A DNA stretch of 63,811 nucleotides, counting the filler, from Pseudomonadota bacterium (GTDB lineage Bacteria > Desulfobacterota > Desulfobacteria > Desulfobacterales > JBDRRP01): the NCBI GenBank assembly GCA_043825735.1. It is 7 parts of 7 records of this genome, joined end to end, with 100 filler letters (N's around TTAATTAATTAA, not from the genome) between each part and the next. Parts side by side here need not be neighbours in the genome. Positions count along the whole stretch, not along the records: positions 19,872 to 47,224 come from JBDRRP010000005.1; 6 more parts are not named here. One strand, written 5' to 3'. The translations under genes and the position numbers were made by a program. Below the pieces are notes generated by a model. It had not been told where the DNA came from. It did not search any database and saw only the letters and a list, made by a program, of their open reading frames with translations. Of this stretch, positions 1-63,811 are shown piece after piece; position 1 is the stretch's first letter, and each line of letters starts with the position of its first letter.

Positions 1-340
1 GGTTGTGTTTGAAAGTTTCGGCAAAGGCTTTGGCGGTGATATCGGCCTGATGATGGGTGTCAATATCGAAGACGACGCCATTATCGGTATCGGGGTAACC
101 ACTCACAGCGAAACCCCCGGCCTGGGTTCCCGGGCAAAGGATGATCCCAAATTTACCGTGCAGTTTAAAGGCTTATCCATGACCGCACCGATCAAGGTCA
201 CCAATGACGGCGGCAAAGTAAATGCCTTAAGCGGCGCCACAATTACCTCTCGGGCCGTGTGTGCGGCCGCCACCGAGGCCGGCCAAATCTACCAGAAGTT
301 CAAACCCCAGCTTGCTGAAAAATTGAAGGAATTCAAATAA
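1..340 (+). CDS. rnfG: Rnf complex subunit G (FMN-binding), 5'-partial
   Basis: ETPGLGS and SGATITSRAV FMN-attachment motif; precedes rnfE/rnfA. Confidence 0.9.
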   Translation, partial: VVFESFGKGFGGDIGLMMGVNIEDDAIIGIGVTTHSETPGLGSRAKDDPKFTVQFKGLSMTAPIKVTNDGGKVNALSGATITSRAVCAAATEAGQIYQKFKPQLAEKLKEFK

Positions 341-353
341 TAGGGAGATCAAG

Positions 354-947
354 ATGGCCAAAACATTCACTCAGGAATTTGTCAAAGGGCTGTGGAAAGA
401 AATACCGCCGTTTCGGCTAGTTCTGGGTCTGTGCCCCGTGCTGGGTGTGACCACAACCATGAAAAACGGCATCGGGATGGGGCTGGCCACGACCTTTGTG
501 CTGGTTTGCTCCAATATTCTGGTTGCAGCCCTGCGGAGTATTATCCCCCCCAAAGTTCGCATTGCCTGTTTCATCGTCGTCATCGCCACCTTTGTGATCG
601 TGGTCGAACTGTTGATGCAGGCTTACACCTATCCGTTGTTTTTAACCTTAGGCGTATTTATTCCGCTGATCGTCGTCAACTGTATCGTGCTGGGCCGCGC
701 AGAGGCCTTTGCTTATAAAAACAACATTTTGCTTTCAATCGCCGACGGTCTGGGCATCGGCATCGGCTTCACCCTCGCCCTTGGTGCTGTCGGCTCCCTG
801 CGGGAAATCCTGGGAACCGGCACGTTTATGGGAGCGTCCCTGTTCGGTCCGTCCTTTGAGCCGTTTGCCTTCGTGATTTCAGCCCCCGGTGCCTTTGTGT
901 GTCTCGGTCTGATGCTCTGCATCATGAACCTTCTGGGAAGCAAATAG
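354..947 (+). CDS. rnfE: Rnf complex membrane subunit E
   Basis: LGLCPVL and IPLIVVNC..GRAEAFA motifs; hydrophobic. Confidence 0.95.
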   Translation: MAKTFTQEFVKGLWKEIPPFRLVLGLCPVLGVTTTMKNGIGMGLATTFVLVCSNILVAALRSIIPPKVRIACFIVVIATFVIVVELLMQAYTYPLFLTLGVFIPLIVVNCIVLGRAEAFAYKNNILLSIADGLGIGIGFTLALGAVGSLREILGTGTFMGASLFGPSFEPFAFVISAPGAFVCLGLMLCIMNLLGSK

Positions 948-957
948 GAGAAAATAA

Positions 958-1530
958 ATGGGCTACATCGAACTTGTCATCAGTTGTATCTTCGTTAACA
1001 ACATTCTGCTGGCCCAGTTCTTGGGCAACTGCCCGTTTTTAGGCACGTCCAAGAAGATGGAAACCGCCATGGGCATGTCCTTTGCGGTCGTCTTTGTTTT
1101 GGTGCTGGCCGGCGTGATCACCTGGATTATCTATGCGGCCGTTCTGGTGCCGTTCAATCTGGTGTATCTGCGGACGATCGCGTTTATCCTGGTGATTGCA
1201 GCGCTGGTACAGTTCGTCGAGATGTTTTTGAAAAAGAGCATCCCGGCGCTGTATGCCGGCCTGGGTATCTTCCTGCCCCTGATTACGACCAATTGCGCGG
1301 TCCTGGGTGTCTGTGTGTTAAATATTGACAAGGAATTTACCTTTATGCAGTCCCTGGTCGCGTCGTTTGCCTATGCTGTCGGATTCGGCCTGGCCCTGGT
1401 TCTTTTTGCCGGTGTGCGCGAACGGATTCTGCTGGCCAGGGTTCCGAAACCGCTTCAGGATACGTCCATCGGCCTGATCACGGCCGGAATTATTGCGCTT
1501 TCATTTTTTGCGTTTAAAGGGATGGTCTAA
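958..1530 (+). CDS. rnfA: Rnf complex membrane subunit A
   Basis: FLGNCPFLG and LPLITTNCAVLG motifs. Confidence 0.95.
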   Translation: MGYIELVISCIFVNNILLAQFLGNCPFLGTSKKMETAMGMSFAVVFVLVLAGVITWIIYAAVLVPFNLVYLRTIAFILVIAALVQFVEMFLKKSIPALYAGLGIFLPLITTNCAVLGVCVLNIDKEFTFMQSLVASFAYAVGFGLALVLFAGVRERILLARVPKPLQDTSIGLITAGIIALSFFAFKGMV

Positions 1531-1563
1531 CCGCCGTTTCCAGCAATAACCAAGGAGGTAATT

Positions 1564-3654
1564 GTGTTCACAGCACTTATATTTATGCTGGGTTTAGGGG
1601 GTGTCTGCGGTATCATGCTGAGTGTGGCCTCAAAAATGTTTTATGTCTATGAAGACCCCCGCATTGCCATCGTGGAGGGATTTACGGCCGCCGCCAACTG
1701 CGGCGGCTGCGGATACACCGGCTGCTCGGCCGCGGCGGTTGCCGTTGTGTCCGGTGCAGCACCGCCCAGCGTCTGTATTGTCGCCGGCCCCGAGTCCGCC
1801 GCCAACATCGCCGCCGTCATGGGTGTCGATCCGGGCACGGCCGAACCTTTGATTTCCTACAACACCTGCTCCGGCGGCGACCGCGCGGAAACCAAATACC
1901 ACTATATGGGCATCGGCACCTGCCAGGCCCTGGCCACTCTTTACGGCGGCCAGCGGGAATGCCCCATCGGATGCCTCGGATTAGGTGATTGTGTCCGGGC
2001 TTGTGCCTTTGACGCGCTTAAAATCGGGCCCCATGGATATCCGGTTGTAAACGAGCACAAATGTGTGGGCTGCGGCGCCTGTGAAAAAACCTGCCCCAAG
2101 GACATTATGGCCATCAAGACCATGTCGCAACGGCTGCTCCATCTCAATCAGGACGACAATCGTATCGCCCCCTGCCAGCAGACCTGCCCGGCTGAGATCG
2201 ACATCCCCAGGTACATCATGCAGATCAAACACGGAGACTATGAAGGCGCGGTCAATACCATTCGCGAGCGCAATCCGCTGCTTTTGGCCTGCGGCCGGGT
2301 CTGTCCCCATCCGTGTGAAACCAAATGCCGCCGGGGGATTGAAGACCAACCGGTGTCCATCAATCAGTTGAAACGCTTTGTGGCCGACTATGAAATGAAT
2401 TCGGGCAAACACCTTCCAATCTCGGTGGCCCCTTCCACCGGCAAAAAAGTGGCCGTTATCGGCGGCGGTCCGGCCGGATTGAGCTGTGCCTTTTTCTTGC
2501 GCCGCCTCGGCCACGGCGTTACCATCTTTGACGCCACGCCGAAATTGGGCGGCATGATTCGCTATGGAATACCGGAATACCGGCTCCCCAAGGAAGTTCT
2601 GGCCTGGGAAGTCCAGGGGATTCTGGATCTGGGAATCGAACACAAACCCAACGTCAGGCTCGGCCGCGATTTTGACACCGGGTCGCTGATCGCCGCTGGA
2701 TATGATGCCATCTTTTTGGGTATCGGCGCCTGGAAAGATTACAACCTGGGGGTTGAAGGCGAGACTTTGAAAGGCTGCTACACCGGCATCAGTTTTTTAA
2801 CCAATTTTGCGCTGTGGCAGCAGGAAAGACCCAAGGATCCAAGACCGTTTGTCGGCAAAAAGTGTGTAGTCATCGGCGGCGGAAACACGGCCATCGACTG
2901 CGTGCGCACCCTGGTTCGCCTGGGAGCCGATGAGGTCTCGATTGTCTACCGCCGCACCCGCAAAGAAATGCCGGCCAACGCGGTTGAAATCGTCGCCGCC
3001 GAACATGAAGGTATCAATTTTGTCTTTTTGGCAGCCCCCACCAAGGTCATCGGGAATGAAGACGGCAACGTCGTCGGCCTGGAATACCTGAAGATGGAGC
3101 TTGGTGAACCGGATGCCAGCGGCCGGCGCCGGCCGGTCCCGGTTGAAGGCTCTGAAACGGTCATCGACGTCGACATGTTAATCACCGCCATCGGCCAGGG
3201 CCCGGATGTGTTTTTCAAGGAAGAAAGCAAAATGCTCGATGAGGATCTGAAAATTACCCGCTGGAACACCATCGACGCCAAAGATCCGGTGGCCCTGCAG
3301 TCTAGCATACCATACATTTTTACCGGTGGCGACTCCGCCACCGGCGCTGCGCTGGTGGTTGATGCCATCGGTGCCGGCCGTCGAGCCGCCCGCTCGATTC
3401 ACATGTACATCGCCGGCGAGGACCTCACGCCGCCTGCCAATACGCTGTTTAAGAAGAACATTCCGGAATCGATTGTTAAATCGGTTCCAGGAATCATCCA
3501 GAAGAAACGGACGCCGATGCCCGAACTCCCCGTGGATGAGCGGATCAAATCGTTTATCGAAGCCGACCTTGTGATCACTGAAGAAGACGCCGCTTATGAA
3601 GCGAACCGCTGCCTGAACTGCTGCATTTACTGTTACAACCCGGACACGACCTGA
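1564..3654 (+). CDS. rnfB: RnfB fused to a C-terminal GltD/NfnB-like FAD/NAD(P)H oxidoreductase
   Basis: N-terminal TM segment, NCGGCGY..C and 4Fe-4S motifs, then CGRVCPHPCE, GGGPAG, YGIPEYRL and GGGNTAID motifs. Confidence 0.9.
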   Translation: MFTALIFMLGLGGVCGIMLSVASKMFYVYEDPRIAIVEGFTAAANCGGCGYTGCSAAAVAVVSGAAPPSVCIVAGPESAANIAAVMGVDPGTAEPLISYNTCSGGDRAETKYHYMGIGTCQALATLYGGQRECPIGCLGLGDCVRACAFDALKIGPHGYPVVNEHKCVGCGACEKTCPKDIMAIKTMSQRLLHLNQDDNRIAPCQQTCPAEIDIPRYIMQIKHGDYEGAVNTIRERNPLLLACGRVCPHPCETKCRRGIEDQPVSINQLKRFVADYEMNSGKHLPISVAPSTGKKVAVIGGGPAGLSCAFFLRRLGHGVTIFDATPKLGGMIRYGIPEYRLPKEVLAWEVQGILDLGIEHKPNVRLGRDFDTGSLIAAGYDAIFLGIGAWKDYNLGVEGETLKGCYTGISFLTNFALWQQERPKDPRPFVGKKCVVIGGGNTAIDCVRTLVRLGADEVSIVYRRTRKEMPANAVEIVAAEHEGINFVFLAAPTKVIGNEDGNVVGLEYLKMELGEPDASGRRRPVPVEGSETVIDVDMLITAIGQGPDVFFKEESKMLDEDLKITRWNTIDAKDPVALQSSIPYIFTGGDSATGAALVVDAIGAGRRAARSIHMYIAGEDLTPPANTLFKKNIPESIVKSVPGIIQKKRTPMPELPVDERIKSFIEADLVITEEDAAYEANRCLNCCIYCYNPDTT

Positions 3655-3686
3655 AGCGTATAAGGGAGATCTAAGGCATCCGTCCT

Positions 3687-3725
3687 GAGCGCAAAGCGAA
3701 AATCTTCGCTTTGCGCTCTTTTTTT
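3687..3725 (+). terminator. Rho-independent terminator of the rnf operon
   Basis: 14-bp perfect stem GAGCGCAAAGCGAA/TTCGCTTTGCGCTC followed by T7. Confidence 0.9.
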
Positions 3726-3807
3726 GGAAAGCATTTGATCTCCTTTTATAGCAGTTCTCATAAATATGTTCCGATTCAATACTGAGTTGTTTTAAGAGTT
3801 GTTTGGA

Positions 3808-3907
3808 NNNNNNNNNNNNNNNNNNNNNNNNNNNNNNNNNNNNNNNNNNNNTTAATTAATTAANNNNNNNNNNNNNNNNNNNNNNNNNNNNNNNNNNNNN
3901 NNNNNNN
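3808..3907. other. Artificial contig-joining spacer
   Basis: N-run + TTAATTAATTAA + N-run. Confidence 0.99.
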
Positions 3908-4041
3908 ACCCAATGCGGGCCAGAGATTCCCGACATTTTTGGGAATTAGGGTGGAGAGATGAACAGAAAAAATTTAAGGAAATGAACAGGCGTTATCAGG
4001 CCGTAGACGAGCGGCCACGACACGAGGATGGAGGTGATGAA

Positions 4042-4245
4042 ATGAATGTCCAAGAAATCGTTGAAAAGTATCTCAAGGACAACGGGTATGACGGGTTGTT
4101 TCAAATAGATACCTGTTGCTGTTTGCTGGGAGATGAGTTTATGACCTGTGGTGGAGAATATTTTAACGAGTGTGAGCCGGGGTATAAGCACGAAGGATCA
4201 TGGGGGGGATACGACTATACGATGTCAAGTGAGAAACCCGAATGA
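4042..4245 (+). CDS. Phage-type Cys-rich hypothetical protein
   Basis: GGAGGT Shine-Dalgarno (SD); YLKDNGYDGL..C.C..C..C.PGY pattern; ATGA-coupled to the next ORF. Confidence 0.65.
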   Translation: MNVQEIVEKYLKDNGYDGLFQIDTCCCLLGDEFMTCGGEYFNECEPGYKHEGSWGGYDYTMSSEKPE

Positions 4246-4412
4246 ACGTCTACGTTCGCTGCCCCAAGGCGTCTGAAATGCTCATCCCTTTGGACGCCTG
4301 TTTCAAACGATGCAACCAGAAGCAGCTTGATAAATGCAAAATGCGGGCAGAGGCCGTGCTGAAAAATCAAAACGTAGGGGTCCAGCGTGCCCCAGGATCA
4401 ACGCGGGGATAG
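4242..4412 (+). CDS. Small Cys-rich hypothetical protein (56 aa)
   Basis: Translated by hand (MNVYVRCPKAS...); overlaps the upstream stop and fills the gap to the MTase. Confidence 0.5.
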   Translation: MNVYVRCPKASEMLIPLDACFKRCNQKQLDKCKMRAEAVLKNQNVGVQRAPGSTRG

Positions 4413-4414
4413 AA

Positions 4415-5152
4415 ATGGGCATAACACCCTACTACCAGCAAAAGGGAATTGTCATCTACAACTGCGACTGCCGCGAAATCCTGCCGGACCTGCCCCCGGT
4501 GGACCTGATACTGACTGATCCGCCTTATGGGATTAACTACCAATCCGCCAGGCGGATTGCTTGGCAACGTAAAGACAAGATTCAGGGTGATAAAAATTTT
4601 CCACTTTGGATATTTGATGTAATGAAACCCCGAAATGCTCTTTTTGTTTGGCTACGTTGGGATGTTTTGCCATTGGTGCCGCTTCCTAAATCTTTTATTG
4701 TGTGGGATAAAATGAACCATTCAATGGGCGACCTTAAACATGAAATTGGAAGGCAATGGGAGGGCTGTGCTTTTTATCCCGGTCCAGAACATAAATTTAT
4801 TAAACGCCCGGCAGATATAATTCGCTGCAAAAAAATCCCGGCCGAAAAACTTTTGCACCCTAACGAAAAACCTGTCGGAGCCATGTTGCCCTTGATTAAA
4901 GCACATTCATCTAATTTGATTCTTGATCCTTTTATGGGAGTAGCCCCCGTTTTATTGGCCGCGAAGTTACTCGGACGGCGAGCAATCGGCATTGAGATTG
5001 AAGAAAAATACTGTGAGATAGCGGCCCGGAGATTAAGCCAAGAGGTTCTTCCCTTTGGTAGGCCGTTTATTTCTCAAAAAGGGGCCTCTGGCGAGCAACA
5101 GAAGGCCGAATTTTCGACGCGAGGTGACAAATGCATACCCCGGGTAGGGTAG
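4415..5152 (+). CDS. Orphan N6-adenine/N4-cytosine DNA methyltransferase (beta class), phage-type
   Basis: TDPPY catalytic motif, HPNEKP, LDPFMG motif I, GIEIEEKYC. Confidence 0.9.
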   Translation: MGITPYYQQKGIVIYNCDCREILPDLPPVDLILTDPPYGINYQSARRIAWQRKDKIQGDKNFPLWIFDVMKPRNALFVWLRWDVLPLVPLPKSFIVWDKMNHSMGDLKHEIGRQWEGCAFYPGPEHKFIKRPADIIRCKKIPAEKLLHPNEKPVGAMLPLIKAHSSNLILDPFMGVAPVLLAAKLLGRRAIGIEIEEKYCEIAARRLSQEVLPFGRPFISQKGASGEQQKAEFSTRGDKCIPRVG

Positions 5153-5388
5153 AATCCCATACGGCCCTTTTTCGGGCTTTGGTCGAGGGTGTCGGAAACG
5201 ACTGTGCCGAAATTATGGGGCAGGCTTACAGCTATGAGGTAGGCAAGCGACGGGTCCGCGCCTACCTCAAAAAACGCATCCGGGATTACGAGGGCGTGGC
5301 TAGATACTTTTACAACCACGGACTGGAGGATGCGCACGATGACTGGCCGCTTAAATACCCATATGAGGAACCTGATGATGCCGCCTGA
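5131..5388 (+). CDS. Phage hypothetical protein
   Basis: ORF overlapping both flanking MTase genes. Confidence 0.5.
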   Translation: MHTPGRVESHTALFRALVEGVGNDCAEIMGQAYSYEVGKRRVRAYLKKRIRDYEGVARYFYNHGLEDAHDDWPLKYPYEEPDDAA

Positions 5389-6083
5389 ACCTTACTACGA
5401 CCATGCCGGCATAACGCTTTACCATGGTCATGTTTTGGAAGAATTAAGGAGGCTTCCAGAGGCGAGTGTGAACTGCTGCGTCACCTCGCCTCCGTAACGT
5501 ACTGGGGCCTTCGAGATTATGGAATTCCCCCCCAGGTGTGGGACGATCGCGGCGGCTGTCCAGGGCATGAGTGGGGGGATGAAATTGAAGGTAAATCACA
5601 ATCGGGTGCATTAAATGGTTCAACCCTTGATGGTGCACCACCTGGAAAAGAACGGCGGCCAGAATGGTCGAGTCAATTCTGCATCCACTGCCACGCCTGG
5701 CTCGGATCGTTAGGCCTCGAACCCACGCCGGAACTTTATCTGAAGCACCTGGTGGACATTTTCAGGGAGATCAAAAGGGTGCTGAGAAAGGACGGAACGG
5801 TCTGGCTGAATTTGGGGGATAGTTATGCCAATGACACGAAATGGGGTGGAAAAACCGGGGGAAAGCATGTCTCTTCGCTGCACGGGGAGCCTATTGGAAG
5901 AACCAAGAGAAACACCGGCCTCAAACCCAACGACCTGTGCGGCATACCCTGGCGGGCGGCATTGGCGCTTCAGGCGGACGGCTGGTGGCTCCGCAGCGAC
6001 ATCATCTGGCACAAGCCCAACCCCATGCCCGAAAGTTGCAAGGATCGCCCCACTAAATCGCACGAGTATGTCTTTTTACTCTC
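5375..6083 (+). pseudogene. Second DNA methyltransferase, frameshifted by a 5-bp insertion in SPPY; 3'-partial at contig end
   Basis: MMPPEPYYDHAG...CCVTSPP-stop(5495-5497); the natural continuation YWGLRDYG...WLNLGDSY...IIWHKPNPMPES resumes at 5500 in another frame. Confidence 0.85.
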
Positions 6084-6183
6084 NNNNNNNNNNNNNNNNN
6101 NNNNNNNNNNNNNNNNNNNNNNNNNNNTTAATTAATTAANNNNNNNNNNNNNNNNNNNNNNNNNNNNNNNNNNNNNNNNNNNN
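6084..6183. other. Artificial contig-joining spacer
   Basis: N-run + TTAATTAATTAA + N-run. Confidence 0.99.
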
Positions 6184-6343
6184 GCTGTTTTACTTCAAAG
6201 GGGTGGCGCCGCCGGAGTTTACCATGATGCACATCTATCGCGGGATCATCCCCTTTGTGATCCTGCAGCTCATCGGGCTGCTCATCATGGCGATGTTTCC
6301 GGCCACCATTACCTGGCTGCCCTCTGTCTTTTTCGGATCTTAA
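6184..6343 (+). CDS. dctM: TRAP transporter large permease, 3' end only
   Basis: Translated by hand: LFYFKGVAPPE...IYRGIIPFVILQ...FPATITWLP. Confidence 0.8.
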
Positions 6344-6358
6344 CGGAGGAAGATATTT

Positions 6359-6988
6359 GTGGACACTTTACAGGCATTGACCGACAGCTTCCGCGCTGCC
6401 GCTGAGAAAGTCTCCGCCATTGTAGCCCCCGTGGCGACAATGGCGGACGCCATTTCGTATGCCGTAAATCTGTGCGACGCCAAGGAGGCCTGCCAACTGC
6501 TGGTGTCGGGGTGCGAAAGCCCACTGTCGGCCCCGGCAGAGAACCTGTGCGACCTCAAGCAGCAGAAAGTGATGGCCGCCCCCGGCATGCCGGCCGACCG
6601 TTTCGAGGCCATGGCAGCGCAGTGCCGGGACAAGGGTATCTTGCTGATTCAGGAAGGCCTCAGGAATCATCTTGCCGGCATCGACATTGGATTCACCATC
6701 GCGGATTTCGGCATTGCCGAAACCGGAACACTGGTGATCGATTCCAGCAGTGAAGCGATACGGCTGGCCACGATGGTCAGCGAAGTCCACGTGGCGGTGC
6801 TGCCGCGGGAAAAGATCCGCGCCACGGCGGTTGATCTCGAGAGGGAACTTGAGGCGTTCATGGCCGCGGCGCCCGATTACCTCGCCTTTATCACCGGCGC
6901 CAGCCGGACCGCTGACATCGAGCGGGTTCTGGCGCTTGGAGTCCACGGTCCGCTTGAATTGCACATTCTGATCCTGGAGGAAGCCTGA
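6359..6988 (+). CDS. lutC: Lactate utilisation protein LutC (LUD domain)
   Basis: GIAETGTLV and ITGASRTADIERVLALGVHGP. Confidence 0.9.
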   Translation: MDTLQALTDSFRAAAEKVSAIVAPVATMADAISYAVNLCDAKEACQLLVSGCESPLSAPAENLCDLKQQKVMAAPGMPADRFEAMAAQCRDKGILLIQEGLRNHLAGIDIGFTIADFGIAETGTLVIDSSSEAIRLATMVSEVHVAVLPREKIRATAVDLERELEAFMAAAPDYLAFITGASRTADIERVLALGVHGPLELHILILEEA

Positions 6989-9144
6989 TGCAAGAAGCCA
7001 GGGATTTGAAAGGATACCGGCGCGAGGTCAAAGGCGCCCTTGAAAACCAGTTCCTGCGCGAGGCCATGAACAAGTTTGCCGTGGCCTATCGCACGGGCCG
7101 GGCCAATGCCTTTGCCGGAATGGACGTGGCCGCTTTGGTGAATGACGTCGCCACGGCCAAAGATGCGGCCATCGGGCGCATGGATGCGCTTTACGAGACC
7201 TTCAAGCGCAACGCCGAGGCGCTGGGTATTCATGTCCATCTGGCCGGAACCGGTCAGGAGGCCAATGCGATCATCGCCCGCATCGCCGCTGAAAACGGGG
7301 TGCGCACTGTTGTCAAATCCAAATCCATGACGGCCGAGGAGACCCTACTCAACCACCATCTGGAAGCGACCGGACTGGAAGTGACAGAAACGGACCTGGG
7401 CGAGTGGATCATCCAGTTGCGCCACGAAGGCCCCTCCCACATGGTGATGCCCGCCATCCACCTCTCGCGCTTCCAGGTGGCGGACCTGTTTACCGATGTC
7501 ACCGGCAAACATCAGGACAGCGAGATCGAGCGACTGGTCAAGGTGGCACGTCGGGAGCTGCGCCGCAAGTATGTCGAAGCGGACATGGGGATATCGGGCG
7601 CCAATTTCGCCATCGCCGCTTCGGCCACCCTGGGCCTGACCACCAACGAGGGCAATGCCCGCCTGGTGACCACGCTGCCCCGGGTTCATGTGGCATTGGT
7701 GGGCCTGGAAAAACTCGTGCCGACGCTGAACGACGCTCTGCGGGTTTTAAAGGTGCTTCCAAGAAATGCCACAGGGCAGGCGATTACTTCTTACGTCACC
7801 TGGATCACCGGTCCCAATGCCTGCGAGAGTGCGCCGGAGGGGCGCAAGATCATGCACGTGGTGTTTCTCGATAACGGGCGCCGCACCCTGGCCGCAGATC
7901 CGGATTTCGCCCAGGTGCTGCGGTGCGTGCGCTGCGGAGCCTGCGCCAATGTATGTCCGGTCTACCGCATGGTGGGCGGACACCAGTACGGCCACATCTA
8001 CATCGGTGCCATCGGTTTGATTCTGACCTATTTCTTCCACGGCCGTGAAAAGGCGCGGAACCTTGTCCAGAACTGCATCAACTGCGGGGCCTGCAAGGAC
8101 ATCTGCGCGGCCGGAATCGATCTGCCCCGGCTGATCAAGGCTGTGCACGCCCGGATCCAGGGCGAAGAAGGCCACCCGTTGCCCAGCCTGTTGCTGGCCA
8201 ATGTGCTCAAGAACAGAAAGCTTTTCCACGGGCTGCTGCGTGCGGCGCGAAAGGCCCAAAAACCAGTCACCGGCGGCACCCCCTACCTGCGGCATCTGCC
8301 CATGATTCTTTCCGGGGAGCACAATTTTCGAAAGCTGCCGGCCATTGCCGAAGTCCCTTTTCGGGACCAATGGCCGAAACTCGCGCCAACGGTGGCATCC
8401 CCAGCTCGCCGGGTGGCGCTGTTTTCAGGCTGCGTCCAGGATTTTGTCTACCCCGAGCAGCTCGCGGCCGCCGTGCGCGTCCTGGCGGCGCAAAACGTGG
8501 CGATCACCTTTCCCATGGGGCAATCGTGCTGCGGCCTTCCGGTGGAGATGATGGGCGAGACCGATGCGGCCCGTCAGGTGGCCATGCAGAACGTTTTGGC
8601 CATGAAAGCCGAGGGCGTCGACCGGATCGTCACCCTGTGTGCTTCCTGCGCCTCGCATCTGAAACACGCCTATCCGCGGCTTCTTGCGGGCGATCCGGTG
8701 CTCTCGAAGAAAGCGCAGGCGCTTGCCGAAAAGGTGGTGCCGTTTACCGTGTTTCTAAACGATGATCTGGGTGTCACCGGCGAAGCATTTTCCGGTGACC
8801 CCGTCGCCGCCACCTACCACGCGCCCTGCCACCTGTGCCGGGGGCTGGGTGTGAAACAGGCGCCCCACGAGCTGATCAATAAGGCCGGGCTCGATTTTCA
8901 TCCCGCCCTGGAAGAAGAGACCTGCTGCGGTTTCGGCGGCACTTATTCCAGCAAATTTCCGGCCATTTCGGCTGAGATTCTGGACAAGAAACTCGACGAC
9001 TTTGAAGCCACCGGGGCCGCGCTTCTGGTGACCGAGTGCCCGGGGTGCATCCTGCAGCTCAGGGGCGGGGTTGCCCGGCGCGGCGGGCCTCTGCGTGTGG
9101 CGCATATCGCCGAAGTCCTCAATGAACGGCTGAAGAAGCCATGA
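6988..9144 (+). CDS. lutB: L-lactate dehydrogenase Fe-S subunit, LutB fused to LutA-like CCG domains
   Basis: KSKSMTAEE, ETDLGEWIIQL, two CxxCxxCxxxC motifs, two CCG domains. Confidence 0.9.
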   Translation: MQEARDLKGYRREVKGALENQFLREAMNKFAVAYRTGRANAFAGMDVAALVNDVATAKDAAIGRMDALYETFKRNAEALGIHVHLAGTGQEANAIIARIAAENGVRTVVKSKSMTAEETLLNHHLEATGLEVTETDLGEWIIQLRHEGPSHMVMPAIHLSRFQVADLFTDVTGKHQDSEIERLVKVARRELRRKYVEADMGISGANFAIAASATLGLTTNEGNARLVTTLPRVHVALVGLEKLVPTLNDALRVLKVLPRNATGQAITSYVTWITGPNACESAPEGRKIMHVVFLDNGRRTLAADPDFAQVLRCVRCGACANVCPVYRMVGGHQYGHIYIGAIGLILTYFFHGREKARNLVQNCINCGACKDICAAGIDLPRLIKAVHARIQGEEGHPLPSLLLANVLKNRKLFHGLLRAARKAQKPVTGGTPYLRHLPMILSGEHNFRKLPAIAEVPFRDQWPKLAPTVASPARRVALFSGCVQDFVYPEQLAAAVRVLAAQNVAITFPMGQSCCGLPVEMMGETDAARQVAMQNVLAMKAEGVDRIVTLCASCASHLKHAYPRLLAGDPVLSKKAQALAEKVVPFTVFLNDDLGVTGEAFSGDPVAATYHAPCHLCRGLGVKQAPHELINKAGLDFHPALEEETCCGFGGTYSSKFPAISAEILDKKLDDFEATGAALLVTECPGCILQLRGGVARRGGPLRVAHIAEVLNERLKKP

Positions 9145-9182
9145 ATCGTCGAGTCTGGTGACTTTTCTTGCAACACCGAATT

Positions 9183-9257
9183 TGAACCACGAAGAACACG
9201 AAGTGCACGAAGAAAACCAGGGCCCTAAAGGGGGAAAACCTTCGTGTCCTTCGTAGT
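9183..9257. repeat. Inverted 9-mer repeat element (CACGAAG-type)
   Basis: AACCACGAAGAACACGAAGTGCACGAAG ... CTTCGTGTCCTTCGTAGT. Confidence 0.8.
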
Positions 9258-9291
9258 AATTTCATTTTTTCCAAAACGATAAGGAGACAGT

Positions 9292-10131
9292 ATGGACATC
9301 CGGGAACCGGAGATCCGAAAAGAAGACATTCTGGTGCTGTCCGACACGGCGTTTTCACCGGAAAATGTCTGCATCGTTACTGGTGCCGGCACCGGCATCG
9401 GGCGGGCCACCGCGGTGGCGGCGGCAGTCAACGGACTGACCGTGGCCGCTTTTGACATCAACGCGGAAGAAGGCGAAAAGACCCGCCGGATGGCCGAAAC
9501 GCTCGGCGGGCAGGTTCATTTTTTTAAGGTCGATCTGACTGACGACGCCGCGGTGGCAGCGGCGGTGGACACTGCGGCGACGCTCGGCCACATCCGGTGT
9601 CTGGCCAACATTGCCGGCATCCAGCACATCGATGCCGTCGAGAATTTTCCCATGGAAAAGTACGATCTGATGCAGCGGCTTATGCTGCGCGCCCCGTTTC
9701 TGCTTTCCAAGCTGACGATCCCTCGCATGAAGGCCTCGGCGGACGGGTGCGGTGCCATCGGCAATATGGCGTCGGTGCATGCCCACATCTGCACGATGAA
9801 CAAGCCCGTCTACAACATCACCAAGTTCGGCCTGAAGGCGCTCAGCCAGTCCATATCCGCTGAAGGCGATGGACGCGTGCGTTCCTTTACCGTCAGCACC
9901 GGTTTTGTGAAAACGCCGCTGGCTCTGGGGCAGATTCCGTTTCAGGCCAAGCAGCGCGGCATTTCCGAGGAGGCGGTGGTGAGGGATGTCATGATGGGCA
10001 AATCGCGCATCAAGGAGATGATGTCGCCCGTGGAGGTGGCCAATCTCTTTGTCTTCGGATTTTCCCGGTTCGCCCGGTACCTGGTCGGTGGTGATCTGCT
10101 TTTTGACGGCGGCATGGTCGGCACGTACTAG
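9292..10131 (+). CDS. SDR oxidoreductase, 3-hydroxybutyrate dehydrogenase-like
   Basis: TGAGTGIG, NIAGIQH, YNITK catalytic motif. Confidence 0.8.
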   Translation: MDIREPEIRKEDILVLSDTAFSPENVCIVTGAGTGIGRATAVAAAVNGLTVAAFDINAEEGEKTRRMAETLGGQVHFFKVDLTDDAAVAAAVDTAATLGHIRCLANIAGIQHIDAVENFPMEKYDLMQRLMLRAPFLLSKLTIPRMKASADGCGAIGNMASVHAHICTMNKPVYNITKFGLKALSQSISAEGDGRVRSFTVSTGFVKTPLALGQIPFQAKQRGISEEAVVRDVMMGKSRIKEMMSPVEVANLFVFGFSRFARYLVGGDLLFDGGMVGTY

Positions 10132-10167
10132 AACCGATCTCATAGAAAGTGTTGCTGAAAACCGGTT

Positions 10168-10246
10168 CTCGCGCAGAGACGCAGAGGCGCAGGGAAAAGC
10201 ACTCGCGCAATTCCATTTTCCGTAGATCTCTGCGGCTCTGCGCGAG
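10168..10246. repeat. Inverted 8-mer repeat element (CGCAGAG-type)
   Basis: CTCGCGCAGAGACGCAGAG ... CTCTGCGGCTCTGCGCGAG. Confidence 0.8.
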
Positions 10247-10362
10247 AAATATCCTTTTTCGATTGCAACGGCTTCCGCCTGTAGCTTGAGTTTCCTGGAT
10301 AAGCGCGTTGGAAAATGCGATTTTGGTGGTTGCCTACCGCCCGTGCGAAGCGGGGTGAGTCG

Positions 10363-13191
<2,829 letters not shown>

Positions 13192-13278
13192 TCCGTTTGC
13201 TTAAATTGCCCGCGGCGCGGTATCGTGTGAATCACCGGTTTGAAACTGCAGAGACCCCGAACCAACAGAAAACCGGTC

Positions 13279-13471
13279 CTCGCGCAGAGACGCGGAGACG
13301 CAGAGAACACCAGTAAAGCATCAAAATGTCGCGGAACTGGCCATGATTTAAATGTTTGGATAAAGAGGCTGGCTGCGGTGCCGACAGACCATGGAACATT
13401 GTTTTCATAGATAATTCCGAAAAATAATTGCATTTTTTGATTTTCTCTGCGTCTCCGCGTCTCTGCGAGAG
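13279..13471. repeat. Inverted 8-mer repeat element with a ~140-bp unique interior
   Basis: CTCGCGCAGAGACGCGGAGACGCAGAG ... CTCTGCGTCTCCGCGTCTCTGCGAGAG. Confidence 0.85.
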
Positions 13472-13488
13472 ATAAGTGCAGTTGATGA

Positions 13489-13827
13489 ATGTACTCTGAA
13501 GAGGTCGCCATGATCACGCTAGCGATTGACTTCGATGTCGTCTGTCGCATCGGCCCCGGAGAGATCGAAGACTGCCTGATTACCCATCCCGCAGTGGCGA
13601 TGGCTGCCGTAGTGGGGGTGCCCGATCCCATCCGGACCCAGGCGGTGAAAGCGTTTATCGTGCTTCACGCCGGCCATCAGGCATCCGAAGCACTTAAAGC
13701 GCAAATCCAGGCGCATGTGCGCCAAAGGCTGGCCGCCCACGAATATCCCCGGCAGGTTGATTTTGTGGACGCCCTGCCGCTGACGGCCACCGGAAAGATC
13801 ATCCGCCGGCAGTTGAGAGACGGTTAA
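13489..13827 (+). pseudogene. Acyl-CoA synthetase C-terminal (AMP-binding_C) fragment
   Basis: RIGPGEIEDCL..HPAV..AAVVGVPD..LPLTATGKI; the N-terminal adenylation domain is absent. Confidence 0.75.
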
Positions 13828-13856
13828 AACGCCATCGACGAAAAGGAGAGACGTTC

Positions 13857-14351
13857 ATGATTCCGGATATCAAGAAAATTCTCTACACTACCGATTTGTC
13901 AAAGTATGCAGTACACGCTTTTGGCTATGCAGCGAGCATGGCCAACCGCTACGATGCCAAGATCACCATTTTGCACGTTCTGGAGCCGATCTCGGCAAGC
14001 GCCAATGCGCAGCTTGCCTCCATGATGGGGCCCGAGCGCTGGAAGGAACTCCAGGAGCGTAATGAAAACGAGGCGCGGACCGCCATCAGCGGGCGTCTTG
14101 AGCAGTTCTGTATAGAGATGTCCGCAGAAATGACCCAGTGCCCGTTCATAGTGGACAGCATCGTTGTGGAAAACGGTGAGCCTGTGGAGAAGATTTTGCA
14201 ACAGGCCGAAAAAATCCACGCCGATATCGTGATTATGGGTACTCACGGCCAGGGGATTCTGGCCGATGTCATGTTGGGCAGCACCGCCCGGCGGGTGCTC
14301 CGGCGCTGCAAAAGGCCGGTGATGGTCATCCGGCTGCCGGAAAGGGAATAG
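13857..14351 (+). CDS. Universal stress protein
   Basis: KKILYTTDLS and IMGTHG..LGSTARRVL. Confidence 0.9.
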   Translation: MIPDIKKILYTTDLSKYAVHAFGYAASMANRYDAKITILHVLEPISASANAQLASMMGPERWKELQERNENEARTAISGRLEQFCIEMSAEMTQCPFIVDSIVVENGEPVEKILQQAEKIHADIVIMGTHGQGILADVMLGSTARRVLRRCKRPVMVIRLPERE

Positions 14352-14573
14352 CGCCTGACGGCGCGTCATTTGCTCCTTCGGAGCGTCAAATGGGCCTGGC
14401 GGCCCGTCAATTGCTCGCTGCGCTCATGTCACATGCGCCTTCGGGGCGTCAGGTGCGCCTGCGGCACGTCATAGGCTCCTGCGGAGCGTAAAAAACTACA
14501 GCGAAGCGAAATGACGCGCCGAAGGCGCATGTGACATGAGCGCAGCGAATAATTGACGCGAGCAACGCGAGCA
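14351..14573. repeat. Array A of ~20-22-bp GTCA-tagged mini-hairpins (7 forward units, 3 inverted)
   Basis: Units such as GCGCC-TGAC-GGCGC-GTCA, GCTCC-TTC-GGAGC-GTCA, GGGCC-TGGC-GGCCC-GTCA. Confidence 0.85.
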
Positions 14574-14577
14574 TCCG

Positions 14578-14844
14578 TCACTTCAATTGACTGTCTTTGC
14601 TGCCGCGTCGATTGATGCCGGTGGAAAACGTCTGCTGTTTTTCAGCTTCCGACTGGCAGTCGACACACAACCTAACGCCGGGAATGGCTTTGCGGCGGGC
14701 CTCGGGGATCAGTGCATCGCACTGCTGGCAATACGAGAGCCCCGCACCTTCCGGCAGCCGGCTTCGGGCCAGCTTCACCGCATCGTCGACACTGGCCGAT
14801 ATCTGATCTTGCACAGCCCCGTCACGGGACCAACCAACAGCCAT
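14578..14844 (-). CDS. DksA/TraR C4 zinc-finger protein (YbiI-like)
   Basis: MAVGWSRDGAVQDQI..CQQC..IPEARR..LCVDCQ..NRRGSKDSQL. Confidence 0.9.
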   Translation of the reverse strand: MAVGWSRDGAVQDQISASVDDAVKLARSRLPEGAGLSYCQQCDALIPEARRKAIPGVRLCVDCQSEAEKQQTFSTGINRRGSKDSQLK

Positions 14845-15022
14845 CGTTTCCTCCTGCTCAAAAGGTACCCCGGCCCGATTGTAGTTCCGGCTTGGTGGAA
14901 GGAGACGTTCAATGATGCTTGACGCTTAACAAAATACTCTCCCATGTTCTCGCAATGGTGCACAAGCTGTTACAGCGTCAACAGTTGTGGTACAGTTTTT
15001 CCTGGAAAATGTGTTGGGATCT

Positions 15023-15838
15023 TTATGTGATTTGACTGGTCACACCACCCGGGGCGCTGACCACCGTCTCATCGTCAAATCCCGGCCGTACGAAGGTGCG
15101 GGCATTTGGAAACGCCCACTGGACGGACCGGCGCAATTTCCCGAGATGCGCAACAAACCCTTCAATTTCCGGTTTCACCTGCGGAAATAGCGCGTTCAAT
15201 CCGATCCAGGCCGCGAGCGAGCGATCGATGGCGATCAGCGCCACTTTGGCCGAGCCGTCGGCGTCTCTGGGGAGGTCTTCCATGTCCTCGATCGATTCCA
15301 GGGGGTCGGGCAGTACGGCACGGTGCAGCTTGGCAACGATGAGGGTATGGTACCACAAGATGATGTCGATGAAATCGGCCGCCGAAGCGGCAGCCGGGGC
15401 ATTGCTTACCGGCTGCAGGTAACTGGCGCTGCCGGCGCCATGACCGTCCTGAAGGCCGGCCAGAAGCTGCGAGTGTGCGTCAAACCAGCCGCCGACCTGA
15501 TCCGAGTATTTTCTGGCGGAGATCACCAGGATGTGGTCGTCTCCGGAGCGGCGGTCAACATCGTCGATGCCGACATCGGTGAGATCGATACCGGCCGTTT
15601 CAGCCCATTCGTGCAGCATCTCCGCCGCCGATGCCAGAATGTCTGTCAGATGTCCCCAGAAATCTTCAGCGGTGCCGTCGTCTTTCGCTCCGGCTTCCGC
15701 CAGTTCCATGGCAAATACCGTGCAGCGCGCAGTCAATGGACACCGTTGGCACCAGCGGTCGCAGTAATTGTGGATCCCGGAAATAAAGGCAGGGTTTTGC
15801 ACCCGCTGTCTGATCTGATCGATTCGTTCTTTGCTCAC
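15023..15838 (-). CDS. Conserved hypothetical protein with a CDRWCxRC metal-binding motif
   Basis: IHNYCDRWCQRC..C and DGSAKVAL..FVRPGFD; GTG start chosen after an AAAGGA SD. Confidence 0.7.
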   Translation of the reverse strand: MSKERIDQIRQRVQNPAFISGIHNYCDRWCQRCPLTARCTVFAMELAEAGAKDDGTAEDFWGHLTDILASAAEMLHEWAETAGIDLTDVGIDDVDRRSGDDHILVISARKYSDQVGGWFDAHSQLLAGLQDGHGAGSASYLQPVSNAPAAASAADFIDIILWYHTLIVAKLHRAVLPDPLESIEDMEDLPRDADGSAKVALIAIDRSLAAWIGLNALFPQVKPEIEGFVAHLGKLRRSVQWAFPNARTFVRPGFDDETVVSAPGGVTSQIT

Positions 15839-16069
15839 ACTATCGTTTCCTTTTGTTAAAACCGGCTTCAGACGGAGGCGGCGCTGGATTGTCTTGGGAA
15901 CTAAAAAACACGACAGGGTTCCAGACGAAAACCGCCCGATTGCGTCCGGCATGACATGCGAGAGGCTTTTAACAGCTTCATCAAGCATGCGCGTCCATTT
16001 TTTTCAACCCGATTCTCTATGAAGCTCCAGTTTAGCGTCATAGACCGGTGCCTCTGATAACAATGTGAT

Positions 16070-16156
16070 CACCACGGGGTCACGGAGGGCACGGAGAAAC
16101 TCAAAAGATGTTGATTTTAAATATGAAATCTCCGTGTTCTCAGTGACTCCGTGGTT
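16070..16156. repeat. Inverted 9-mer repeat element (CACGGAG-type)
   Basis: CACCACGGGGTCACGGAGGGCACGGAG ... CTCCGTGTTCTCAGTGACTCCGTGG. Confidence 0.8.
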
Positions 16157-16208
16157 AAATATCCGTTGGCGGAGGGAAACCCATCGATCAACCCCATTGA
16201 CTGCCTGC

Positions 16209-16256
16209 TTGACAATCAACCAAGAGGGCTGTAAAAACTGACCTGAATTCTGGTCA
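16209..16256 (+). promoter_or_regulatory. Sigma70-like promoter and palindromic operator of the TA operon
   Basis: TTGACA-17bp-TAAAAA, then near-palindrome TGACCTGAATTCTGGTCA (16239-16256). Confidence 0.65.
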
Positions 16257-16267
16257 ACCTAAATAAG

Positions 16268-16543
16268 GTGCATCCCATGAATACCATATCCGTATCCGAA
16301 GCCAAGATGAAATTGAGCGCTCTGGTGACTGCCGTCCAGGAGACCGACGAAGAGGTCGTCATCACCCGAAACGGGCGACCGGTTGCGGTGCTGGTGAGCC
16401 CGGATGAATTTGAAAGTTGGCGGGAGACCCTGACGGTCCGATTCGACGCCGGTTTAATGGCAGAAATCCTAAAGGGTCAGGATTCCCTGAAAAAGGGCAA
16501 CGCATCGCTTTACTCTCTGGAAGAGTTGCTGCCCGAGCCATGA
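16268..16543 (+). CDS. Phd/YefM-family antitoxin
   Basis: SVSEAKMKLS..VITRNGRPVAVL. Confidence 0.9.
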   Translation: MHPMNTISVSEAKMKLSALVTAVQETDEEVVITRNGRPVAVLVSPDEFESWRETLTVRFDAGLMAEILKGQDSLKKGNASLYSLEELLPEP

Positions 16544-16830
16544 CAGCCAAGAGTCAATTCATCTTGAGGGTTCCGGACGATGTCGCTGCTTTTCTAAGAA
16601 AGTGTCATCCGAGGATCAAATCGCAGTTCCGATCCGGCTTGCAGTCCATCCTGGATAATCCGCATATCGGCAAAGCGCTCAAGGAGGCGCTTAGCGGCCT
16701 TCGAAGCCACCGCGTGAAACGGTATCGGATCATCTATTGCATTGACGTTGAAAGACAGCACATCGAAATCGTCGCCATAGGCCCGCGAAGCATTATCTAC
16801 GAAGAAACCTTTCGCATGCTTCAAAGATGA
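16540..16830 (+). CDS. RelE/ParE-family toxin
   Basis: GKALKEALSGLRSHRVKRYRIIY..IGPRS.IY; ATGA overlap with the antitoxin. Confidence 0.9.
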   Translation: MTAKSQFILRVPDDVAAFLRKCHPRIKSQFRSGLQSILDNPHIGKALKEALSGLRSHRVKRYRIIYCIDVERQHIEIVAIGPRSIIYEETFRMLQR

Positions 16831-16843
16831 TTGCGCTGCGCTT

Positions 16844-17155
16844 GCGCCTGGCGGCGCGTCAATTGCTCGCTGCGCTCGCGTCAATAGTGCCTGCGGCACG
16901 TCAAGTGGGCCTATCGGCCCGTCAATGGCGCCTGAAGGCGCGTCATATGCTCCTTCGGAGCGTCATAGGCCCGTCCGTCGGCATTGTCTCCCTCGGTGTG
17001 GGCTTGTTTCTGCGCGGTATTATCGGTATGAATTGAGGCGAAGCAACTGACGCGAGCGCAGCGAGCATTTGACGGCGCAGCCGATTGACGCGCCGCAGGC
17101 GCAATTGACATGAGCGCAGCGAATATATGACGCGAGCGCAGCGAGCAACTGACGC
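16844..17155. repeat. Array B of GTCA-tagged mini-hairpins (6 forward units, ~80-bp spacer, 5-6 inverted units)
   Basis: Same unit grammar as array A. Confidence 0.85.
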
Positions 17156-17191
17156 AAACACCGTGAGCATACTGACCAAAGGAGAAAAGTC

Positions 17192-18070
17192 ATGAAGGTC
17201 GCATTTATCGGCATGGGGACCATGGGGGCGCCGATGGCCATGAACCTGCTCAAGGCCGGGTTTTTTGTCACCGTGCACAATCGGACCCGGGAGCGTGAGA
17301 TTCCGGTGGCAGCGGCCGGAGCGGCGCGGGCGGCCACGCCCCGGGCGGCCGCTAAAGGCGCTCAGGTCATCATCACCTGTGTCAGCGACACGCCGGATGT
17401 GGAAACCATTCTCCTGGGGGAAAACGGCGTCATCGACGGCGCTGCCAGCGGGGCCATCGTCGTGGACATGTCCACCATCAGTCCCTCGGCCACCCGGCGG
17501 ATGGCGGCATCCCTGGCGGAAAACGGCGTACGCATGATCGATGCCCCGGTATCCGGCGGATCTGAAGGCGCACAGAAGGGCACCTTGTCCATCATGATCG
17601 GGGGTGACGCCGAGGACGTGTCGGCTGCGATGCCGGTGCTGGCGGCCATGGGTAAAACCATCTCCCACGTCGGCCCCATCGGCTCAGGACAGGTGACCAA
17701 GGCCATCAACCAGATCGTGGTGGCCGGGACCTACTGGAGTGTGGCCGAAGGCGTCGCACTGGGTCTGAAAGCGGGTCTTGACATGGAAAAAGTCGTGACC
17801 GCGGTGGGCAGCGGGGCGGCGGGTTCCTGGGCCATGAACAACCGCTCGGCAAATATGATCGCCAACCACTACCCCCTCGGGTTCCGCGTGCGCCTCCACC
17901 ACAAGGATTTGAAAATCGCCCTGGAAGTGGCCCGGGAACTGGGGGTGACTCTGCCCGTCGCCGCTTTTGTCGATCAGGTGGAGACCGGGCTGGTGGCCCG
18001 TGGTTTCGGCGACGAAGACATCTCCGCCATCGCCCGCAGTGTGCGCGAGCAGTCAGGCATAGAAGGATAG
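17192..18070 (+). CDS. Beta-hydroxyacid dehydrogenase (tartronate semialdehyde reductase / 3-hydroxyisobutyrate dehydrogenase family)
   Basis: FIGMGTMG, DAPVSGG, KAINQ. Confidence 0.9.
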   Translation: MKVAFIGMGTMGAPMAMNLLKAGFFVTVHNRTREREIPVAAAGAARAATPRAAAKGAQVIITCVSDTPDVETILLGENGVIDGAASGAIVVDMSTISPSATRRMAASLAENGVRMIDAPVSGGSEGAQKGTLSIMIGGDAEDVSAAMPVLAAMGKTISHVGPIGSGQVTKAINQIVVAGTYWSVAEGVALGLKAGLDMEKVVTAVGSGAAGSWAMNNRSANMIANHYPLGFRVRLHHKDLKIALEVARELGVTLPVAAFVDQVETGLVARGFGDEDISAIARSVREQSGIEG

Positions 18071-18126
18071 CGTGCTTGACTGAGAAAAGAAGATGGGATG
18101 ACTGAATGAGAAGAAAAAATGCCAAG

Positions 18127-18215
18127 CACCACAGAGATCGCAGAGGGCACTGAGAAAAACAACAGCGTTTGATCTTGGTGTTAAACCCTCTGTGCGCTCC
18201 GTGTTCTCCGTGGTG
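18127..18215. repeat. Inverted 9-mer repeat element
   Basis: CACCACAGAGATCGCAGAG ... CTCCGTGTTCTCCGTGGTG. Confidence 0.8.
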
Positions 18216-18239
18216 ATCGCGGTTTTGTTTGCAAAGCCG

Positions 18240-19418
18240 TCAATGTTTGATTTCGTTCCAGTTCTCGACCAGGTGGTATTTGCCCTGTTTGATGACCGTA
18301 TAGAAGATATCTGAAAACCCTCGGTGATCTTCGGGGGTGTAGGAAATTTTCTCAGGAAGCCCGACATCCAGATTCGTCAGAGATTCTGCAGCCTTGATGA
18401 ACCCTTCCCGGGTAAGATTTGCGCCCGCTGATTGTAAAACCGCTACCAGCGTTTTAGCGTTCATGAATCCCTCGAGGCTGACGAAATTCGGCTCATCCCG
18501 GGGATAATATTTCTTCAGAATTTCCCGGTACTCGACAACACCGGGATAGGCCGACTCGGGGGGCGGCACCACCTGGGTCACGACGACGCCGTCACTGTCG
18601 CGGCCGACCCCCAATTGCCGTGCAAGCTCCTTGGCGCCGACAAAGCTGACGTTATGAAAATACGGGTTGTATCCGCTCCATTTGGCGGATCGAATGAAAT
18701 TGGCGCAGGGTTCATAGACGCCCACCATCACCACCGCTTCCGCCTGGGAGGCCACAATCGGTTTAAGTCCCTCCGAAATGCCGGGATTGCCTCTTTCATA
18801 GGTTCCTGTGGCGACCGGCAGGGTATTGTATTTTGCCAATGCCAGCTCGACCCCTTTTAAACCGGCCTTCCCATAAGCATCGTTCTGATAGAATACCGCG
18901 ATTTTCCGAGCGCCGAGATCATTCCAGAAGTGGTCGACAATGCCTGCCGTCTCCTCATAGTAAGACGCCCTGATGTTGAAAATATAGCGCTGCACTGGTT
19001 CCCGAAGTGCTTCCGCACCGGTGAACAGTCCCACCAGCGGGATTTTTTCCATTTCTACAATGGGGATGATTTTGACACTGGTCGGCGTTCCCACGTAACA
19101 GGTCAAGGCGAACACCTTGTCTTCATTGATCAGTTTCTCAGTATTTTTTATGCAAGACGGCGGGTCGTAACCATCATTGTAGGCAATGAGCTTGATTTTC
19201 CGGCCATGAATGCCACCCTGCTCATTCACATTCTGGATATAGGCCATCGCCCCGTGGAGCGTCTGGGTGCCGAGATACTGCGCGTGCCCTTCAAGCGCCA
19301 GCGATGACCCGATAAGTATCTCCGTGCCGGTAACCCCGGGATCAGCAACGGCTGCTGCTGCGGTCATTACCAATACCACCCACACTGCCATTGCCATTTT
19401 TATGCGAGGTCGTGTCAC
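18240..19418 (-). CDS. Branched-chain amino-acid ABC transporter substrate-binding protein (LivK-like)
   Basis: Signal peptide, GVTGTEILIG, GGIHGRKI, NIRASY, YQNDAYG; GTG start after GGAGGA. Confidence 0.85.
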   Translation of the reverse strand: MTRPRIKMAMAVWVVLVMTAAAAVADPGVTGTEILIGSSLALEGHAQYLGTQTLHGAMAYIQNVNEQGGIHGRKIKLIAYNDGYDPPSCIKNTEKLINEDKVFALTCYVGTPTSVKIIPIVEMEKIPLVGLFTGAEALREPVQRYIFNIRASYYEETAGIVDHFWNDLGARKIAVFYQNDAYGKAGLKGVELALAKYNTLPVATGTYERGNPGISEGLKPIVASQAEAVVMVGVYEPCANFIRSAKWSGYNPYFHNVSFVGAKELARQLGVGRDSDGVVVTQVVPPPESAYPGVVEYREILKKYYPRDEPNFVSLEGFMNAKTLVAVLQSAGANLTREGFIKAAESLTNLDVGLPEKISYTPEDHRGFSDIFYTVIKQGKYHLVENWNEIKH

Positions 19419-19552
19419 AGTGTCCTCCGTGTTGAAACAAGGTATAAATCCAACCACCGCTGTTAGATCGTTATTCTCTTTTACCCTCAACACCGGCATT
19501 TGGCAAAATGTTTTCGCCGCTGCTGTAGTGTCCATCGCTTTGAGATCGCTGT

Positions 19553-19590
19553 CCTTCGACTTCACTCAGTGCCGTGAACCTGTCGAACGG
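19553..19590. repeat. REP-like element, inverted near-copy of 24111-24148
   Basis: CCTTCGACTTCACTCAGTGCCGTGAACCTGTCGAACGG. Confidence 0.7.
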
Positions 19591-19771
19591 CAGCTTCGCA
19601 AGAGATTCGGACTTTTTACGGCACGGTCAACTTATTCCAAATTGCATTCAAGATGACTCTAATATCCAATCCCAGCCGGTCAGTGACTGCAGGAAACTCG
19701 GATTGCGCTTCAGCCGAGCCAGTCCCCTTGCTGCCTGCGCGATGGCTGCTCCGAGGGAACCGAACACACGG

Positions 19772-19871
19772 NNNNNNNNNNNNNNNNNNNNNNNNNNNNN
19801 NNNNNNNNNNNNNNNTTAATTAATTAANNNNNNNNNNNNNNNNNNNNNNNNNNNNNNNNNNNNNNNNNNNN
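19772..19871. other. Artificial contig-joining spacer
   Basis: N-run + TTAATTAATTAA + N-run. Confidence 0.99.
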
Positions 19872-20037
19872 GTACGGCTACAACGATCTTTTCATCGGCG
19901 TGCCGGTGAAGCTTGGGGCCGGCGGCGTTGAGCAGATCATCGAGATCACGCTGACCGCCGACGAAAAGGCCGCCCTGGACAAATCGGCCGCGGCGGTCGA
20001 AGGCCTCAAGGAAATCCTGAAAAAACTCGGTTATTAA
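19872..20037 (+). CDS. mdh: Malate dehydrogenase, 3' end only
   Basis: Translated by hand: [39 protein letters not shown]. Confidence 0.8.
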
Positions 20038-20054
20038 AGGGTGTTTCAAATCTC

Positions 20055-20093
20055 AAAAAAATGCGCTCCCGCCTTTTGCGGGAGCGCATTTTT
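20055..20093. terminator. Bidirectional terminator between mdh and uvrC
   Basis: A7-TGCGCTCCCGC-loop-GCGGGAGCGCA-T5. Confidence 0.9.
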
Positions 20094-20188
20094 ATGCTGA
20101 TGACAAGCACCGGCCATTGGCATTTGCCGATGACCCGGTCGGACACTGAGCCCAGGAACACATCAGTGCAATGCACTATGGCCAAGCG

Positions 20189-22060
20189 TTAATGCGTTGA
20201 GTTTGCATCGCATTCTTCAGTCGGGGGATCGTTAAAAAACGATCGCACCGCTTCAGCGGCCTTGAGGCTCATGCCCGGCAGTGCGGCCATCTCCGCCACT
20301 GTAGCCTTCCGGATCGCCGCGATTTCTCTGAAATGGGTCAGAAGAATGCGCCTTCGGGTCGCGCCGATACCCGGAATGGGATCAAGGACCGAGCGGAGGG
20401 TGTCGGCGCGTCGGCGCTGACGGTGGTAGCCTACGGCATACCGGTGCGTCTCGTCCCGTATCTTCTGTAAAAACAGCAATACGTCGCCGTCACGTCCGAA
20501 ATTCACCGGGTTGCTGCGTCCGGGCAGATAGATCTTGTCCTGGGTGTCACCCCATCGTTCGTCTTTTTTCGCGATTCCCGCCACTCCGAAGCGTCCCACC
20601 AGATCCATCGATGCGATCACCGCCATGGCCACATTGAGTTGCCCTTTGCCGCCGTCAAGCAGCAGCAGGTCTGGAAACGGGGTGTCGTCCCCTGCCCCGC
20701 CGCCGATGAACCGCCGGGTGAGAACTTCGGCCATGGTGGCATAGTCATCGGCCCCGGTCACCGATCGGATGCGGTAGCGCCGGTACATGGCCTTGGCCGG
20801 CCGGCCGTTTTCAAATACCACCAAACCGGCCACCGGTGCGGTCCCCATGAGGTTGGAATTGTCGATGCATTCGATACGGTGTGGGAACTCGCTCAGATGT
20901 AAACGTTTTTGAAGTCGGAAGAGCAGATCGGTGTCCGTGTCCGCAGACATCTGGACCTCTTTGAGCCGATCGGCGGCATTCTGCAGCGCCAATGCCAAAA
21001 GCCGCACTTTTTCTCCCCGTTTGGGCTGATAAATCCGAACCGCATGTCCTGCCGTTTCCCGCAGTTCGGCTTCGATAAGGAGGGTCTCCGCTGTCGTGAC
21101 GGGCAGAAGAATTTCCTGGGGTATCCGAGCGGAATCCGTATAGTGCTGGCGGATAAAAGCACCGACGAGCTCCGGATCGGTGGCCAGTGTTTCCTTTACC
21201 GCCGCATGCCGGGATCCGATGAGATAGCCGTTTCGAACCTGAAGCAGCGTGACCACCGTGACCGTCTCGCTGGCGGCCACTCCCAGGGCATCGCGATCAG
21301 TGAAATCCTGGGTGACCACGACCTGACGCTCGAGGGTTTTTTCCATTGCGGCGATCCTGTCTCTGAGCACCGCCGCCTGCTCGTAGCATTGGTCCGCCGC
21401 CGCCTTCTGCATGTCGGCGCGCATTTCCGTGAGCAGTTGCGGCGTACGGCCGCTGAGAAACAGGACGACCTGCCGGACGATGCCGGCGTAGGCATCTTGT
21501 GCTACCGGCAAGCAGCAGGGACCAAGGCAAGCGCCCATTTGATGATGGAGACAGGGGCGGGTTCGCCGGTCGAATTCCGCATTCCGACATTTTCTCAGCT
21601 TGAAGGTGCTGTCGATGAACTTGAGGGTCTGGCGCACCGCATGGGCCGACGCGAACGGACCGAAATGCCGGTTGCCGTCTTTTCGCGGCGTTCGGACAAT
21701 GCTCAGCCGCGGGTAGGCGTGGACCATCTCCAAACGCAGCGACGGGTAACGCTTGTCGTCCTTGAGGACAACGTTATAACGCGGCCGATGCCTTTTTATC
21801 AGGGTCTGCTCAAGGATGAGGGCTTCATTTTCGCTTGCCGTGGCGATGGTCTCCACATCCGCGATGCGCCGCACCAGAACCCCGGTCTTGACGTCCAGCT
21901 GATCGATAGGCTTAGCGTAGCTGGTCAGTCTTTTCTTGAGGTTGCGGGCCTTGCCCACATAAATGATCCGCCCCTGCCGATCCTTCATCAGGTAGACACC
22001 TGGCGAAGGGCCGACCCGCTGAATCTTTTCCGCCAGTGATGTGGTTTCCGGTTCAGTCAT
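20189..22060 (-). CDS. uvrC: Excinuclease ABC subunit C
   Basis: GIY-YIG domain ([14 protein letters not shown]), [16 protein letters not shown]-terminal HhH. Confidence 0.97.
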
Positions 22061-24080
22061 CTGTTGACAGACCCATCATGAGAATCTTTTTCAGAACCAG
22101 CATCCTGTCCCTGAGGCCGGCGGCTTTTTCAAAATCCAATGATGCGGCCGCAGCGTGCATCTCTTTTTCGAGCGTCATGATCGCCGTTTCCAGATCTTCC
22201 AGGGTTTCGAAGGCCGCGGTGGCTTCCGCCACCCCGGGTACCGGCGCGGCGGCGCCACCAGGGGCTGCGCCAAAGAGCGTTGCGATATCTTTTCGAATGG
22301 TGCGCGGAGTGATGTCGTGGGCGGTATTATAGGCCGTCTGAATCGCACGTCGCCGCTCGGTTTCATCGATGGTGGCCTTCATGGAGGCTGTCACGGTATC
22401 GGCGTAAAGGATCACCTCGCCGCCGACATTCCGGGCTGCCCGTCCGCAGGTCTGAATGAGAGAACGGGTGGACCGCAAAAACCCTTCCTTGTCGGCGTCG
22501 AGCACCGCCACCAGAGAGACTTCGGGAATGTCGAGGCCTTCGCGGAGCAGGTTGATGCCGATGAGGACGTCAAATACGCCCAAGCGTAGATCTCTGATAA
22601 TGTCTATGCGTTCCAGAGTGCCGATATCCGAGTGCAGATAACGGACGCGAACCCCCAAGTCAGAATAATAGGCCGTGAGGTCTTCTGCCATGCGTTTGGT
22701 CAGGGTGGTGACCAACACCCGCTCGTTGCGCTCGCACCGGGTACGGATTTCGCTATAGAGGTCATCAACCTGCTGCAGGGCACTGCGCACATGGATCGTG
22801 GGATCGATGAGCCCGGTGGGTCTGGCGATTTGTTCGATGACGGCCCCTTCGGACTGGGCGATCTCGTAATCCGCGGGCGTTGCCGATACATAGATGACCT
22901 GCTTGACCCGCTGAGAAAACTCCTCGAAGGTCAGGGGACGGTTATCCTGCGCGGACGGCAGCCGGAATCCGTATTCCACCAGGGTCTGTTTCCGGGATCG
23001 GTCGCCTTTGAACATCGCGCGGATCTGAGGAACGGCAATGTGGCTCTCATCGATGCACATCAAAAAATCATCGGGGAAATAATCGAGAAGCGTGGGCGGC
23101 GGCTCACCGGGGCGGCGGCCGGTAAGGTGCCGGGAATAGTTTTCTATGCCGTTGCAGTAGCCCAACTCCTGCATCATTTCCAGATCGAACCGGGTGCGCT
23201 CTTCGATACGCTGGGCCTCCAGTGGTTTATTGCTCTGGTGGTAGTGCTCGCAGCGCTCCTTCAACTCGGCCATGATGGTCTGGACCGCCCGGGTCTGTGT
23301 GGTCTTCTGGGTGACGTAGTGGCTGGCCGGGTAGATGGCTGTCCGCTGAAGGCGCCGTTTCACCACCCCCCTGAGCGGATCGGTCTCGCAGATGGCCTCC
23401 ACCTCGTCGCCGAAAAAATCGATGCGCAGCGCCGTGTCCTCTTCGTAACTGGGAAACACCTCCACCCGGTCCCCTCTGACCCGAAACGTACCCCGGTGAA
23501 AATCGATGTCGTTGCGCTCGTATTGCATGGCCACCAGGGCACGCAGGAGCGACTCCCGATCCAGTTCGGCCCCGACGGCCACCTCGGTCCGCATCGCCAG
23601 GTAATCTTCCGGTGCACCGATGCCGTAGATGCACGACACACTGGCGATCACGATAACGTCGCGTCGGGCCAGCACGGATCGCGTGGCCGAGTGGCGCATC
23701 TTGTCGATCATATCGTTGATGGATGAGTCTTTTTGAATATAGGTGTCCGATGACGGCAGATACGCCTCGGGCTGGTAATAATCATAATAGCTGACAAAGT
23801 ATTCAACCGCGTTGTCGGGAAACAATGATTTGAATTCGTGGTAGAGCTGGGCGGCGAGCGTTTTGTTGGGGGCCAGCACCAGTGTGGGTTTCTCCATGCG
23901 ATGGATCACATTGGCTATGGTGAAAGTCTTCCCCGAACCGGTTACCCCCAACAGGACCTGGTGGGGCTTGCCTTCGCGGACCCCTGCCGTCAGACGATCG
24001 ATTGCTACCGGCTGGTCACCGGCGGGTGTGAATTCGGAGTGCAGATCGAAAAGAGACAATAAACACCTCAACATTCTCAA
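22053..24080 (-). CDS. uvrB: Excinuclease ABC subunit B
   Basis: [32 protein letters not shown]. Confidence 0.98.
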
Positions 24081-24096
24081 TGCTCAAGTTCAGAAC

Positions 24097-24243
24097 CTCC
24101 CGCAAAGGCGCCGTTCGACAGGCTCACGGCCCTGAACGAAGTCGAAGGGCAACGATCGTAAAGTTTAAGTATTGATATTAAAAATGTTTTTCTTGGCGAC
24201 CGTGGCGCCCTTGCGAGAAATAGCTTTTTGACGAGTTTGTCAA
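24097..24243. repeat. Composite repeat: CGCAAAG-type inverted element with an embedded REP-like unit (24111-24148)
   Basis: CTCCCGCAAAGGCGCC[REP] ... CTTGGCGACCGTGGCGCCCTTGCGAG. Confidence 0.65.
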
Positions 24244-24265
24244 CATTCAGCGTTGAGCATTACAT

Positions 24266-24745
24266 TTAGCCGTCCTTTTCTTCCAGCAGTACCGTACACA
24301 TCGCACCGATGCCCTCGCCCCGACCGAACAATCCGAGCCCTTCGGTGGTGGTCGCCTTAAGCCCCACCCGATCCGCCGGGATGCCGGCTATCTCGGCGAT
24401 TGCCGCACGCATCTGCCTGCGGTAAGGGCCTAAACGCGGAGCCTGGGCAATCACGGTGATATCCATCTGGTAGACGACGAAACCGGCGGCATGTACCAGG
24501 GTGACGGTTTTTTCCAGCAATACCCGGCTGTCGATGTCTTTAAAAGCCGGATCGGTGTCCGGGAAATGTGCCCCCAGGTCATCCAGCGCCGCCGCCCCCA
24601 GAAGGGCGTCACAGACCGCGTGAAGGACCACATCGGCATCGGAATGACCATCCAGCCCGCGATCGTAAGGCACTTGCACGCCGCCCAGTATCAGTTTCCG
24701 GCCCGGCACCAGCCGATGCACGTCGATACCATTGCCCACTCTCAT
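24266..24745 (-). CDS. ispF: 2-C-methyl-D-erythritol 2,4-cyclodiphosphate synthase
   Basis: [26 protein letters not shown]. Confidence 0.95.
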
Positions 24746-24921
24746 AAATCGCCTCCCCGGCCAGTGAGTACTCACAAATACTCATGGGGTCATCTCCTTA
24801 TCACAGGTCTCCGGCAAAGCAAATTCAAGTGACTTTCCCTTGACACCACAAGGTGATACCATTAGACAATTTTGTTTTTTCACTGCGTTTTAAAACCTTT
24901 CATTACAGGTAATCGATAGAC

Positions 24922-27126
24922 ATGAACCCGGGTGATATTCTTGCCGAAGCCGCTGCAGCTGGCCACAGCGCATTGACCGAAGATCGGGCCAAGGCCTTGC
25001 TGGCCGCCTACGGCGTTCCGGTGGTATCTGAACGGGTGTGTGCCAACGCTGCGACAGCAGTAACGGCCGCCGACGCTGTCGGCTACCCCGTGGTCCTGAA
25101 AGCCGTTGGCCCCACCTTGCTGCACAAAACCGAAAGCGGTCTCGTGCGGCTCCATCTCATGGACGCCGAGAAGGTGCGGTCGGCCGCTGGCGAACTGCTC
25201 GAAGCCGCCGGGGATGCCGCCTCGGGGATTGTCGTGCAGCGACAGGTATCCGGTCGCCGGGAATTGGTTGCCGGCATGTTCCGGGACCCCCAGTTCGGTC
25301 CCGTCGTCATGCTGGGTCTGGGGGGGATTTTCACTGAAGCCCTGGCTGATGTGACCTTTCGCCTAGCCCCGTTATCCGATACGGATGCCGTTGAGATGGT
25401 CTCGGAGCTTCGGTCAAAGGCGCTGTTCGGGGCGTTCCGATCCGAAGCGCCCGTGGACCTTCGCCAGCTCTCCGACACCCTCACCGGTCTGGGCCGGATT
25501 GCTGTGGAACGCCCGGAAATCGCCGAAATAGACATCAATCCGTTGATTGCCGACACCGAGGGCAGCCTGTGTGCAGTGGATGCCCTCGTGGTGCTTGGAT
25601 CTGCCCAGCCATTTCCGTCCGCCCCTGCGGCACTGCCCGTGCCGCCGGCCGCCATCGGCAGTCTTTTTTACCCTCGGTCCATCGCCTTTGTGGGCGCATC
25701 CGCCCAGATGGGCAAATGGGGAAACATGCTGCTGAGCAATACCATCAGCGGAGGCTATGGCGGCGCTATTTATCTGGTAAACCCCAAAGGCGGAACCATT
25801 GCCGATCGCCCGGTTTACAAAACCCTGGCCGATGTGCCTGGTCCCGTGGACCTGGCGGTGGTAACCCTGCCGGCCGCCAATGTGATCGATCTGGTGCCGC
25901 AGTGCCGGGACAAGGGGATTTCCAATATTCTGCTCATCACTTCCGGATTCGGTGAAACGGGGCCGGAAGGAAAAGCTCTGGAAACGCGGCTTGTCGCTGC
26001 GGCTGCCGATGCCGGCATCCTGATCCTGGGGCCCAACACCATGGGCATCTGCAATCCCCACATCAACCTTTACTGTACGGGCAGCCCGGTCAAGCCCATT
26101 GCCGGCGCCACGGCCATGGTGGCCCAATCGGGCAACATGGGGACCCAGCTGCTGGCATTTGCAGAGGGTCAGGGCATCGGCATACGGGCATTTTCCGGCT
26201 CGGGCAACGAGGCCATGATTACCATCGAAGACTACCTTGACGGTTTCGAGGTTGACGATGTGACGCGTATCGTCATGCTCTATATCGAAAGCGTCAAGAA
26301 CGGTCGGCGTTTTTTTGAAAGCGCCTGCCGGGTGGGCAAAAAGAAGCCCATCATTTTACTTAAAGGCGGACAGAGCAGCGCCGGCAACCGGGCTGCGGCC
26401 AGCCACACGGGCGCCATGACCTCAGATAGCCGCGTGTTCGACGCCGTCTGCAGGCAGGCCGGTATCGTCAAAGTGGAGCATCCCATGGATCTTCTGGATC
26501 TGTCGGCCGCCTTTTCATCCCTGCCCCTGCCGGCGGGCGGGCGCGTTGCCATCATGACCCTGGGCGGCGGATGGGGCGTGGTGACGGCGGATCTGTGCGC
26601 CCGTTACGGATTGAAGGTCCCGGAGCTTCCGGCCGACATGGTGGCCCGTATCGACACCCTGCTGCCACCATACTGGAGCCGGGCCAATCCTGTGGATATC
26701 GTCGGCGAAAACGACCCCTCGCTGCCCATGATCATCTTGGAAGAACTCATGAAATGGGACGGCTGCGACGGGGTCATCAACCTGGGCATCATGGGCCGCC
26801 GAATTTTTGTAGATCGTATGGTGGCGTCGGTTCAAAAAGCCGACCCCAAGGCTGACCCGGCCATCATAGCGGCCGCCAAGCAGATGCTGGTGGATTTCGA
26901 AGCTCAATATATCCGGCATATCGTTACGCTGATGGACCGCTACAACAAACCGGTATTCGGAGTCCGCCTGCTCACCGATGCCGGTGATCCCACGGTCTGC
27001 AGGGTGGCGGGCAGCGACACCAACAGCGTATTCTACGAAACCCCCGAGCGTGCGGTGAAGGCATTTGCAAAAATGGTGGAATACTATCGATATCATAATC
27101 GCGGCTGCCGCATTGATTCAATTTAG
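24922..27126 (+). CDS. ADP-forming acetate/acyl-CoA ligase (ATP-grasp domain N-terminal to the CoA-binding domain)
   Basis: HKTESG, DINPL, VGAS, GPNTMG, ASHTGA, NPVD. Confidence 0.9.
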   Translation: MNPGDILAEAAAAGHSALTEDRAKALLAAYGVPVVSERVCANAATAVTAADAVGYPVVLKAVGPTLLHKTESGLVRLHLMDAEKVRSAAGELLEAAGDAASGIVVQRQVSGRRELVAGMFRDPQFGPVVMLGLGGIFTEALADVTFRLAPLSDTDAVEMVSELRSKALFGAFRSEAPVDLRQLSDTLTGLGRIAVERPEIAEIDINPLIADTEGSLCAVDALVVLGSAQPFPSAPAALPVPPAAIGSLFYPRSIAFVGASAQMGKWGNMLLSNTISGGYGGAIYLVNPKGGTIADRPVYKTLADVPGPVDLAVVTLPAANVIDLVPQCRDKGISNILLITSGFGETGPEGKALETRLVAAAADAGILILGPNTMGICNPHINLYCTGSPVKPIAGATAMVAQSGNMGTQLLAFAEGQGIGIRAFSGSGNEAMITIEDYLDGFEVDDVTRIVMLYIESVKNGRRFFESACRVGKKKPIILLKGGQSSAGNRAAASHTGAMTSDSRVFDAVCRQAGIVKVEHPMDLLDLSAAFSSLPLPAGGRVAIMTLGGGWGVVTADLCARYGLKVPELPADMVARIDTLLPPYWSRANPVDIVGENDPSLPMIILEELMKWDGCDGVINLGIMGRRIFVDRMVASVQKADPKADPAIIAAAKQMLVDFEAQYIRHIVTLMDRYNKPVFGVRLLTDAGDPTVCRVAGSDTNSVFYETPERAVKAFAKMVEYYRYHNRGCRIDSI

Positions 27127-27219
27127 TTTAATAAATCATATAAATAAAATATATTGCATCATGTATCGAATTAGCTTTTGCAACTGCTTCCAGTGTCAGT
27201 GCAAACTCGGCGGTGACCG

Positions 27220-27408
27220 ATGAAGCCAGAGGTGAAACCATATGGTCATAACCACCGGTTCGACTTCGAGGTGGGAACCCTGGTCAAAAGCCCGTGCAAA
27301 GGGTGCGAATTCAGGCCCCAGTTTCCCAAGTGCATAAACAATTGCCGTTGGCTGGACATCATCCACACGGCCCTGACGGACAGTATTTCCTCTACGCGAC
27401 GAAAATAA
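27220..27408 (+). CDS. Small Cys-containing hypothetical protein
   Basis: FDFEVG.LVKSPCKGC..C..C; co-oriented between the ligase and pgi. Confidence 0.55.
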   Translation: MKPEVKPYGHNHRFDFEVGTLVKSPCKGCEFRPQFPKCINNCRWLDIIHTALTDSISSTRRK

Positions 27409-27471
27409 ATACCGGTCACTGTATCCGACCGTCCGATGATGCGACCTGCTGTGGCAAGCGAGGATAAAACG

Positions 27472-29094
27472 ATGGCATGCACCCCGGTCAACGACAACGA
27501 TATCTGGCAAAAGCTTTTGGCAGCTGCCGAGGAAATGGATCTGCCGGCAAACCATCTGCAGCATCTCATTGCCGAGAAGAGCCGTCTGGAACGGTTTTCC
27601 GTGAAGGGCGGCGGACTATTCTATGATTATTCCCGGCAGCGCATCACCGGCGATATCATGGTCATGCTCTCGGAGCTGGCCCATCACCGGCGGCTGAAAG
27701 AAAAATTTGCCGCCATGATGGCCGGGGTAAAAGTTAACGTTACCGAAAACCGCGCTGCCCTCCACACCGCCTGCCGAAGGTTTTCCCCGGATCCCGTCTG
27801 GGTGGACGGTGTTGATGTGGTGTCGGAACTGGCCCGCGTCCGGGAACAGATACGAACGTTTTCCGAGGATATCCGGCAGGGGTGCATCACCGGCACCACG
27901 GGAAAACCGCTCAGACACGTGGTGGTAGTGGGTATCGGGGGCTCTTACCTCGGCACCGAGTTTATCGCAGCCGCCTTGAGACACGCGGCCGACCCACGGT
28001 TTCGCTTGTCATTTCTTTCAAACGTGGACATCAACAACTTCGGACAGATCGCCGGGACGGTGGACCTGGAAGAAACCCTGTGGGTGATCGTGTCCAAAAG
28101 CTACACCACGGCCGAGACCCTGGCCAACACCCGTCAGGCCGAAGTCCTTATGCGCCGCGCCGGTCTCGATCCTGCCCGGCACATGGTCACGATTACGGCC
28201 AAGGGATCTCCGGGCGACGATCCCGAACGGCCCGTGCTGGCCACGTTTCACATGTTTGACTTCATCGGTGGGCGCTACAGTGTGTCGTCGGCCGTCGGCG
28301 GGGTGCCCCTGAGCATTGTTTTTGGATACGATGTGTTCGAGGCCGTTTTAAAAGGGGCGGAAAGTATGGACAATCACGCCGCCTCGGCCCCTATCCGTGA
28401 GAATCTACCCCTTATCGCGGCCCTCGTCACTTTCTGGAACACCTCGTTGCTGGGTTACACCGCCATGTCCATCGTTCCCTATGCCGCGCCGCTTCAGCGG
28501 CTGCCAGCCCACATTCAGCAGCTGAACATGGAAAGCAACGGCAAATCGGCACGCGTCGATGGCAGCCCTCTTTCCGAGGCCGCCGGCCCGTTCATTTTTG
28601 GAGAGCCGGGCACCAATGCCCAGCACTCCTATTTCCAACTCGCCCACCAGGGGCGCGCTCTGCCCATCGAATTCATTGGGGTCCTCCACCCGGTCTATGC
28701 GGCGTATTCAGAAAAATCCCGCGGCGTCACCAACCACCAGGAGCTCTGGGCCAACCTCATTGCCCAGCCCATGGCCCTGGCCGAAGGCAACACGGGCGCC
28801 CCGCCCGCCCGCGCTTTTTCCGGAAACCGCCCGTCATCCACCATCGTCATGGAATCTCTTTCTCCGGAAAACATCGGCCGTCTGCTGTCGTTTTACGAGG
28901 CACGCACCGTCTATGAGGCCTTTCTTTGGGATATCAATCCGTTTGATCAGTTCGGCGTAGAGCTGGGAAAAATCACTGCATCGGGAATCCGGGAGCAGAT
29001 GGCGCTCAAGAACGTCGATGACGGCCACCGCTACGCGGTGGCCTCTCCCATTGTGGCGGGATATCTCGAAATGCTCGAGAAAGGTCGAATATAG
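27472..29094 (+). CDS. pgi: Glucose-6-phosphate isomerase
   Basis: GIGGSYLG, GGRYSV, MESNGK, FDQFGVELGK. Confidence 0.95.
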   Translation: MACTPVNDNDIWQKLLAAAEEMDLPANHLQHLIAEKSRLERFSVKGGGLFYDYSRQRITGDIMVMLSELAHHRRLKEKFAAMMAGVKVNVTENRAALHTACRRFSPDPVWVDGVDVVSELARVREQIRTFSEDIRQGCITGTTGKPLRHVVVVGIGGSYLGTEFIAAALRHAADPRFRLSFLSNVDINNFGQIAGTVDLEETLWVIVSKSYTTAETLANTRQAEVLMRRAGLDPARHMVTITAKGSPGDDPERPVLATFHMFDFIGGRYSVSSAVGGVPLSIVFGYDVFEAVLKGAESMDNHAASAPIRENLPLIAALVTFWNTSLLGYTAMSIVPYAAPLQRLPAHIQQLNMESNGKSARVDGSPLSEAAGPFIFGEPGTNAQHSYFQLAHQGRALPIEFIGVLHPVYAAYSEKSRGVTNHQELWANLIAQPMALAEGNTGAPPARAFSGNRPSSTIVMESLSPENIGRLLSFYEARTVYEAFLWDINPFDQFGVELGKITASGIREQMALKNVDDGHRYAVASPIVAGYLEMLEKGRI

Positions 29095-29110
29095 GCGTTT
29101 TGTCAATATC

Positions 29111-29140
29111 TTGACTTCCTTCGGCGGAAGCCTCTATAGT
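29111..29140 (+). promoter_or_regulatory. Putative sigma70 promoter of the kinase gene
   Basis: TTGACT-18bp-TATAGT. Confidence 0.45.
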
Positions 29141-29223
29141 AAGTGCCCATTCACAAACGGCATCTGTGGGCAGACACCGTTTTTACTTTCGATTGCCACC
29201 CGCGGTTGTTTAGGATTTCTTCC

Positions 29224-30525
29224 ATGGCCAGTACCAGCCCCGCTTCGCCCGGCACCAAGGAAACACCCGCCGTTGATAAGCGGTTCATCGAAGATCTGGC
29301 GGACCTGACGACTATCGGCAGGTATGAAATTAAGCGTAAAATCGGCCAGGGCGGCACCGCTGTGGTCTTTCTCGGGATGGATCCGTATATCCAGCGTAAG
29401 GTGGCTATAAAAATATCTCAGCCCACTACGGATAAATCCCGCCGCAAGTTCTTTCTTGAAGCCCAGTCCGCCGGCCGACTCAATCATCCGGGCATCGTAG
29501 CCATTTTCGACGCCGGGGTGTACAAGTCCTATTGCTACATCACCATGGAGTACATCGAGGGCAATTCCCTGGAAGCGTACTGCTCCCCGGACAACCTGAT
29601 GCCCATCCATCGAGCGGTGGAAACGATCTTTCACGCCTGCCAATCATTGGACTATGCCCATAAAGAGAAGGTCATCCACCGGGACATCAAGCCGTCCAAT
29701 ATCATGCTGGACGCCACTGGAATGCCAAAGATCGCCGATTTCGGCATCGCTCAAATTACCGAGCAGACGTCGGAAATGGGTGTCTGGGGAACTCCCAGCT
29801 ACATGGCGCCGGAGCAGCTAAAAGACGAGGAAATCGGCAGCTTCAGCGATATTTTCTCCATGGGGTGCGTCCTGTATGAAATGCTCACCGGTGCGCGGGC
29901 ATTCCCCGGCGAGAACAACTTCGCCATTATGTACAAGATCACCAATACCACCCCTGCCGACGTGGAATCCCTTAAACCTGAAATCCCTACCATCCTGGGC
30001 AACATCATCCGCAAGTCCATGGCCAAGGACCGCCGGGAGCGTTATCAGACCTGTCTGGATTTCGCCTACGACCTGCGGGTGGCGCTCCGGGGACTTACCA
30101 ACACCGTGGCCGTAGACGGCAAGGCCCGGGATGTCATCGATCTGGTACACAATGTTCCGTTTTTTCATAATTTTTCCCGTGACCAGTTGAGCGAGCTGGT
30201 CAGTGACACCACCATCATCAAATTCACCGCCGAGACCGTAATCGTGGACGAAGGGGACATTGACGACACCTTTTATGTCATTTTGTCCGGACGCGCCCGG
30301 ATCACCAAGAACGTCCGGATCATTGCCACCATCGGTGTAGGCGAATGTTTCGGGGAGATGGCCTGTATCGCCGGGCAGGCGCGCACCGCATCGGTGATCG
30401 CCGACACCGACTGCATCCTCATGAAAATCAGCGCCACCCTCATCGACCGCTCCAGCGAGTCCATCCAACTGCTGTTTTTCAAAAACTTCGCCACCACCCT
30501 CGTGCGTCGACTCTCGGATACCTGA
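29224..30525 (+). CDS. Ser/Thr protein kinase with a C-terminal cyclic-nucleotide-binding domain
   Basis: IGQGG, VAIK, HRDIKPSN, DFG, GTPSYMAPE; CNB motif FGEMA..RTASV. Confidence 0.92.
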   Translation: MASTSPASPGTKETPAVDKRFIEDLADLTTIGRYEIKRKIGQGGTAVVFLGMDPYIQRKVAIKISQPTTDKSRRKFFLEAQSAGRLNHPGIVAIFDAGVYKSYCYITMEYIEGNSLEAYCSPDNLMPIHRAVETIFHACQSLDYAHKEKVIHRDIKPSNIMLDATGMPKIADFGIAQITEQTSEMGVWGTPSYMAPEQLKDEEIGSFSDIFSMGCVLYEMLTGARAFPGENNFAIMYKITNTTPADVESLKPEIPTILGNIIRKSMAKDRRERYQTCLDFAYDLRVALRGLTNTVAVDGKARDVIDLVHNVPFFHNFSRDQLSELVSDTTIIKFTAETVIVDEGDIDDTFYVILSGRARITKNVRIIATIGVGECFGEMACIAGQARTASVIADTDCILMKISATLIDRSSESIQLLFFKNFATTLVRRLSDT

Positions 30526-30527
30526 AC

Positions 30528-30863
30528 GTGAAAGCGAAGGATAATCAAGATACCCTGCCGGGCAAACAGGTGCGATTGGCCAACATCAGGACACTGCTGG
30601 CGTTTTTCCGGACGGCCGTCGCTTTCTGGGGGCTGGGATTGGCGCTGTTTCATTTCATCAATATTGCCCCTTACAAATCCTTCGGCCTCGTGTCGCTCAT
30701 CTTTGGATTCGTCATGATGATCTGGGGGGGCATCGAGTTCATTCTCATCGACCGTTTCACCGACAAAGCCGAACTGGAAACAGCGCCTGTTTGCCGGGAT
30801 GATACCGCACTGAAGGTGAACCACGAAGAACACGAAGTGCACGAAGAAAACATTAAAAAATAG
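30528..30863 (+). CDS. DUF202/YidH-like membrane protein
   Basis: LANIRTLLAFFRT motif plus TM segments; the tail is encoded by a repeat. Confidence 0.65.
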   Translation: MKAKDNQDTLPGKQVRLANIRTLLAFFRTAVAFWGLGLALFHFINIAPYKSFGLVSLIFGFVMMIWGGIEFILIDRFTDKAELETAPVCRDDTALKVNHEEHEVHEENIKK

Positions 30864-30872
30864 GAGCGCACC

Positions 30873-31202
30873 ATGTTTACCCAACACTCCGCTACCGGCT
30901 ACCGCACACCGGTGGCCGGCATTCGGCAAAAAACGCTGGTGTACGGCGAAAAGACCCTCATGGCGGAATTTCTCCTGAAAAAAGACAGCGTCCTGCCGCG
31001 ACACAGCCATCCTTATGAGCAGACGGGGTATCTCGTTTCCGGCCGCATCCGGTTGTTCTTTAACGGCGCTTTCCATGACTGCGCTCCCGGTGACAGCTGG
31101 TGCATCCCTGGCGGCGCCGAGCACGGCGCTGAAATTCTGGAAGACGCCGTGGCCATCGAGGTGTTTTCGCCGGTGCGCGAGGATTATTTGCCACAAAAAT
31201 AA
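30873..31202 (+). CDS. Cupin-domain protein
   Basis: HSHPYEQTGY..G..PGD..H..EVFSPVREDY. Confidence 0.9.
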   Translation: MFTQHSATGYRTPVAGIRQKTLVYGEKTLMAEFLLKKDSVLPRHSHPYEQTGYLVSGRIRLFFNGAFHDCAPGDSWCIPGGAEHGAEILEDAVAIEVFSPVREDYLPQK

Positions 31203-31226
31203 ACTGCCCCTGAAAAAAACCGAGTT

Positions 31227-31309
31227 CACCACGGAGGACGCAGAGAGCGCAGAGATAACACGGTAATAATTCAATTTATTCTTTGCGTTTCTCTGCGATC
31301 TCTGTGGTT
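31227..31309. repeat. Inverted 9-mer repeat element
   Basis: CACCACGGAGGACGCAGAGAGCGCAGAG ... CTCTGCGATCTCTGTGGT. Confidence 0.8.
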
Positions 31310-31360
31310 CAAAATCGCTGTTCGCGGTTTAACAGACATTGAGGCTTTCCAAGGAATCCT

Positions 31361-31813
31361 ATGACTTTTGTGACGTCCCGTTTTTTACTGCCGGCAATCT
31401 TCATCGCGGCCGGGTGTACGGTCTCTGCTCCCGAATTGGCGCGCGTGCGCCCTCAGTCGCTGGCCGGTTGCCCCGCGCGCCCCAACTGCGTATCCAGCGC
31501 GGCCGACAGCACGGGCCAGCGGATCGCGCCCCTTCAGCTCAAAGGCAATGGCGACAGTGCCTGGGATGCTGTTGTGCGCGAGGTGCGTGCATTGCCACGA
31601 ACCCAGGTGGACCTTTCAGACGACCGATATTTGCATGCCACCTGTTCCAGCTTTCTTTTCCGTTTCATCGACGATCTGGAACTCCTTCGTCACGATGACG
31701 GCAGTGTTTCCATCCGCTCAGCCGCCCGCACCGGGTACTCTGATTTTGGCGTCAATCGGCGGCGGGTTGCCACCCTAGAAAAAACGCTGCGCGACATGGG
31801 GGTTATTCAATAG
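31361..31813 (+). CDS. DUF1499 lipoprotein
   Basis: Lipobox AAGC; CP.RPNCVSS, FIDDLE, RSAAR.G.SDFGVNRRR. Confidence 0.85.
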   Translation: MTFVTSRFLLPAIFIAAGCTVSAPELARVRPQSLAGCPARPNCVSSAADSTGQRIAPLQLKGNGDSAWDAVVREVRALPRTQVDLSDDRYLHATCSSFLFRFIDDLELLRHDDGSVSIRSAARTGYSDFGVNRRRVATLEKTLRDMGVIQ

Positions 31814-32010
31814 CCGGCCGGGGCTGGTCTGCAAGCGCCTGGGTTGGCGCAGGCGGGCAGATAATTCGTTTGGAGCGGTTATCAGCCAGCGTCAGGGCAA
31901 GCAAATGCTTTGAACCTGCCCTGAAAAGGGCGCCCGCGCAAACCGCTTTTCCTCACCACCCCATTCTGATATAGGTCCTGCGCAATTATTTCTGCCAACA
32001 AAGGTTAAAA

Positions 32011-32982
32011 ATGAGTGAACGCATCCGTTCAATGATGAAAGCCGTCGTGATCCAACGTTTCGGCGCCCCCGACACGCTGACGCTCGAACAGGTGCCGCTG
32101 CCGTCTGTCGGTGCCGAAGAGATACTGGTGCGCCTGAGCGCCGCCGGCGTCAATCCCAAGGACGTCCTGGTGAGAAAGGGCAAGTTCCGCCTGTTCACGG
32201 GCCGGCGGTTTCCCATGCAACTGGGCTACGATTTTTCCGGAGTGGTGGTGAAGCGGGGCAAATATATCCGTCACCTCAAGCTGGGCGACTACGTGTTCGG
32301 AATGATCAACGGGTGGCAAGGCGCCACCTATGCCGAGTACGTGAAAGTCAAGGCAACCGAGTGCGCCGTGGTGCCGCCGCGTCTCAAGCCTGACGAGGCC
32401 GCCGGCGTTCCCCTGGCAGGACAAACGGCGCTCCAGGCATTGCGGGATATCGGAAACGTCCAGGAAGGCGACCGGGTGATCATCAACGGCGCCTCGGGCG
32501 GTGTCGGCACGTTAGCCATCCAACTTGCCAAGATTCTTGGGGCTCACGTCACCGCGGTATCCAGTGACCAGAACAGCCGGCTGTGCACATCACTTGGCGC
32601 AGATCGGATCATCGACTACGCCGCGACCGATCTGGATTCGCTCGAAGAGCAGTTTGCCGTGTTTTTCGATGTCTTCGGCAACCGGTCTTTCGGCCGCGTC
32701 CGGCGTCTGCTTGCACCCGATGGTGTTTACATTACCACGGTCCCTGGTTGGCGGATCATGTGGGATCGGTTGTGGACGCGGTTTTTTTCATCCCAAAAGG
32801 CCCGCCTGGTGGTGGTCTTCTCCCGCGCCGCCGATGTGGAATATCTCGGAGAACTGGTCGATCACGGACAGCTCAGACCCGTCATCGACCGGCGGTACGC
32901 TCTGAAAGATGTCGCCGAGGCCCACGCCTATGTGGAAACCAAACGCGCCCGCGGCAAAGTCATTTTACTGCCCCGAGGGTAG
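32011..32982 (+). CDS. NADP-dependent MDR (quinone-reductase-like) oxidoreductase
   Basis: GVNPKD, GASGGVG, RARGKVI. Confidence 0.9.
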   Translation: MSERIRSMMKAVVIQRFGAPDTLTLEQVPLPSVGAEEILVRLSAAGVNPKDVLVRKGKFRLFTGRRFPMQLGYDFSGVVVKRGKYIRHLKLGDYVFGMINGWQGATYAEYVKVKATECAVVPPRLKPDEAAGVPLAGQTALQALRDIGNVQEGDRVIINGASGGVGTLAIQLAKILGAHVTAVSSDQNSRLCTSLGADRIIDYAATDLDSLEEQFAVFFDVFGNRSFGRVRRLLAPDGVYITTVPGWRIMWDRLWTRFFSSQKARLVVVFSRAADVEYLGELVDHGQLRPVIDRRYALKDVAEAHAYVETKRARGKVILLPRG

Positions 32983-32984
32983 TT

Positions 32985-33638
32985 ATGAACCTCCTTTTTG
33001 ACCTTGACGGCACGCTCACCGATTCGTATCCGGGCATCGTCAACAGTTTTTGCCACACCATGACCGCCATGGGCCGGCCGGCGCCGGAAACAGCGCAGCT
33101 CCAGTCCCTGATCGGCCCACCGCTGCGCGATGGGCTGGCGCTGCTGCTGGATACGAAGGAGCCCGCGGTGCTGGAAACGGCCGTGGCCCGCTACCGTGAG
33201 TACTTCGCCGCGCAGGGCATGTATGAGAACACGGTCTACCCGGGCATCCGCCGGTCGCTCGCTGCGCTGCGTGATAGTGGCGCCGCCCTGTGGGTGGTCA
33301 CCAGCAAGACCGAGGTGTTTGCCAGAAAGATCGCAGCGCATTTCGGACTGGCGCCCTACTTTGCCGGCATTACCGGCAGCGCCGCCGACGGCAGCCACTC
33401 GTCCAAAACTGAAATGATCGCCGGCGTGATGGCCCGAAGCGGCCTGGATCCGGAGAAAACCGCCATGATCGGCGACCGGAAATACGACATCATCGGCGCC
33501 CTGGATAACGGTATCACCGCCGTTGGGGTGCTCTGGGGATACGGCACCGAGACCGAGCTGTCCGGTGCCGGTGCCAGCGTCCTGTGCCGGGAGCCCGCCG
33601 AATTGCCGTTTGCGATTCAATGTAAATTACAGTTTTGA
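32985..33638 (+). CDS. HAD-family hydrolase (phosphoglycolate phosphatase / 5'-nucleotidase-like)
   Basis: FDLDGTLTDS, TSK, IGDRKYD. Confidence 0.9.
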   Translation: MNLLFDLDGTLTDSYPGIVNSFCHTMTAMGRPAPETAQLQSLIGPPLRDGLALLLDTKEPAVLETAVARYREYFAAQGMYENTVYPGIRRSLAALRDSGAALWVVTSKTEVFARKIAAHFGLAPYFAGITGSAADGSHSSKTEMIAGVMARSGLDPEKTAMIGDRKYDIIGALDNGITAVGVLWGYGTETELSGAGASVLCREPAELPFAIQCKLQF

Positions 33639-33639
33639 T

Positions 33640-33710
33640 CACCACGGAGGGCACGGAGATTTTGTGACCAATATCAATTGTTTTTGACTTTCTCCGTGAA
33701 CTCCGTGGTT
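33640..33710. repeat. Inverted 9-mer repeat element
   Basis: CACCACGGAGGGCACGGAG ... CTCCGTGAACTCCGTGGT. Confidence 0.8.
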
Positions 33711-33735
33711 CAATTTAACTGGAAGAAATGAACAA

Positions 33736-34575
33736 ATGAACTGGAAACAGCGTCTTCGCAACCAACTTGAAACCGCCCCGGTGAAAGGTGACGACCACTA
33801 CGCATGGCCCCGGGAGGCAGTGCCGGGCGTCATCGACACCTGCCGGAGCGCCGGCGTGGCCATCGCCGGCATCGAGGTTTGGGCCATTGCCGGAAAAGAA
33901 ATTCTGGCAGCCATGCCTTTTGCCGCCGGCGGCACCGGAAGTTTCGCCTGGTGCGCGTCCGAGCACCGCCCTGCCCTTTCCTGGAAAGATTTCGCGGTGC
34001 GCTCTTGCGCCGATGCCGCCGACTGGCTGACCGGCATCCACCCGGAAAAAACCGTTGCGGCAGATTTCCGGGATAAATTGTTCTATCACCTGTCCTTTAT
34101 GGAACCGCCGGAGGAAGCTCCGCACTGTGCCCTGAAAGACAGCCCTGTCAGCGAAGCGGCGGATCTCAGCGGCATACTAATGGCCATGTTCGGAAAATCA
34201 CCGCTAAGGCAGTCTCTGGACATGAGCATCGATTTCGATGCCGAGGGCCGTGCCGTGTTCACCCTGCCGGCGAACCCGGCCTTTTTCCACGGCATGGGGG
34301 ACGTCCACGGCGGGATGATCATGACCGCCATGGACAACGCCGGCTGGTTTGCCGCGGCGGCCCGGTCCCGTCGCCTGGTGCTGACCGCCGACGTGAACAT
34401 CCGCCTTCTCGAACCGGCAAGACGTCAGGCCGTCAGGGCAGTGGGCCGGGTCATCCGTGCCGGCCTGACCGCCGTGATCTGCGAGATGACGGCGACCACC
34501 CCCGACGGCAGGACCATCGCGGTCGGCACCGGATCGTTTGCCATCACGGGGAAAAAACTGAAAATTCCGGACTGA
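33736..34575 (+). CDS. Unknown N-terminal domain fused to a PaaI-family thioesterase
   Basis: C-terminal VHGG..MDNAG hot-dog motif. Confidence 0.75.
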   Translation: MNWKQRLRNQLETAPVKGDDHYAWPREAVPGVIDTCRSAGVAIAGIEVWAIAGKEILAAMPFAAGGTGSFAWCASEHRPALSWKDFAVRSCADAADWLTGIHPEKTVAADFRDKLFYHLSFMEPPEEAPHCALKDSPVSEAADLSGILMAMFGKSPLRQSLDMSIDFDAEGRAVFTLPANPAFFHGMGDVHGGMIMTAMDNAGWFAAAARSRRLVLTADVNIRLLEPARRQAVRAVGRVIRAGLTAVICEMTATTPDGRTIAVGTGSFAITGKKLKIPD

Positions 34576-34606
34576 ACACGGAAGGATCGGGAAAAAGTGA
34601 TTTTGA

Positions 34607-34704
34607 ACCACAGAGAACACAGAGAACCGCAGAGAATTTAATGAATAATTAATGGGTTATCTCTGTGCTCTCTGCGTCCTCTGTGGTGATTTCAGACTTT
34701 TTAC
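34607..34704. repeat. Inverted 9-mer repeat element with a GATTTCAGACTTTTTAC tail
   Basis: ACCACAGAGAACACAGAGAACCGCAGAG ... CTCTGTGCTCTCTGCGTCCTCTGTGGTG. Confidence 0.8.
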
Positions 34705-34845
34705 ATAGTTATTAGACTGAAGGCTGAAGGAAAATTACCGGTATTGATTATGCGCTGTCTTCAACGGCAGCAGTGGCTTTCGCGCAGAAGGGGGATTGAC
34801 CCCGCCCGCGGATTTTTCAAAACGGTCCTGAATGATCGATACGCA

Positions 34846-35187
34846 TTATCCCATCCAGGCAAGCCACTGCGGGTCCACCTTTCCCGCCAGCCAGAACAGC
34901 AGCATCCCCACCACCACCGTTCCGCCCAATGACCGCGTGCGCCAGGCAAAGGCAAACGTCGGAATGGATACCCACAGCTCCGGTCTCAGCAGATCGAGAT
35001 GTCTGGGGTCCCCGTCAAGGACCAGGGCCGGCAGCAGCAGCGCGCTGAGAATGGCCGCCGGGATCAGCTCCAGCCACTGGATGAACCACTCCGGTAGGGA
35101 TCGACGGGAAAGATAGTGCAGGGGCAGCCATCGGGGCAGATAGGTCGCCAGGCCCATCCCCGCCAGGAGCAGCAGGTAATCAGCCAT
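34846..35187 (-). CDS. azlD: Branched-chain amino-acid exporter small subunit
   Basis: MGLATYLPRWLP..IPAAILSAL; overlaps azlC. Confidence 0.85.
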   Translation of the reverse strand: MADYLLLLAGMGLATYLPRWLPLHYLSRRSLPEWFIQWLELIPAAILSALLLPALVLDGDPRHLDLLRPELWVSIPTFAFAWRTRSLGGTVVVGMLLFWLAGKVDPQWLAWMG

Positions 35188-35899
35188 TGCTGCTCCCGGT
35201 CCGCATCAACTTGCGCTGGATGATGACGCCCGCCGTGGCGGCGATGCTGGATGCGCAAACGATATAGGTATTGCCCGGCATCATCAGGGCCAGACCCACG
35301 GCGGTTATGCCGGCGACCACGGCGGTCACCAGATGAATCAGCTTTCTGATCTGGTAGATGAGCAGGCAGATGAACATGGCGATGAGGGCATAATCGATCC
35401 CAAACGCGCCTTCAGGAATAAAGCGGCCGCCGATGCCCCCCGCCACGGTACTGACGAACCAGGTCAGGTTGGCCGCGTGGTTGACCACCAGGGCCCGGGA
35501 CAGGCTCCAGCCACCGGCATTGAATCGCGGCAGATTGACGGCGAAGCTCTCGTCCGTCACCCCGTAAGCGTACAGCGCGAGCAGTCCCCGGTGGGCAGCG
35601 CGCAAATAGACCGCCAGGGCCGAGCTCATCAGCACATGGCGCAGATTGACCACAAAGGTGGTGGTGATGATGGCCGGCGCCGAAGCCCCGGCGGTTAGCA
35701 TGGAGACGGCGATGAATTGCGCACTGCCGGCAAAGACCATGATGGACATCAGGCCGATCTGGAGGGGCGTGAGCCCGGCTTTCTGGGCCAACACCCCGAA
35801 GGCCATGCCGATGGGCAGGTAACCCAGGCAGATGGGCCATCCGGCGGTCAGCCCCGCTTTAAGCACGGAGGGCTTTGCAGATGATGAAAAGAATGTCAT
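35180..35899 (-). CDS. azlC: Branched-chain amino-acid exporter large subunit
   Basis: FAGSAQF, VNLRH, TDESFA. Confidence 0.9.
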   Translation of the reverse strand: MTFFSSSAKPSVLKAGLTAGWPICLGYLPIGMAFGVLAQKAGLTPLQIGLMSIMVFAGSAQFIAVSMLTAGASAPAIITTTFVVNLRHVLMSSALAVYLRAAHRGLLALYAYGVTDESFAVNLPRFNAGGWSLSRALVVNHAANLTWFVSTVAGGIGGRFIPEGAFGIDYALIAMFICLLIYQIRKLIHLVTAVVAGITAVGLALMMPGNTYIVCASSIAATAGVIIQRKLMRTGSSNG

Positions 35900-36104
35900 G
35901 CGCCAATCCTCGTACGAAGTGGCCGTTGAGACAACCTGTCGTTTCATTGAGAAGTGAATCTGAATATAAATATGTATGGCAATATTTGCAAAGACATTAT
36001 GATAGTAGTCGTAAATTATCAAAACGTTTGCAGATATCAGGTAAAAATGCCATATTATGGCATTCCATACTGCTTCTGAGCGACCCACTGCAAAGGTTTT
36101 GCAA

Positions 36105-36548
36105 ATGACCAAACTGGATGACTACGACCGGAAAATAATTGCCGCGCTGCAGGCCAACGGACGACTTTCCAACATCGATGCCGCCAGTGCCGTCAACCTG
36201 TCCCATTCGAGTTGTTCCCGGCGTATCGCACGGCTTGAACGCGAGGGCGTCATCGTCGGCTATCGCGCCCTGACGGATCGGCAAAAACTCGGGCTCTCGG
36301 TTCGGGCCTATTGCGGTGTGATCCGTGACGCGACCGTGGGGTGGGAGGAACTCGCTCACAACCTTGCCAAAATCGAGGGCGTCGTCAGCGTGTTCGCGGT
36401 ATCCGGCGAAGTCGATCTGATGCTCGAAATCGTTGCCCGTGATATGCAGCACTACTCCCAGGTCGTCCTTCAGGACGTGTTCAACACCGATGGCGTGAGT
36501 GCCACGCGCAGTTCCTTCGTCCTCGAAGAAATCAAGTCCATCTATTGA
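36105..36548 (+). CDS. Lrp/AsnC-family regulator, divergent from azlCD
   Basis: LDDYDRKI..LQANGR HTH; SGEVD. Confidence 0.9.
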   Translation: MTKLDDYDRKIIAALQANGRLSNIDAASAVNLSHSSCSRRIARLEREGVIVGYRALTDRQKLGLSVRAYCGVIRDATVGWEELAHNLAKIEGVVSVFAVSGEVDLMLEIVARDMQHYSQVVLQDVFNTDGVSATRSSFVLEEIKSIY

Positions 36549-36719
36549 ACCGCGGCATTTTCCCCTGCCCGTGGCAATAAAACACCGCTTTCAAGCGAAA
36601 CGGCAATGTCGTATACTTGCAAAAACCATCGGCCTCAGGCCACTCGCCGCGGTGTTCCGAGCATTCCTCCCTTTCGCTGAGGCCTGTTTTCACTTTTCGA
36701 TCAAAGAAATGAGGATCTC

Positions 36720-37487
36720 ATGAGCCCATTTTCAAAAGGAGGTGTGGCGATGGTTATGGCAACATTCCTATTGGGGTTTCTCGCCGTCTCACCCGGTTCT
36801 GCGGCGGCCGGTCAGACGCCGTTCGAAGTCGATGTTTTCGCGACATCGGCCGGCAACCTGAGGATCACCTTTATCGGGCATGGCTCGCTGATGTTCGCCT
36901 TCGACGGGAAGGTCATCCATGTGGATCCCTACGGCAAACTCGCCGACTATGGCGCTCTGCCCAAGGCCGATCTGGTGCTGATCACCCACGAACACGGTGA
37001 CCATCTCGACGCCGACGCCCTCAGCAAGGTGCGCACGGCCGAGACGGTTGTGGTGGCCAATGCGACCGCCGCCGATAAGCTGGACGGTGCCGTGGTGATG
37101 CACAACGGCGACGTGCAGACACTCAAGGGGCTCAAGATCGAAGCCGTCCCCGCCTACAACCTCGTCCATCGCCGCGACAACGGGCAGCCCTTTCACCCCA
37201 CGGGCGCAGGCAACGGCTACGTGGTCACCTTCGGCGGCAAACGGGTGTATATCGCCGGGGACACCGAAAACATCCCCGAGATGAAAACCCTGAAGGGCAT
37301 CGACGTTGCCTTTCTTCCCATGAACCTGCCGTACACCATGACCCCCGAAATGGTCGCCGATGCGGCCAGAGCCTTCAGGCCAGCGGTGCTTTACCCCTAC
37401 CACACCGGGGACACGGATCCGGCAACGCTCACCGATCTTCTCGGCGCGGAAAAAGGCATCGCGGTGCGTGTCCGGCAGATGCGGTAA
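36720..37487 (+). CDS. Exported metallo-beta-lactamase-fold hydrolase
   Basis: Signal peptide; THEHGDH, AGDT, PYH. Confidence 0.88.
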   Translation: MSPFSKGGVAMVMATFLLGFLAVSPGSAAAGQTPFEVDVFATSAGNLRITFIGHGSLMFAFDGKVIHVDPYGKLADYGALPKADLVLITHEHGDHLDADALSKVRTAETVVVANATAADKLDGAVVMHNGDVQTLKGLKIEAVPAYNLVHRRDNGQPFHPTGAGNGYVVTFGGKRVYIAGDTENIPEMKTLKGIDVAFLPMNLPYTMTPEMVADAARAFRPAVLYPYHTGDTDPATLTDLLGAEKGIAVRVRQMR

Positions 37488-37512
37488 GCGCAGTGGCGGG
37501 GGCGGTTGAAAA

Positions 37513-37650
37513 ATGCGCCGTCCTGCTGACGACAGGGCATGCATCCAAGGCATGATTTCAAATAGTAATCTTATGGTGAGTGCCTGGGATGCCGATGAAC
37601 TTGTCGGTATTGCCCGCAGCATGACTGATTTTCATTACGCTTGTTATCTG
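37513..37650 (+). pseudogene. Internal fragment of a GNAT acetyltransferase
   Basis: GMISNSNL.VSAWD..LVGIARSMTDFHYACYL; both ends missing. Confidence 0.65.
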
Positions 37651-37686
37651 CTTCAAAATGAGTTCGATTACAATGGAATATCAAAA

Positions 37687-38109
37687 ATGCCAATTAAGCT
37701 TAAAAATCTGGATGTCGGTTTAGGCGGTGCGATTGTCGGCAAAGGAATTGTTACCGGTGAAGAAATTATTGAAGCAAACAATGACCTTTTGTCTCTCAAA
37801 GAAAAACTGAAGAAGACCAAATACTGCATTATAGACTATTCCGACGCTACCCAATATGATGTATCGACCCCTGAAGTCGAAATCATAGCGGCCCAGGATA
37901 GTGAGATCGCAAAATATATTCCGGAGTACATTGTAGCTGTTATCGCGCCAAACAATCTTGAATTTGGTGTCTCACGAATGTGGGAGTCCGTCGTTAAAGT
38001 CAAAGGCCTTAATTGGGATACCATGGTTTTTAAAAATAGGGACGATGCTGAAAAATGGGTAAAACAGAAATTTAAAGAGAAATATAATATTGATATAACC
38101 ATGAAATGA
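37687..38109 (+). CDS. AT-rich hypothetical protein (STAS/SEC14-like)
   Basis: IIDYS..AVIA..FGVSRMWE..F..RDDAEKW pattern. Confidence 0.6.
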   Translation: MPIKLKNLDVGLGGAIVGKGIVTGEEIIEANNDLLSLKEKLKKTKYCIIDYSDATQYDVSTPEVEIIAAQDSEIAKYIPEYIVAVIAPNNLEFGVSRMWESVVKVKGLNWDTMVFKNRDDAEKWVKQKFKEKYNIDITMK

Positions 38110-38199
38110 AAGCCGCTCGGAACTGCTGCCGGCCGAAAAAATACTGAATATCGCCCGATGCCGTTACTTGGCCCCTTGCCGCTGTTAAGCCGTATAGGC

Positions 38200-38232
38200 G
38201 CAACCCTTGAACCCTCGAAACCTTGAACCCTT
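38200..38232. repeat. Short 8-mer tandem repeat (ACCCTTGA-like)
   Basis: AACCCTTGAACCCTCGAAACCTTGAACCCTT. Confidence 0.6.
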
Positions 38233-38279
38233 TTCTCCAACTAAATTGGAGAAGAGCCGAAAAAGGATCTATCATAACG

Positions 38280-38448
38280 ATGGGATTCATCCACCGACTG
38301 ACCAACGACCACCGCATGATGCGGTTGCTGTTGAACTTCTTCCCGCCCTATCTGGGCGCCGGCATCCGGGTGCGCCGGATATCTCCCGATTTTCGTGAAC
38401 TGGACGTGAGCATGGGCCTTCACTGGTTCAACCGAAACTATGTGGGAA
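38280..38448 (+). pseudogene. 5' half of a DUF4442 (hot-dog thioesterase) gene, interrupted by the integrated element
   Basis: NFFPPYLGAGIRV..HWFNRNYVG, then an abrupt switch to AT-rich DNA where THFGG is expected. Confidence 0.85.
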
Positions 38449-40033
38449 AACTATTAGTGAAAGATGCCGTTAATTTTCCAGACTCTTGCCACTTCTGAAA
38501 CAGAGTAGCATTAAATGAAAACGGAACATCTATTGACCATCGCTTCTCCTTTCCACCTTCAAATTGCACGACACAAGGGCCGCTAAGATTCGCTTCAACG
38601 AAGGTTTTCTTATCAGCTTCACTTAAAGCCCCAAGTTCATCAAGCATCTGTCTAATCTGTTTCTTCCCATTCTTTCTCTGATAGTCTAATAAAGCCTTTT
38701 CTTTAGTTGCGCTTTCTTTGAACTGTAATAGCCGCTGATCGTTATCTTGAATCTGATTTTTTAATGCAATAATTTCTCCTTCAATTTGATTAAACTTTTC
38801 AATGAATGATGTTTGATTGAATTCCTGAGATTCTAAAAGCTCATATAGATTTTCTTTCGTTGTCTCCTTTTTTTTCAATGTAGATTTAAGGGCTTTAATC
38901 TTCGCCTCTTGCTGCGTAATCTGGTCACTAATGTCTGACTCTGAAATCAACTTGTCTGGATTTAAAAGCATCCTGGAAGTCAGCTTCATCCAAACATAGC
39001 TTTCAACATCATCAGCAGGGAGAAATGACAGTTCACAACGTTTTTTTCCATCTGCCTCTAATTTCTTTTTAGATGCGTGTTTGTAATAGCAGCAATAATA
39101 CCGCTTATATTCACCTTTCTTTTTTAATTCGTTTGCCCTGACCTTTGCGCCACAGACTCCACAGCGCATAATATCTCTGCAAAAATATGATTGTATGCGC
39201 TGTGTATTCTTTGCGGAGATGGTATTCGTTCTAACTCGCTCTAATATCATGTCATAACGCTCTTGAGTTATCAGGGGAGTCATTTCATACGATAATACAT
39301 AGTCTTCTTTGTTTTCTTTGTCGCCCTTGTAATAGCCAAGATAAAGCGGATTTTTGACAGCGTTTCTAACGCCTACATCACTATATGATTTATTTCTAAT
39401 GTCATATAGACCTTGCTTTAGTTCTTTATTAATAACGGCTGCAACATCTAAAAACGCCAGTCCTTCATCTATATATAGTGACACCATGCGCTTGTATAAC
39501 CTGGCCCCTTCTGGCTCTATATCAAATTGCTTTTCTACTTTGTTCCAGACATAGCCAAGTGGTGAACGTCCTACGAATATCTTTTTCTCTTTTCTAAGTG
39601 CATCCCTCCTGCCTTGTGTCCTTTGTTTAATGACTGCTCTTTCCCATTGTGCGATGATTGCAAAAATCCCTAAGACAAGATCGCTTGTTAAATCACCGCC
39701 CATCGTGTTGGTGCGTTGTTTGATGAAATAGACACCTATACCTTTGTCTTTCAATTCATCTATTGTATTGATACATTCAATGAAGTTTCTGGCGAATCTG
39801 TCCAAATCACGGCAATAGATTAATTTAATATCGTTTTCTTTTACATAGTCAAGCATAACAATAAATTCTGTTCGTTTAACCATATTGCCGCCAGATTTGC
39901 CAGCATCCTTAAAGACTTTTACAAGTTCATTTCGATCAAGTTTAGATTGATTGATAATATCTTCTTCTTGAGATTCGATGCGCTCTTGTGAATTGTCCAT
40001 TGTCGATGTTCTACAATAGCCGACGACTTTCAT
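38438..40033 (-). CDS. Large serine recombinase (integrase)
   Basis: YCRTST catalytic Ser, D.GKSG, DLDRFAR, PLGY recombinase domain, CGVC..YYCC zinc ribbon, coiled coil. Confidence 0.95.
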   Translation of the reverse strand: MKVVGYCRTSTMDNSQERIESQEEDIINQSKLDRNELVKVFKDAGKSGGNMVKRTEFIVMLDYVKENDIKLIYCRDLDRFARNFIECINTIDELKDKGIGVYFIKQRTNTMGGDLTSDLVLGIFAIIAQWERAVIKQRTQGRRDALRKEKKIFVGRSPLGYVWNKVEKQFDIEPEGARLYKRMVSLYIDEGLAFLDVAAVINKELKQGLYDIRNKSYSDVGVRNAVKNPLYLGYYKGDKENKEDYVLSYEMTPLITQERYDMILERVRTNTISAKNTQRIQSYFCRDIMRCGVCGAKVRANELKKKGEYKRYYCCYYKHASKKKLEADGKKRCELSFLPADDVESYVWMKLTSRMLLNPDKLISESDISDQITQQEAKIKALKSTLKKKETTKENLYELLESQEFNQTSFIEKFNQIEGEIIALKNQIQDNDQRLLQFKESATKEKALLDYQRKNGKKQIRQMLDELGALSEADKKTFVEANLSGPCVVQFEGGKEKRWSIDVPFSFNATLFQKWQESGKLTASFTNSFPT

Positions 40034-40203
40034 TTCTTATCCTCCAGTTTTTGATTAATTTGACGAAGTTGCTCTGACTGATATTCTGGAGAAGATTGAT
40101 CTTTGTTCTTTTTATAAATGCCTTCGCCCATACCGAGTGCAAAAAATCCAAGTGCTAATAGAGCAGCAAGAATTATAACAATGTCGCCTCTGTCATTGTT
40201 CAT
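40030..40203 (-). CDS. Small single-TM protein (57 aa) coupled to the integrase
   Basis: Translated by hand: MNNDRGDIVIILAALLALGFFALG...; AAGGAG SD; ATGA overlap. Confidence 0.65.
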   Translation of the reverse strand: MNNDRGDIVIILAALLALGFFALGMGEGIYKKNKDQSSPEYQSEQLRQINQKLEDKK

Positions 40204-40305
40204 GTTGTGCTCCTTTCGATTAACAAGATATTTTGCAATAACAGTTCTTTATATAACATAGTTAGCCTTAAATGTAAACAGGTTTTTACCAACCACCTAA
40301 ACGAA

Positions 40306-40347
40306 ACAAAAAAGCCCATATTCAATTAAGAATATGAGCTTTTTTGT
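40306..40347. terminator. Bidirectional terminator
   Basis: ACAAAAAAGCCCATATTC-loop-GAATATGAGCTTTTTTGT. Confidence 0.8.
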
Positions 40348-40374
40348 AAATGCTGTATTTTATAAACTTACTTG

Positions 40375-40608
40375 TTATTTACCCCAACAGCATGGACAAC
40401 CCTTAAACGGTCGATAAAGTTGATGCCTGAAATAAGTTCTGCACCTTCTACAATAATAAATTGCTTCATATCGTGGCTGTGTTTTGACCGCTAACAAATT
40501 TTCATTTTCAAGCGGTATCTGTAAAAACTTCTCATTAATAAATTGATTGTTATACGGTTCAGCCTTTAAAATCCCAAGTTCAAATTCCCATTGTTTGTCA
40601 TGCCTCAT
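40375..40608 (-). CDS. Small zinc-ribbon protein
   Basis: CRRC...CPCC. Confidence 0.65.
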   Translation of the reverse strand: MRHDKQWEFELGILKAEPYNNQFINEKFLQIPLENENLLAVKTQPRYEAIYYCRRCRTYFRHQLYRPFKGCPCCWGK

Positions 40609-40609
40609 T

Positions 40610-41224
40610 TTATAGGCCCTTCATTGACCGAACAAAATCATCAACACCTAAAATCCGGCCCTTTCTGTCTTTCAGAACGTCAGCTAAAAGAACCTCATCT
40701 TCAGCCGTCCATTCTTCGCCTTTTGTATGTGCTTCGAAAAGGTTAGAAACTGTAGCTGCCGAGGCCACGATGTCGCCGCTTCTAAGTTGATCAACATCAA
40801 TTACAGATTCTTGACCTGTCTTTTCATCCCTATACATTTTAACTCTTGCATTAATGCTATTACCAACGCCTTGTGGCTGCAATCTTGCTATGTCTTTTAA
40901 TAGACCGAAACTTGATTCTCGACAGTGTAAATCAGCATAAATTTTATCCCCACTTCTTTGAACATTCTTGAAAATCCCGAGCCAGTCCCTAACGTCCCTA
41001 ACGCCTCCGCGTTCCTTACGCTCTGAGGCTGCTGGATGATTATAGAATGATTTTAAGCCTTCTGTTAAACGTGCAATACTTGCAATTGCTTTGTCTGAAT
41101 ATTCGTACCCGTTTTTGGATTTTCTAAACCCAAATACACAAACTTTTTTGATAATCTTATTTGCTTCGTCAATACCTACTGATTCAAACGTATTCTCATA
41201 ATTTTCTGTAATCTCTTTTATCAT
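40610..41224 (-). CDS. Phage prohead (capsid maturation) protease-like protein
   Basis: SKNGYEYS, YNHP (His), R.VRD..G, GNSINA (Ser), SGDIVASAAT..LFE; AAGGAGG SD. Confidence 0.75.
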   Translation of the reverse strand: MIKEITENYENTFESVGIDEANKIIKKVCVFGFRKSKNGYEYSDKAIASIARLTEGLKSFYNHPAASERKERGGVRDVRDWLGIFKNVQRSGDKIYADLHCRESSFGLLKDIARLQPQGVGNSINARVKMYRDEKTGQESVIDVDQLRSGDIVASAATVSNLFEAHTKGEEWTAEDEVLLADVLKDRKGRILGVDDFVRSMKGL

Positions 41225-41238
41225 ATATTTATTCCTCC

Positions 41239-41901
41239 TTATCCTGCTAATCCCCATTTCTTTAGTAATGATTCCTTTTCTTTTCTCTTCTTTTCGTGAA
41301 GTCTTTTTTTGTCTTCATCAAGTTGCGCCTGAATACGTCCTGGGATCAGTGCTCTTTCTGTTTGTTGTCGCAATCTATGATCAAGTATGAATTTAATCTT
41401 TGGAAGCTTTTCACCTTTTACCGTTAAATCTTCACTGCTATCTTGAACCCAACCTTTAGCTCTAAAAATATCTGTTAGAACCTGCCGACGCTTCGGAAAT
41501 ATTCGATCAATTTCTAACCTGCTCAGATCCTGCTTTTCTCCAAATTCAGTTTCAGCGGTTGCGAATAGATCTAAGTATCGACAAACTTTATCTTCAGTAT
41601 CCATATCTAAGGTTATAAACTTGTCACTGAACAAATATAGCTTTAAGCGGTTCTGGCCATATACAATATGATCTCTCATAAACTGAGCAAGTTTCTTTTC
41701 ATTTGGATAATCGGCAACAAGTTCTCTTTTTGAAAAATAGGTTTTGCCATTTGGCATTATCCATTTTGCAGTCACTTTTCTTTCGATCATGTTTAAAGCT
41801 TTCGCCATTTTTTCAAGATTAGTTTTTTTCGACTTAATTTCTTTTAACAAAAGCTCGCTATAGAGCGTGTTTTTCAAAGCTATCCATAATTGTGAATCCA
41901 T
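41239..41901 (-). CDS. Hypothetical protein (220 aa)
   Basis: AAAGGA SD; co-oriented with the protease gene. Confidence 0.75.
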   Translation of the reverse strand: MDSQLWIALKNTLYSELLLKEIKSKKTNLEKMAKALNMIERKVTAKWIMPNGKTYFSKRELVADYPNEKKLAQFMRDHIVYGQNRLKLYLFSDKFITLDMDTEDKVCRYLDLFATAETEFGEKQDLSRLEIDRIFPKRRQVLTDIFRAKGWVQDSSEDLTVKGEKLPKIKFILDHRLRQQTERALIPGRIQAQLDEDKKRLHEKKRKEKESLLKKWGLAG

Positions 41902-41931
41902 ATATTTTTCCTTTCTATATTTGTAAGTAAA

Positions 41932-42140
41932 TGTGCTACGCACCAGGCCCGGGATTAAAGATATGTAGAAATACCTGATTCACTGGTGCGTAGCACACGT
42001 TGTATTCGTGTCAGTAGACGGCAATATGAATGATTTAACAAAACTGGACCCGTCTACTGACTGGTTGAAGATTGTCCAGTTCTGCGAGTGCGAACACGAT
42101 GGTAAAGCTTATGGCGGTTATTGTCGCTCCGTGTTCGCAC
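41932..42140 (-). ncRNA. Candidate structured RNA: three perfect stems (15, 12, 11 bp) with 28-36-nt loops
   Basis: Inverted repeats 41932-41946/41983-41997, 42010-42021/42050-42061 and 42088-42098/42130-42140; strand inferred from neighbouring genes. Confidence 0.5.
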
Positions 42141-42438
42141 ATAACTAAAATCCATCTGCGGGTGAAAAGTCCGGTGAATAATAGCTACTTTAGAGTGAGC
42201 GTAACCGCGCATAATTGTTTTCTATTTATTTTATATTATTTTTTATTTGAATTCTCAAAAAATTATATCATTCTACACAAAACTTACTGCCCTACACCCA
42301 CCTTTCGCTGAAAAGTTTCAGAAATACCCGCGCCCATCTACATATCCTGTAGACTCAAAGAACTATCAATTTCCAGGGCCAAAGAGTTTCTCAGTTTTAA
42401 TGATATAAATGCATTATTAAGCACTATAAAAATATAGC

Positions 42439-42509
42439 TAAGTTACTGATACCATTAGAAGTTGACATAAATAGTTATTATCAGTCATTTTAGTAATTTC
42501 AATAGCTTA
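42439..42509. promoter_or_regulatory. dif-like Xer site flanked by IHF-like sites
   Basis: AGTTGACATAA-ATAGTTA-TTATCAGTCAT; TAAGTTACTGATA and TTTCAATAGCTTA match or nearly match WATCARNNNNTTR. Confidence 0.55.
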
Positions 42510-42762
42510 TAGCGTCATTCTGTTTTGCATATTCCGACTTGGGCACTTGTAACAATGTTACAAAATTATTACCTTGAATTTATGTCTTAAGATACTCTTC
42601 CATTAATGCTGTGCTTCTGTGTCATAATTGTTTTGTATTATCGTTGTGAAATCAAATATCTGCATGTAAGCAAAAGCATGACTTATCGCTCCACTCTGTT
42701 CCGTGAATTATTGCATGCATCTTGAACTATAGAAGATAGTTGCAATACTTGTAAATGACCCA

Positions 42763-43002
42763 TCAGATCTGAATATTACACTTGTACGGGATATCTATAA
42801 TATCAAGCGTTCCATTTTCATCAATATATATAGAGACAGCTTTCTGATTACTGTCAAAAAGAATGATATGATGCTGCCTTCCCTTCTTGTTCATAAAGAA
42901 TCTAAAATCATATATATGATAGTCTTCTGATAATTTGTTCTTTAAAATATTATCTAAATTGAATATTTGTTTTAATTGTTCTTCCGTTTCTTTATATTTC
43001 AA
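42763..43002 (-). CDS. Hypothetical protein
   Basis: ORF track; TTG start overlapping the upstream ORF. Confidence 0.55.
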   Translation of the reverse strand: MKYKETEEQLKQIFNLDNILKNKLSEDYHIYDFRFFMNKKGRQHHIILFDSNQKAVSIYIDENGTLDIIDIPYKCNIQI

Positions 43003-43132
43003 AGTTTTTCCCTTTCAGAATTCCAATGATTAACTTTACCACGTCTTTTAAGATTCCTAAGAGTAAATTGTATTCCTGACATAGTTTATTATATTCTTTG
43101 TTTGCTTCTTCTAAATCTTTAAATCCATCCAT
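42992..43132 (-). CDS. Small hypothetical protein (46 aa)
   Basis: Translated by hand: MDGFKDLEEANKEY...; AGGAGG SD. Confidence 0.55.
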   Translation of the reverse strand: MDGFKDLEEANKEYNKLCQEYNLLLGILKDVVKLIIGILKGKNFEI

Positions 43133-43134
43133 AA

Positions 43135-43314
43135 CTACATATCCTCCTGATTAGGTGCTTTGAGTTCATTCAAAATCTTTTCCAGTAAATGTATAATACG
43201 CTCATCCTGAAGCCATAAATTTACGAGCATTGGGTCCGCAACGGTGGGATTATTTAGAAACCAATGCTTGCCATATTTCTTTTCTATAAAATCTGTTTCT
43301 TTTGTTTCGATCAT
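43135..43314 (-). CDS. Small hypothetical protein (59 aa)
   Basis: Translated by hand: MIETKETDFIEKKYG...; GGAGGT SD. Confidence 0.6.
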   Translation of the reverse strand: MIETKETDFIEKKYGKHWFLNNPTVADPMLVNLWLQDERIIHLLEKILNELKAPNQEDM

Positions 43315-43316
43315 TT

Positions 43317-43514
43317 TTACACCTCCCTTTTTAAAAGTTCTGATTCGTCCATCTGAAAATAGTTCACAAGTTGTCGCACCTGATAACTTGTCGGTGGCCT
43401 TTTGTTATTGATAATGAAATTCAGGGCCGTCCTGCTCATTTTCAGTTCTTTTGCCAGTTTTGTCTGTGTTAATCCTCTTTTCTTCAATATATAAAATAAC
43501 GCTGTTTTTCGCAT
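43317..43514 (-). CDS. XRE/Cro-type HTH regulator
   Basis: KKRGLTQTKLAKELKMSRTALNFIINNKR.P. Confidence 0.85.
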   Translation of the reverse strand: MRKTALFYILKKRGLTQTKLAKELKMSRTALNFIINNKRPPTSYQVRQLVNYFQMDESELLKREV

Positions 43515-43748
43515 AAATACCCTTTCTTTATATTTGATGTATACTTGCATATGCTTTTTCAATAATAATCGATTCTTGAGCGTAATATGACATTAAAAGT
43601 GTGTTCCTGAGATAAGATCAAGCGTGACGCGAGGCTATATTTCTGCCCCAAATAGTATTTACTCCCATAATGTTGTTCTTTCTTATAATGTTTGTTTTGT
43701 TTAATATAAGATTTTATATAGTAAAGAATTATAAAGCAGTTAAAAAAT

Positions 43749-43984
43749 GATTCGCGTAGCGAATCTGGTTTGAGAACTAATCCCGAAGGGATTAGTGATC
43801 TGTAAAATTTGCTTTTTTATCTTTTTTAATATCTTTAATATATCTTTAATAAGTATCTTTAATAATATCTATATAAAGTGTAGTTTTTAAACTATTTCTC
43901 CGTAGCTTATTTGCTTTTCTACCGTAGCAAATAAGCTACGGCAGAATAGCTTATTTGCTTTTCTACCGTAGCTTATTTGCTACG
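43749..43984. promoter_or_regulatory. Putative replication origin: four iterons, AT-rich repeats and two hairpins
   Basis: TAGCTTATTTGCT at 43903, 43926 (inverted), 43947 and 43969; TATCTTTAATA x3; hairpins 43749-43765 and 43776-43796. Confidence 0.75.
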
Positions 43985-43989
43985 AAAAA

Positions 43990-44439
43990 CTAAGATACTT
44001 TTTTCAAAACTTTCTTAAAATCTTCCATCCAACACAGTGTAAAACGATGATATGAAGAATGAGTATTTCCGTTTTGAATATGATTTGAATGATGTTTAAC
44101 TAAACCAGCATTTACTAATTCAGTTCGCATTTTTTTTAATGATACTTCAGAAACATTGATAGCTTTTGCAATATTTTCATAAGTATCTGTCCACTGTCCA
44201 TAATTTTCACTGTCAATATTAAATTGCGCCCTCTTATTTAAATACAGTAATAATTTAAGAGCACCCGCTGACTTCAACTTCATAATCTGTTCTTCCATAA
44301 AATGTGGCATCCTTTGAAATAGAAAGTTATTTTTCAATTTTGAATATTCTTTTTTACACTCTGATAAATACTCGCACTTGAAACATTTTTTGGAACCAAA
44401 TAATTTGCACTCACCGACTTCTTGTTTTTCTTTAGCCAT
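43990..44439 (-). CDS. Putative replication initiator (Cys-rich N-terminus + winged HTH)
   Basis: LKSAGALKLLLYL..TYENIAKAINVSEVSLKK..ELVNAGLV; stops next to the iterons. Confidence 0.65.
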   Translation of the reverse strand: MAKEKQEVGECKLFGSKKCFKCEYLSECKKEYSKLKNNFLFQRMPHFMEEQIMKLKSAGALKLLLYLNKRAQFNIDSENYGQWTDTYENIAKAINVSEVSLKKMRTELVNAGLVKHHSNHIQNGNTHSSYHRFTLCWMEDFKKVLKKVS

Positions 44440-44816
44440 TAAGATATCCCCTCTGTTTTGTTCAACTTCGACAAGTAGACATATCAAAGAAAGAGAGGAG
44501 GACGTTCCTGATATGTCTACTTGTCTAATGACGCCATGCCTGACGTAGTTGAAAGTTGTTAGTTAAAAAACTTGGTATCTATATGATAGTAAAATATTTC
44601 ATTCGATCAATTTTACTTCTGTTACATTTAGATAATAGAATTTTTCATCGTTTCAAGTTTTGCCTATATATTTAGATAATAAAGTTTTCGGCATTTTCTT
44701 TGTAAATGCTTTACTATCAATGCTCTTAACGACTATGCTAATTAAACGTCTCTCATCTCTAATTTAATTATAATATATTCTTTTTAGTTTTAAAAAAATA
44801 TATGTAACATTTGAAT

Positions 44817-44861
44817 AAAAAAATGCTGCGGCTATCATAAAGACAACCGCAGCATTTTTTT
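44817..44861. terminator. Bidirectional terminator
   Basis: A7-TGCTGCGG-loop-CCGCAGCA-T7. Confidence 0.8.
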
Positions 44862-44874
44862 GCGGAAAGTTGTT

Positions 44875-45168
44875 TTATTTATTTTTCTTTATACATTTCT
44901 TAATTATTTCAAAAAACTTACTATTATCGTATATTGGAATATGGACAGATCTATAAAATTTCTTTGTAACGGTCATATCAATATACTTGTTAACATCAAT
45001 ATCAGAATATTCTATATTGTTATTATTTGCGTAAGATTCTAACTCTTCTCTTATCTCACATGCGATTTGATAGACTTTACCTTTATAAGGCCTACCGTAT
45101 TCTAAATCATCAATAATATTTTTTATATCTTCGATTGGATCTGAAATAACATTAACAATTTTCTTCAT
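44875..45168 (-). CDS. Hypothetical protein
   Basis: ORF track; coupled to the DUF3102 gene. Confidence 0.6.
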   Translation of the reverse strand: MKKIVNVISDPIEDIKNIIDDLEYGRPYKGKVYQIACEIREELESYANNNNIEYSDIDVNKYIDMTVTKKFYRSVHIPIYDNSKFFEIIKKCIKKNK

Positions 45169-45170
45169 AA

Positions 45171-45776
45171 TTATTTATCCTTTCTTTCTTGTCTGTTGTC
45201 TTCGTATTCGGACCACATTTCATTTATCTGGTTGTTTAGCTTTTCAAGAATCTCTTTCATCTCAAAAACTTTATCAGAGATCTTTGTAAATTCATTTACG
45301 TTTTCACTTTTCAATTCAAATTTCGCAATCTGCTTTTCAGCTTTTTTAATTACTGGCTTTGTTTGTTCGACTTGCTCAATAAATGAGGGCCAACTGAATT
45401 TATTGTATTTGCGTTTTGGAGGTGTCTCAGGTTCTTTTGGTTCATCTTTCTTTGTAACAGCCTTTGGTGTTACAGATTTCTTGCGCTTTGAATTTATAAA
45501 GTCGGTTAAATTCAAATCACTCTGTTCAAGTTCTTCAGCACTTTCGAACGCTTTAATGTAAGTTATTGCTGTAGCTTGTGTAAAATTACAATTAGCTTTT
45601 AACCACTTCCCCCAGTTCCCGTGGCCCAAATCATCTTTTATTGGCTTTAGAAGCGAACCGAGTTCTATAGCTACAAATTTCTTTTCAGTTCTGATCGCTT
45701 CGATTTCTTCATCTTTTTTCTTATACTGTGAATGTAGTTCATTGATCGTTTTAACAACTTCATCATATTTTTGCAT
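45171..45776 (-). CDS. DUF3102-like phage protein
   Basis: ELG.LL..IK..LGHGNWGKWL..NCNF...TA..YIK. Confidence 0.75.
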   Translation of the reverse strand: MQKYDEVVKTINELHSQYKKKDEEIEAIRTEKKFVAIELGSLLKPIKDDLGHGNWGKWLKANCNFTQATAITYIKAFESAEELEQSDLNLTDFINSKRKKSVTPKAVTKKDEPKEPETPPKRKYNKFSWPSFIEQVEQTKPVIKKAEKQIAKFELKSENVNEFTKISDKVFEMKEILEKLNNQINEMWSEYEDNRQERKDK

Positions 45777-46182
45777 AATTAAAATCTCCTACAAATTTAA
45801 AAATAACTTTTCCAATTTTAAATTTCACACATTACATTAATTGACAGTTGCGATTAAACTTCTTTTCACGTCCCGCTCACTGGCTTCATTAAAGAGTTAT
45901 TGCGGGTTAGTCAGGGACAACACCCTGCCGAAATCCCAGGACACTTAAGCCGATTGGATTTCTAACGGTTTTTCCGGATACCGCTTAACCTTCTAATTGT
46001 GTCATGGTTCGCTGCTACCTCTTTACGTTAAAAGTTTTAATAAAATAAATATTTCTAAAACGCTGACCATTACATTACCTATTCCCTATGTAACATATTT
46101 AAATATTCGGCGTTTAACGTTCTATTTACAAATAACTGATATTGTGGCATAATTATTTTAATATCCGCTACCAGAACGGACC

Positions 46183-46707
46183 ATGAAAAACAAATATCTC
46201 AGGAATTCTAAGATCTCAGAGTTCCAGTTCAGGAAACTGGTGCGACTGTTTTGTGAGCGACCGCTTTATGGGTCAAGTCACGGATATGTTGAGGAAATTT
46301 CCCGGGATAGGATTAAGTTGAACGAAAAAACAGTATACCGGTATTTTGGTTTGATCCGCTCCACAATTGTTCAGTACGTCGAGGAAGAAATGATAGGGCA
46401 GTCAGATGATGCGGTTAAGAATCAACTAACCACATTGTATAAAAATGATACTCATTTCCAGCATCTTGTAGATGTAAGAATTACAAACGATAATATTATT
46501 TCAGATAGCTACATTTATAAATTATTTTGTGAACTTTACTTCCATTACATTTATACTAAGCAGCAACCTGATACTGAATCGGGTGTAAATTCAAAATATC
46601 TAAGACTACTTCATATATTTAAAGAAACCAGGAAAAATCGTGATTGGGACGCAAAGGCTAAGTTTATTGAATTTGCGGAAGAATATTTTAAAAGGGCGGA
46701 GGATTGA
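46183..46707 (+). CDS. Divergent protein with an IS1595-like N-terminal HTH; putative regulator
   Basis: MKNKYLRNSKISEFQFRKLVRLF..LNEKTVYRYFGLIR; no DDE domain follows. Confidence 0.55.
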   Translation: MKNKYLRNSKISEFQFRKLVRLFCERPLYGSSHGYVEEISRDRIKLNEKTVYRYFGLIRSTIVQYVEEEMIGQSDDAVKNQLTTLYKNDTHFQHLVDVRITNDNIISDSYIYKLFCELYFHYIYTKQQPDTESGVNSKYLRLLHIFKETRKNRDWDAKAKFIEFAEEYFKRAED

Positions 46708-46871
46708 CTTAAATCGAACCACATAGACAGACACTCGTCAAGCCCTGATCGTTGATCCTGGGCTATCTGAGAGCGATGTTCATACCCATTAGGACTTAGA
46801 ATCTGCTTGACATACTATTTTTAGGGGAGGATGATTAAGCATTTACAGAAATCACACTAATTGGGGGGGGT

Positions 46872-47117
46872 ATGGAATTTTTTAAAGAACGTTTTGAGCA
46901 GCACGAGTTCCACAAAAGTTTTATCGATGTCAAAACTATAATTGAAGAACTACTCACTATAGAGAACGATGATGAAATAGTCTCAAGTCTTTTGAGACTT
47001 GTCAAAGTATTAAGTTTCGGAAATACAATTTTAGAACAAATTGATCCAGATATTTTTCCTGTTAAGTCGCTTGATAATATGAATAACTCAACTTTCGGGG
47101 TTGAGCTTGGGCAGTAA
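46872..47117 (+). pseudogene. Cargo ORF, probably truncated near 47087 by an IS end
   Basis: The ORF runs into CTCAACTTTCGGGGTTGAG about 140 bp before the contig break. Confidence 0.45.
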
Positions 47118-47224
47118 AAATATGACCTATCTTGCTGATTTCATGAAGAAATAAGTTGAAGAGCCCAATCCGTTGATTTATAGTGGATTTGCGACAATTC
47201 ACAATAATATCAACAGGAAAGGGC

Positions 47225-47324
47225 NNNNNNNNNNNNNNNNNNNNNNNNNNNNNNNNNNNNNNNNNNNNTTAATTAATTAANNNNNNNNNNNNNNNNNNNN
47301 NNNNNNNNNNNNNNNNNNNNNNNN
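47225..47324. other. Artificial contig-joining spacer
   Basis: N-run + TTAATTAATTAA + N-run. Confidence 0.99.
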
Positions 47325-47463
47325 CTGGATTGCCGCCAAGGCTACCTTGGCTTTGAACTCGGCACTGTGCGTTTTTCGTCTCTTCCCCATTGTCAGATCC
47401 TCCTTGGTTGAAGTGGTCTGACTCTTAGCTTAGCACATTGTCCGAATTTCGGGGTCCACCGCA
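47325..47463 (-). mobile_element. Left end of an IS3-family element (IRL and start of OrfA)
   Basis: TGCGGTGGACCCCGAAATTCGGACA terminus; ATG at 47390 gives MGKRRKTHSAEFKAKVALAAIQ. Confidence 0.85.
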
Positions 47464-47784
47464 GATGGCCACGGTGACATAAGACAAGAACATTAAAAAC
47501 ATCAGCTCCGACACGACAGCGACGCTGTAACTCTCTGATAAATGCTCTGCCCACTGCATGCTGAAGGAAGGAAGCATCAGGGCGATACCGATCAGCAGTA
47601 TACGCCGCGTCTGGCTCACCGCATAGACGGCGGAAAGGAAGACAAGGCTGACAAAAATCCTGAGAAACACCTGGGTAAAATGCATTCCGGTCACGGTCAG
47701 CACCGGTTGAATCAACAGCAGCAGAAACATGGATATGAGAAGAAACAGGAACCGGTTTTCCTTGAATGCGGAGAGGATAGGCAT
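47464..47784 (-). pseudogene. Membrane (potassium-channel-family-like) gene truncated by IS3
   Basis: Hydrophobic helices RFLFLLISMF..SAVYAV; the frame runs into the IS terminus. Confidence 0.65.
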
Positions 47785-48255
47785 TTAGCTTCTCAACGTG
47801 GCCACCAAGCGAAGGGGCCGGATCAATAGTTCCAGGGTGCTGAGGATATCAGTGGCCACCACGTCGGCTTCCAGGAGAGTCAGGCCCGCAGCCCCTTCTG
47901 CCAGGATGACGGCGACGCCCAGGGCGGCGGCCCGCAGCATGCGACGATCGTTTCGCCCGTTACCCACGGCCACCACCGTATCGGCGCCCAGTTGCCGCAC
48001 ATAGGCTTCCTTGGCCCGGTCCTGCTGACCCGCGCCCAGCACGGTGACGATGCAGGGCACATCGGCCATCTCGGTTTTTACCCGGCCAAAGGTATCCGCC
48101 GTCAGGACGTGGACGGTAAGCTGACCGGCCAGATGCCTGAGCGTCGCCTTGACCCCCTCGATGGGAACGCCGTCAACTGCCAGGGTGCCGTTGTAGTCGA
48201 GCACGATGTGCTCCAGATTGAGCACACCAAAGTCCGGTATGTCGATGTGGATCAT
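47785..48255 (-). CDS. Small HAD hydrolase (soluble P-type ATPase-like)
   Basis: LDYNGTLA, TADTFG, GNGRND. Confidence 0.85.
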   Translation of the reverse strand: MIHIDIPDFGVLNLEHIVLDYNGTLAVDGVPIEGVKATLRHLAGQLTVHVLTADTFGRVKTEMADVPCIVTVLGAGQQDRAKEAYVRQLGADTVVAVGNGRNDRRMLRAAALGVAVILAEGAAGLTLLEADVVATDILSTLELLIRPLRLVATLRS

Positions 48256-48329
48256 GGTGTCCTTCGGATAAGGTTGATCGGTTGAAGGCCCAACACTGAT
48301 GGCCATGTCAAAAATCTGAAATCACCACG

Positions 48330-48548
48330 GTTGCTGGGCTCTTGATCCATGGAAGACTGCCCGACGAGTCGGCGAAACTTCTCTGCCACCGTGTTCAGTG
48401 TGGCCGCGTCCATATTCACCAGGATGGCAACGAACTCCTCTCCCCCCCAGCGACCGATCACATCGAAAACGCGGGCGTTGGAAGACAGCGTGCGTGCTAC
48501 CATTTTGAGTACCTGATCGCCCACCTCGTGTCCATAGGTATCGTTCAC
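48330..48548 (-). pseudogene. GGDEF diguanylate cyclase internal fragment
   Basis: VNDTYGHEVGD..GRWGGEEF; both ends missing. Confidence 0.75.
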
Positions 48549-49442
48549 CTATTGCATCAACGCCACGATGCGCGCGTAAGCAGCCATACCCGTGAGCCAG
48601 TTCTGCGGAATGGCCGCCGTTCCCAGATGAGCCCCAAGGACCATCCCCACGATCATCCCCCGGGCGGCCGAATCGCCGCCGGCCATGACATTTTCCACCA
48701 GTGCCGTCTTTAGATCGTCGGGGTAGCGGGTCAGCAGGTGGATGACGGCCGGAAACGCCGCTCCGATGCTGCACTGCTGGCCAAAGTCTTTGATGACGGA
48801 CCGGGTATCGCGCCCGGCGCTGGCAAAGCCTTTGGCCACCCAGTCGCTGACGGAGGAACGGTCAAAACGGGCGGCCACCGTCTCCACCGCTGCCACGGGT
48901 GCGCTGCCTGCGACCACCGCCGCCGCGACGCGGGCAAAGAACTCGGCGGCATCCACCACATCCTGCTGGTTGTGGGTCAGCGCCGTTTGCTGGCGCGCAG
49001 CAGCAGCGAATCGCTCCGGATCTTCCGCAAACAGTGCCCCCAGCGGCGCGATCCGGGAGGCCCCGCCCAGGTCGGTGGACCCTGATCCGGCCTTTTCCCA
49101 CGACGCGCCTTCGGAAAGATTTTCCAGTGTCGCCCGGGTGGCGTGATCCCGGTAGCCGGTGTAACCCGCGAACATGCGCTGCCAGTCGCCGGCAAACCGG
49201 GCGGGGTCGAAGGACTTTTCCGCCATTACCGATTCCAGCAGCATGAGCGCCTGATCCCCGTAATGGGTGAACTGCCCGCGGCGTTTGCCCTTGTGAAAAG
49301 TCGTGGGCAGCGGATCCCGAAGGTCTTCCACCCGGCCGAACGCGGTGTCGATTTGGGCCGTATCATAAATCCAGTGCGGCCCCAGGGCAAGCGCGTCAGC
49401 TGCAAAGGAGGCCAGCACTAACGCCTTCATAGTATCTTTCAT
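48549..49442 (-). CDS. ADP-ribosylglycohydrolase family protein
   Basis: ADALALG, THYGDQ, GGDSAARG. Confidence 0.88.
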   Translation of the reverse strand: MKDTMKALVLASFAADALALGPHWIYDTAQIDTAFGRVEDLRDPLPTTFHKGKRRGQFTHYGDQALMLLESVMAEKSFDPARFAGDWQRMFAGYTGYRDHATRATLENLSEGASWEKAGSGSTDLGGASRIAPLGALFAEDPERFAAAARQQTALTHNQQDVVDAAEFFARVAAAVVAGSAPVAAVETVAARFDRSSVSDWVAKGFASAGRDTRSVIKDFGQQCSIGAAFPAVIHLLTRYPDDLKTALVENVMAGGDSAARGMIVGMVLGAHLGTAAIPQNWLTGMAAYARIVALMQ

Positions 49443-49623
49443 GGCAATGTCCTTTCCGGTGATACCGTTTACATAGCATGGGTGTACTGGTGCCAAGATA
49501 ACTTCTTGTCGATGGCAGGTCAATGCAGCCACCGTTGTCAGGCCCGCAATCATTTTGGAACCTGTCTTAAAAAATCTTTTACGCTTATGCAGAAAGCGCC
49601 AGCCATTTCATAGGTGGTTTTCT

Positions 49624-49660
49624 CGAAATCGAAATCGCTATCGGGATCGAAATCGATTTT
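49624..49660. repeat. Short 6-mer tandem repeat (ATCGAA-like)
   Basis: CGAAATCGAAATCGCTATCGGGATCGAAATCG. Confidence 0.6.
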
Positions 49661-49682
49661 AACAATCGGAGATGGGTTCTAG

Positions 49683-49822
49683 GGGCTGTTTCTAAATTAG
49701 GATTTTGGTTCAAGGTCAAGGCGGCCGTGAGGTTTCAACCGGAGGAATACTGGTGTATTTCGAGGATTGAAACCGATCGCCCAACGCAGAGATTGGGCCA
49801 AAAGACAATTTAGAAACAGCCC
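49683..49822. mobile_element. 140-bp MITE with 16-bp terminal inverted repeats and CTAG target duplication
   Basis: CTAG|GGGCTGTTTCTAAATT ... AATTTAGAAACAGCCC|CTAG. Confidence 0.85.
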
Positions 49823-50563
49823 CTAGTAGCGCTTCCCGTCAGGAGCCATCATGGGGACAAACCGCACCGGAATGATATTCTCCTGAAGGATCCGGCCGTT
49901 GACTTTTCTAAGCAGCACCAGTTCCTGGGCGCTGCGCTCGCCCACCGGAATCACCATCAGGCCCCCCTCGGCCAACTGTTCTTCCAGGGGCCGGGGGATA
50001 TGCGTGGGCGAGCAGGTGACGATGATGGCATCGAACGGGGCGGCTTCAGGCCATCCCTGGTACCCGTCGCCGATGCGGATGTGAACATTGCCGTACCCCA
50101 GGTCCTTCAGTGTCATCTCTGCGCCGCGCCCCAGCGCTGAGATGATCTCTATGGAGTAGACCTCACGACAGAGCTCTGCCAGAACGGCTGCCTGGTAGCC
50201 GGAACCGGTGCCCACCTCCAGAACCCGCTTTTGCGGTCCGGGCTCCAGAGCCGCCGTCATCAGGGCGACGATATACGGCTGGCTGATGGTCTGCCCGCTG
50301 CCGATGGGCAGGGGCCGGTCCGCATAGGCATGGCGCCGCTGGCCGTATGGAACGAACCGGTGGCGCGGCACGGTGCGCATGGCCCTCAAGACGTCCGCAT
50401 GCCTCACCCCGCGGCCGATGATCTGCGCACTGACCATCGCTTCCCGGGCCTGCCGGTACTTGGCGTCGTCCTCATCGGCGTCAACGCATCGAGAAGACAG
50501 CGCAAACACCAGCGCCAAAAGAAACGCCGGCCAAATGCCCAGGGCCCTGCATCGCCGGATCAT
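49823..50563 (-). CDS. pcm: Protein-L-isoaspartate O-methyltransferase with a signal-peptide-like N-terminus
   Basis: GQTISQPY, LEVGTGSGY, GDGYQGWPEAAPFD, VRFVP. Confidence 0.93.
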   Translation of the reverse strand: MIRRCRALGIWPAFLLALVFALSSRCVDADEDDAKYRQAREAMVSAQIIGRGVRHADVLRAMRTVPRHRFVPYGQRRHAYADRPLPIGSGQTISQPYIVALMTAALEPGPQKRVLEVGTGSGYQAAVLAELCREVYSIEIISALGRGAEMTLKDLGYGNVHIRIGDGYQGWPEAAPFDAIIVTCSPTHIPRPLEEQLAEGGLMVIPVGERSAQELVLLRKVNGRILQENIIPVRFVPMMAPDGKRY

Positions 50564-50676
50564 GGCACCCTCCAAAATCACTCGTATGGGTTATGGATCG
50601 ATTGCGCCATTGCCGCTGAAACCGGTGCCCGCAAGCCAGAAACTCAAGACCAGAAAGAAGGGCAAAAAAAACCATT

Positions 50677-50950
50677 CTCGCGCAGAGACGCGGAGACGCA
50701 GAGGGAATGCGGCGCTAAGCGCCGTAGAAACGGTGTGGTTTCAACGGTCGCTCTCGAATGGTCGTTTTATAATCGCCACGAAGTTCACGAATTTATTATA
50801 ACCCTGGTGTAAAGGGTTTTCTTCGTGGCCTTCGTGTTCTTCGTGGTTAACCATTCAATGGTTCGGATAATGTCAATGTGACCACTCTGGGCAAGCGTAT
50901 TTTTTATTTTTGTCCTTGCAGTTCTCTGCGCCTTGGCGTCTCTGCGCGAG
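50677..50950. repeat. Nested repeats: a CACGAAG-type element (50775-50848) inside a CGCAGAG-type element
   Basis: Outer arms 50677-50703 and 50924-50950; inner arms 50775-50791 and 50821-50848. Confidence 0.8.
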
Positions 50951-51032
50951 ATCGGGTTTGGGGTTGCGGTTTTTGGCCTCTTGCTTGCCATAACAATGCG
51001 CTGGCACCATAAACACGATCAAGCCACTCATT

Positions 51033-51357
51033 TCAGGGCGCCACCGTGGTCGACAGCAGTCCGTCTCGATTGAGAATGATGCCCCGCCGGGTGAGACCGT
51101 CCAGCACTTCGCTGTAGCACGCCTGGGTGTCGCCGTCGAAATAGAGCGCCACGGTTTCCGGAAACCAGACGGTACCCTTGAGCTGCTGATAAAAATCCGA
51201 TGCCGGCACAGGCCCCCGCATGAGCAGCGTATAGACCATAATCTTTTTCAAAAGATCCCGGCCCATGCGCCGGGGATCATCGATAAACGAGGTGGTTGGC
51301 GCTGAGATATCCACGCTCGATAAAAAACAAATCCGGCAGGATCTCTAACGGCGTCAT
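51033..51357 (-). pseudogene. MBL-fold hydrolase gene with a large internal deletion
   Basis: SD + MTPLEILPDLFFIERGYLSANHLVYR joined out of frame to a C-terminal-like segment FIDDPRRMGRDLLKKIMVYTLLM. Confidence 0.6.
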
Positions 51358-51578
51358 GGTCTCGCCTCCACAGGAGGGGTCATCGTGTGCGCGCACCCAT
51401 CATGACGGTTTCCGAATAGGAATTCAAGCGCAACGACAGGTGGCAATCGTTTCCGGGCTGAAGACGGCCAAAAAGCCCCTTGCAAACGCCGTACTTGAGG
51501 TTAAGATGGACCGAGTAACTGTACCACACAACAGACACTATCTGTAATCGGCCTCGCTGATTGTGGAAGGACTTTTCA

Positions 51579-54500
51579 ATGACCTTCGCCCAACCCGGTC
51601 ACTACCCACTGAGAGATCTGCTCCGACACGCGCCGCTGGTGCTCTGGTGCATCGACCGGCACGGCGTCTTTACGGTATCCGAAGGCGGCGGGCTGGCCAC
51701 GCTGGGACTCTCGCCCGGAGAAGTGGTCGGGCGCAGCCTGTTTGACATCTATGCCGGCGATCCTGTTCTGATCGCTGCCGCGAAAAGGGCGCTGGCCGGT
51801 GAACGGTTTTCAGCCACCTCCACCGCTCAAAACAGGTCCTGGGAAACCCGCTACGCCCCCATGACCGACACTGCCGGCGCCATGACGGGCGCCATCGGGG
51901 TGGCCATCGACATCTCCGAGCAGGCCCTGGCCATTGAGGCCCTGAACACCTCCGAGGCACAATTCCGTCAATTGGTGGAAGCCCTGCCCGAGAGCATCAT
52001 CATTCACCAGGACGGCCGGATCGTCTACGCCAACCCTTGCGGTGCCGCCATGCTGGGTGCCGATGCCCCGGCCGCACTCACCGGTCGACCCATCGGCGAT
52101 TTCTTTCCACCGGAGACCCGCGCTCCGGCAGCCGGCCGGCCTGTCGCACTGGAAACGCCCGGCAAGGTGCTGCCCATCCAGGAGCAAAAGATCCGCCGCC
52201 AGGATGGCACGATCATCCCCATCGAGACGCGCGCCATTCCGTATGTTTACCTGGGGTATCCGGCAGTGCTCACCATGAGCCGCGACATCTCCGACCGCCG
52301 GCAGATCGAAATAGAACGCGATGCCAGCCGGGAACAGTTCCGTGGACTGTTCGATTCAATGACCCTGGGTGTGGTGTATCAGGACCCCGCGGGGCGCATA
52401 CTGGCCGCCAATCCGGCCGCGCGAAACATCCTCGGCGTCAGCCCGGCAGACCTGGCGGAACGCTCGGCCGCCGACGCGCGATGGCAAGGCGTGGCCGAAA
52501 ACGGTCAGCCCCTGTCGAAAAGCGACTACCCGTCCATGAGGGCTCTGGATACGGGTCAACCGGTCCGCAACGCCGTCATCGGCGTGAACTGCGCCGACAC
52601 CGGCCAGCGCCGCTGGCTGCTTGTTGACGCGGTTCCGGAATACCGGCTCGATGAACAGGCCCCATACAGGACCTTTACCACTTTCAGCGATATCACCGAT
52701 ATGAAGCGCATCGAGAAAGCGTTTCGCCAATCGGAGGAACGCTTCCGGCGCATCGTCGATAACTCACCCATGGGAATTCACACCTATCGCCTGGATGGCG
52801 CCGGCCGGCTCATCTTCACCGGGGCCAACCCTGCCGCCGACAGTATCCTCGGCGTCGATCACAACCAGTTCACCGGCAAAACCATCGAGACTGCATTTCC
52901 CAATCTGATTGAAACCGAAATCCCCCAACGCTACCGGGATGTAATTCGGAAAGGATCCCCCTGGAAAACCGAGCAGACCGACTACGCCGATCACCAGATT
53001 CAGGGCGCTTTCGTTATTTATGCATTCAAGACCGGCCCGGACGCCATGGCCGTCATGTTCAGGGACATCACCGGCCGCAAACAGACCGAGGCCGCACTGA
53101 AGGAAAGCGAATCCCGGTTCAAGGCACTGTTCGAATTCGCCCCGGACGCCTATTATCTCAGCAATCTGGAAGGGCGGTTCCTTGACGGAAATAAAGCCTC
53201 CGAACAACTGATCGGCTACAGCAAGGAGGAACTCATCGGCAGCAGCTTTCTTGAACTGTCGATTCTGCCCATGGAAGAGGTGCCGAAAGCCGCCGCCCTT
53301 CTGAAGAAAAATATCAATGGCGAGCCGGCAGGACCGGAAGAAATCAAATTGATCCGGAAAGACGGCACCCATGTCTTCGCAGAGATCATTTCACTTCCCA
53401 TCGACATCCATGGGGAAAAAACCATTCTCGGCATCGCCCGAAACATCTCAGATAGGAAACAGGCGGAACTGGAACAACTGCATTTCCAGACCCGTATGCA
53501 GCTCGTCCAGAAAATGGAGGCGCTGGGTTCACTGGCCGGTGGCATCGCCCATGATTTCAACAACATCCTGGCCGCCATCATGGGGTATTCGGAAATCGCC
53601 CTGGCCGATGCACCGGCTGGCTCGCCCATTCGGGCGAACATGGAAAAGGTCCTTCAGGCCGGAACGCGCGCATCCGATCTGGTCAAGCAGATTCTCGCCT
53701 TCAGCCGCCAGAGCGACATCGAACCACGGCCGGTGAAAGTGCGCCTCATCATCAAGGAGGTGCTCACGCTCCTGCGGCCCACCCTGCCGGCCACCATCGA
53801 GATCCGGCAGGATGCCACCACAGACGCCACGGTCATGGCCGACCCCACCCAGATCCATCAGGTGCTCATGAACCTGTGCGCCAACGCGGCCCACGCCATG
53901 GCCGAGGCCGGCGGAATGCTTGGGATCGCGCTGTCCGAGCGGCAAGTCGGTGCCGCCGATGTGGCGCACATCGCCGACCTCAAACCGGGACGCCACTTGT
54001 GCTTGAGCGTGTCGGATACCGGACACGGCATTGCACCCGAAGCCCTCGACCGGATTTTTGACCCGTTTTTCACGACCAAGAAAAAAGGGGAAGGCACTGG
54101 GATGGGCCTTTCAGTGGTGCACGGCATCGTCAAAAGCCACCACGGCGCCATCACCGTTCATAGCACCCCGGGCGTCGGCACCCGTTTCGACATTCTCCTG
54201 CCGATCATCGACAGCGGCGCACCGGATGCCGTCATAACACCGGCGCCGCTGCCGGGCGGGACCGAATCAATTCTCTTCGTAGATGACGAACCCTTTCAGG
54301 TAGACATCGGCGCCCAGATTCTCAGCCGCCTGGGCTACAGGGTCACCGCCCGCACCGATCCGCGCGAAGCGCTCACCGTTTTCCGCCACAACCCGGCGGC
54401 CATCGATCTGGTCATCAGCGATATGACCATGCCGGGGATGACCGGGGACGTCCTGGCCCGGGAGCTCATTGCCATCCGCCCGGACATTCCCATCATCATC

Positions 54501-54629
54501 TGCACCGGTTACAGCGAGCGCATCAGCGAAGAAACGGCAACGACCATGGGCATCCGCGGGTTTGCCATGAAACCCGTGGTGATGAAGAACGTCGCCGAAC
54601 TGGTGCGTAAAGTTTTGGATGAAAAATGA
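51579..54629 (+). CDS. Hybrid sensor histidine kinase (about 5 PAS domains, HisKA, HATPase, receiver)
   Basis: Repeated PAS/PAC motifs, AHDFNN, NLCANA, DTGHG, GTGMGL, VDDE..D..KP. Confidence 0.95.
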   Translation: MTFAQPGHYPLRDLLRHAPLVLWCIDRHGVFTVSEGGGLATLGLSPGEVVGRSLFDIYAGDPVLIAAAKRALAGERFSATSTAQNRSWETRYAPMTDTAGAMTGAIGVAIDISEQALAIEALNTSEAQFRQLVEALPESIIIHQDGRIVYANPCGAAMLGADAPAALTGRPIGDFFPPETRAPAAGRPVALETPGKVLPIQEQKIRRQDGTIIPIETRAIPYVYLGYPAVLTMSRDISDRRQIEIERDASREQFRGLFDSMTLGVVYQDPAGRILAANPAARNILGVSPADLAERSAADARWQGVAENGQPLSKSDYPSMRALDTGQPVRNAVIGVNCADTGQRRWLLVDAVPEYRLDEQAPYRTFTTFSDITDMKRIEKAFRQSEERFRRIVDNSPMGIHTYRLDGAGRLIFTGANPAADSILGVDHNQFTGKTIETAFPNLIETEIPQRYRDVIRKGSPWKTEQTDYADHQIQGAFVIYAFKTGPDAMAVMFRDITGRKQTEAALKESESRFKALFEFAPDAYYLSNLEGRFLDGNKASEQLIGYSKEELIGSSFLELSILPMEEVPKAAALLKKNINGEPAGPEEIKLIRKDGTHVFAEIISLPIDIHGEKTILGIARNISDRKQAELEQLHFQTRMQLVQKMEALGSLAGGIAHDFNNILAAIMGYSEIALADAPAGSPIRANMEKVLQAGTRASDLVKQILAFSRQSDIEPRPVKVRLIIKEVLTLLRPTLPATIEIRQDATTDATVMADPTQIHQVLMNLCANAAHAMAEAGGMLGIALSERQVGAADVAHIADLKPGRHLCLSVSDTGHGIAPEALDRIFDPFFTTKKKGEGTGMGLSVVHGIVKSHHGAITVHSTPGVGTRFDILLPIIDSGAPDAVITPAPLPGGTESILFVDDEPFQVDIGAQILSRLGYRVTARTDPREALTVFRHNPAAIDLVISDMTMPGMTGDVLARELIAIRPDIPIIICTGYSERISEETATTMGIRGFAMKPVVMKNVAELVRKVLDEK

Positions 54630-54777
54630 ATGGCGATTTGGCATTCAGAAAATTGTGCGATGTAATCAAACAACTTGAAAAAGACTTATCACGGCGGTAC
54701 GCCATCAATGAATTCAAGGCGATCTAACCATTATGCGGCGCTCATCGTCTTGACCGCACATCAGCCCGAGTGTCTTC

Positions 54778-55884
54778 ATGGGATTTAAGGCACTGTTCAA
54801 GCAGTATGAACCCCGAATCGCTGTCATCCGCCGTTTCCTGCCGGCCCTCGCGTTTTTTTGCGGTTTTGCCTGGGATTCGATCACCATGGGGCGGGTGGTC
54901 TCTTTTTACGACCTCCTGGTCCTCACCACCTATTATTTCGGAGCCGCCCTCGTCCTCATTCTTCTGGTTCGAGAGGTACAACCCCAGTGGCAGACCGGAT
55001 TCACTTTCTTTGTCCAGTTCTGCTTCGGCGGTCTGTTCAGTGCCCTGGTGGTTTTTTATTTCAAGAGCTCCGGCTCGTTTTACACATTTATCGTGGTGAT
55101 CGGTCTGGTGCTTCTTCTGGTGACCAATGAATTTCTATCAGAAAAATACCGGAGCCGCACCCTGAGCTGGACCATGTTTACCGTCTGCGGAACCATGTAT
55201 CTCAATTTTCTCATCCCTCATATTGCCCATTCCATCAGGGCCGTTTGGTTTTACCTGAGTTGCACGCTCAGTCTGTCCATCGTCTTCGCCATCCATGTTT
55301 TTGCCAATGCCAAACAACGGGAGTCCATGCCTATCGACAAAAGAAAAACACAGTATCTCATGGAGCTGCGGCAGATGGCGCCATCCCTGAGCGTGGTTAT
55401 CCTGCTGGTCGCCCTGTATCAGCTCCAGCTCATCCCGCCGGTGCCCCTGGTACTGAAGGATAGTTATGTCTGCAAGAACTTCAGCGACGAGAGCGGCGAA
55501 TATCAGTGCCAGGCTGAAAAACAACCCTTCTGGCGGGCCTTGGGCATTGGTGGAGATGTCATTCATTTTGAAAAGGGGGAAAAGATATATAACCTCAGTG
55601 CGGTCTTTGCCCCGACCAACATTGCCGTTGACCTGGAACAGCGCTGGTGGTTGCGGGACGAGAAACGCGGCGCTTGGCTGTCCCGGGGCGTCATTCCCTT
55701 ATCCATGGTGGGGGGCCGCAAGGAGGGCTGGCGTACCTACAGTTTCATCCACACGAGCGTCCAGGCTGGCAACTGGAAGGTCGAAACCGCCCTGAAGGGC
55801 GGTGCGGTGCTGGCCATTGATTATTTCACGGCCAAGGACCAGGTGACACCAGCGCCGCAAACCCATCCAGTGAAAGTAAATTAA
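54778..55884 (+). CDS. DUF2914-domain membrane protein
   Basis: GFAWDSITMGR, QFCFGGLFS, GGRKEGWRTYS, G.WKVE. Confidence 0.8.
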   Translation: MGFKALFKQYEPRIAVIRRFLPALAFFCGFAWDSITMGRVVSFYDLLVLTTYYFGAALVLILLVREVQPQWQTGFTFFVQFCFGGLFSALVVFYFKSSGSFYTFIVVIGLVLLLVTNEFLSEKYRSRTLSWTMFTVCGTMYLNFLIPHIAHSIRAVWFYLSCTLSLSIVFAIHVFANAKQRESMPIDKRKTQYLMELRQMAPSLSVVILLVALYQLQLIPPVPLVLKDSYVCKNFSDESGEYQCQAEKQPFWRALGIGGDVIHFEKGEKIYNLSAVFAPTNIAVDLEQRWWLRDEKRGAWLSRGVIPLSMVGGRKEGWRTYSFIHTSVQAGNWKVETALKGGAVLAIDYFTAKDQVTPAPQTHPVKVN

Positions 55885-55893
55885 TGGGAAACG

Positions 55894-55939
55894 CGTAAAA
55901 AGTCTGAAATCACCACAGAGTACGCAGAGAGCGCAGAGA
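55894..55939. repeat. Left half of a 9-mer repeat element
   Basis: CGTAAAAAGTCTGAAATCACCACAGAGTACGCAGAGAGCGCAGAG, near reverse complement of 34661-34704. Confidence 0.75.
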
Positions 55940-56238
55940 TAACGCATTGAGTCCATCGGAAGGCATCAGCCGCACGCCTGCCGCAGAGAAAAAGATTGTT
56001 ATTCATTTTTGTAGATGCTAATGGGGTCTAAGACTTTCCTCCCGAATATACTACCCTGGTTTAATATGGTTTTTTGGCCTGACGGGCATAGGTGTATTTT
56101 TACGCCCCCTTGTAAAATAAACGGGGCCTGGTCCTGATTGTCAACCGGCGAGTAATATCAGATTCATTCTGATTTTTTCAGATTTTGGCGGAATATTGGC
56201 AAACCGGCCTCATATATCCGGCCTCATATATATGGTCG

Positions 56239-56602
56239 TCAGAATTCGACAACGCCCCGGGCGCCGTAAGTCAATCCGGTGGTGTCGACGCCGGTGCCGG
56301 CGCCGGCATCGAATCGGTTGTCCTGGTATTGCACGTCCAGCGTCAACGCGAACAGCTCGCTCAGTGCAACGCGCACATAGGCCTCACCGACCTGCGCGTT
56401 CTTGATGCCTTTGTTGCCACCGTTCAGGTAGCCATAGCCAAGGCCGATGTTGTCCTGCGCACGGCCCCACAGTCCCCCCTTGATGTCGACGCCCCCGGTG
56501 TAGATGTCGGCATAATTCACGGCCGCATCGGTGGTCTGGGCGCCAAGCCGCATCCACACGCCCCACCCCTCGGCCACCTGCTGGTCGAAGGATAGAAACA
56601 GC
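56239..56602 (-). CDS. Carbohydrate porin (OprB-like), 3' end only
   Basis: Beta-strand pattern, GRAQDNIGLG, EAYVR, TLDVQY, C-terminal F. Confidence 0.75.
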
Positions 56603-56702
56603 NNNNNNNNNNNNNNNNNNNNNNNNNNNNNNNNNNNNNNNNNNNNTTAATTAATTAANNNNNNNNNNNNNNNNNNNNNNNNNNNNNNNNNNNNNNNNNN
56701 NN
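56603..56702. other. Artificial contig-joining spacer
   Basis: N-run + TTAATTAATTAA + N-run. Confidence 0.99.
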
Positions 56703-56791
56703 ATCTGCGCCCGGTGATCTGTCCGGTGGCCGCTGCATGGAGTCGGTCAATATCTGTGGTGATCACGGCTCCCCCCCATCCTGCGCCCCCC

Positions 56792-57298
56792 TCAAGATCT
56801 GGTATCGCTCAGCAGGGTGCCGTTTGGTGTTTGAATCATGCGCCCGACGATTCGGTACGTGGGCTTGCGCGTGTTGCCCATGACAAAAACGGCTATCTTG
56901 CCGGATTTAAGAAGCAGCGCATCGTCTGAAACGACCTCGATTGAATCGGGGCGGAAATTGAAATCCACATCCTGGCCGATGAAAAGCTCCGGGGCGCGGG
57001 CAAAGACCTTCGCCCTGAGCGCGCGGATATAGATTTCCGCAGATTTGGAGTACGCCCGGTAGCTCACGAAGGCGAACGGCTGCACCCAGCCGGCGCTGTA
57101 ATTCATGACCGTCATGGTGCCGTTGATGTTTTCCATAAAGACGCACGATTCGTGGACGATTTCCCAAGCCTCGGCGTCCTGCGCGGCCCAGGAACCGAAC
57201 ATTGCCGTTTGAAGTGATTCTTCCAGGATGAACAGGCTGAATGTGACCAGCCCGGCGACTGACAGATAGATACCAAGAGCTGTGAGGAACTTTTTCAT
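56792..57298 (-). CDS. Hypothetical membrane-anchored protein
   Basis: N-terminal hydrophobic helix; part of a tightly packed minus-strand run. Confidence 0.65.
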   Translation of the reverse strand: MKKFLTALGIYLSVAGLVTFSLFILEESLQTAMFGSWAAQDAEAWEIVHESCVFMENINGTMTVMNYSAGWVQPFAFVSYRAYSKSAEIYIRALRAKVFARAPELFIGQDVDFNFRPDSIEVVSDDALLLKSGKIAVFVMGNTRKPTYRIVGRMIQTPNGTLLSDTRS

Positions 57299-57305
57299 CT
57301 TGTCT

Positions 57306-57617
57306 TTACTTCTTCCTCCGGTTGCAGCGACGGCTTATTGCAGTGGCCTTTCGTTTCGGCTTTTTACCTGGCTGCGCTTTTTTGCGGAGGACGCAGGCTT
57401 TGCGAAAGGCCGTGCGGCGAGCTGGTGCACGCAGGATAGGCGGTGCAGGCCGCATATCATCGCAGATGAACGGCAGCACGGCGCCGATGCCCCTTCTGTT
57501 GATGAGGCCCTGCGCGGCTTCCATGAGCGCCAGCATTTTTCTGCCGTGGTGACGGTGGCCGCCGCCGACAATCAACACCCGGCGATCCTCGGCCCCGTAT
57601 CTTTCGTCAGTGCTCAT
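57306..57617 (-). CDS. Hypothetical protein with a basic C-terminus
   Basis: ATGA-coupled to the upstream ORF. Confidence 0.5.
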   Translation of the reverse strand: MSTDERYGAEDRRVLIVGGGHRHHGRKMLALMEAAQGLINRRGIGAVLPFICDDMRPAPPILRAPARRTAFRKACVLRKKAQPGKKPKRKATAISRRCNRRKK

Positions 57618-58312
57618 TTGGTTGCCCTTTCTCCCATCATGAACAGATACCAGCGATCCGCGCTCTCGATTGATTCGAACTGCGCATGAAGTTGCCCATC
57701 GACATTATAGGCCGCAGCGTATCCCTCGGTGACGGGCGCTACCCTCTCGATCTTGGGCTGGTAATACTTCGGATGCCGGTAGCGCTCCACGCCGTCGACC
57801 ATAAGCCTTACGATGCAGTGATCGAGGATGGCCCCGCCACCATCGGAGTGTCGCGTGTGAAGAAGCAGCGGCACCTTTACCGGCCCCATGCTTCGCCCGA
57901 TGAACCCGGTGACATCGTTTTCCTCCAGCCAGTCGCGGCCGGTTTCCGTGTCGCCAAGAAAAATCCTGACGCGCGGTTTTGGGCTGCGCTGCCGGGCGTC
58001 CTCCAGAGCGCGGACCACTTGCCGGGGCGTGTCGCGGTGGTAGGTGGTGCCATCAATCACCCAAAACTGACCCGATTTAGCTTGTGCGGTTTGCGCCTGC
58101 GCCGATTGTGACCTGTCGCACCGGCTTTCCCACTGAGAAAGCGGCGGGGCGTAGGCAATGCCTCGCCTTGCCAAAAACTCTTGGACGGCTTCCACAGCCG
58201 GCGCAGCGTCATCGGCCGCGGAAAGGGTAAGGCGCTCGTCGCGGGACGTAAGAAACCCTATGAAATCGTTTAGGGCGCCGGTGACGACATGGTTGAGTGA
58301 TTCCTGGCTCAT
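57614..58312 (-). CDS. Phage/ICE hypothetical protein
   Basis: GTTYH..TP..RVRIFLGD..TGRDWLEE.DV.G.IGRS.G..GGGAILDHCIV; GAGG SD. Confidence 0.75.
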   Translation of the reverse strand: MSQESLNHVVTGALNDFIGFLTSRDERLTLSAADDAAPAVEAVQEFLARRGIAYAPPLSQWESRCDRSQSAQAQTAQAKSGQFWVIDGTTYHRDTPRQVVRALEDARQRSPKPRVRIFLGDTETGRDWLEENDVTGFIGRSMGPVKVPLLLHTRHSDGGGAILDHCIVRLMVDGVERYRHPKYYQPKIERVAPVTEGYAAAYNVDGQLHAQFESIESADRWYLFMMGERATK

Positions 58313-58324
58313 GGGACAGTCCTC

Positions 58325-58774
58325 TCAGTTCAAGGTCGGCTGGCCGCAGCAGGCGCATTCGAACTCGCGGATCGGGATCCTTGGCACCTGAAAATACGGC
58401 TCATTGAGAACAAAATCCTCGCCCTCGACATAGAGCTGCAGAACTCTTGACGGCTTGATTTCCACATTGCCGTAGGCGGATTGAACACCGGTGAATGCGC
58501 CCGAGACATGCCGCGAATAAAGGCGCTTTGGCCGGCCATCGATTCCGACAACGACACCGTCGAAAACTACGTCCTGGCCGTCGATAATCATATGGCCAAG
58601 CTCCTTGTTCGCTATGGCCATGTCGATGACTTTTGCCATGATGAGTCCGCCCTGTTCCGGCACAACGGCTGGCGATTCAAAAATGAATTCGGGCAGGCCG
58701 GCAATCCCGAGGCCATGGGTGTGCACCGGAAACCGGGCGCTGGAGTCACTGTGGATACATACGCTTCTGCTCAT
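58325..58774 (-). CDS. Hypothetical protein, DUF4262-like
   Basis: HTHGLG..LPEFI motif; C-terminal CACC. Confidence 0.55.
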   Translation of the reverse strand: MSRSVCIHSDSSARFPVHTHGLGIAGLPEFIFESPAVVPEQGGLIMAKVIDMAIANKELGHMIIDGQDVVFDGVVVGIDGRPKRLYSRHVSGAFTGVQSAYGNVEIKPSRVLQLYVEGEDFVLNEPYFQVPRIPIREFECACCGQPTLN

Positions 58775-58805
58775 GATCTTTGTTCTCCGTTCGGCGATCC
58801 TTGTT

Positions 58806-59063
58806 TTATGCTGCTTTTTGCCCCATTTCGATGTCTTCAATGGCGCGGGCATCTATCAATTCCTGGCGCTTAATCCGTTCATTTTCCTCACACGCCTTAT
58901 CGATGGCGTGGCCGTGCCAAATCCTGATGGCGCATGCTAAAAACGGCGGTAGAAGTTGCCCACGGAAAGAAAGCGAAGTCACTTCGATTTCGTCACCGTC
59001 GCACTCATAGTGGACGTCGAAATCAATTAAGATTTGGGCTTTTGTTGTACAAAAGGCCATCAC
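58806..59063 (-). CDS. Phage hypothetical protein
   Basis: ORF track with an AAGG SD. Confidence 0.55.
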   Translation of the reverse strand: MMAFCTTKAQILIDFDVHYECDGDEIEVTSLSFRGQLLPPFLACAIRIWHGHAIDKACEENERIKRQELIDARAIEDIEMGQKAA

Positions 59064-59127
59064 ATGTCGCCTTTCTGTTTGGAAGTTGAGATTTCCAAAA
59101 GAACAACAAAGACAAATCTAATTGTTC

Positions 59128-60870
59128 CTACGCCGCGCTGCATTCGGGCGCAGCCGTGTCATCTTCCACCTCGTTATCAAATCCGCTATATCTTGGCCCC
59201 ACAAACATCGACGCCGGCACTTTCAGGGGGCGGCGGGTATGGTATCTCCCGTCAATTCTAATGTTGAATCTTTTGGCTTCACGGACGCCGATTTCATGCA
59301 AAACCCGGCGCAGTTTGACGATGGTAAAATTGCTGTATTTGATGTCAACGCACCACGATTGGAACTTATCCGCAAAGATGTGCCAGCAGCCATCGATGTG
59401 CAGATACGGCTCAAGATTGGGGGCGGCATCTTCCCTCGGAAGCGCCGGTTTTTGTTCGATGTAGGCAGTAAGCCAAGAGCGCACCTGGCCGGCGGCCGTT
59501 GATTCATCTGACACCATTTCCCGCTCGGCAAGCAGCAAAAGCGCTCTACCGTATTTGGGCCAATCCTCTCTTTTAATATGCGGCATGTATTGAAGGGATA
59601 GGTTCGCTATGTGCGCGCGAAGGCGTGATTGGGTTAAAAGGTCGGTCACCGTCGGAAGGTGAATATTGCCCTTGTCTGTTTCGATAAGATACGTCGGATC
59701 ATCTTGCATGTACTGGACAATGCGGATGATATTGATGCCCAGCTTTTGACTGATCGCCGATTTTGCCCTGGCCTTGTCTTCGGGCGTGTAGGCCGCTGTC
59801 CCGCACACTGCATCGTGCTCGTCCAGGATCTGGGCTGAAAAATCGTCTTTGAGTTTTTTTTTAACGGATAAAAGAGTGCGATTGATGTAATCGGGGCGGT
59901 GAACTTTATCGAGCTTATCTGCCGGGATATTGGCGGCATGGCGCCGGTTCCAATAGACCAAAAGATTGGCAACCTCCTGGTCGCTCCAGCCGGCCCTTAA
60001 AGCAAAGAACGTGAGCGCAAAGTGATAGCTTGACGTTGAACTATCGCCGGACGGAAACGTGCGTTTGCGCTGAACCGTGGCTTTAAATTTCTCGTCAATC
60101 TCCATCAGCATGTCGAGCTTTTCGTGGGGCGGTTCGGCAGTGGCGTTCACTGCAAATTCCACCGCCGGGGCCCCTGCTTCCGGTACCGGTTCTTCAACGA
60201 TCAGTTCTATTCCGTCGAAATATTCGGAAAAATCTTCTGGATTATATCTGGTGCCGCCACGCTCAAGTATCCGGACAATCTTATGATTGTCAGGGTCTTT
60301 TACGTTTTTGGTTCCAGGGATTCTAAGCACCCGGGAAAGGTCCTGCGTTCCATCGATTCCCCAGCCGTTTACCTTCCCCTTCCGGCGCATATATTCAACG
60401 AGTTGCTGGGAGAGAAAACGCGCCTTGTTTCTCTCTGCGGCGTCAGCAAATGCCCACGATTCTTTAAAAAGCCACCAGCAGTGAATGCCGTTTCCGGAAT
60501 GCACAATCATGGTGGGGTCAAAGCCGTTTCCTTTTACGATACTGAGTGCCTCGTCCAGGGTTGCCGGGAGCTTTTTTGATTTGTGCGCATCGGCCATGAT
60601 GTCAACGTCAAGCCACAGCCCGCCGATCCCCGCGATGTTCTCCTGGGCGCAGCGGGCCGTTGCGGCAACCGGGGCCTCGGCAAGGCCAACACCCATGTAG
60701 ACGTCTTTTCCGATTTTTTCGGCGTGTTCTGCGGCCTCTCGGACGCTTTGAGTGCAAAATGTCAGCCCGCCCTTCCCTTTAAGGTTTTTGCGCCAGAGCT
60801 GGATAAAAAGCTCATCTGGCTTATCGCCGAAAACATCCGAAATGAACTGTAACGATGGGGACAATGCCAT
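59128..60870 (-). CDS. RepB-type archaeo-eukaryotic primase-domain replication protein
   Basis: LWLDVD, PTMIVHSGNGIHCWW, DLSRVLRIPGTKN. Confidence 0.85.
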   Translation of the reverse strand: MALSPSLQFISDVFGDKPDELFIQLWRKNLKGKGGLTFCTQSVREAAEHAEKIGKDVYMGVGLAEAPVAATARCAQENIAGIGGLWLDVDIMADAHKSKKLPATLDEALSIVKGNGFDPTMIVHSGNGIHCWWLFKESWAFADAAERNKARFLSQQLVEYMRRKGKVNGWGIDGTQDLSRVLRIPGTKNVKDPDNHKIVRILERGGTRYNPEDFSEYFDGIELIVEEPVPEAGAPAVEFAVNATAEPPHEKLDMLMEIDEKFKATVQRKRTFPSGDSSTSSYHFALTFFALRAGWSDQEVANLLVYWNRRHAANIPADKLDKVHRPDYINRTLLSVKKKLKDDFSAQILDEHDAVCGTAAYTPEDKARAKSAISQKLGINIIRIVQYMQDDPTYLIETDKGNIHLPTVTDLLTQSRLRAHIANLSLQYMPHIKREDWPKYGRALLLLAEREMVSDESTAAGQVRSWLTAYIEQKPALPREDAAPNLEPYLHIDGCWHIFADKFQSWCVDIKYSNFTIVKLRRVLHEIGVREAKRFNIRIDGRYHTRRPLKVPASMFVGPRYSGFDNEVEDDTAAPECSAA

Positions 60871-60980
60871 GAAAAACCTCTATGCCGCGTTCAGTTGCAG
60901 TTCGTCCGGATCGATACGTTTTCCGGTGATAAAAGCCCATGTCTGGACGGCGGTGGAAAAGGCGATGGAGTGCTGGAGCC

Positions 60981-61080
60981 NNNNNNNNNNNNNNNNNNNN
61001 NNNNNNNNNNNNNNNNNNNNNNNNTTAATTAATTAANNNNNNNNNNNNNNNNNNNNNNNNNNNNNNNNNNNNNNNNNNNN
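60981..61080. other. Artificial contig-joining spacer
   Basis: N-run + TTAATTAATTAA + N-run. Confidence 0.99.
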
Positions 61081-61671
61081 TTCACAATTCAAGATGTGAC
61101 ACCATTCACACCACAAAAGCAGGCGATTAAGCACCTCTGATACTTCACGCTCATTCGGATCACGTCCTAAACGTTCTTTTAAAATCTCGGGAACAAGTCT
61201 ATGTAACGCGTCATCTCTAAACGAACCTATCTCGGTTGCATTCTGCACTACATCGATAAAGACTTTTATTCCTAATGCCAATGGCTGTGTTCGGCCATAA
61301 TCAAAGTCCGGATGCCAGTCTGGTCCATCGGCATTTTCAACAGCAATATGTTTGATAATTTGGGTGGAAATTTGGAGTGCAGCATCAATTAGAGAACGTC
61401 CTGCCTCTATAGCGGTCAACCTATCTGCCTCAGCAAGAATCCATATTTCATCACCAATTCCTTTTACAGAAAAAAACAACCGCGGTTCCAAACCGCCACC
61501 TTCGGTATACCGAGAGCACGCTCGTCGGTAAAACTCCTGTTCAGTTCTTTGGAAGTGACGCATTATTTCTATATTGATTTCATCTATTCGCTGCTGATTG
61601 TTTGGTGAAACCGCCATTGCCTCGGTTTTTGCCTGTGTCGATCCTGCCAAGTCAATCGAAATTGAAAATAG
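61081..61671 (-). pseudogene. Class III nucleotidyl-cyclase-like gene, 5' end removed by IS66; 3'-partial
   Basis: Frame open up to the IS end: LFSISIDLAGSTQAK ... VKGIGDEIWI ... LGIKVFID. Confidence 0.6.
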
Positions 61672-63241
61672 GTATTCATTCAGGGGGTCTGGAGGCGACT
61701 TCCGGCCACCTGTAACTAATTGAAATTACGATAAGTTTAGATCGCATCGTAACCGATTGAAATAATTGAAAATAAAACTAGACTTTCCATTCTGACTGTG
61801 TTAAGCAGTCAATATGGAACCGAAAAGACCATTTTCGATCCTCGACTGGGCGGCCACACCGGAGCCGGTAAAGCAATATATTGAGTACCTGGAACAAACC
61901 ATCGTTACCCTTGTTTCCAGGATCGAACAGCATGAGAAACGAATCGAACAACTGGAGGTTCGAACAAAAAAGAATTCTCAGAACTCCAGTAAACCGCCGT
62001 CATCGGACAGCCCCTTCAAGAAACCGGAGACAAAGGGCAAAAAGGGTAAAAGAAAACGAGGCGGTCAAAAAGGTCATAAAGGTTATCAGCAGCAAATGTT
62101 AGAACCAACCGACACAAAAATAATCTTGCCGACCATCTGCGACTGTGGCCGATATGATTTTGATTCCAACGCCCTTAAACCTTACTATACGCATCAGCAT
62201 ATTGAACTGCCTGAAATTCAAATGGGCGTCACCCATTTTATATTACATAAAGGCAAATGCAATCATTGTGGCGAAACGGTCCGAGCCGTTGTTCCCAAAG
62301 AATACCAAAGCGGCTATGGCCCCCGGTTAAGTGCGACGGTTGCAGAACTCAGTGGCTCACACGGAGCCAGCCGGCAGACCGTCCAGGATTTCTGCCAATC
62401 TGTTTTGGGAATTCCCATTTCGGTCGGCGGCATTCAATGCATTCTTGACCGGACATCAGAGGCGCTAAGGCCTTTGTATGATGAAATCGGCCGACAAGCT
62501 CGGCAGGCAGAGGTCAACCATGTTGATGAGACCTCCTGGTTTCAATCCGGTAAACTCAACTGGCTATGGACCATGGTCAATCATGCCGTTGCCTTTTTTA
62601 TGGTTCACCCCAATCGTTCCAAGCGGGCCTTTGACCAACTTGTCGACGATTGGAAGGGGATCCTGGTCAGCGACAATTACGGCGTTTATGTCAACTGGGT
62701 CAACAGCCGCCAGACCTGTTTGGCCCATTATATTCGCAAAGCCAAAGGGTTGACCGAGCGAGAGGATGAATCCATCAGCAGATTCGGGGAAAGCGTTCGA
62801 AAACAGCTGCAGCAACTTTGCCACTGGGCCAATGCGCCTCCTTCAGAGAAACAATGGACAAAGTTTTATTCCGAATTCCTGCTTAATTTACTTCTGTTTG
62901 ATGGTGCCGATGATGGTGCTGGCCAACTGGCGCGATCACTTCTTAGAGAAATGGATTCGTTATGGGTCTTTCTCGAAGAAAATGGCGTTGAACCCACCAA
63001 TAATCGAGCCGAACGGGCCTTAAGGTTCGGCGTCATATGGCGCAAGCGTAGCAATGGAACCCAAAGTGACAAAGGAAACCGATGGGTAGAACGCATCCTG
63101 TCGATCAAACAGACATGCAGAATCAAAGCTCAGCCGGTGTTCCCAATCCTTGTTGATGCGATCAGTGCCTATTTCAAAGAACAACAACCAAATCTCGGGT
63201 GGCTTACCACGTGATTTCTAACTCACCCCCTGAACATTTAC
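61672..63241 (+). mobile_element. IS66-family element (single-ORF, ISBst12-like group)
   Basis: Ends GTATTCATTCAGGGGGT and (reverse complement) GTAAATGTTCAGGGGGT; flanks do not form a target duplication. Confidence 0.88.
61814..63214 (+). CDS. IS66 transposase
   Basis: NSSKPPSSD, GGQKGHKG, HVDET, VSDNY, QTCLAH, TNNRAERALR. Confidence 0.95.
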   Translation: MEPKRPFSILDWAATPEPVKQYIEYLEQTIVTLVSRIEQHEKRIEQLEVRTKKNSQNSSKPPSSDSPFKKPETKGKKGKRKRGGQKGHKGYQQQMLEPTDTKIILPTICDCGRYDFDSNALKPYYTHQHIELPEIQMGVTHFILHKGKCNHCGETVRAVVPKEYQSGYGPRLSATVAELSGSHGASRQTVQDFCQSVLGIPISVGGIQCILDRTSEALRPLYDEIGRQARQAEVNHVDETSWFQSGKLNWLWTMVNHAVAFFMVHPNRSKRAFDQLVDDWKGILVSDNYGVYVNWVNSRQTCLAHYIRKAKGLTEREDESISRFGESVRKQLQQLCHWANAPPSEKQWTKFYSEFLLNLLLFDGADDGAGQLARSLLREMDSLWVFLEENGVEPTNNRAERALRFGVIWRKRSNGTQSDKGNRWVERILSIKQTCRIKAQPVFPILVDAISAYFKEQQPNLGWLTT

Positions 63242-63543
63242 AAAAATTCCATGTCATTCATTTCGGGCATCTTGATGTCAGAGATAATCAGCGAATCTCT
63301 CAATTCATGCTTAGCTTGCATTATTGTTGAGTAGTGCCCCTTGGCTTCATCCAGCACTTTTCGAACCGTTTTAGCTAAATCTGCCTTTCCAATAGGCTTT
63401 TTTGCAAATGCTTTAATATCTGATGATGAAGCTGTTTCTTCTGAGATTCTTTTGCTATATCCGGGGTAGCCCTTGTCGGCGTCATCTCTTGATGTTTTAC
63501 GGTTCATGGCCTGTCTTGATATAAAGATCCATACAGGATTCAA
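63242..63543 (-). pseudogene. Degenerate response-regulator receiver remnants
   Basis: GYSKRISEE..KPIGKADLAKTVRKVLD and LIISDIKMPEM fragments. Confidence 0.55.
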
Positions 63544-63558
63544 AAAATGACCGCTTAT

Positions 63559-63811
63559 CTATTGGCCGAATGTAAACCCCTTTTCCCTGAACAGCCTCAG
63601 GACGGCGTCTGCTGCTTCCGGGTCATAGAGTTTACCCGCGTTATCGGAAATCTCCTCCAACGCCACATCAATCCCGAGCGCCGGCCGATACGGTCGGTGA
63701 GAAGCCATGGCCTCCACAACGTCTGCAACACAAAGAATCCGCGCTTCAAGAAGAATGTCTTCTCCTGAAAGCCCCTGGGGATAGCCGGAGCCGTTCATTT
63801 TCTCATGATGC
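63559..63811 (-). CDS. HD-GYP phosphodiesterase, 3' end only
   Basis: HHEKMNGSGYP, ADVVEAM, RPYRP. Confidence 0.9.
   Translation of the reverse strand, partial: HHEKMNGSGYPQGLSGEDILLEARILCVADVVEAMASHRPYRPALGIDVALEEISDNAGKLYDPEAADAVLRLFREKGFTFGQ

Follow-up and report, generated by a model that had tools for sequence, protein, structure and literature searches.

A complete 11.3-kb integrative element with a serine recombinase and a lone prohead protease, tentatively a phage satellite, in a Desulfobacterales genome

Introduction

Can a small AT-rich island that carries a large serine recombinase, an origin-like region and a single capsid protease gene be a parasite of phages? The question is raised by a locus in a 63,811-nt stretch of DNA from a Desulfobacterales genome (the window), which is made up of several contigs with N spacers between them. 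A sequence-only reading had suggested that the locus may represent an undescribed class of phage satellites.

Results

Extent and borders of the element

In 1-kb bins, GC content is 0.28-0.42 across 38-47 kb of the window versus 0.53-0.65 in the flanks, and the whole-genome value is 0.575, which confirms the AT-rich island described earlier. The island runs off contig C5 at position 47224 because an insertion sequence (IS) begins at 47087; position 47224 is the end of the contig, not of the element, and bases 47226-47325 are an N spacer.

46872..47086, plus strand: first 71-72 codons of an interrupted ORF (remainder at C108 84485-83376)
47087..47224, plus strand: left end of an IS4-family IS of 1,529 bp; the contig ends inside it

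The IS has 14-bp perfect terminal inverted repeats, a 7-bp target-site duplication (TSD; TGAATAA at 47080-47086), and a transposase matching NF049925 (E 1.3e-159); as a Logan unitig it is 1,531 bp long, with a depth of 73. Three left and three right IS junctions could be paired uniquely by their 6-7-bp TSDs. Removal of the IS and one TSD copy yields an in-frame 439-aa ORF with a coiled coil and two transmembrane segments (TM-like at residues 244-292 of the C-terminal piece) that matches phrog_29215, a profile with no assigned function (E 1.9e-9). Matching TSDs and the in-frame continuation of the ORF thus identify contig C108 as the carrier of the missing right arm (84484 down to ~81862). Beyond the IS, this arm contains the rest of the 439-aa ORF, a 256-aa TM/coiled-coil ORF, a 159-aa DUF4442 copy, and attR. 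The contig with the 3' half of the DUF4442 gene, through which the sequence-only reading had hoped to size the element, is this same C108, and the full element measures ~11,275 bp (GC 0.34), plus the 1,529-bp IS. On C108 as assembled, the right arm is joined to a non-cognate flank, so that in the real genome the two arms of the element may lie physically apart. The data support one discrete, complete integrative mobile element of ~11.3 kb, now with a 1.5-kb IS.

Integration into a DUF4442 gene

38280..38446, plus strand: 5' portion of the DUF4442 gene of the host (hotdog fold) and attL; reads ...FNRNYVG, then element DNA
38438..40033, minus strand: left-end integrase of the element, a large serine recombinase of 531 aa (Pfam, PHROG)
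C108 81548-81850, minus strand: 3' part of the host DUF4442 gene (THFGGSLYAMTDPFF...) and attR
C108 81967-82446, separately oriented: intact spare DUF4442 copy, 159 aa, ~115 bp inside attR

The integrase matches Resolvase (E 1.9e-27), Recombinase (3.8e-7), and Zn_ribbon_recom (1.4e-7) in Pfam and the integrase family phrog_95 (E 2.1e-71); its NCBIfam matches, XisF and CcrC, are under their cut-offs. The att sites share a GG core (38445-38446), and the two DUF4442 halves, when joined by script, give a 156-aa ORF. AttL is spanned by C5 and also by a Logan contig that was assembled independently from the same run (38265-43857). The reconstructed attP shows the imperfect dyad symmetry usual for sites of serine integrases (CACTAACAG ... 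CTATTAGTG). As far as DNA sequence can tell, these borders show that the large serine recombinase put the element at the GG core inside the host DUF4442 gene. The integrase is intact, as are the two att sites. Only one run, probably the source of the element DNA and kept as contigs, holds this DNA; its assembled contigs contain neither an attP nor an empty-site junction, and thus no sign of excision of the kind that the attP-spanning reads proposed by the earlier reading would give.

The spare DUF4442 copy is identical to the host gene at 126 of 156 residues (81%); in the best of 41 matching genomes (400 genomes of the same order), identity is 61% or less. At its own site, the spare copy has a GC instead of a GG core. 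We infer that it offsets the cost of insertion, and that the altered core should shield it from self-insertion.

Gene content and replication module

40030..40203, minus strand: single-pass membrane peptide, 57 aa, hydrophobic at residues 5-29; its stop overlaps the integrase start
40306..40347, minus strand: terminator-like hairpin, 18-pair stem plus T run
40375..40608, minus strand: zinc-ribbon protein, 77 aa (ORF; CxxC ... CPCC)
40610..41257, minus strand: protease domain of the prohead (capsid maturation) type, standing alone, 215 aa (204 from the second Met), by fold
41239..41943, minus strand: ORFan, 234 aa (probably 220 from the Met at 41901)
41930..42230, minus strand: cluster of three strong hairpins, GC 0.42-0.44, slightly above its surroundings
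42763..43314, minus strand: three small ORFs of 79, 46, and 59 aa
43317..43562, minus strand: XRE/Cro-type HTH regulator, 81 aa (HTH_3 E 3.4e-10; phrog_2967 and phrog_8 ~2e-10)
43818..43984, no strand: origin-like region directly 3' of the initiator-like gene
43990..44487, minus strand: initiator-like winged-helix protein, 165 aa (149 from the second Met), by PHROG
44875..45168, minus strand: 97-aa ORF, weak phrog_18999 match (E 1.3e-3)
45171..45776, minus strand: DUF3102 protein, 201 aa, first of the leftward string (PF11300 E 3.4e-9; phrog_15609 1.7e-10)
45777..46182, no strand: intergenic region from which the leftward and rightward strings diverge, from the ORF layout
46183..46707, plus strand: 174-aa protein, first gene of the rightward string

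ORF calls, Pfam, and PHROG placed the genes of the sequence-only reading where it had put them, with the exception of one label: the supposed divergent HTH gene (46183..46707) has no match in Pfam, PHROG, NCBIfam, or PADLOC, and the 174-aa product has no viral relatives. No family was found for the membrane peptide in Pfam or PHROG, for the zinc-ribbon protein in Pfam, PHROG, NCBIfam, or PADLOC, or, at significance, for the three small ORFs in Pfam or PHROG. The proteins of the right arm that combine membrane segments and coiled coils are weakly similar to coiled-coil parts of ZorA and LeoB, two defence proteins (PADLOC E 1e-6 to 7e-4), a similarity that is probably compositional. A scan for promoters and terminators was not above chance (37 promoter-like sites versus 34.8 expected, six terminator-like versus 4.7); it includes a promoter-like site at 46125-46153 (plus strand) in the divergent region and the hairpin that separates the zinc-ribbon gene from the peptide/integrase pair.

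The hairpin cluster of the earlier reading proved to be real. Its minimum free energy is -92.6 versus -66.7 +/- 4.6 for shuffled sequences (z -5.6; 0 of 100 shuffles as stable), and it contains perfect 15-nt and 12-nt inverted repeats; folding of the next 540 nt is unremarkable (z +0.8). No Rfam family matched at gathering score. A packaging site, an oriT-like site, and a structured RNA are the candidates for its role.

The iterons reported beside the Rep-like gene are likewise genuine repeat arrays: 12-bp AT-rich repeats (4.4 units, 43818-43870) are followed by 22-bp, partly inverted iteron-like repeats (four units, 43895-43981). The adjacent protein matches the N-terminal part only of phrog_186 (E 5.4e-8), phrog_270 (6.5e-6), and phrog_428 (8.6e-6), and Pfam HTH_36 under its cut-off (E 4.6e-4); its predicted winged helix is similar to the DNA-binding domain at the N terminus of DnaD-like loaders and of phage proteins that initiate replication. 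It has no relatives in a word-based search, in phages, or among 72,556 plasmids. Replication would start from the 22-bp iterons bound by this protein, with helicase and primase borrowed from the host or a phage. The XRE-type regulator and the divergent promoter region would steer the long leftward string, which ends in the protease operon, followed by the integrase.

A phage-derived prohead protease

The 215-aa protein matches no family in Pfam (S77 included), PHROG, NCBIfam, or PADLOC, yet its earlier description as prohead-protease-like is upheld by its fold. With an AF2 model (pLDDT 89), a Foldseek search of PDB returned T4 gp21 (5JBL) at E 2.4e-6, the next match being at E 0.019; VIA-align gave 5JBL_A a Z of 12.2 (rmsd 3.2, 145 residues aligned) and the next match, VZV protease, a Z of 4.8. 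Sequence identity to gp21 is 14-16%. There were 137 matches in BFVD at E<=1e-3, and those with names among the best 50 were mostly prohead or capsid maturation proteases; the atlas score to Peptidase_S77 clusters is 0.98. Across 46 sequences, neither H74 nor S134 varies. Judged by its modelled structure, the protein is a real prohead protease of the gp21 fold with an intact His/Ser pair.

A profile search found 3,495 relatives, and neighborhoods were sampled at 39 loci from 34 distinct contigs. TerL, portal, MuF, decoration, or capsid genes lie beside the protease at 31 of the 39. The place of the relatives is between a MuF-like gene and the capsid gene. Among complete relatives (ORF not cut by a contig end), 29 of 30 are long (315-530 aa). 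Nearly all close relatives are the N-terminal half of protease-scaffold fusions within phage head modules, where the C-terminal half is taken to be the scaffold domain. No element protein, the ORFan included, matches a profile of this domain; the ORFan finds only itself among 5.8 billion proteins (best atlas score 0.75). Homologues confined to complete prophages had been named as evidence against a satellite, and the survey comes close to that: the 31 loci with recognizable neighbors are head modules, but one locus, L038, is not: its 234-aa protease lies away from head genes, next to a gene for an excisionase-type HTH protein. Another short form, P0002, has 211 aa. In a quick tree, the element protease nests (aLRT 94) with 445-aa and 211-aa forms; the enclosing starred clade has 60 rows, most of them long forms. 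The protease of the resident Mu-like prophage has no detectable kinship to it (hhalign probability 0.4%).

The ORFan overlaps the protease start by 19 nt, and one base separates the protease stop from the zinc-ribbon start, a tight packing that argues for a working operon rather than debris. Besides the protease, the 17 ORFs contain no virion genes recognizable by Pfam, PHROGs, NCBIfam, or PADLOC. The earlier statement that capsid, portal, terminase, and tail genes are absent therefore extends to the recovered right arm, which does not hold the head and tail module expected of an ordinary or decayed prophage. Pfam and PHROG searches revealed neither TerS nor a cos/pac match, and likewise no AlpA, no primase, and no gene that would redirect capsid size. 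Similarity to related phage contigs is limited, at the DNA level, to the protease gene, which was also the only match in a whole-genome tblastn with 14 head-module proteins from two such contigs. These comparisons show a protease gene that is, by its apparent descent, phage-derived and the sole morphogenesis gene of the element.

Search for related elements

No protease-bearing second copy was present in 400 genomes of the order, the integrase reached at best 33% identity in 400 genomes of the phylum, with no related element, and scans of IMG/VR, genomes, and metagenomes turned up no relatives of the element. The search for elements sharing its gene set, suggested by the sequence-only reading, thus returned none with two or more of the genes, and a class of satellites cannot be built on this single copy.

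Discussion

The element has its own integrase, a likely origin, and a lone head-maturation protease, and therefore looks like a putative parasite of phages. The best explanation of its gene content, to which we give slightly less than an even chance, is a complete integrative element that acts as a phage satellite or phage-interfering island; helper-dependent packaging is plausible. The helper would be a phage with a TerL-portal-MuF-protease::scaffold-capsid head module, and the protease would tamper with its prohead maturation during infection, perhaps assisted by the zinc-ribbon protein and by the 220-aa ORFan that overlaps it. Capsids of the helper may then take up the element DNA. The cargo gene already broken by the IS counts against such a role.

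An integrated plasmid-like or mobilizable element, which makes no use of phage capsids and moves, for example, in vesicles or by conjugative mobilization from an oriT-like hairpin cluster, is a rather unlikely alternative. The protease would then be cargo with a defence role: it would protect the host by disturbing how incoming phages mature their capsids, instead of hijacking those phages. An iteron origin with a small initiator-like protein, the strong hairpin cluster, and the lack of a recognized packaging gene or site fit this account, as does the weak, probably compositional ZorA/LeoB likeness of the right-arm proteins. However, Pfam and NCBIfam scans of all ORFs detect no relaxase, no coupling protein, and no further conjugation domain, PADLOC models match neither the protease nor its neighbors, and the initiator-like protein has no plasmid relative in the set searched.

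It is improbable that the element is a temperate-phage remnant that lost nearly all structural genes through deletion and by chance retained its integrase and early genes along with a shortened protease gene: the protease gene does resemble a fusion reduced to its 5' half, its relatives are found almost only in head modules, 820 bp (41944-42762) are without long ORFs, and IS erosion has begun, but no fragment of other head genes was found by tblastn, the integrase and both att sites are intact, the ORFs are all open and tightly packed, the catalytic residues are kept, and short protease forms recur.

Comparison with known systems

Like the gene-disrupting tRNA/tmRNA islands that restore their targets (Islander, PMC4383910), the element carries sequence compensating for the split gene. 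As far as the Islander description goes, it differs in that the cut end is not regenerated and a whole, 81% identical copy is supplied instead. Its protease shares the fold of T4 gp21 (PDB 5JBL; MEROPS S77), with little sequence identity. Tailed phages have protease-scaffold fusion proteins of the P2 gpO and Mu gpI type; the protease studied here stands alone in a non-phage element and is missing the C-terminal half present in 29 of the 30 complete relatives.

PICIs, in which serine-protease head genes are occasional according to de Sousa et al. 2023 (PMC10085698), and SaPIs resemble the element in several respects: they are of similar size, have a terminal integrase and a divergent regulatory region, possess their own replication module, and carry a few phage-derived morphogenesis genes short of a full virion set. 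The element differs from PICIs in having no AlpA/Stl-type regulator, primase-helicase, or TerS, in its serine rather than tyrosine integrase, and in that one gene string holds the replication genes and ends with the integrase. In the SatelliteFinder account (PMC10085698), the two integrase types are treated as exchangeable.

PLEs, satellites of ICP1 in Vibrio cholerae, share with the element a terminal large serine recombinase, an initiator accompanied by iterons, and a layout with most genes on a single strand; like it, they have no capsid, portal, or terminase genes. They are ~18 kb versus ~11.3 kb. The initiator of PLEs is of the RepA_N type, and they insert into superintegron repeats, whereas the element has no RepA_N match in Pfam and targets a protein-coding gene. 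No PLE is known to have a prohead protease.

The premise that serine recombinases are confined to PLEs no longer holds: in marine VEIME module 3, 91% encode one, together with plasmid-like replication genes, according to Eppley et al. 2022 (PMC9618062), where monomers range from <5 to 16.8 kb. Module 3 is similarly small and chromosomal, with no major capsid gene. The likeness is one of description: VEIMEs are defined by concatemers inside virions, the element is known here from sequence, their hosts are marine Cyanobacteria and Verrucomicrobia, and the proteases mentioned are 'periplasmic serine proteases' of another module, not of the gp21 fold. VEIME module 3 and PLEs are thus published satellites that share the broad plan of the element, and, since serine-integrase and protease-bearing satellites are already in print, it does not constitute a new class.

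Extent of the element and its completion across an insertion sequence

The draft genome from which the window is drawn consists of 160 contigs (6.8 Mb, mean GC 0.575). In contig C5, which occupies window positions 19872–47224, GC falls to 0.28–0.42 across ca. 38.4–47.2 kb, compared with 0.53–0.65 in the flanks. The AT-rich island described in the sequence-only reading is thus present, with all the ORFs listed there, while the right limit implied by its "at least 8.7 kb" does not stand. Positions 47226–47325 are an N spacer with the linker TTAATTAATTAA, a joint between unrelated contigs, and the sequence beyond it does not adjoin the island in the genome; the limit is therefore that of the contig only.

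The last 141 bases of C5, which also open C6 and occur within C108, form the left end of a 1,529-bp insertion sequence (IS) with the full set of IS4-family features: a DDE transposase (NF049925, E = 1.3e-159, above the cut-off), perfect 14-bp terminal inverted repeats, and target site duplications (TSDs) of 6–7 bp at three copies. The depth of the corresponding Logan unitig (1,531 bp) is 73, compared with 9–22 in its surroundings, and the IS is therefore multi-copy. At least four copies exist in the genome, located at C108 84485–86013 (positions 5486–7014 of L008, the fetched region of this contig) and at the ends of C5, C6, C64, C66, and C107. Left junctions of the IS are found in C5, C6, and C108 and right junctions in C108, C107, C66, and C64, and their TSDs could be paired in only one way: C5 with the right flank in C108 (TGAATAA), C6 with C107 (TTGTAA), and the left flank in C108 with C66 (TTATTA), the right junction of C64 having no partner among the three left ones. 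Removal of the IS and one TSD copy brought the ORF at 46872–47086 into frame with a 370-codon ORF of C108, giving 439 aa. The matching TSD and the restored frame thus establish the original order as C5–IS–C108, the latter read from 84484 downward. As judged by the TSDs, the right arm in C108 as assembled is joined to a non-cognate flank; this join reflects either the path that the assembly took through a repeat (a chimera) or a real IS-mediated rearrangement. The element is therefore also a worked case of completion across an IS-broken draft assembly. The right arm contains the features listed below.

Features of the right arm, in order from the IS (contig C108)
First after the IS: rest of the 439-aa ORF, with a coiled coil and two TM segments
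After the 439-aa ORF: 256-aa ORF (u256), with an N-terminal TM segment and a coiled coil
81967–82446 (L008 2968–3447), strand opposite to the 439-aa and 256-aa ORFs: intact DUF4442 gene, 159 aa
Ca. 115 bp past the intact DUF4442 copy: 3' half of the DUF4442 gene (THFGGSLYAMTDPFF...), then the GC-rich host old-yellow-enzyme gene

A weak match of u256 to Rz-like spanins (E = 4e-4) was taken as coiled-coil noise. A head/tail module in the missing right part had been named in advance as the result that would speak against a satellite; PHROGs and Pfam scans of the right arm revealed no gene for a head, tail, portal, or terminase protein. Without the IS, the element is ca. 11,275 bp long, with a GC content of 0.343; with it, the reconstruction measures 12.8 kb.

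Other AT-rich islands (GC 0.25–0.45) are present in the same genome in C57 (1–6500), C84 (last 3 kb), C69 (53600–58100), and C11 (1–4500), several of them at contig ends; none of these four has sequence in common with the element. To the left of the element, a separate second AT-rich stretch (37513–38109, GC 0.36–0.45) holds an ORF that starts as a GC-rich GNAT-like fragment and continues with 140 AT-rich codons without a family match; the stretch may be what another insertion left behind. Between this ORF and the host DUF4442 gene lies a REP/MITE-like repeat of ~150 bp (38112–38263), which has dozens of genome copies at 72–95% identity and a Logan depth of 316, compared with 22 beside it.

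Attachment sites and integrase

The 5' half of the host DUF4442 gene, beside the integrase gene, ends ...FNRNYVG, and joining it to the 3' half yields a 156-aa ORF. The left junction, attL, reads ...ATGTG-GG-AAAACTATTAGTG, and the right junction, attR, reads ...CACTAACAGAAAC-GG-CACCCAC. In the attP that follows from these junctions, GG is flanked by arms of imperfect dyad symmetry, CACTAACAG and CTATTAGTG, which agree at 8 of 9 positions; attB has the arms GTGGG and CCCAC around the same GG. An imperfect dyad around a 2-bp core is the known pattern of serine-integrase sites. By sequence comparison, the sites reconstructed here are of this type, being short, imperfectly dyadic, with a shared 2-bp core, and without long direct repeats. 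The integrase itself was correctly recognized as a large serine recombinase. It matches phrog_95 (E = 2e-71) and has the domain composition of this group: a resolvase catalytic domain (Resolvase, PF00239, E = 1.9e-27, residues 3–150), a recombinase domain (Recombinase, PF07508, E = 3.8e-7, residues 174–269), and a zinc beta-ribbon (Zn_ribbon_recom, PF13408, E = 1.4e-7, residues 287–351).

The element was found in one DNA sequencing run, which may be its source; no RNA run containing it was listed. The contigs of the DNA run contain no attP or attB junction and no loose end at attL. Contig-mean depths in this run are 22 in the flank and 13 and 9 in the element, values that we leave uninterpreted for DNA so rich in AT.

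A spare copy of the target gene

The intact DUF4442 gene of the element and the reconstituted host gene agree in 126 of 156 residues (81%). This makes the copy closer to the host gene than to any homologue in 400 genomes of the order, 41 of which had a match, the best at 61% identity or less; a genome of the same genus had no match at E ≤ 1e-40. The GC3 value of the element copy is 0.51, that of the host gene is 0.74, and those of the other element genes are 0.30–0.36. At the position of attB, the copy reads GTGGCCACCCAT and the host gene reads GTGGGCACCCAC, so that the central dinucleotide differs. Serine integrases should not recombine sites whose central dinucleotides differ, and recombination at the copy should therefore be prevented. 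On these sequences, the spare copy may compensate for the disrupted gene; with its altered core, it would be a neat, testable case in which a mobile element makes good the cost of inserting itself.

Genes and repeats of the left arm

The left-arm features referred to here are as follows.

Features of the left arm (window positions)
40610–41257 (−): 215-aa ORF, protease
41239–41943 (−): 220/234-aa ORF (ORFan)
41930–42230: hairpin cluster
43818–43870: 4.4 copies of an AT-rich 12-mer
43895–43981: four 22-bp repeats
43990–44487 (−): initiator-like protein
45171–45776 (−): DUF3102 protein
46183–46707 (+): 174-aa protein

Family scans agreed with the XRE regulator and DUF3102 assignments made on first reading. 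The gene described there as Rep-like with iterons encodes a small winged-helix protein; its matches (E = 5e-8 to 9e-6) are to phage replication initiators and DnaD-like loaders, in their N-terminal DNA-binding part. Both repeat arrays adjoin this gene, as had been claimed; the likeness to an initiator is limited to the N-terminal part. When the initiator-like and DUF3102 proteins were compared with PDB sequences, only chance-level matches were obtained, and the small ORFs and the ORFan had no family match in Pfam, PHROGs, NCBIfam, or PADLOC. The hairpin cluster seen earlier is real in terms of folding energy (z = −5.6 compared with shuffled sequences), while the adjoining 540 nt fold no better than shuffles. 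Rfam gave nothing near a gathering score, and a generic promoter/terminator scan performed at chance level. The hairpin cluster could be an oriT, as carried by integrative mobilizable elements; no relaxase domain was detected with Pfam or NCBIfam.

A prohead protease domain without its partner

The 215-aa protein has no match in Pfam, PHROGs, NCBIfam, or PADLOC. The Pfam Peptidase_S77 HMM does not recognize it and is matched by only 2 of 46 relatives, weakly (best E = 4e-4), and a profile of its family gave 0 matches to PDB sequences at E ≤ 10. Though the sequence libraries are silent, the earlier description of the gene as prohead-protease-like is borne out by its predicted fold. An AlphaFold2 model (pLDDT 89) retrieved T4 gp21 (5JBL) from the PDB with Foldseek at E = 2.4e-6, and nothing else below 0.01. 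VIA-align superposed the model on 5JBL with Z = 12.2 (rmsd 3.2, 145 residues aligned), herpesvirus proteases being next (Z = 4.8 and 3.8); the predicted model thus has the gp21/assemblin fold. In the ESM Atlas, the protein scores 0.98 with Peptidase_S77 clusters, and the named proteins among 50 listed of its 137 BFVD matches (E ≤ 1e-3) are mostly prohead or capsid maturation proteases. His74 and Ser134, a candidate catalytic pair, are invariant in 46 aligned relatives. Together, these data identify the 215-aa protein as a real prohead protease domain.

At E ≤ 1e-3, a four-sequence profile retrieved 3,495 relatives. The fetched relatives, at 31–59% identity, comprise 39 loci on 34 distinct contigs (17 loci from IMG/VR, 2 from one-per-species genomes, and 20 from metagenomes); 9 of the ORFs run off the contig end and 30 end inside the contig. 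With one exception, these 30 ORFs are 315–530 aa long, and the protease of the element corresponds to their N-terminal half. On two full contigs, PHROGs gave the gene order large terminase, portal, MuF-like head morphogenesis protein, protease ORF, decoration-like proteins, HK97-type capsid, and at least one such head-module neighbor is present at 31 of the 39 loci. Of the eight loci without a head neighbor, seven lie on contigs no longer than 2.4 kb. In a quick tree, the protease of the element groups (aLRT 94) with proteins of 445 aa and 211 aa, inside a well-supported clade of 60 rows, 49 of which are long forms. The gene context of the relatives and the tree thus indicate that the ancestor of the gene was a phage protease with a C-terminal half fused to it, and that this half was lost. 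We take the C-terminal half of the long forms to be a scaffold domain. Its profile, built from 41 phage proteins, matched no protein of the element; the ORFan, considered as a candidate for the missing scaffold half, was rejected at E = 12.

The remaining locus without a head gene, L038 (a 4.7-kb metagenome contig), has a short form of 234 aa (1346–2050) flanked by small unknown ORFs and an excisionase-type HTH gene (HTH_17, E = 5e-7). It may be a second satellite-like element, and has no other gene in common with the one described here. L038 also carries a 195-aa unknown ORF without a Pfam match, by eye a possible winged-helix protein.

Relatives of the element and potential helpers

None of the other 16 element proteins is present in the 39 loci, and a blastn search of the left arm against all of them for a shared packaging site found similarity inside the protease gene only. 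In a sample of 400 genomes of the host's order, the protease was not present, and in 400 genomes of the phylum the integrase had its best match at 33% identity. Phage integrases are 25–26% identical to it among the 15 records listed and stay below 60% in all of the 380 records that matched. In IMG/VR, scans revealed no relative of the ORFan, the initiator-like protein, the DUF3102 protein, the integrase, or the 174-aa protein, apart from weak 44-residue DUF3102-domain matches at two loci (L030 and L031). No match was obtained by tblastn for the initiator-like protein in plasmids and phages or for the DUF3102 protein in phages, and in a word-based search of 5.8 billion proteins the ORFan and the initiator-like protein found only themselves.

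Among the protease relatives, five IMG/VR contigs of 16.2–16.8 kb (L010, L014, L018, L021, and L025) belong to an uncultured phage lineage with a conserved TerL–portal–MuF–protease::scaffold–decoration–capsid block; in L025, an HNH/homing-endonuclease-like ORF separates the portal gene from the MuF gene. The head genes of this related lineage are not in the source genome. That genome contains a Mu-like prophage (C103, about 4800–22000; fetched as L069) with TerS, TerL, portal, MuF, Mu-like_Pro, gpT, tape measure, and tail genes, including a tail fiber gene, as well as P22-like head genes (C23; L070) comprising a TerL, scaffold, and coat set. Both are possible helpers; no link of either to the element was found, and hhalign of the protease family with the protease of the C103 prophage gave a probability of 0.4%.

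Discussion and comparison with known satellites

The anatomy of the element is secure: it integrates by a serine recombinase, contains one phage-derived morphogenesis gene and no virion set, and has an origin-like array. In its layout, the element corresponds to a phage satellite or phage-interfering island, whose helper-induced excision, replication, and packaging are putative. It might just as well be a plasmid-like integrative element carrying anti-phage cargo; a prophage remnant is less likely. In the satellite reading, serine-integrase satellites would no longer be limited to Vibrio and marine plankton but would include one from a GC-rich groundwater bacterium, and a free protease domain from a protease–scaffold fusion would be a little-studied route of hijacking or interference. 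Should the satellite reading fail, what remains is a small, orphan integrative element, of modest interest. A broader proposal, possible though not probable, is that a whole class of phage satellites with a serine integrase and an iteron replicon exists in anaerobic groundwater bacteria, the element being the first one described. Such satellites would take over or sabotage helper capsid maturation via a scaffold-less copy of the helper's protease–scaffold gene, and would pay for insertion into a host gene with a spare copy whose recombination core is altered.

Like phage-inducible chromosomal islands (PICIs), the element falls in the range of ~10–15 kb (11,275 bp), has an integrase at one end, and lacks structural and lysis genes. 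It differs from them in its regulatory and replication genes: instead of an AlpA/Stl-type regulator and a primase–replicase module, its 17 ORFs contain no AlpA, primase, or helicase domain (Pfam, PHROGs, NCBIfam). An occasional serine-protease head gene is described for PICIs in PMC10085698. The capsid, portal, large terminase, and head–tail connectors that cfPICIs possess are absent from both arms, and the Sid/Psu/Delta and alpha primase–helicase genes of P4-like satellites are absent from the element (PHROGs, Pfam). The initiator of PLEs is of the RepA_N type; the element has no RepA_N match, the best Pfam match of its initiator-like protein being HTH_36 (E = 4.6e-4). A large serine recombinase is common to the element and PLEs (PMC9618062, PMC10085698). 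The element also corresponds to module 3 of the VEIMEs, described in PMC9618062 as mostly encoding serine recombinases, together with replication genes of plasmid type, and as lacking a capsid gene; the element shares these features and a monomer size below 17 kb. VEIMEs are defined by their occurrence as concatemers in virions. The suggestion that the element may represent an undescribed satellite class is partly supported: it holds for the satellite-like layout, the integrase, the protease, and the missing virion set, but not for novelty of class, since published satellites share the plan. The element, a single copy for which no relatives were found, is of a kind already known, that of serine-integrase satellite-like elements, and what is new in it is the scaffold-less protease together with the spare, core-altered target gene.
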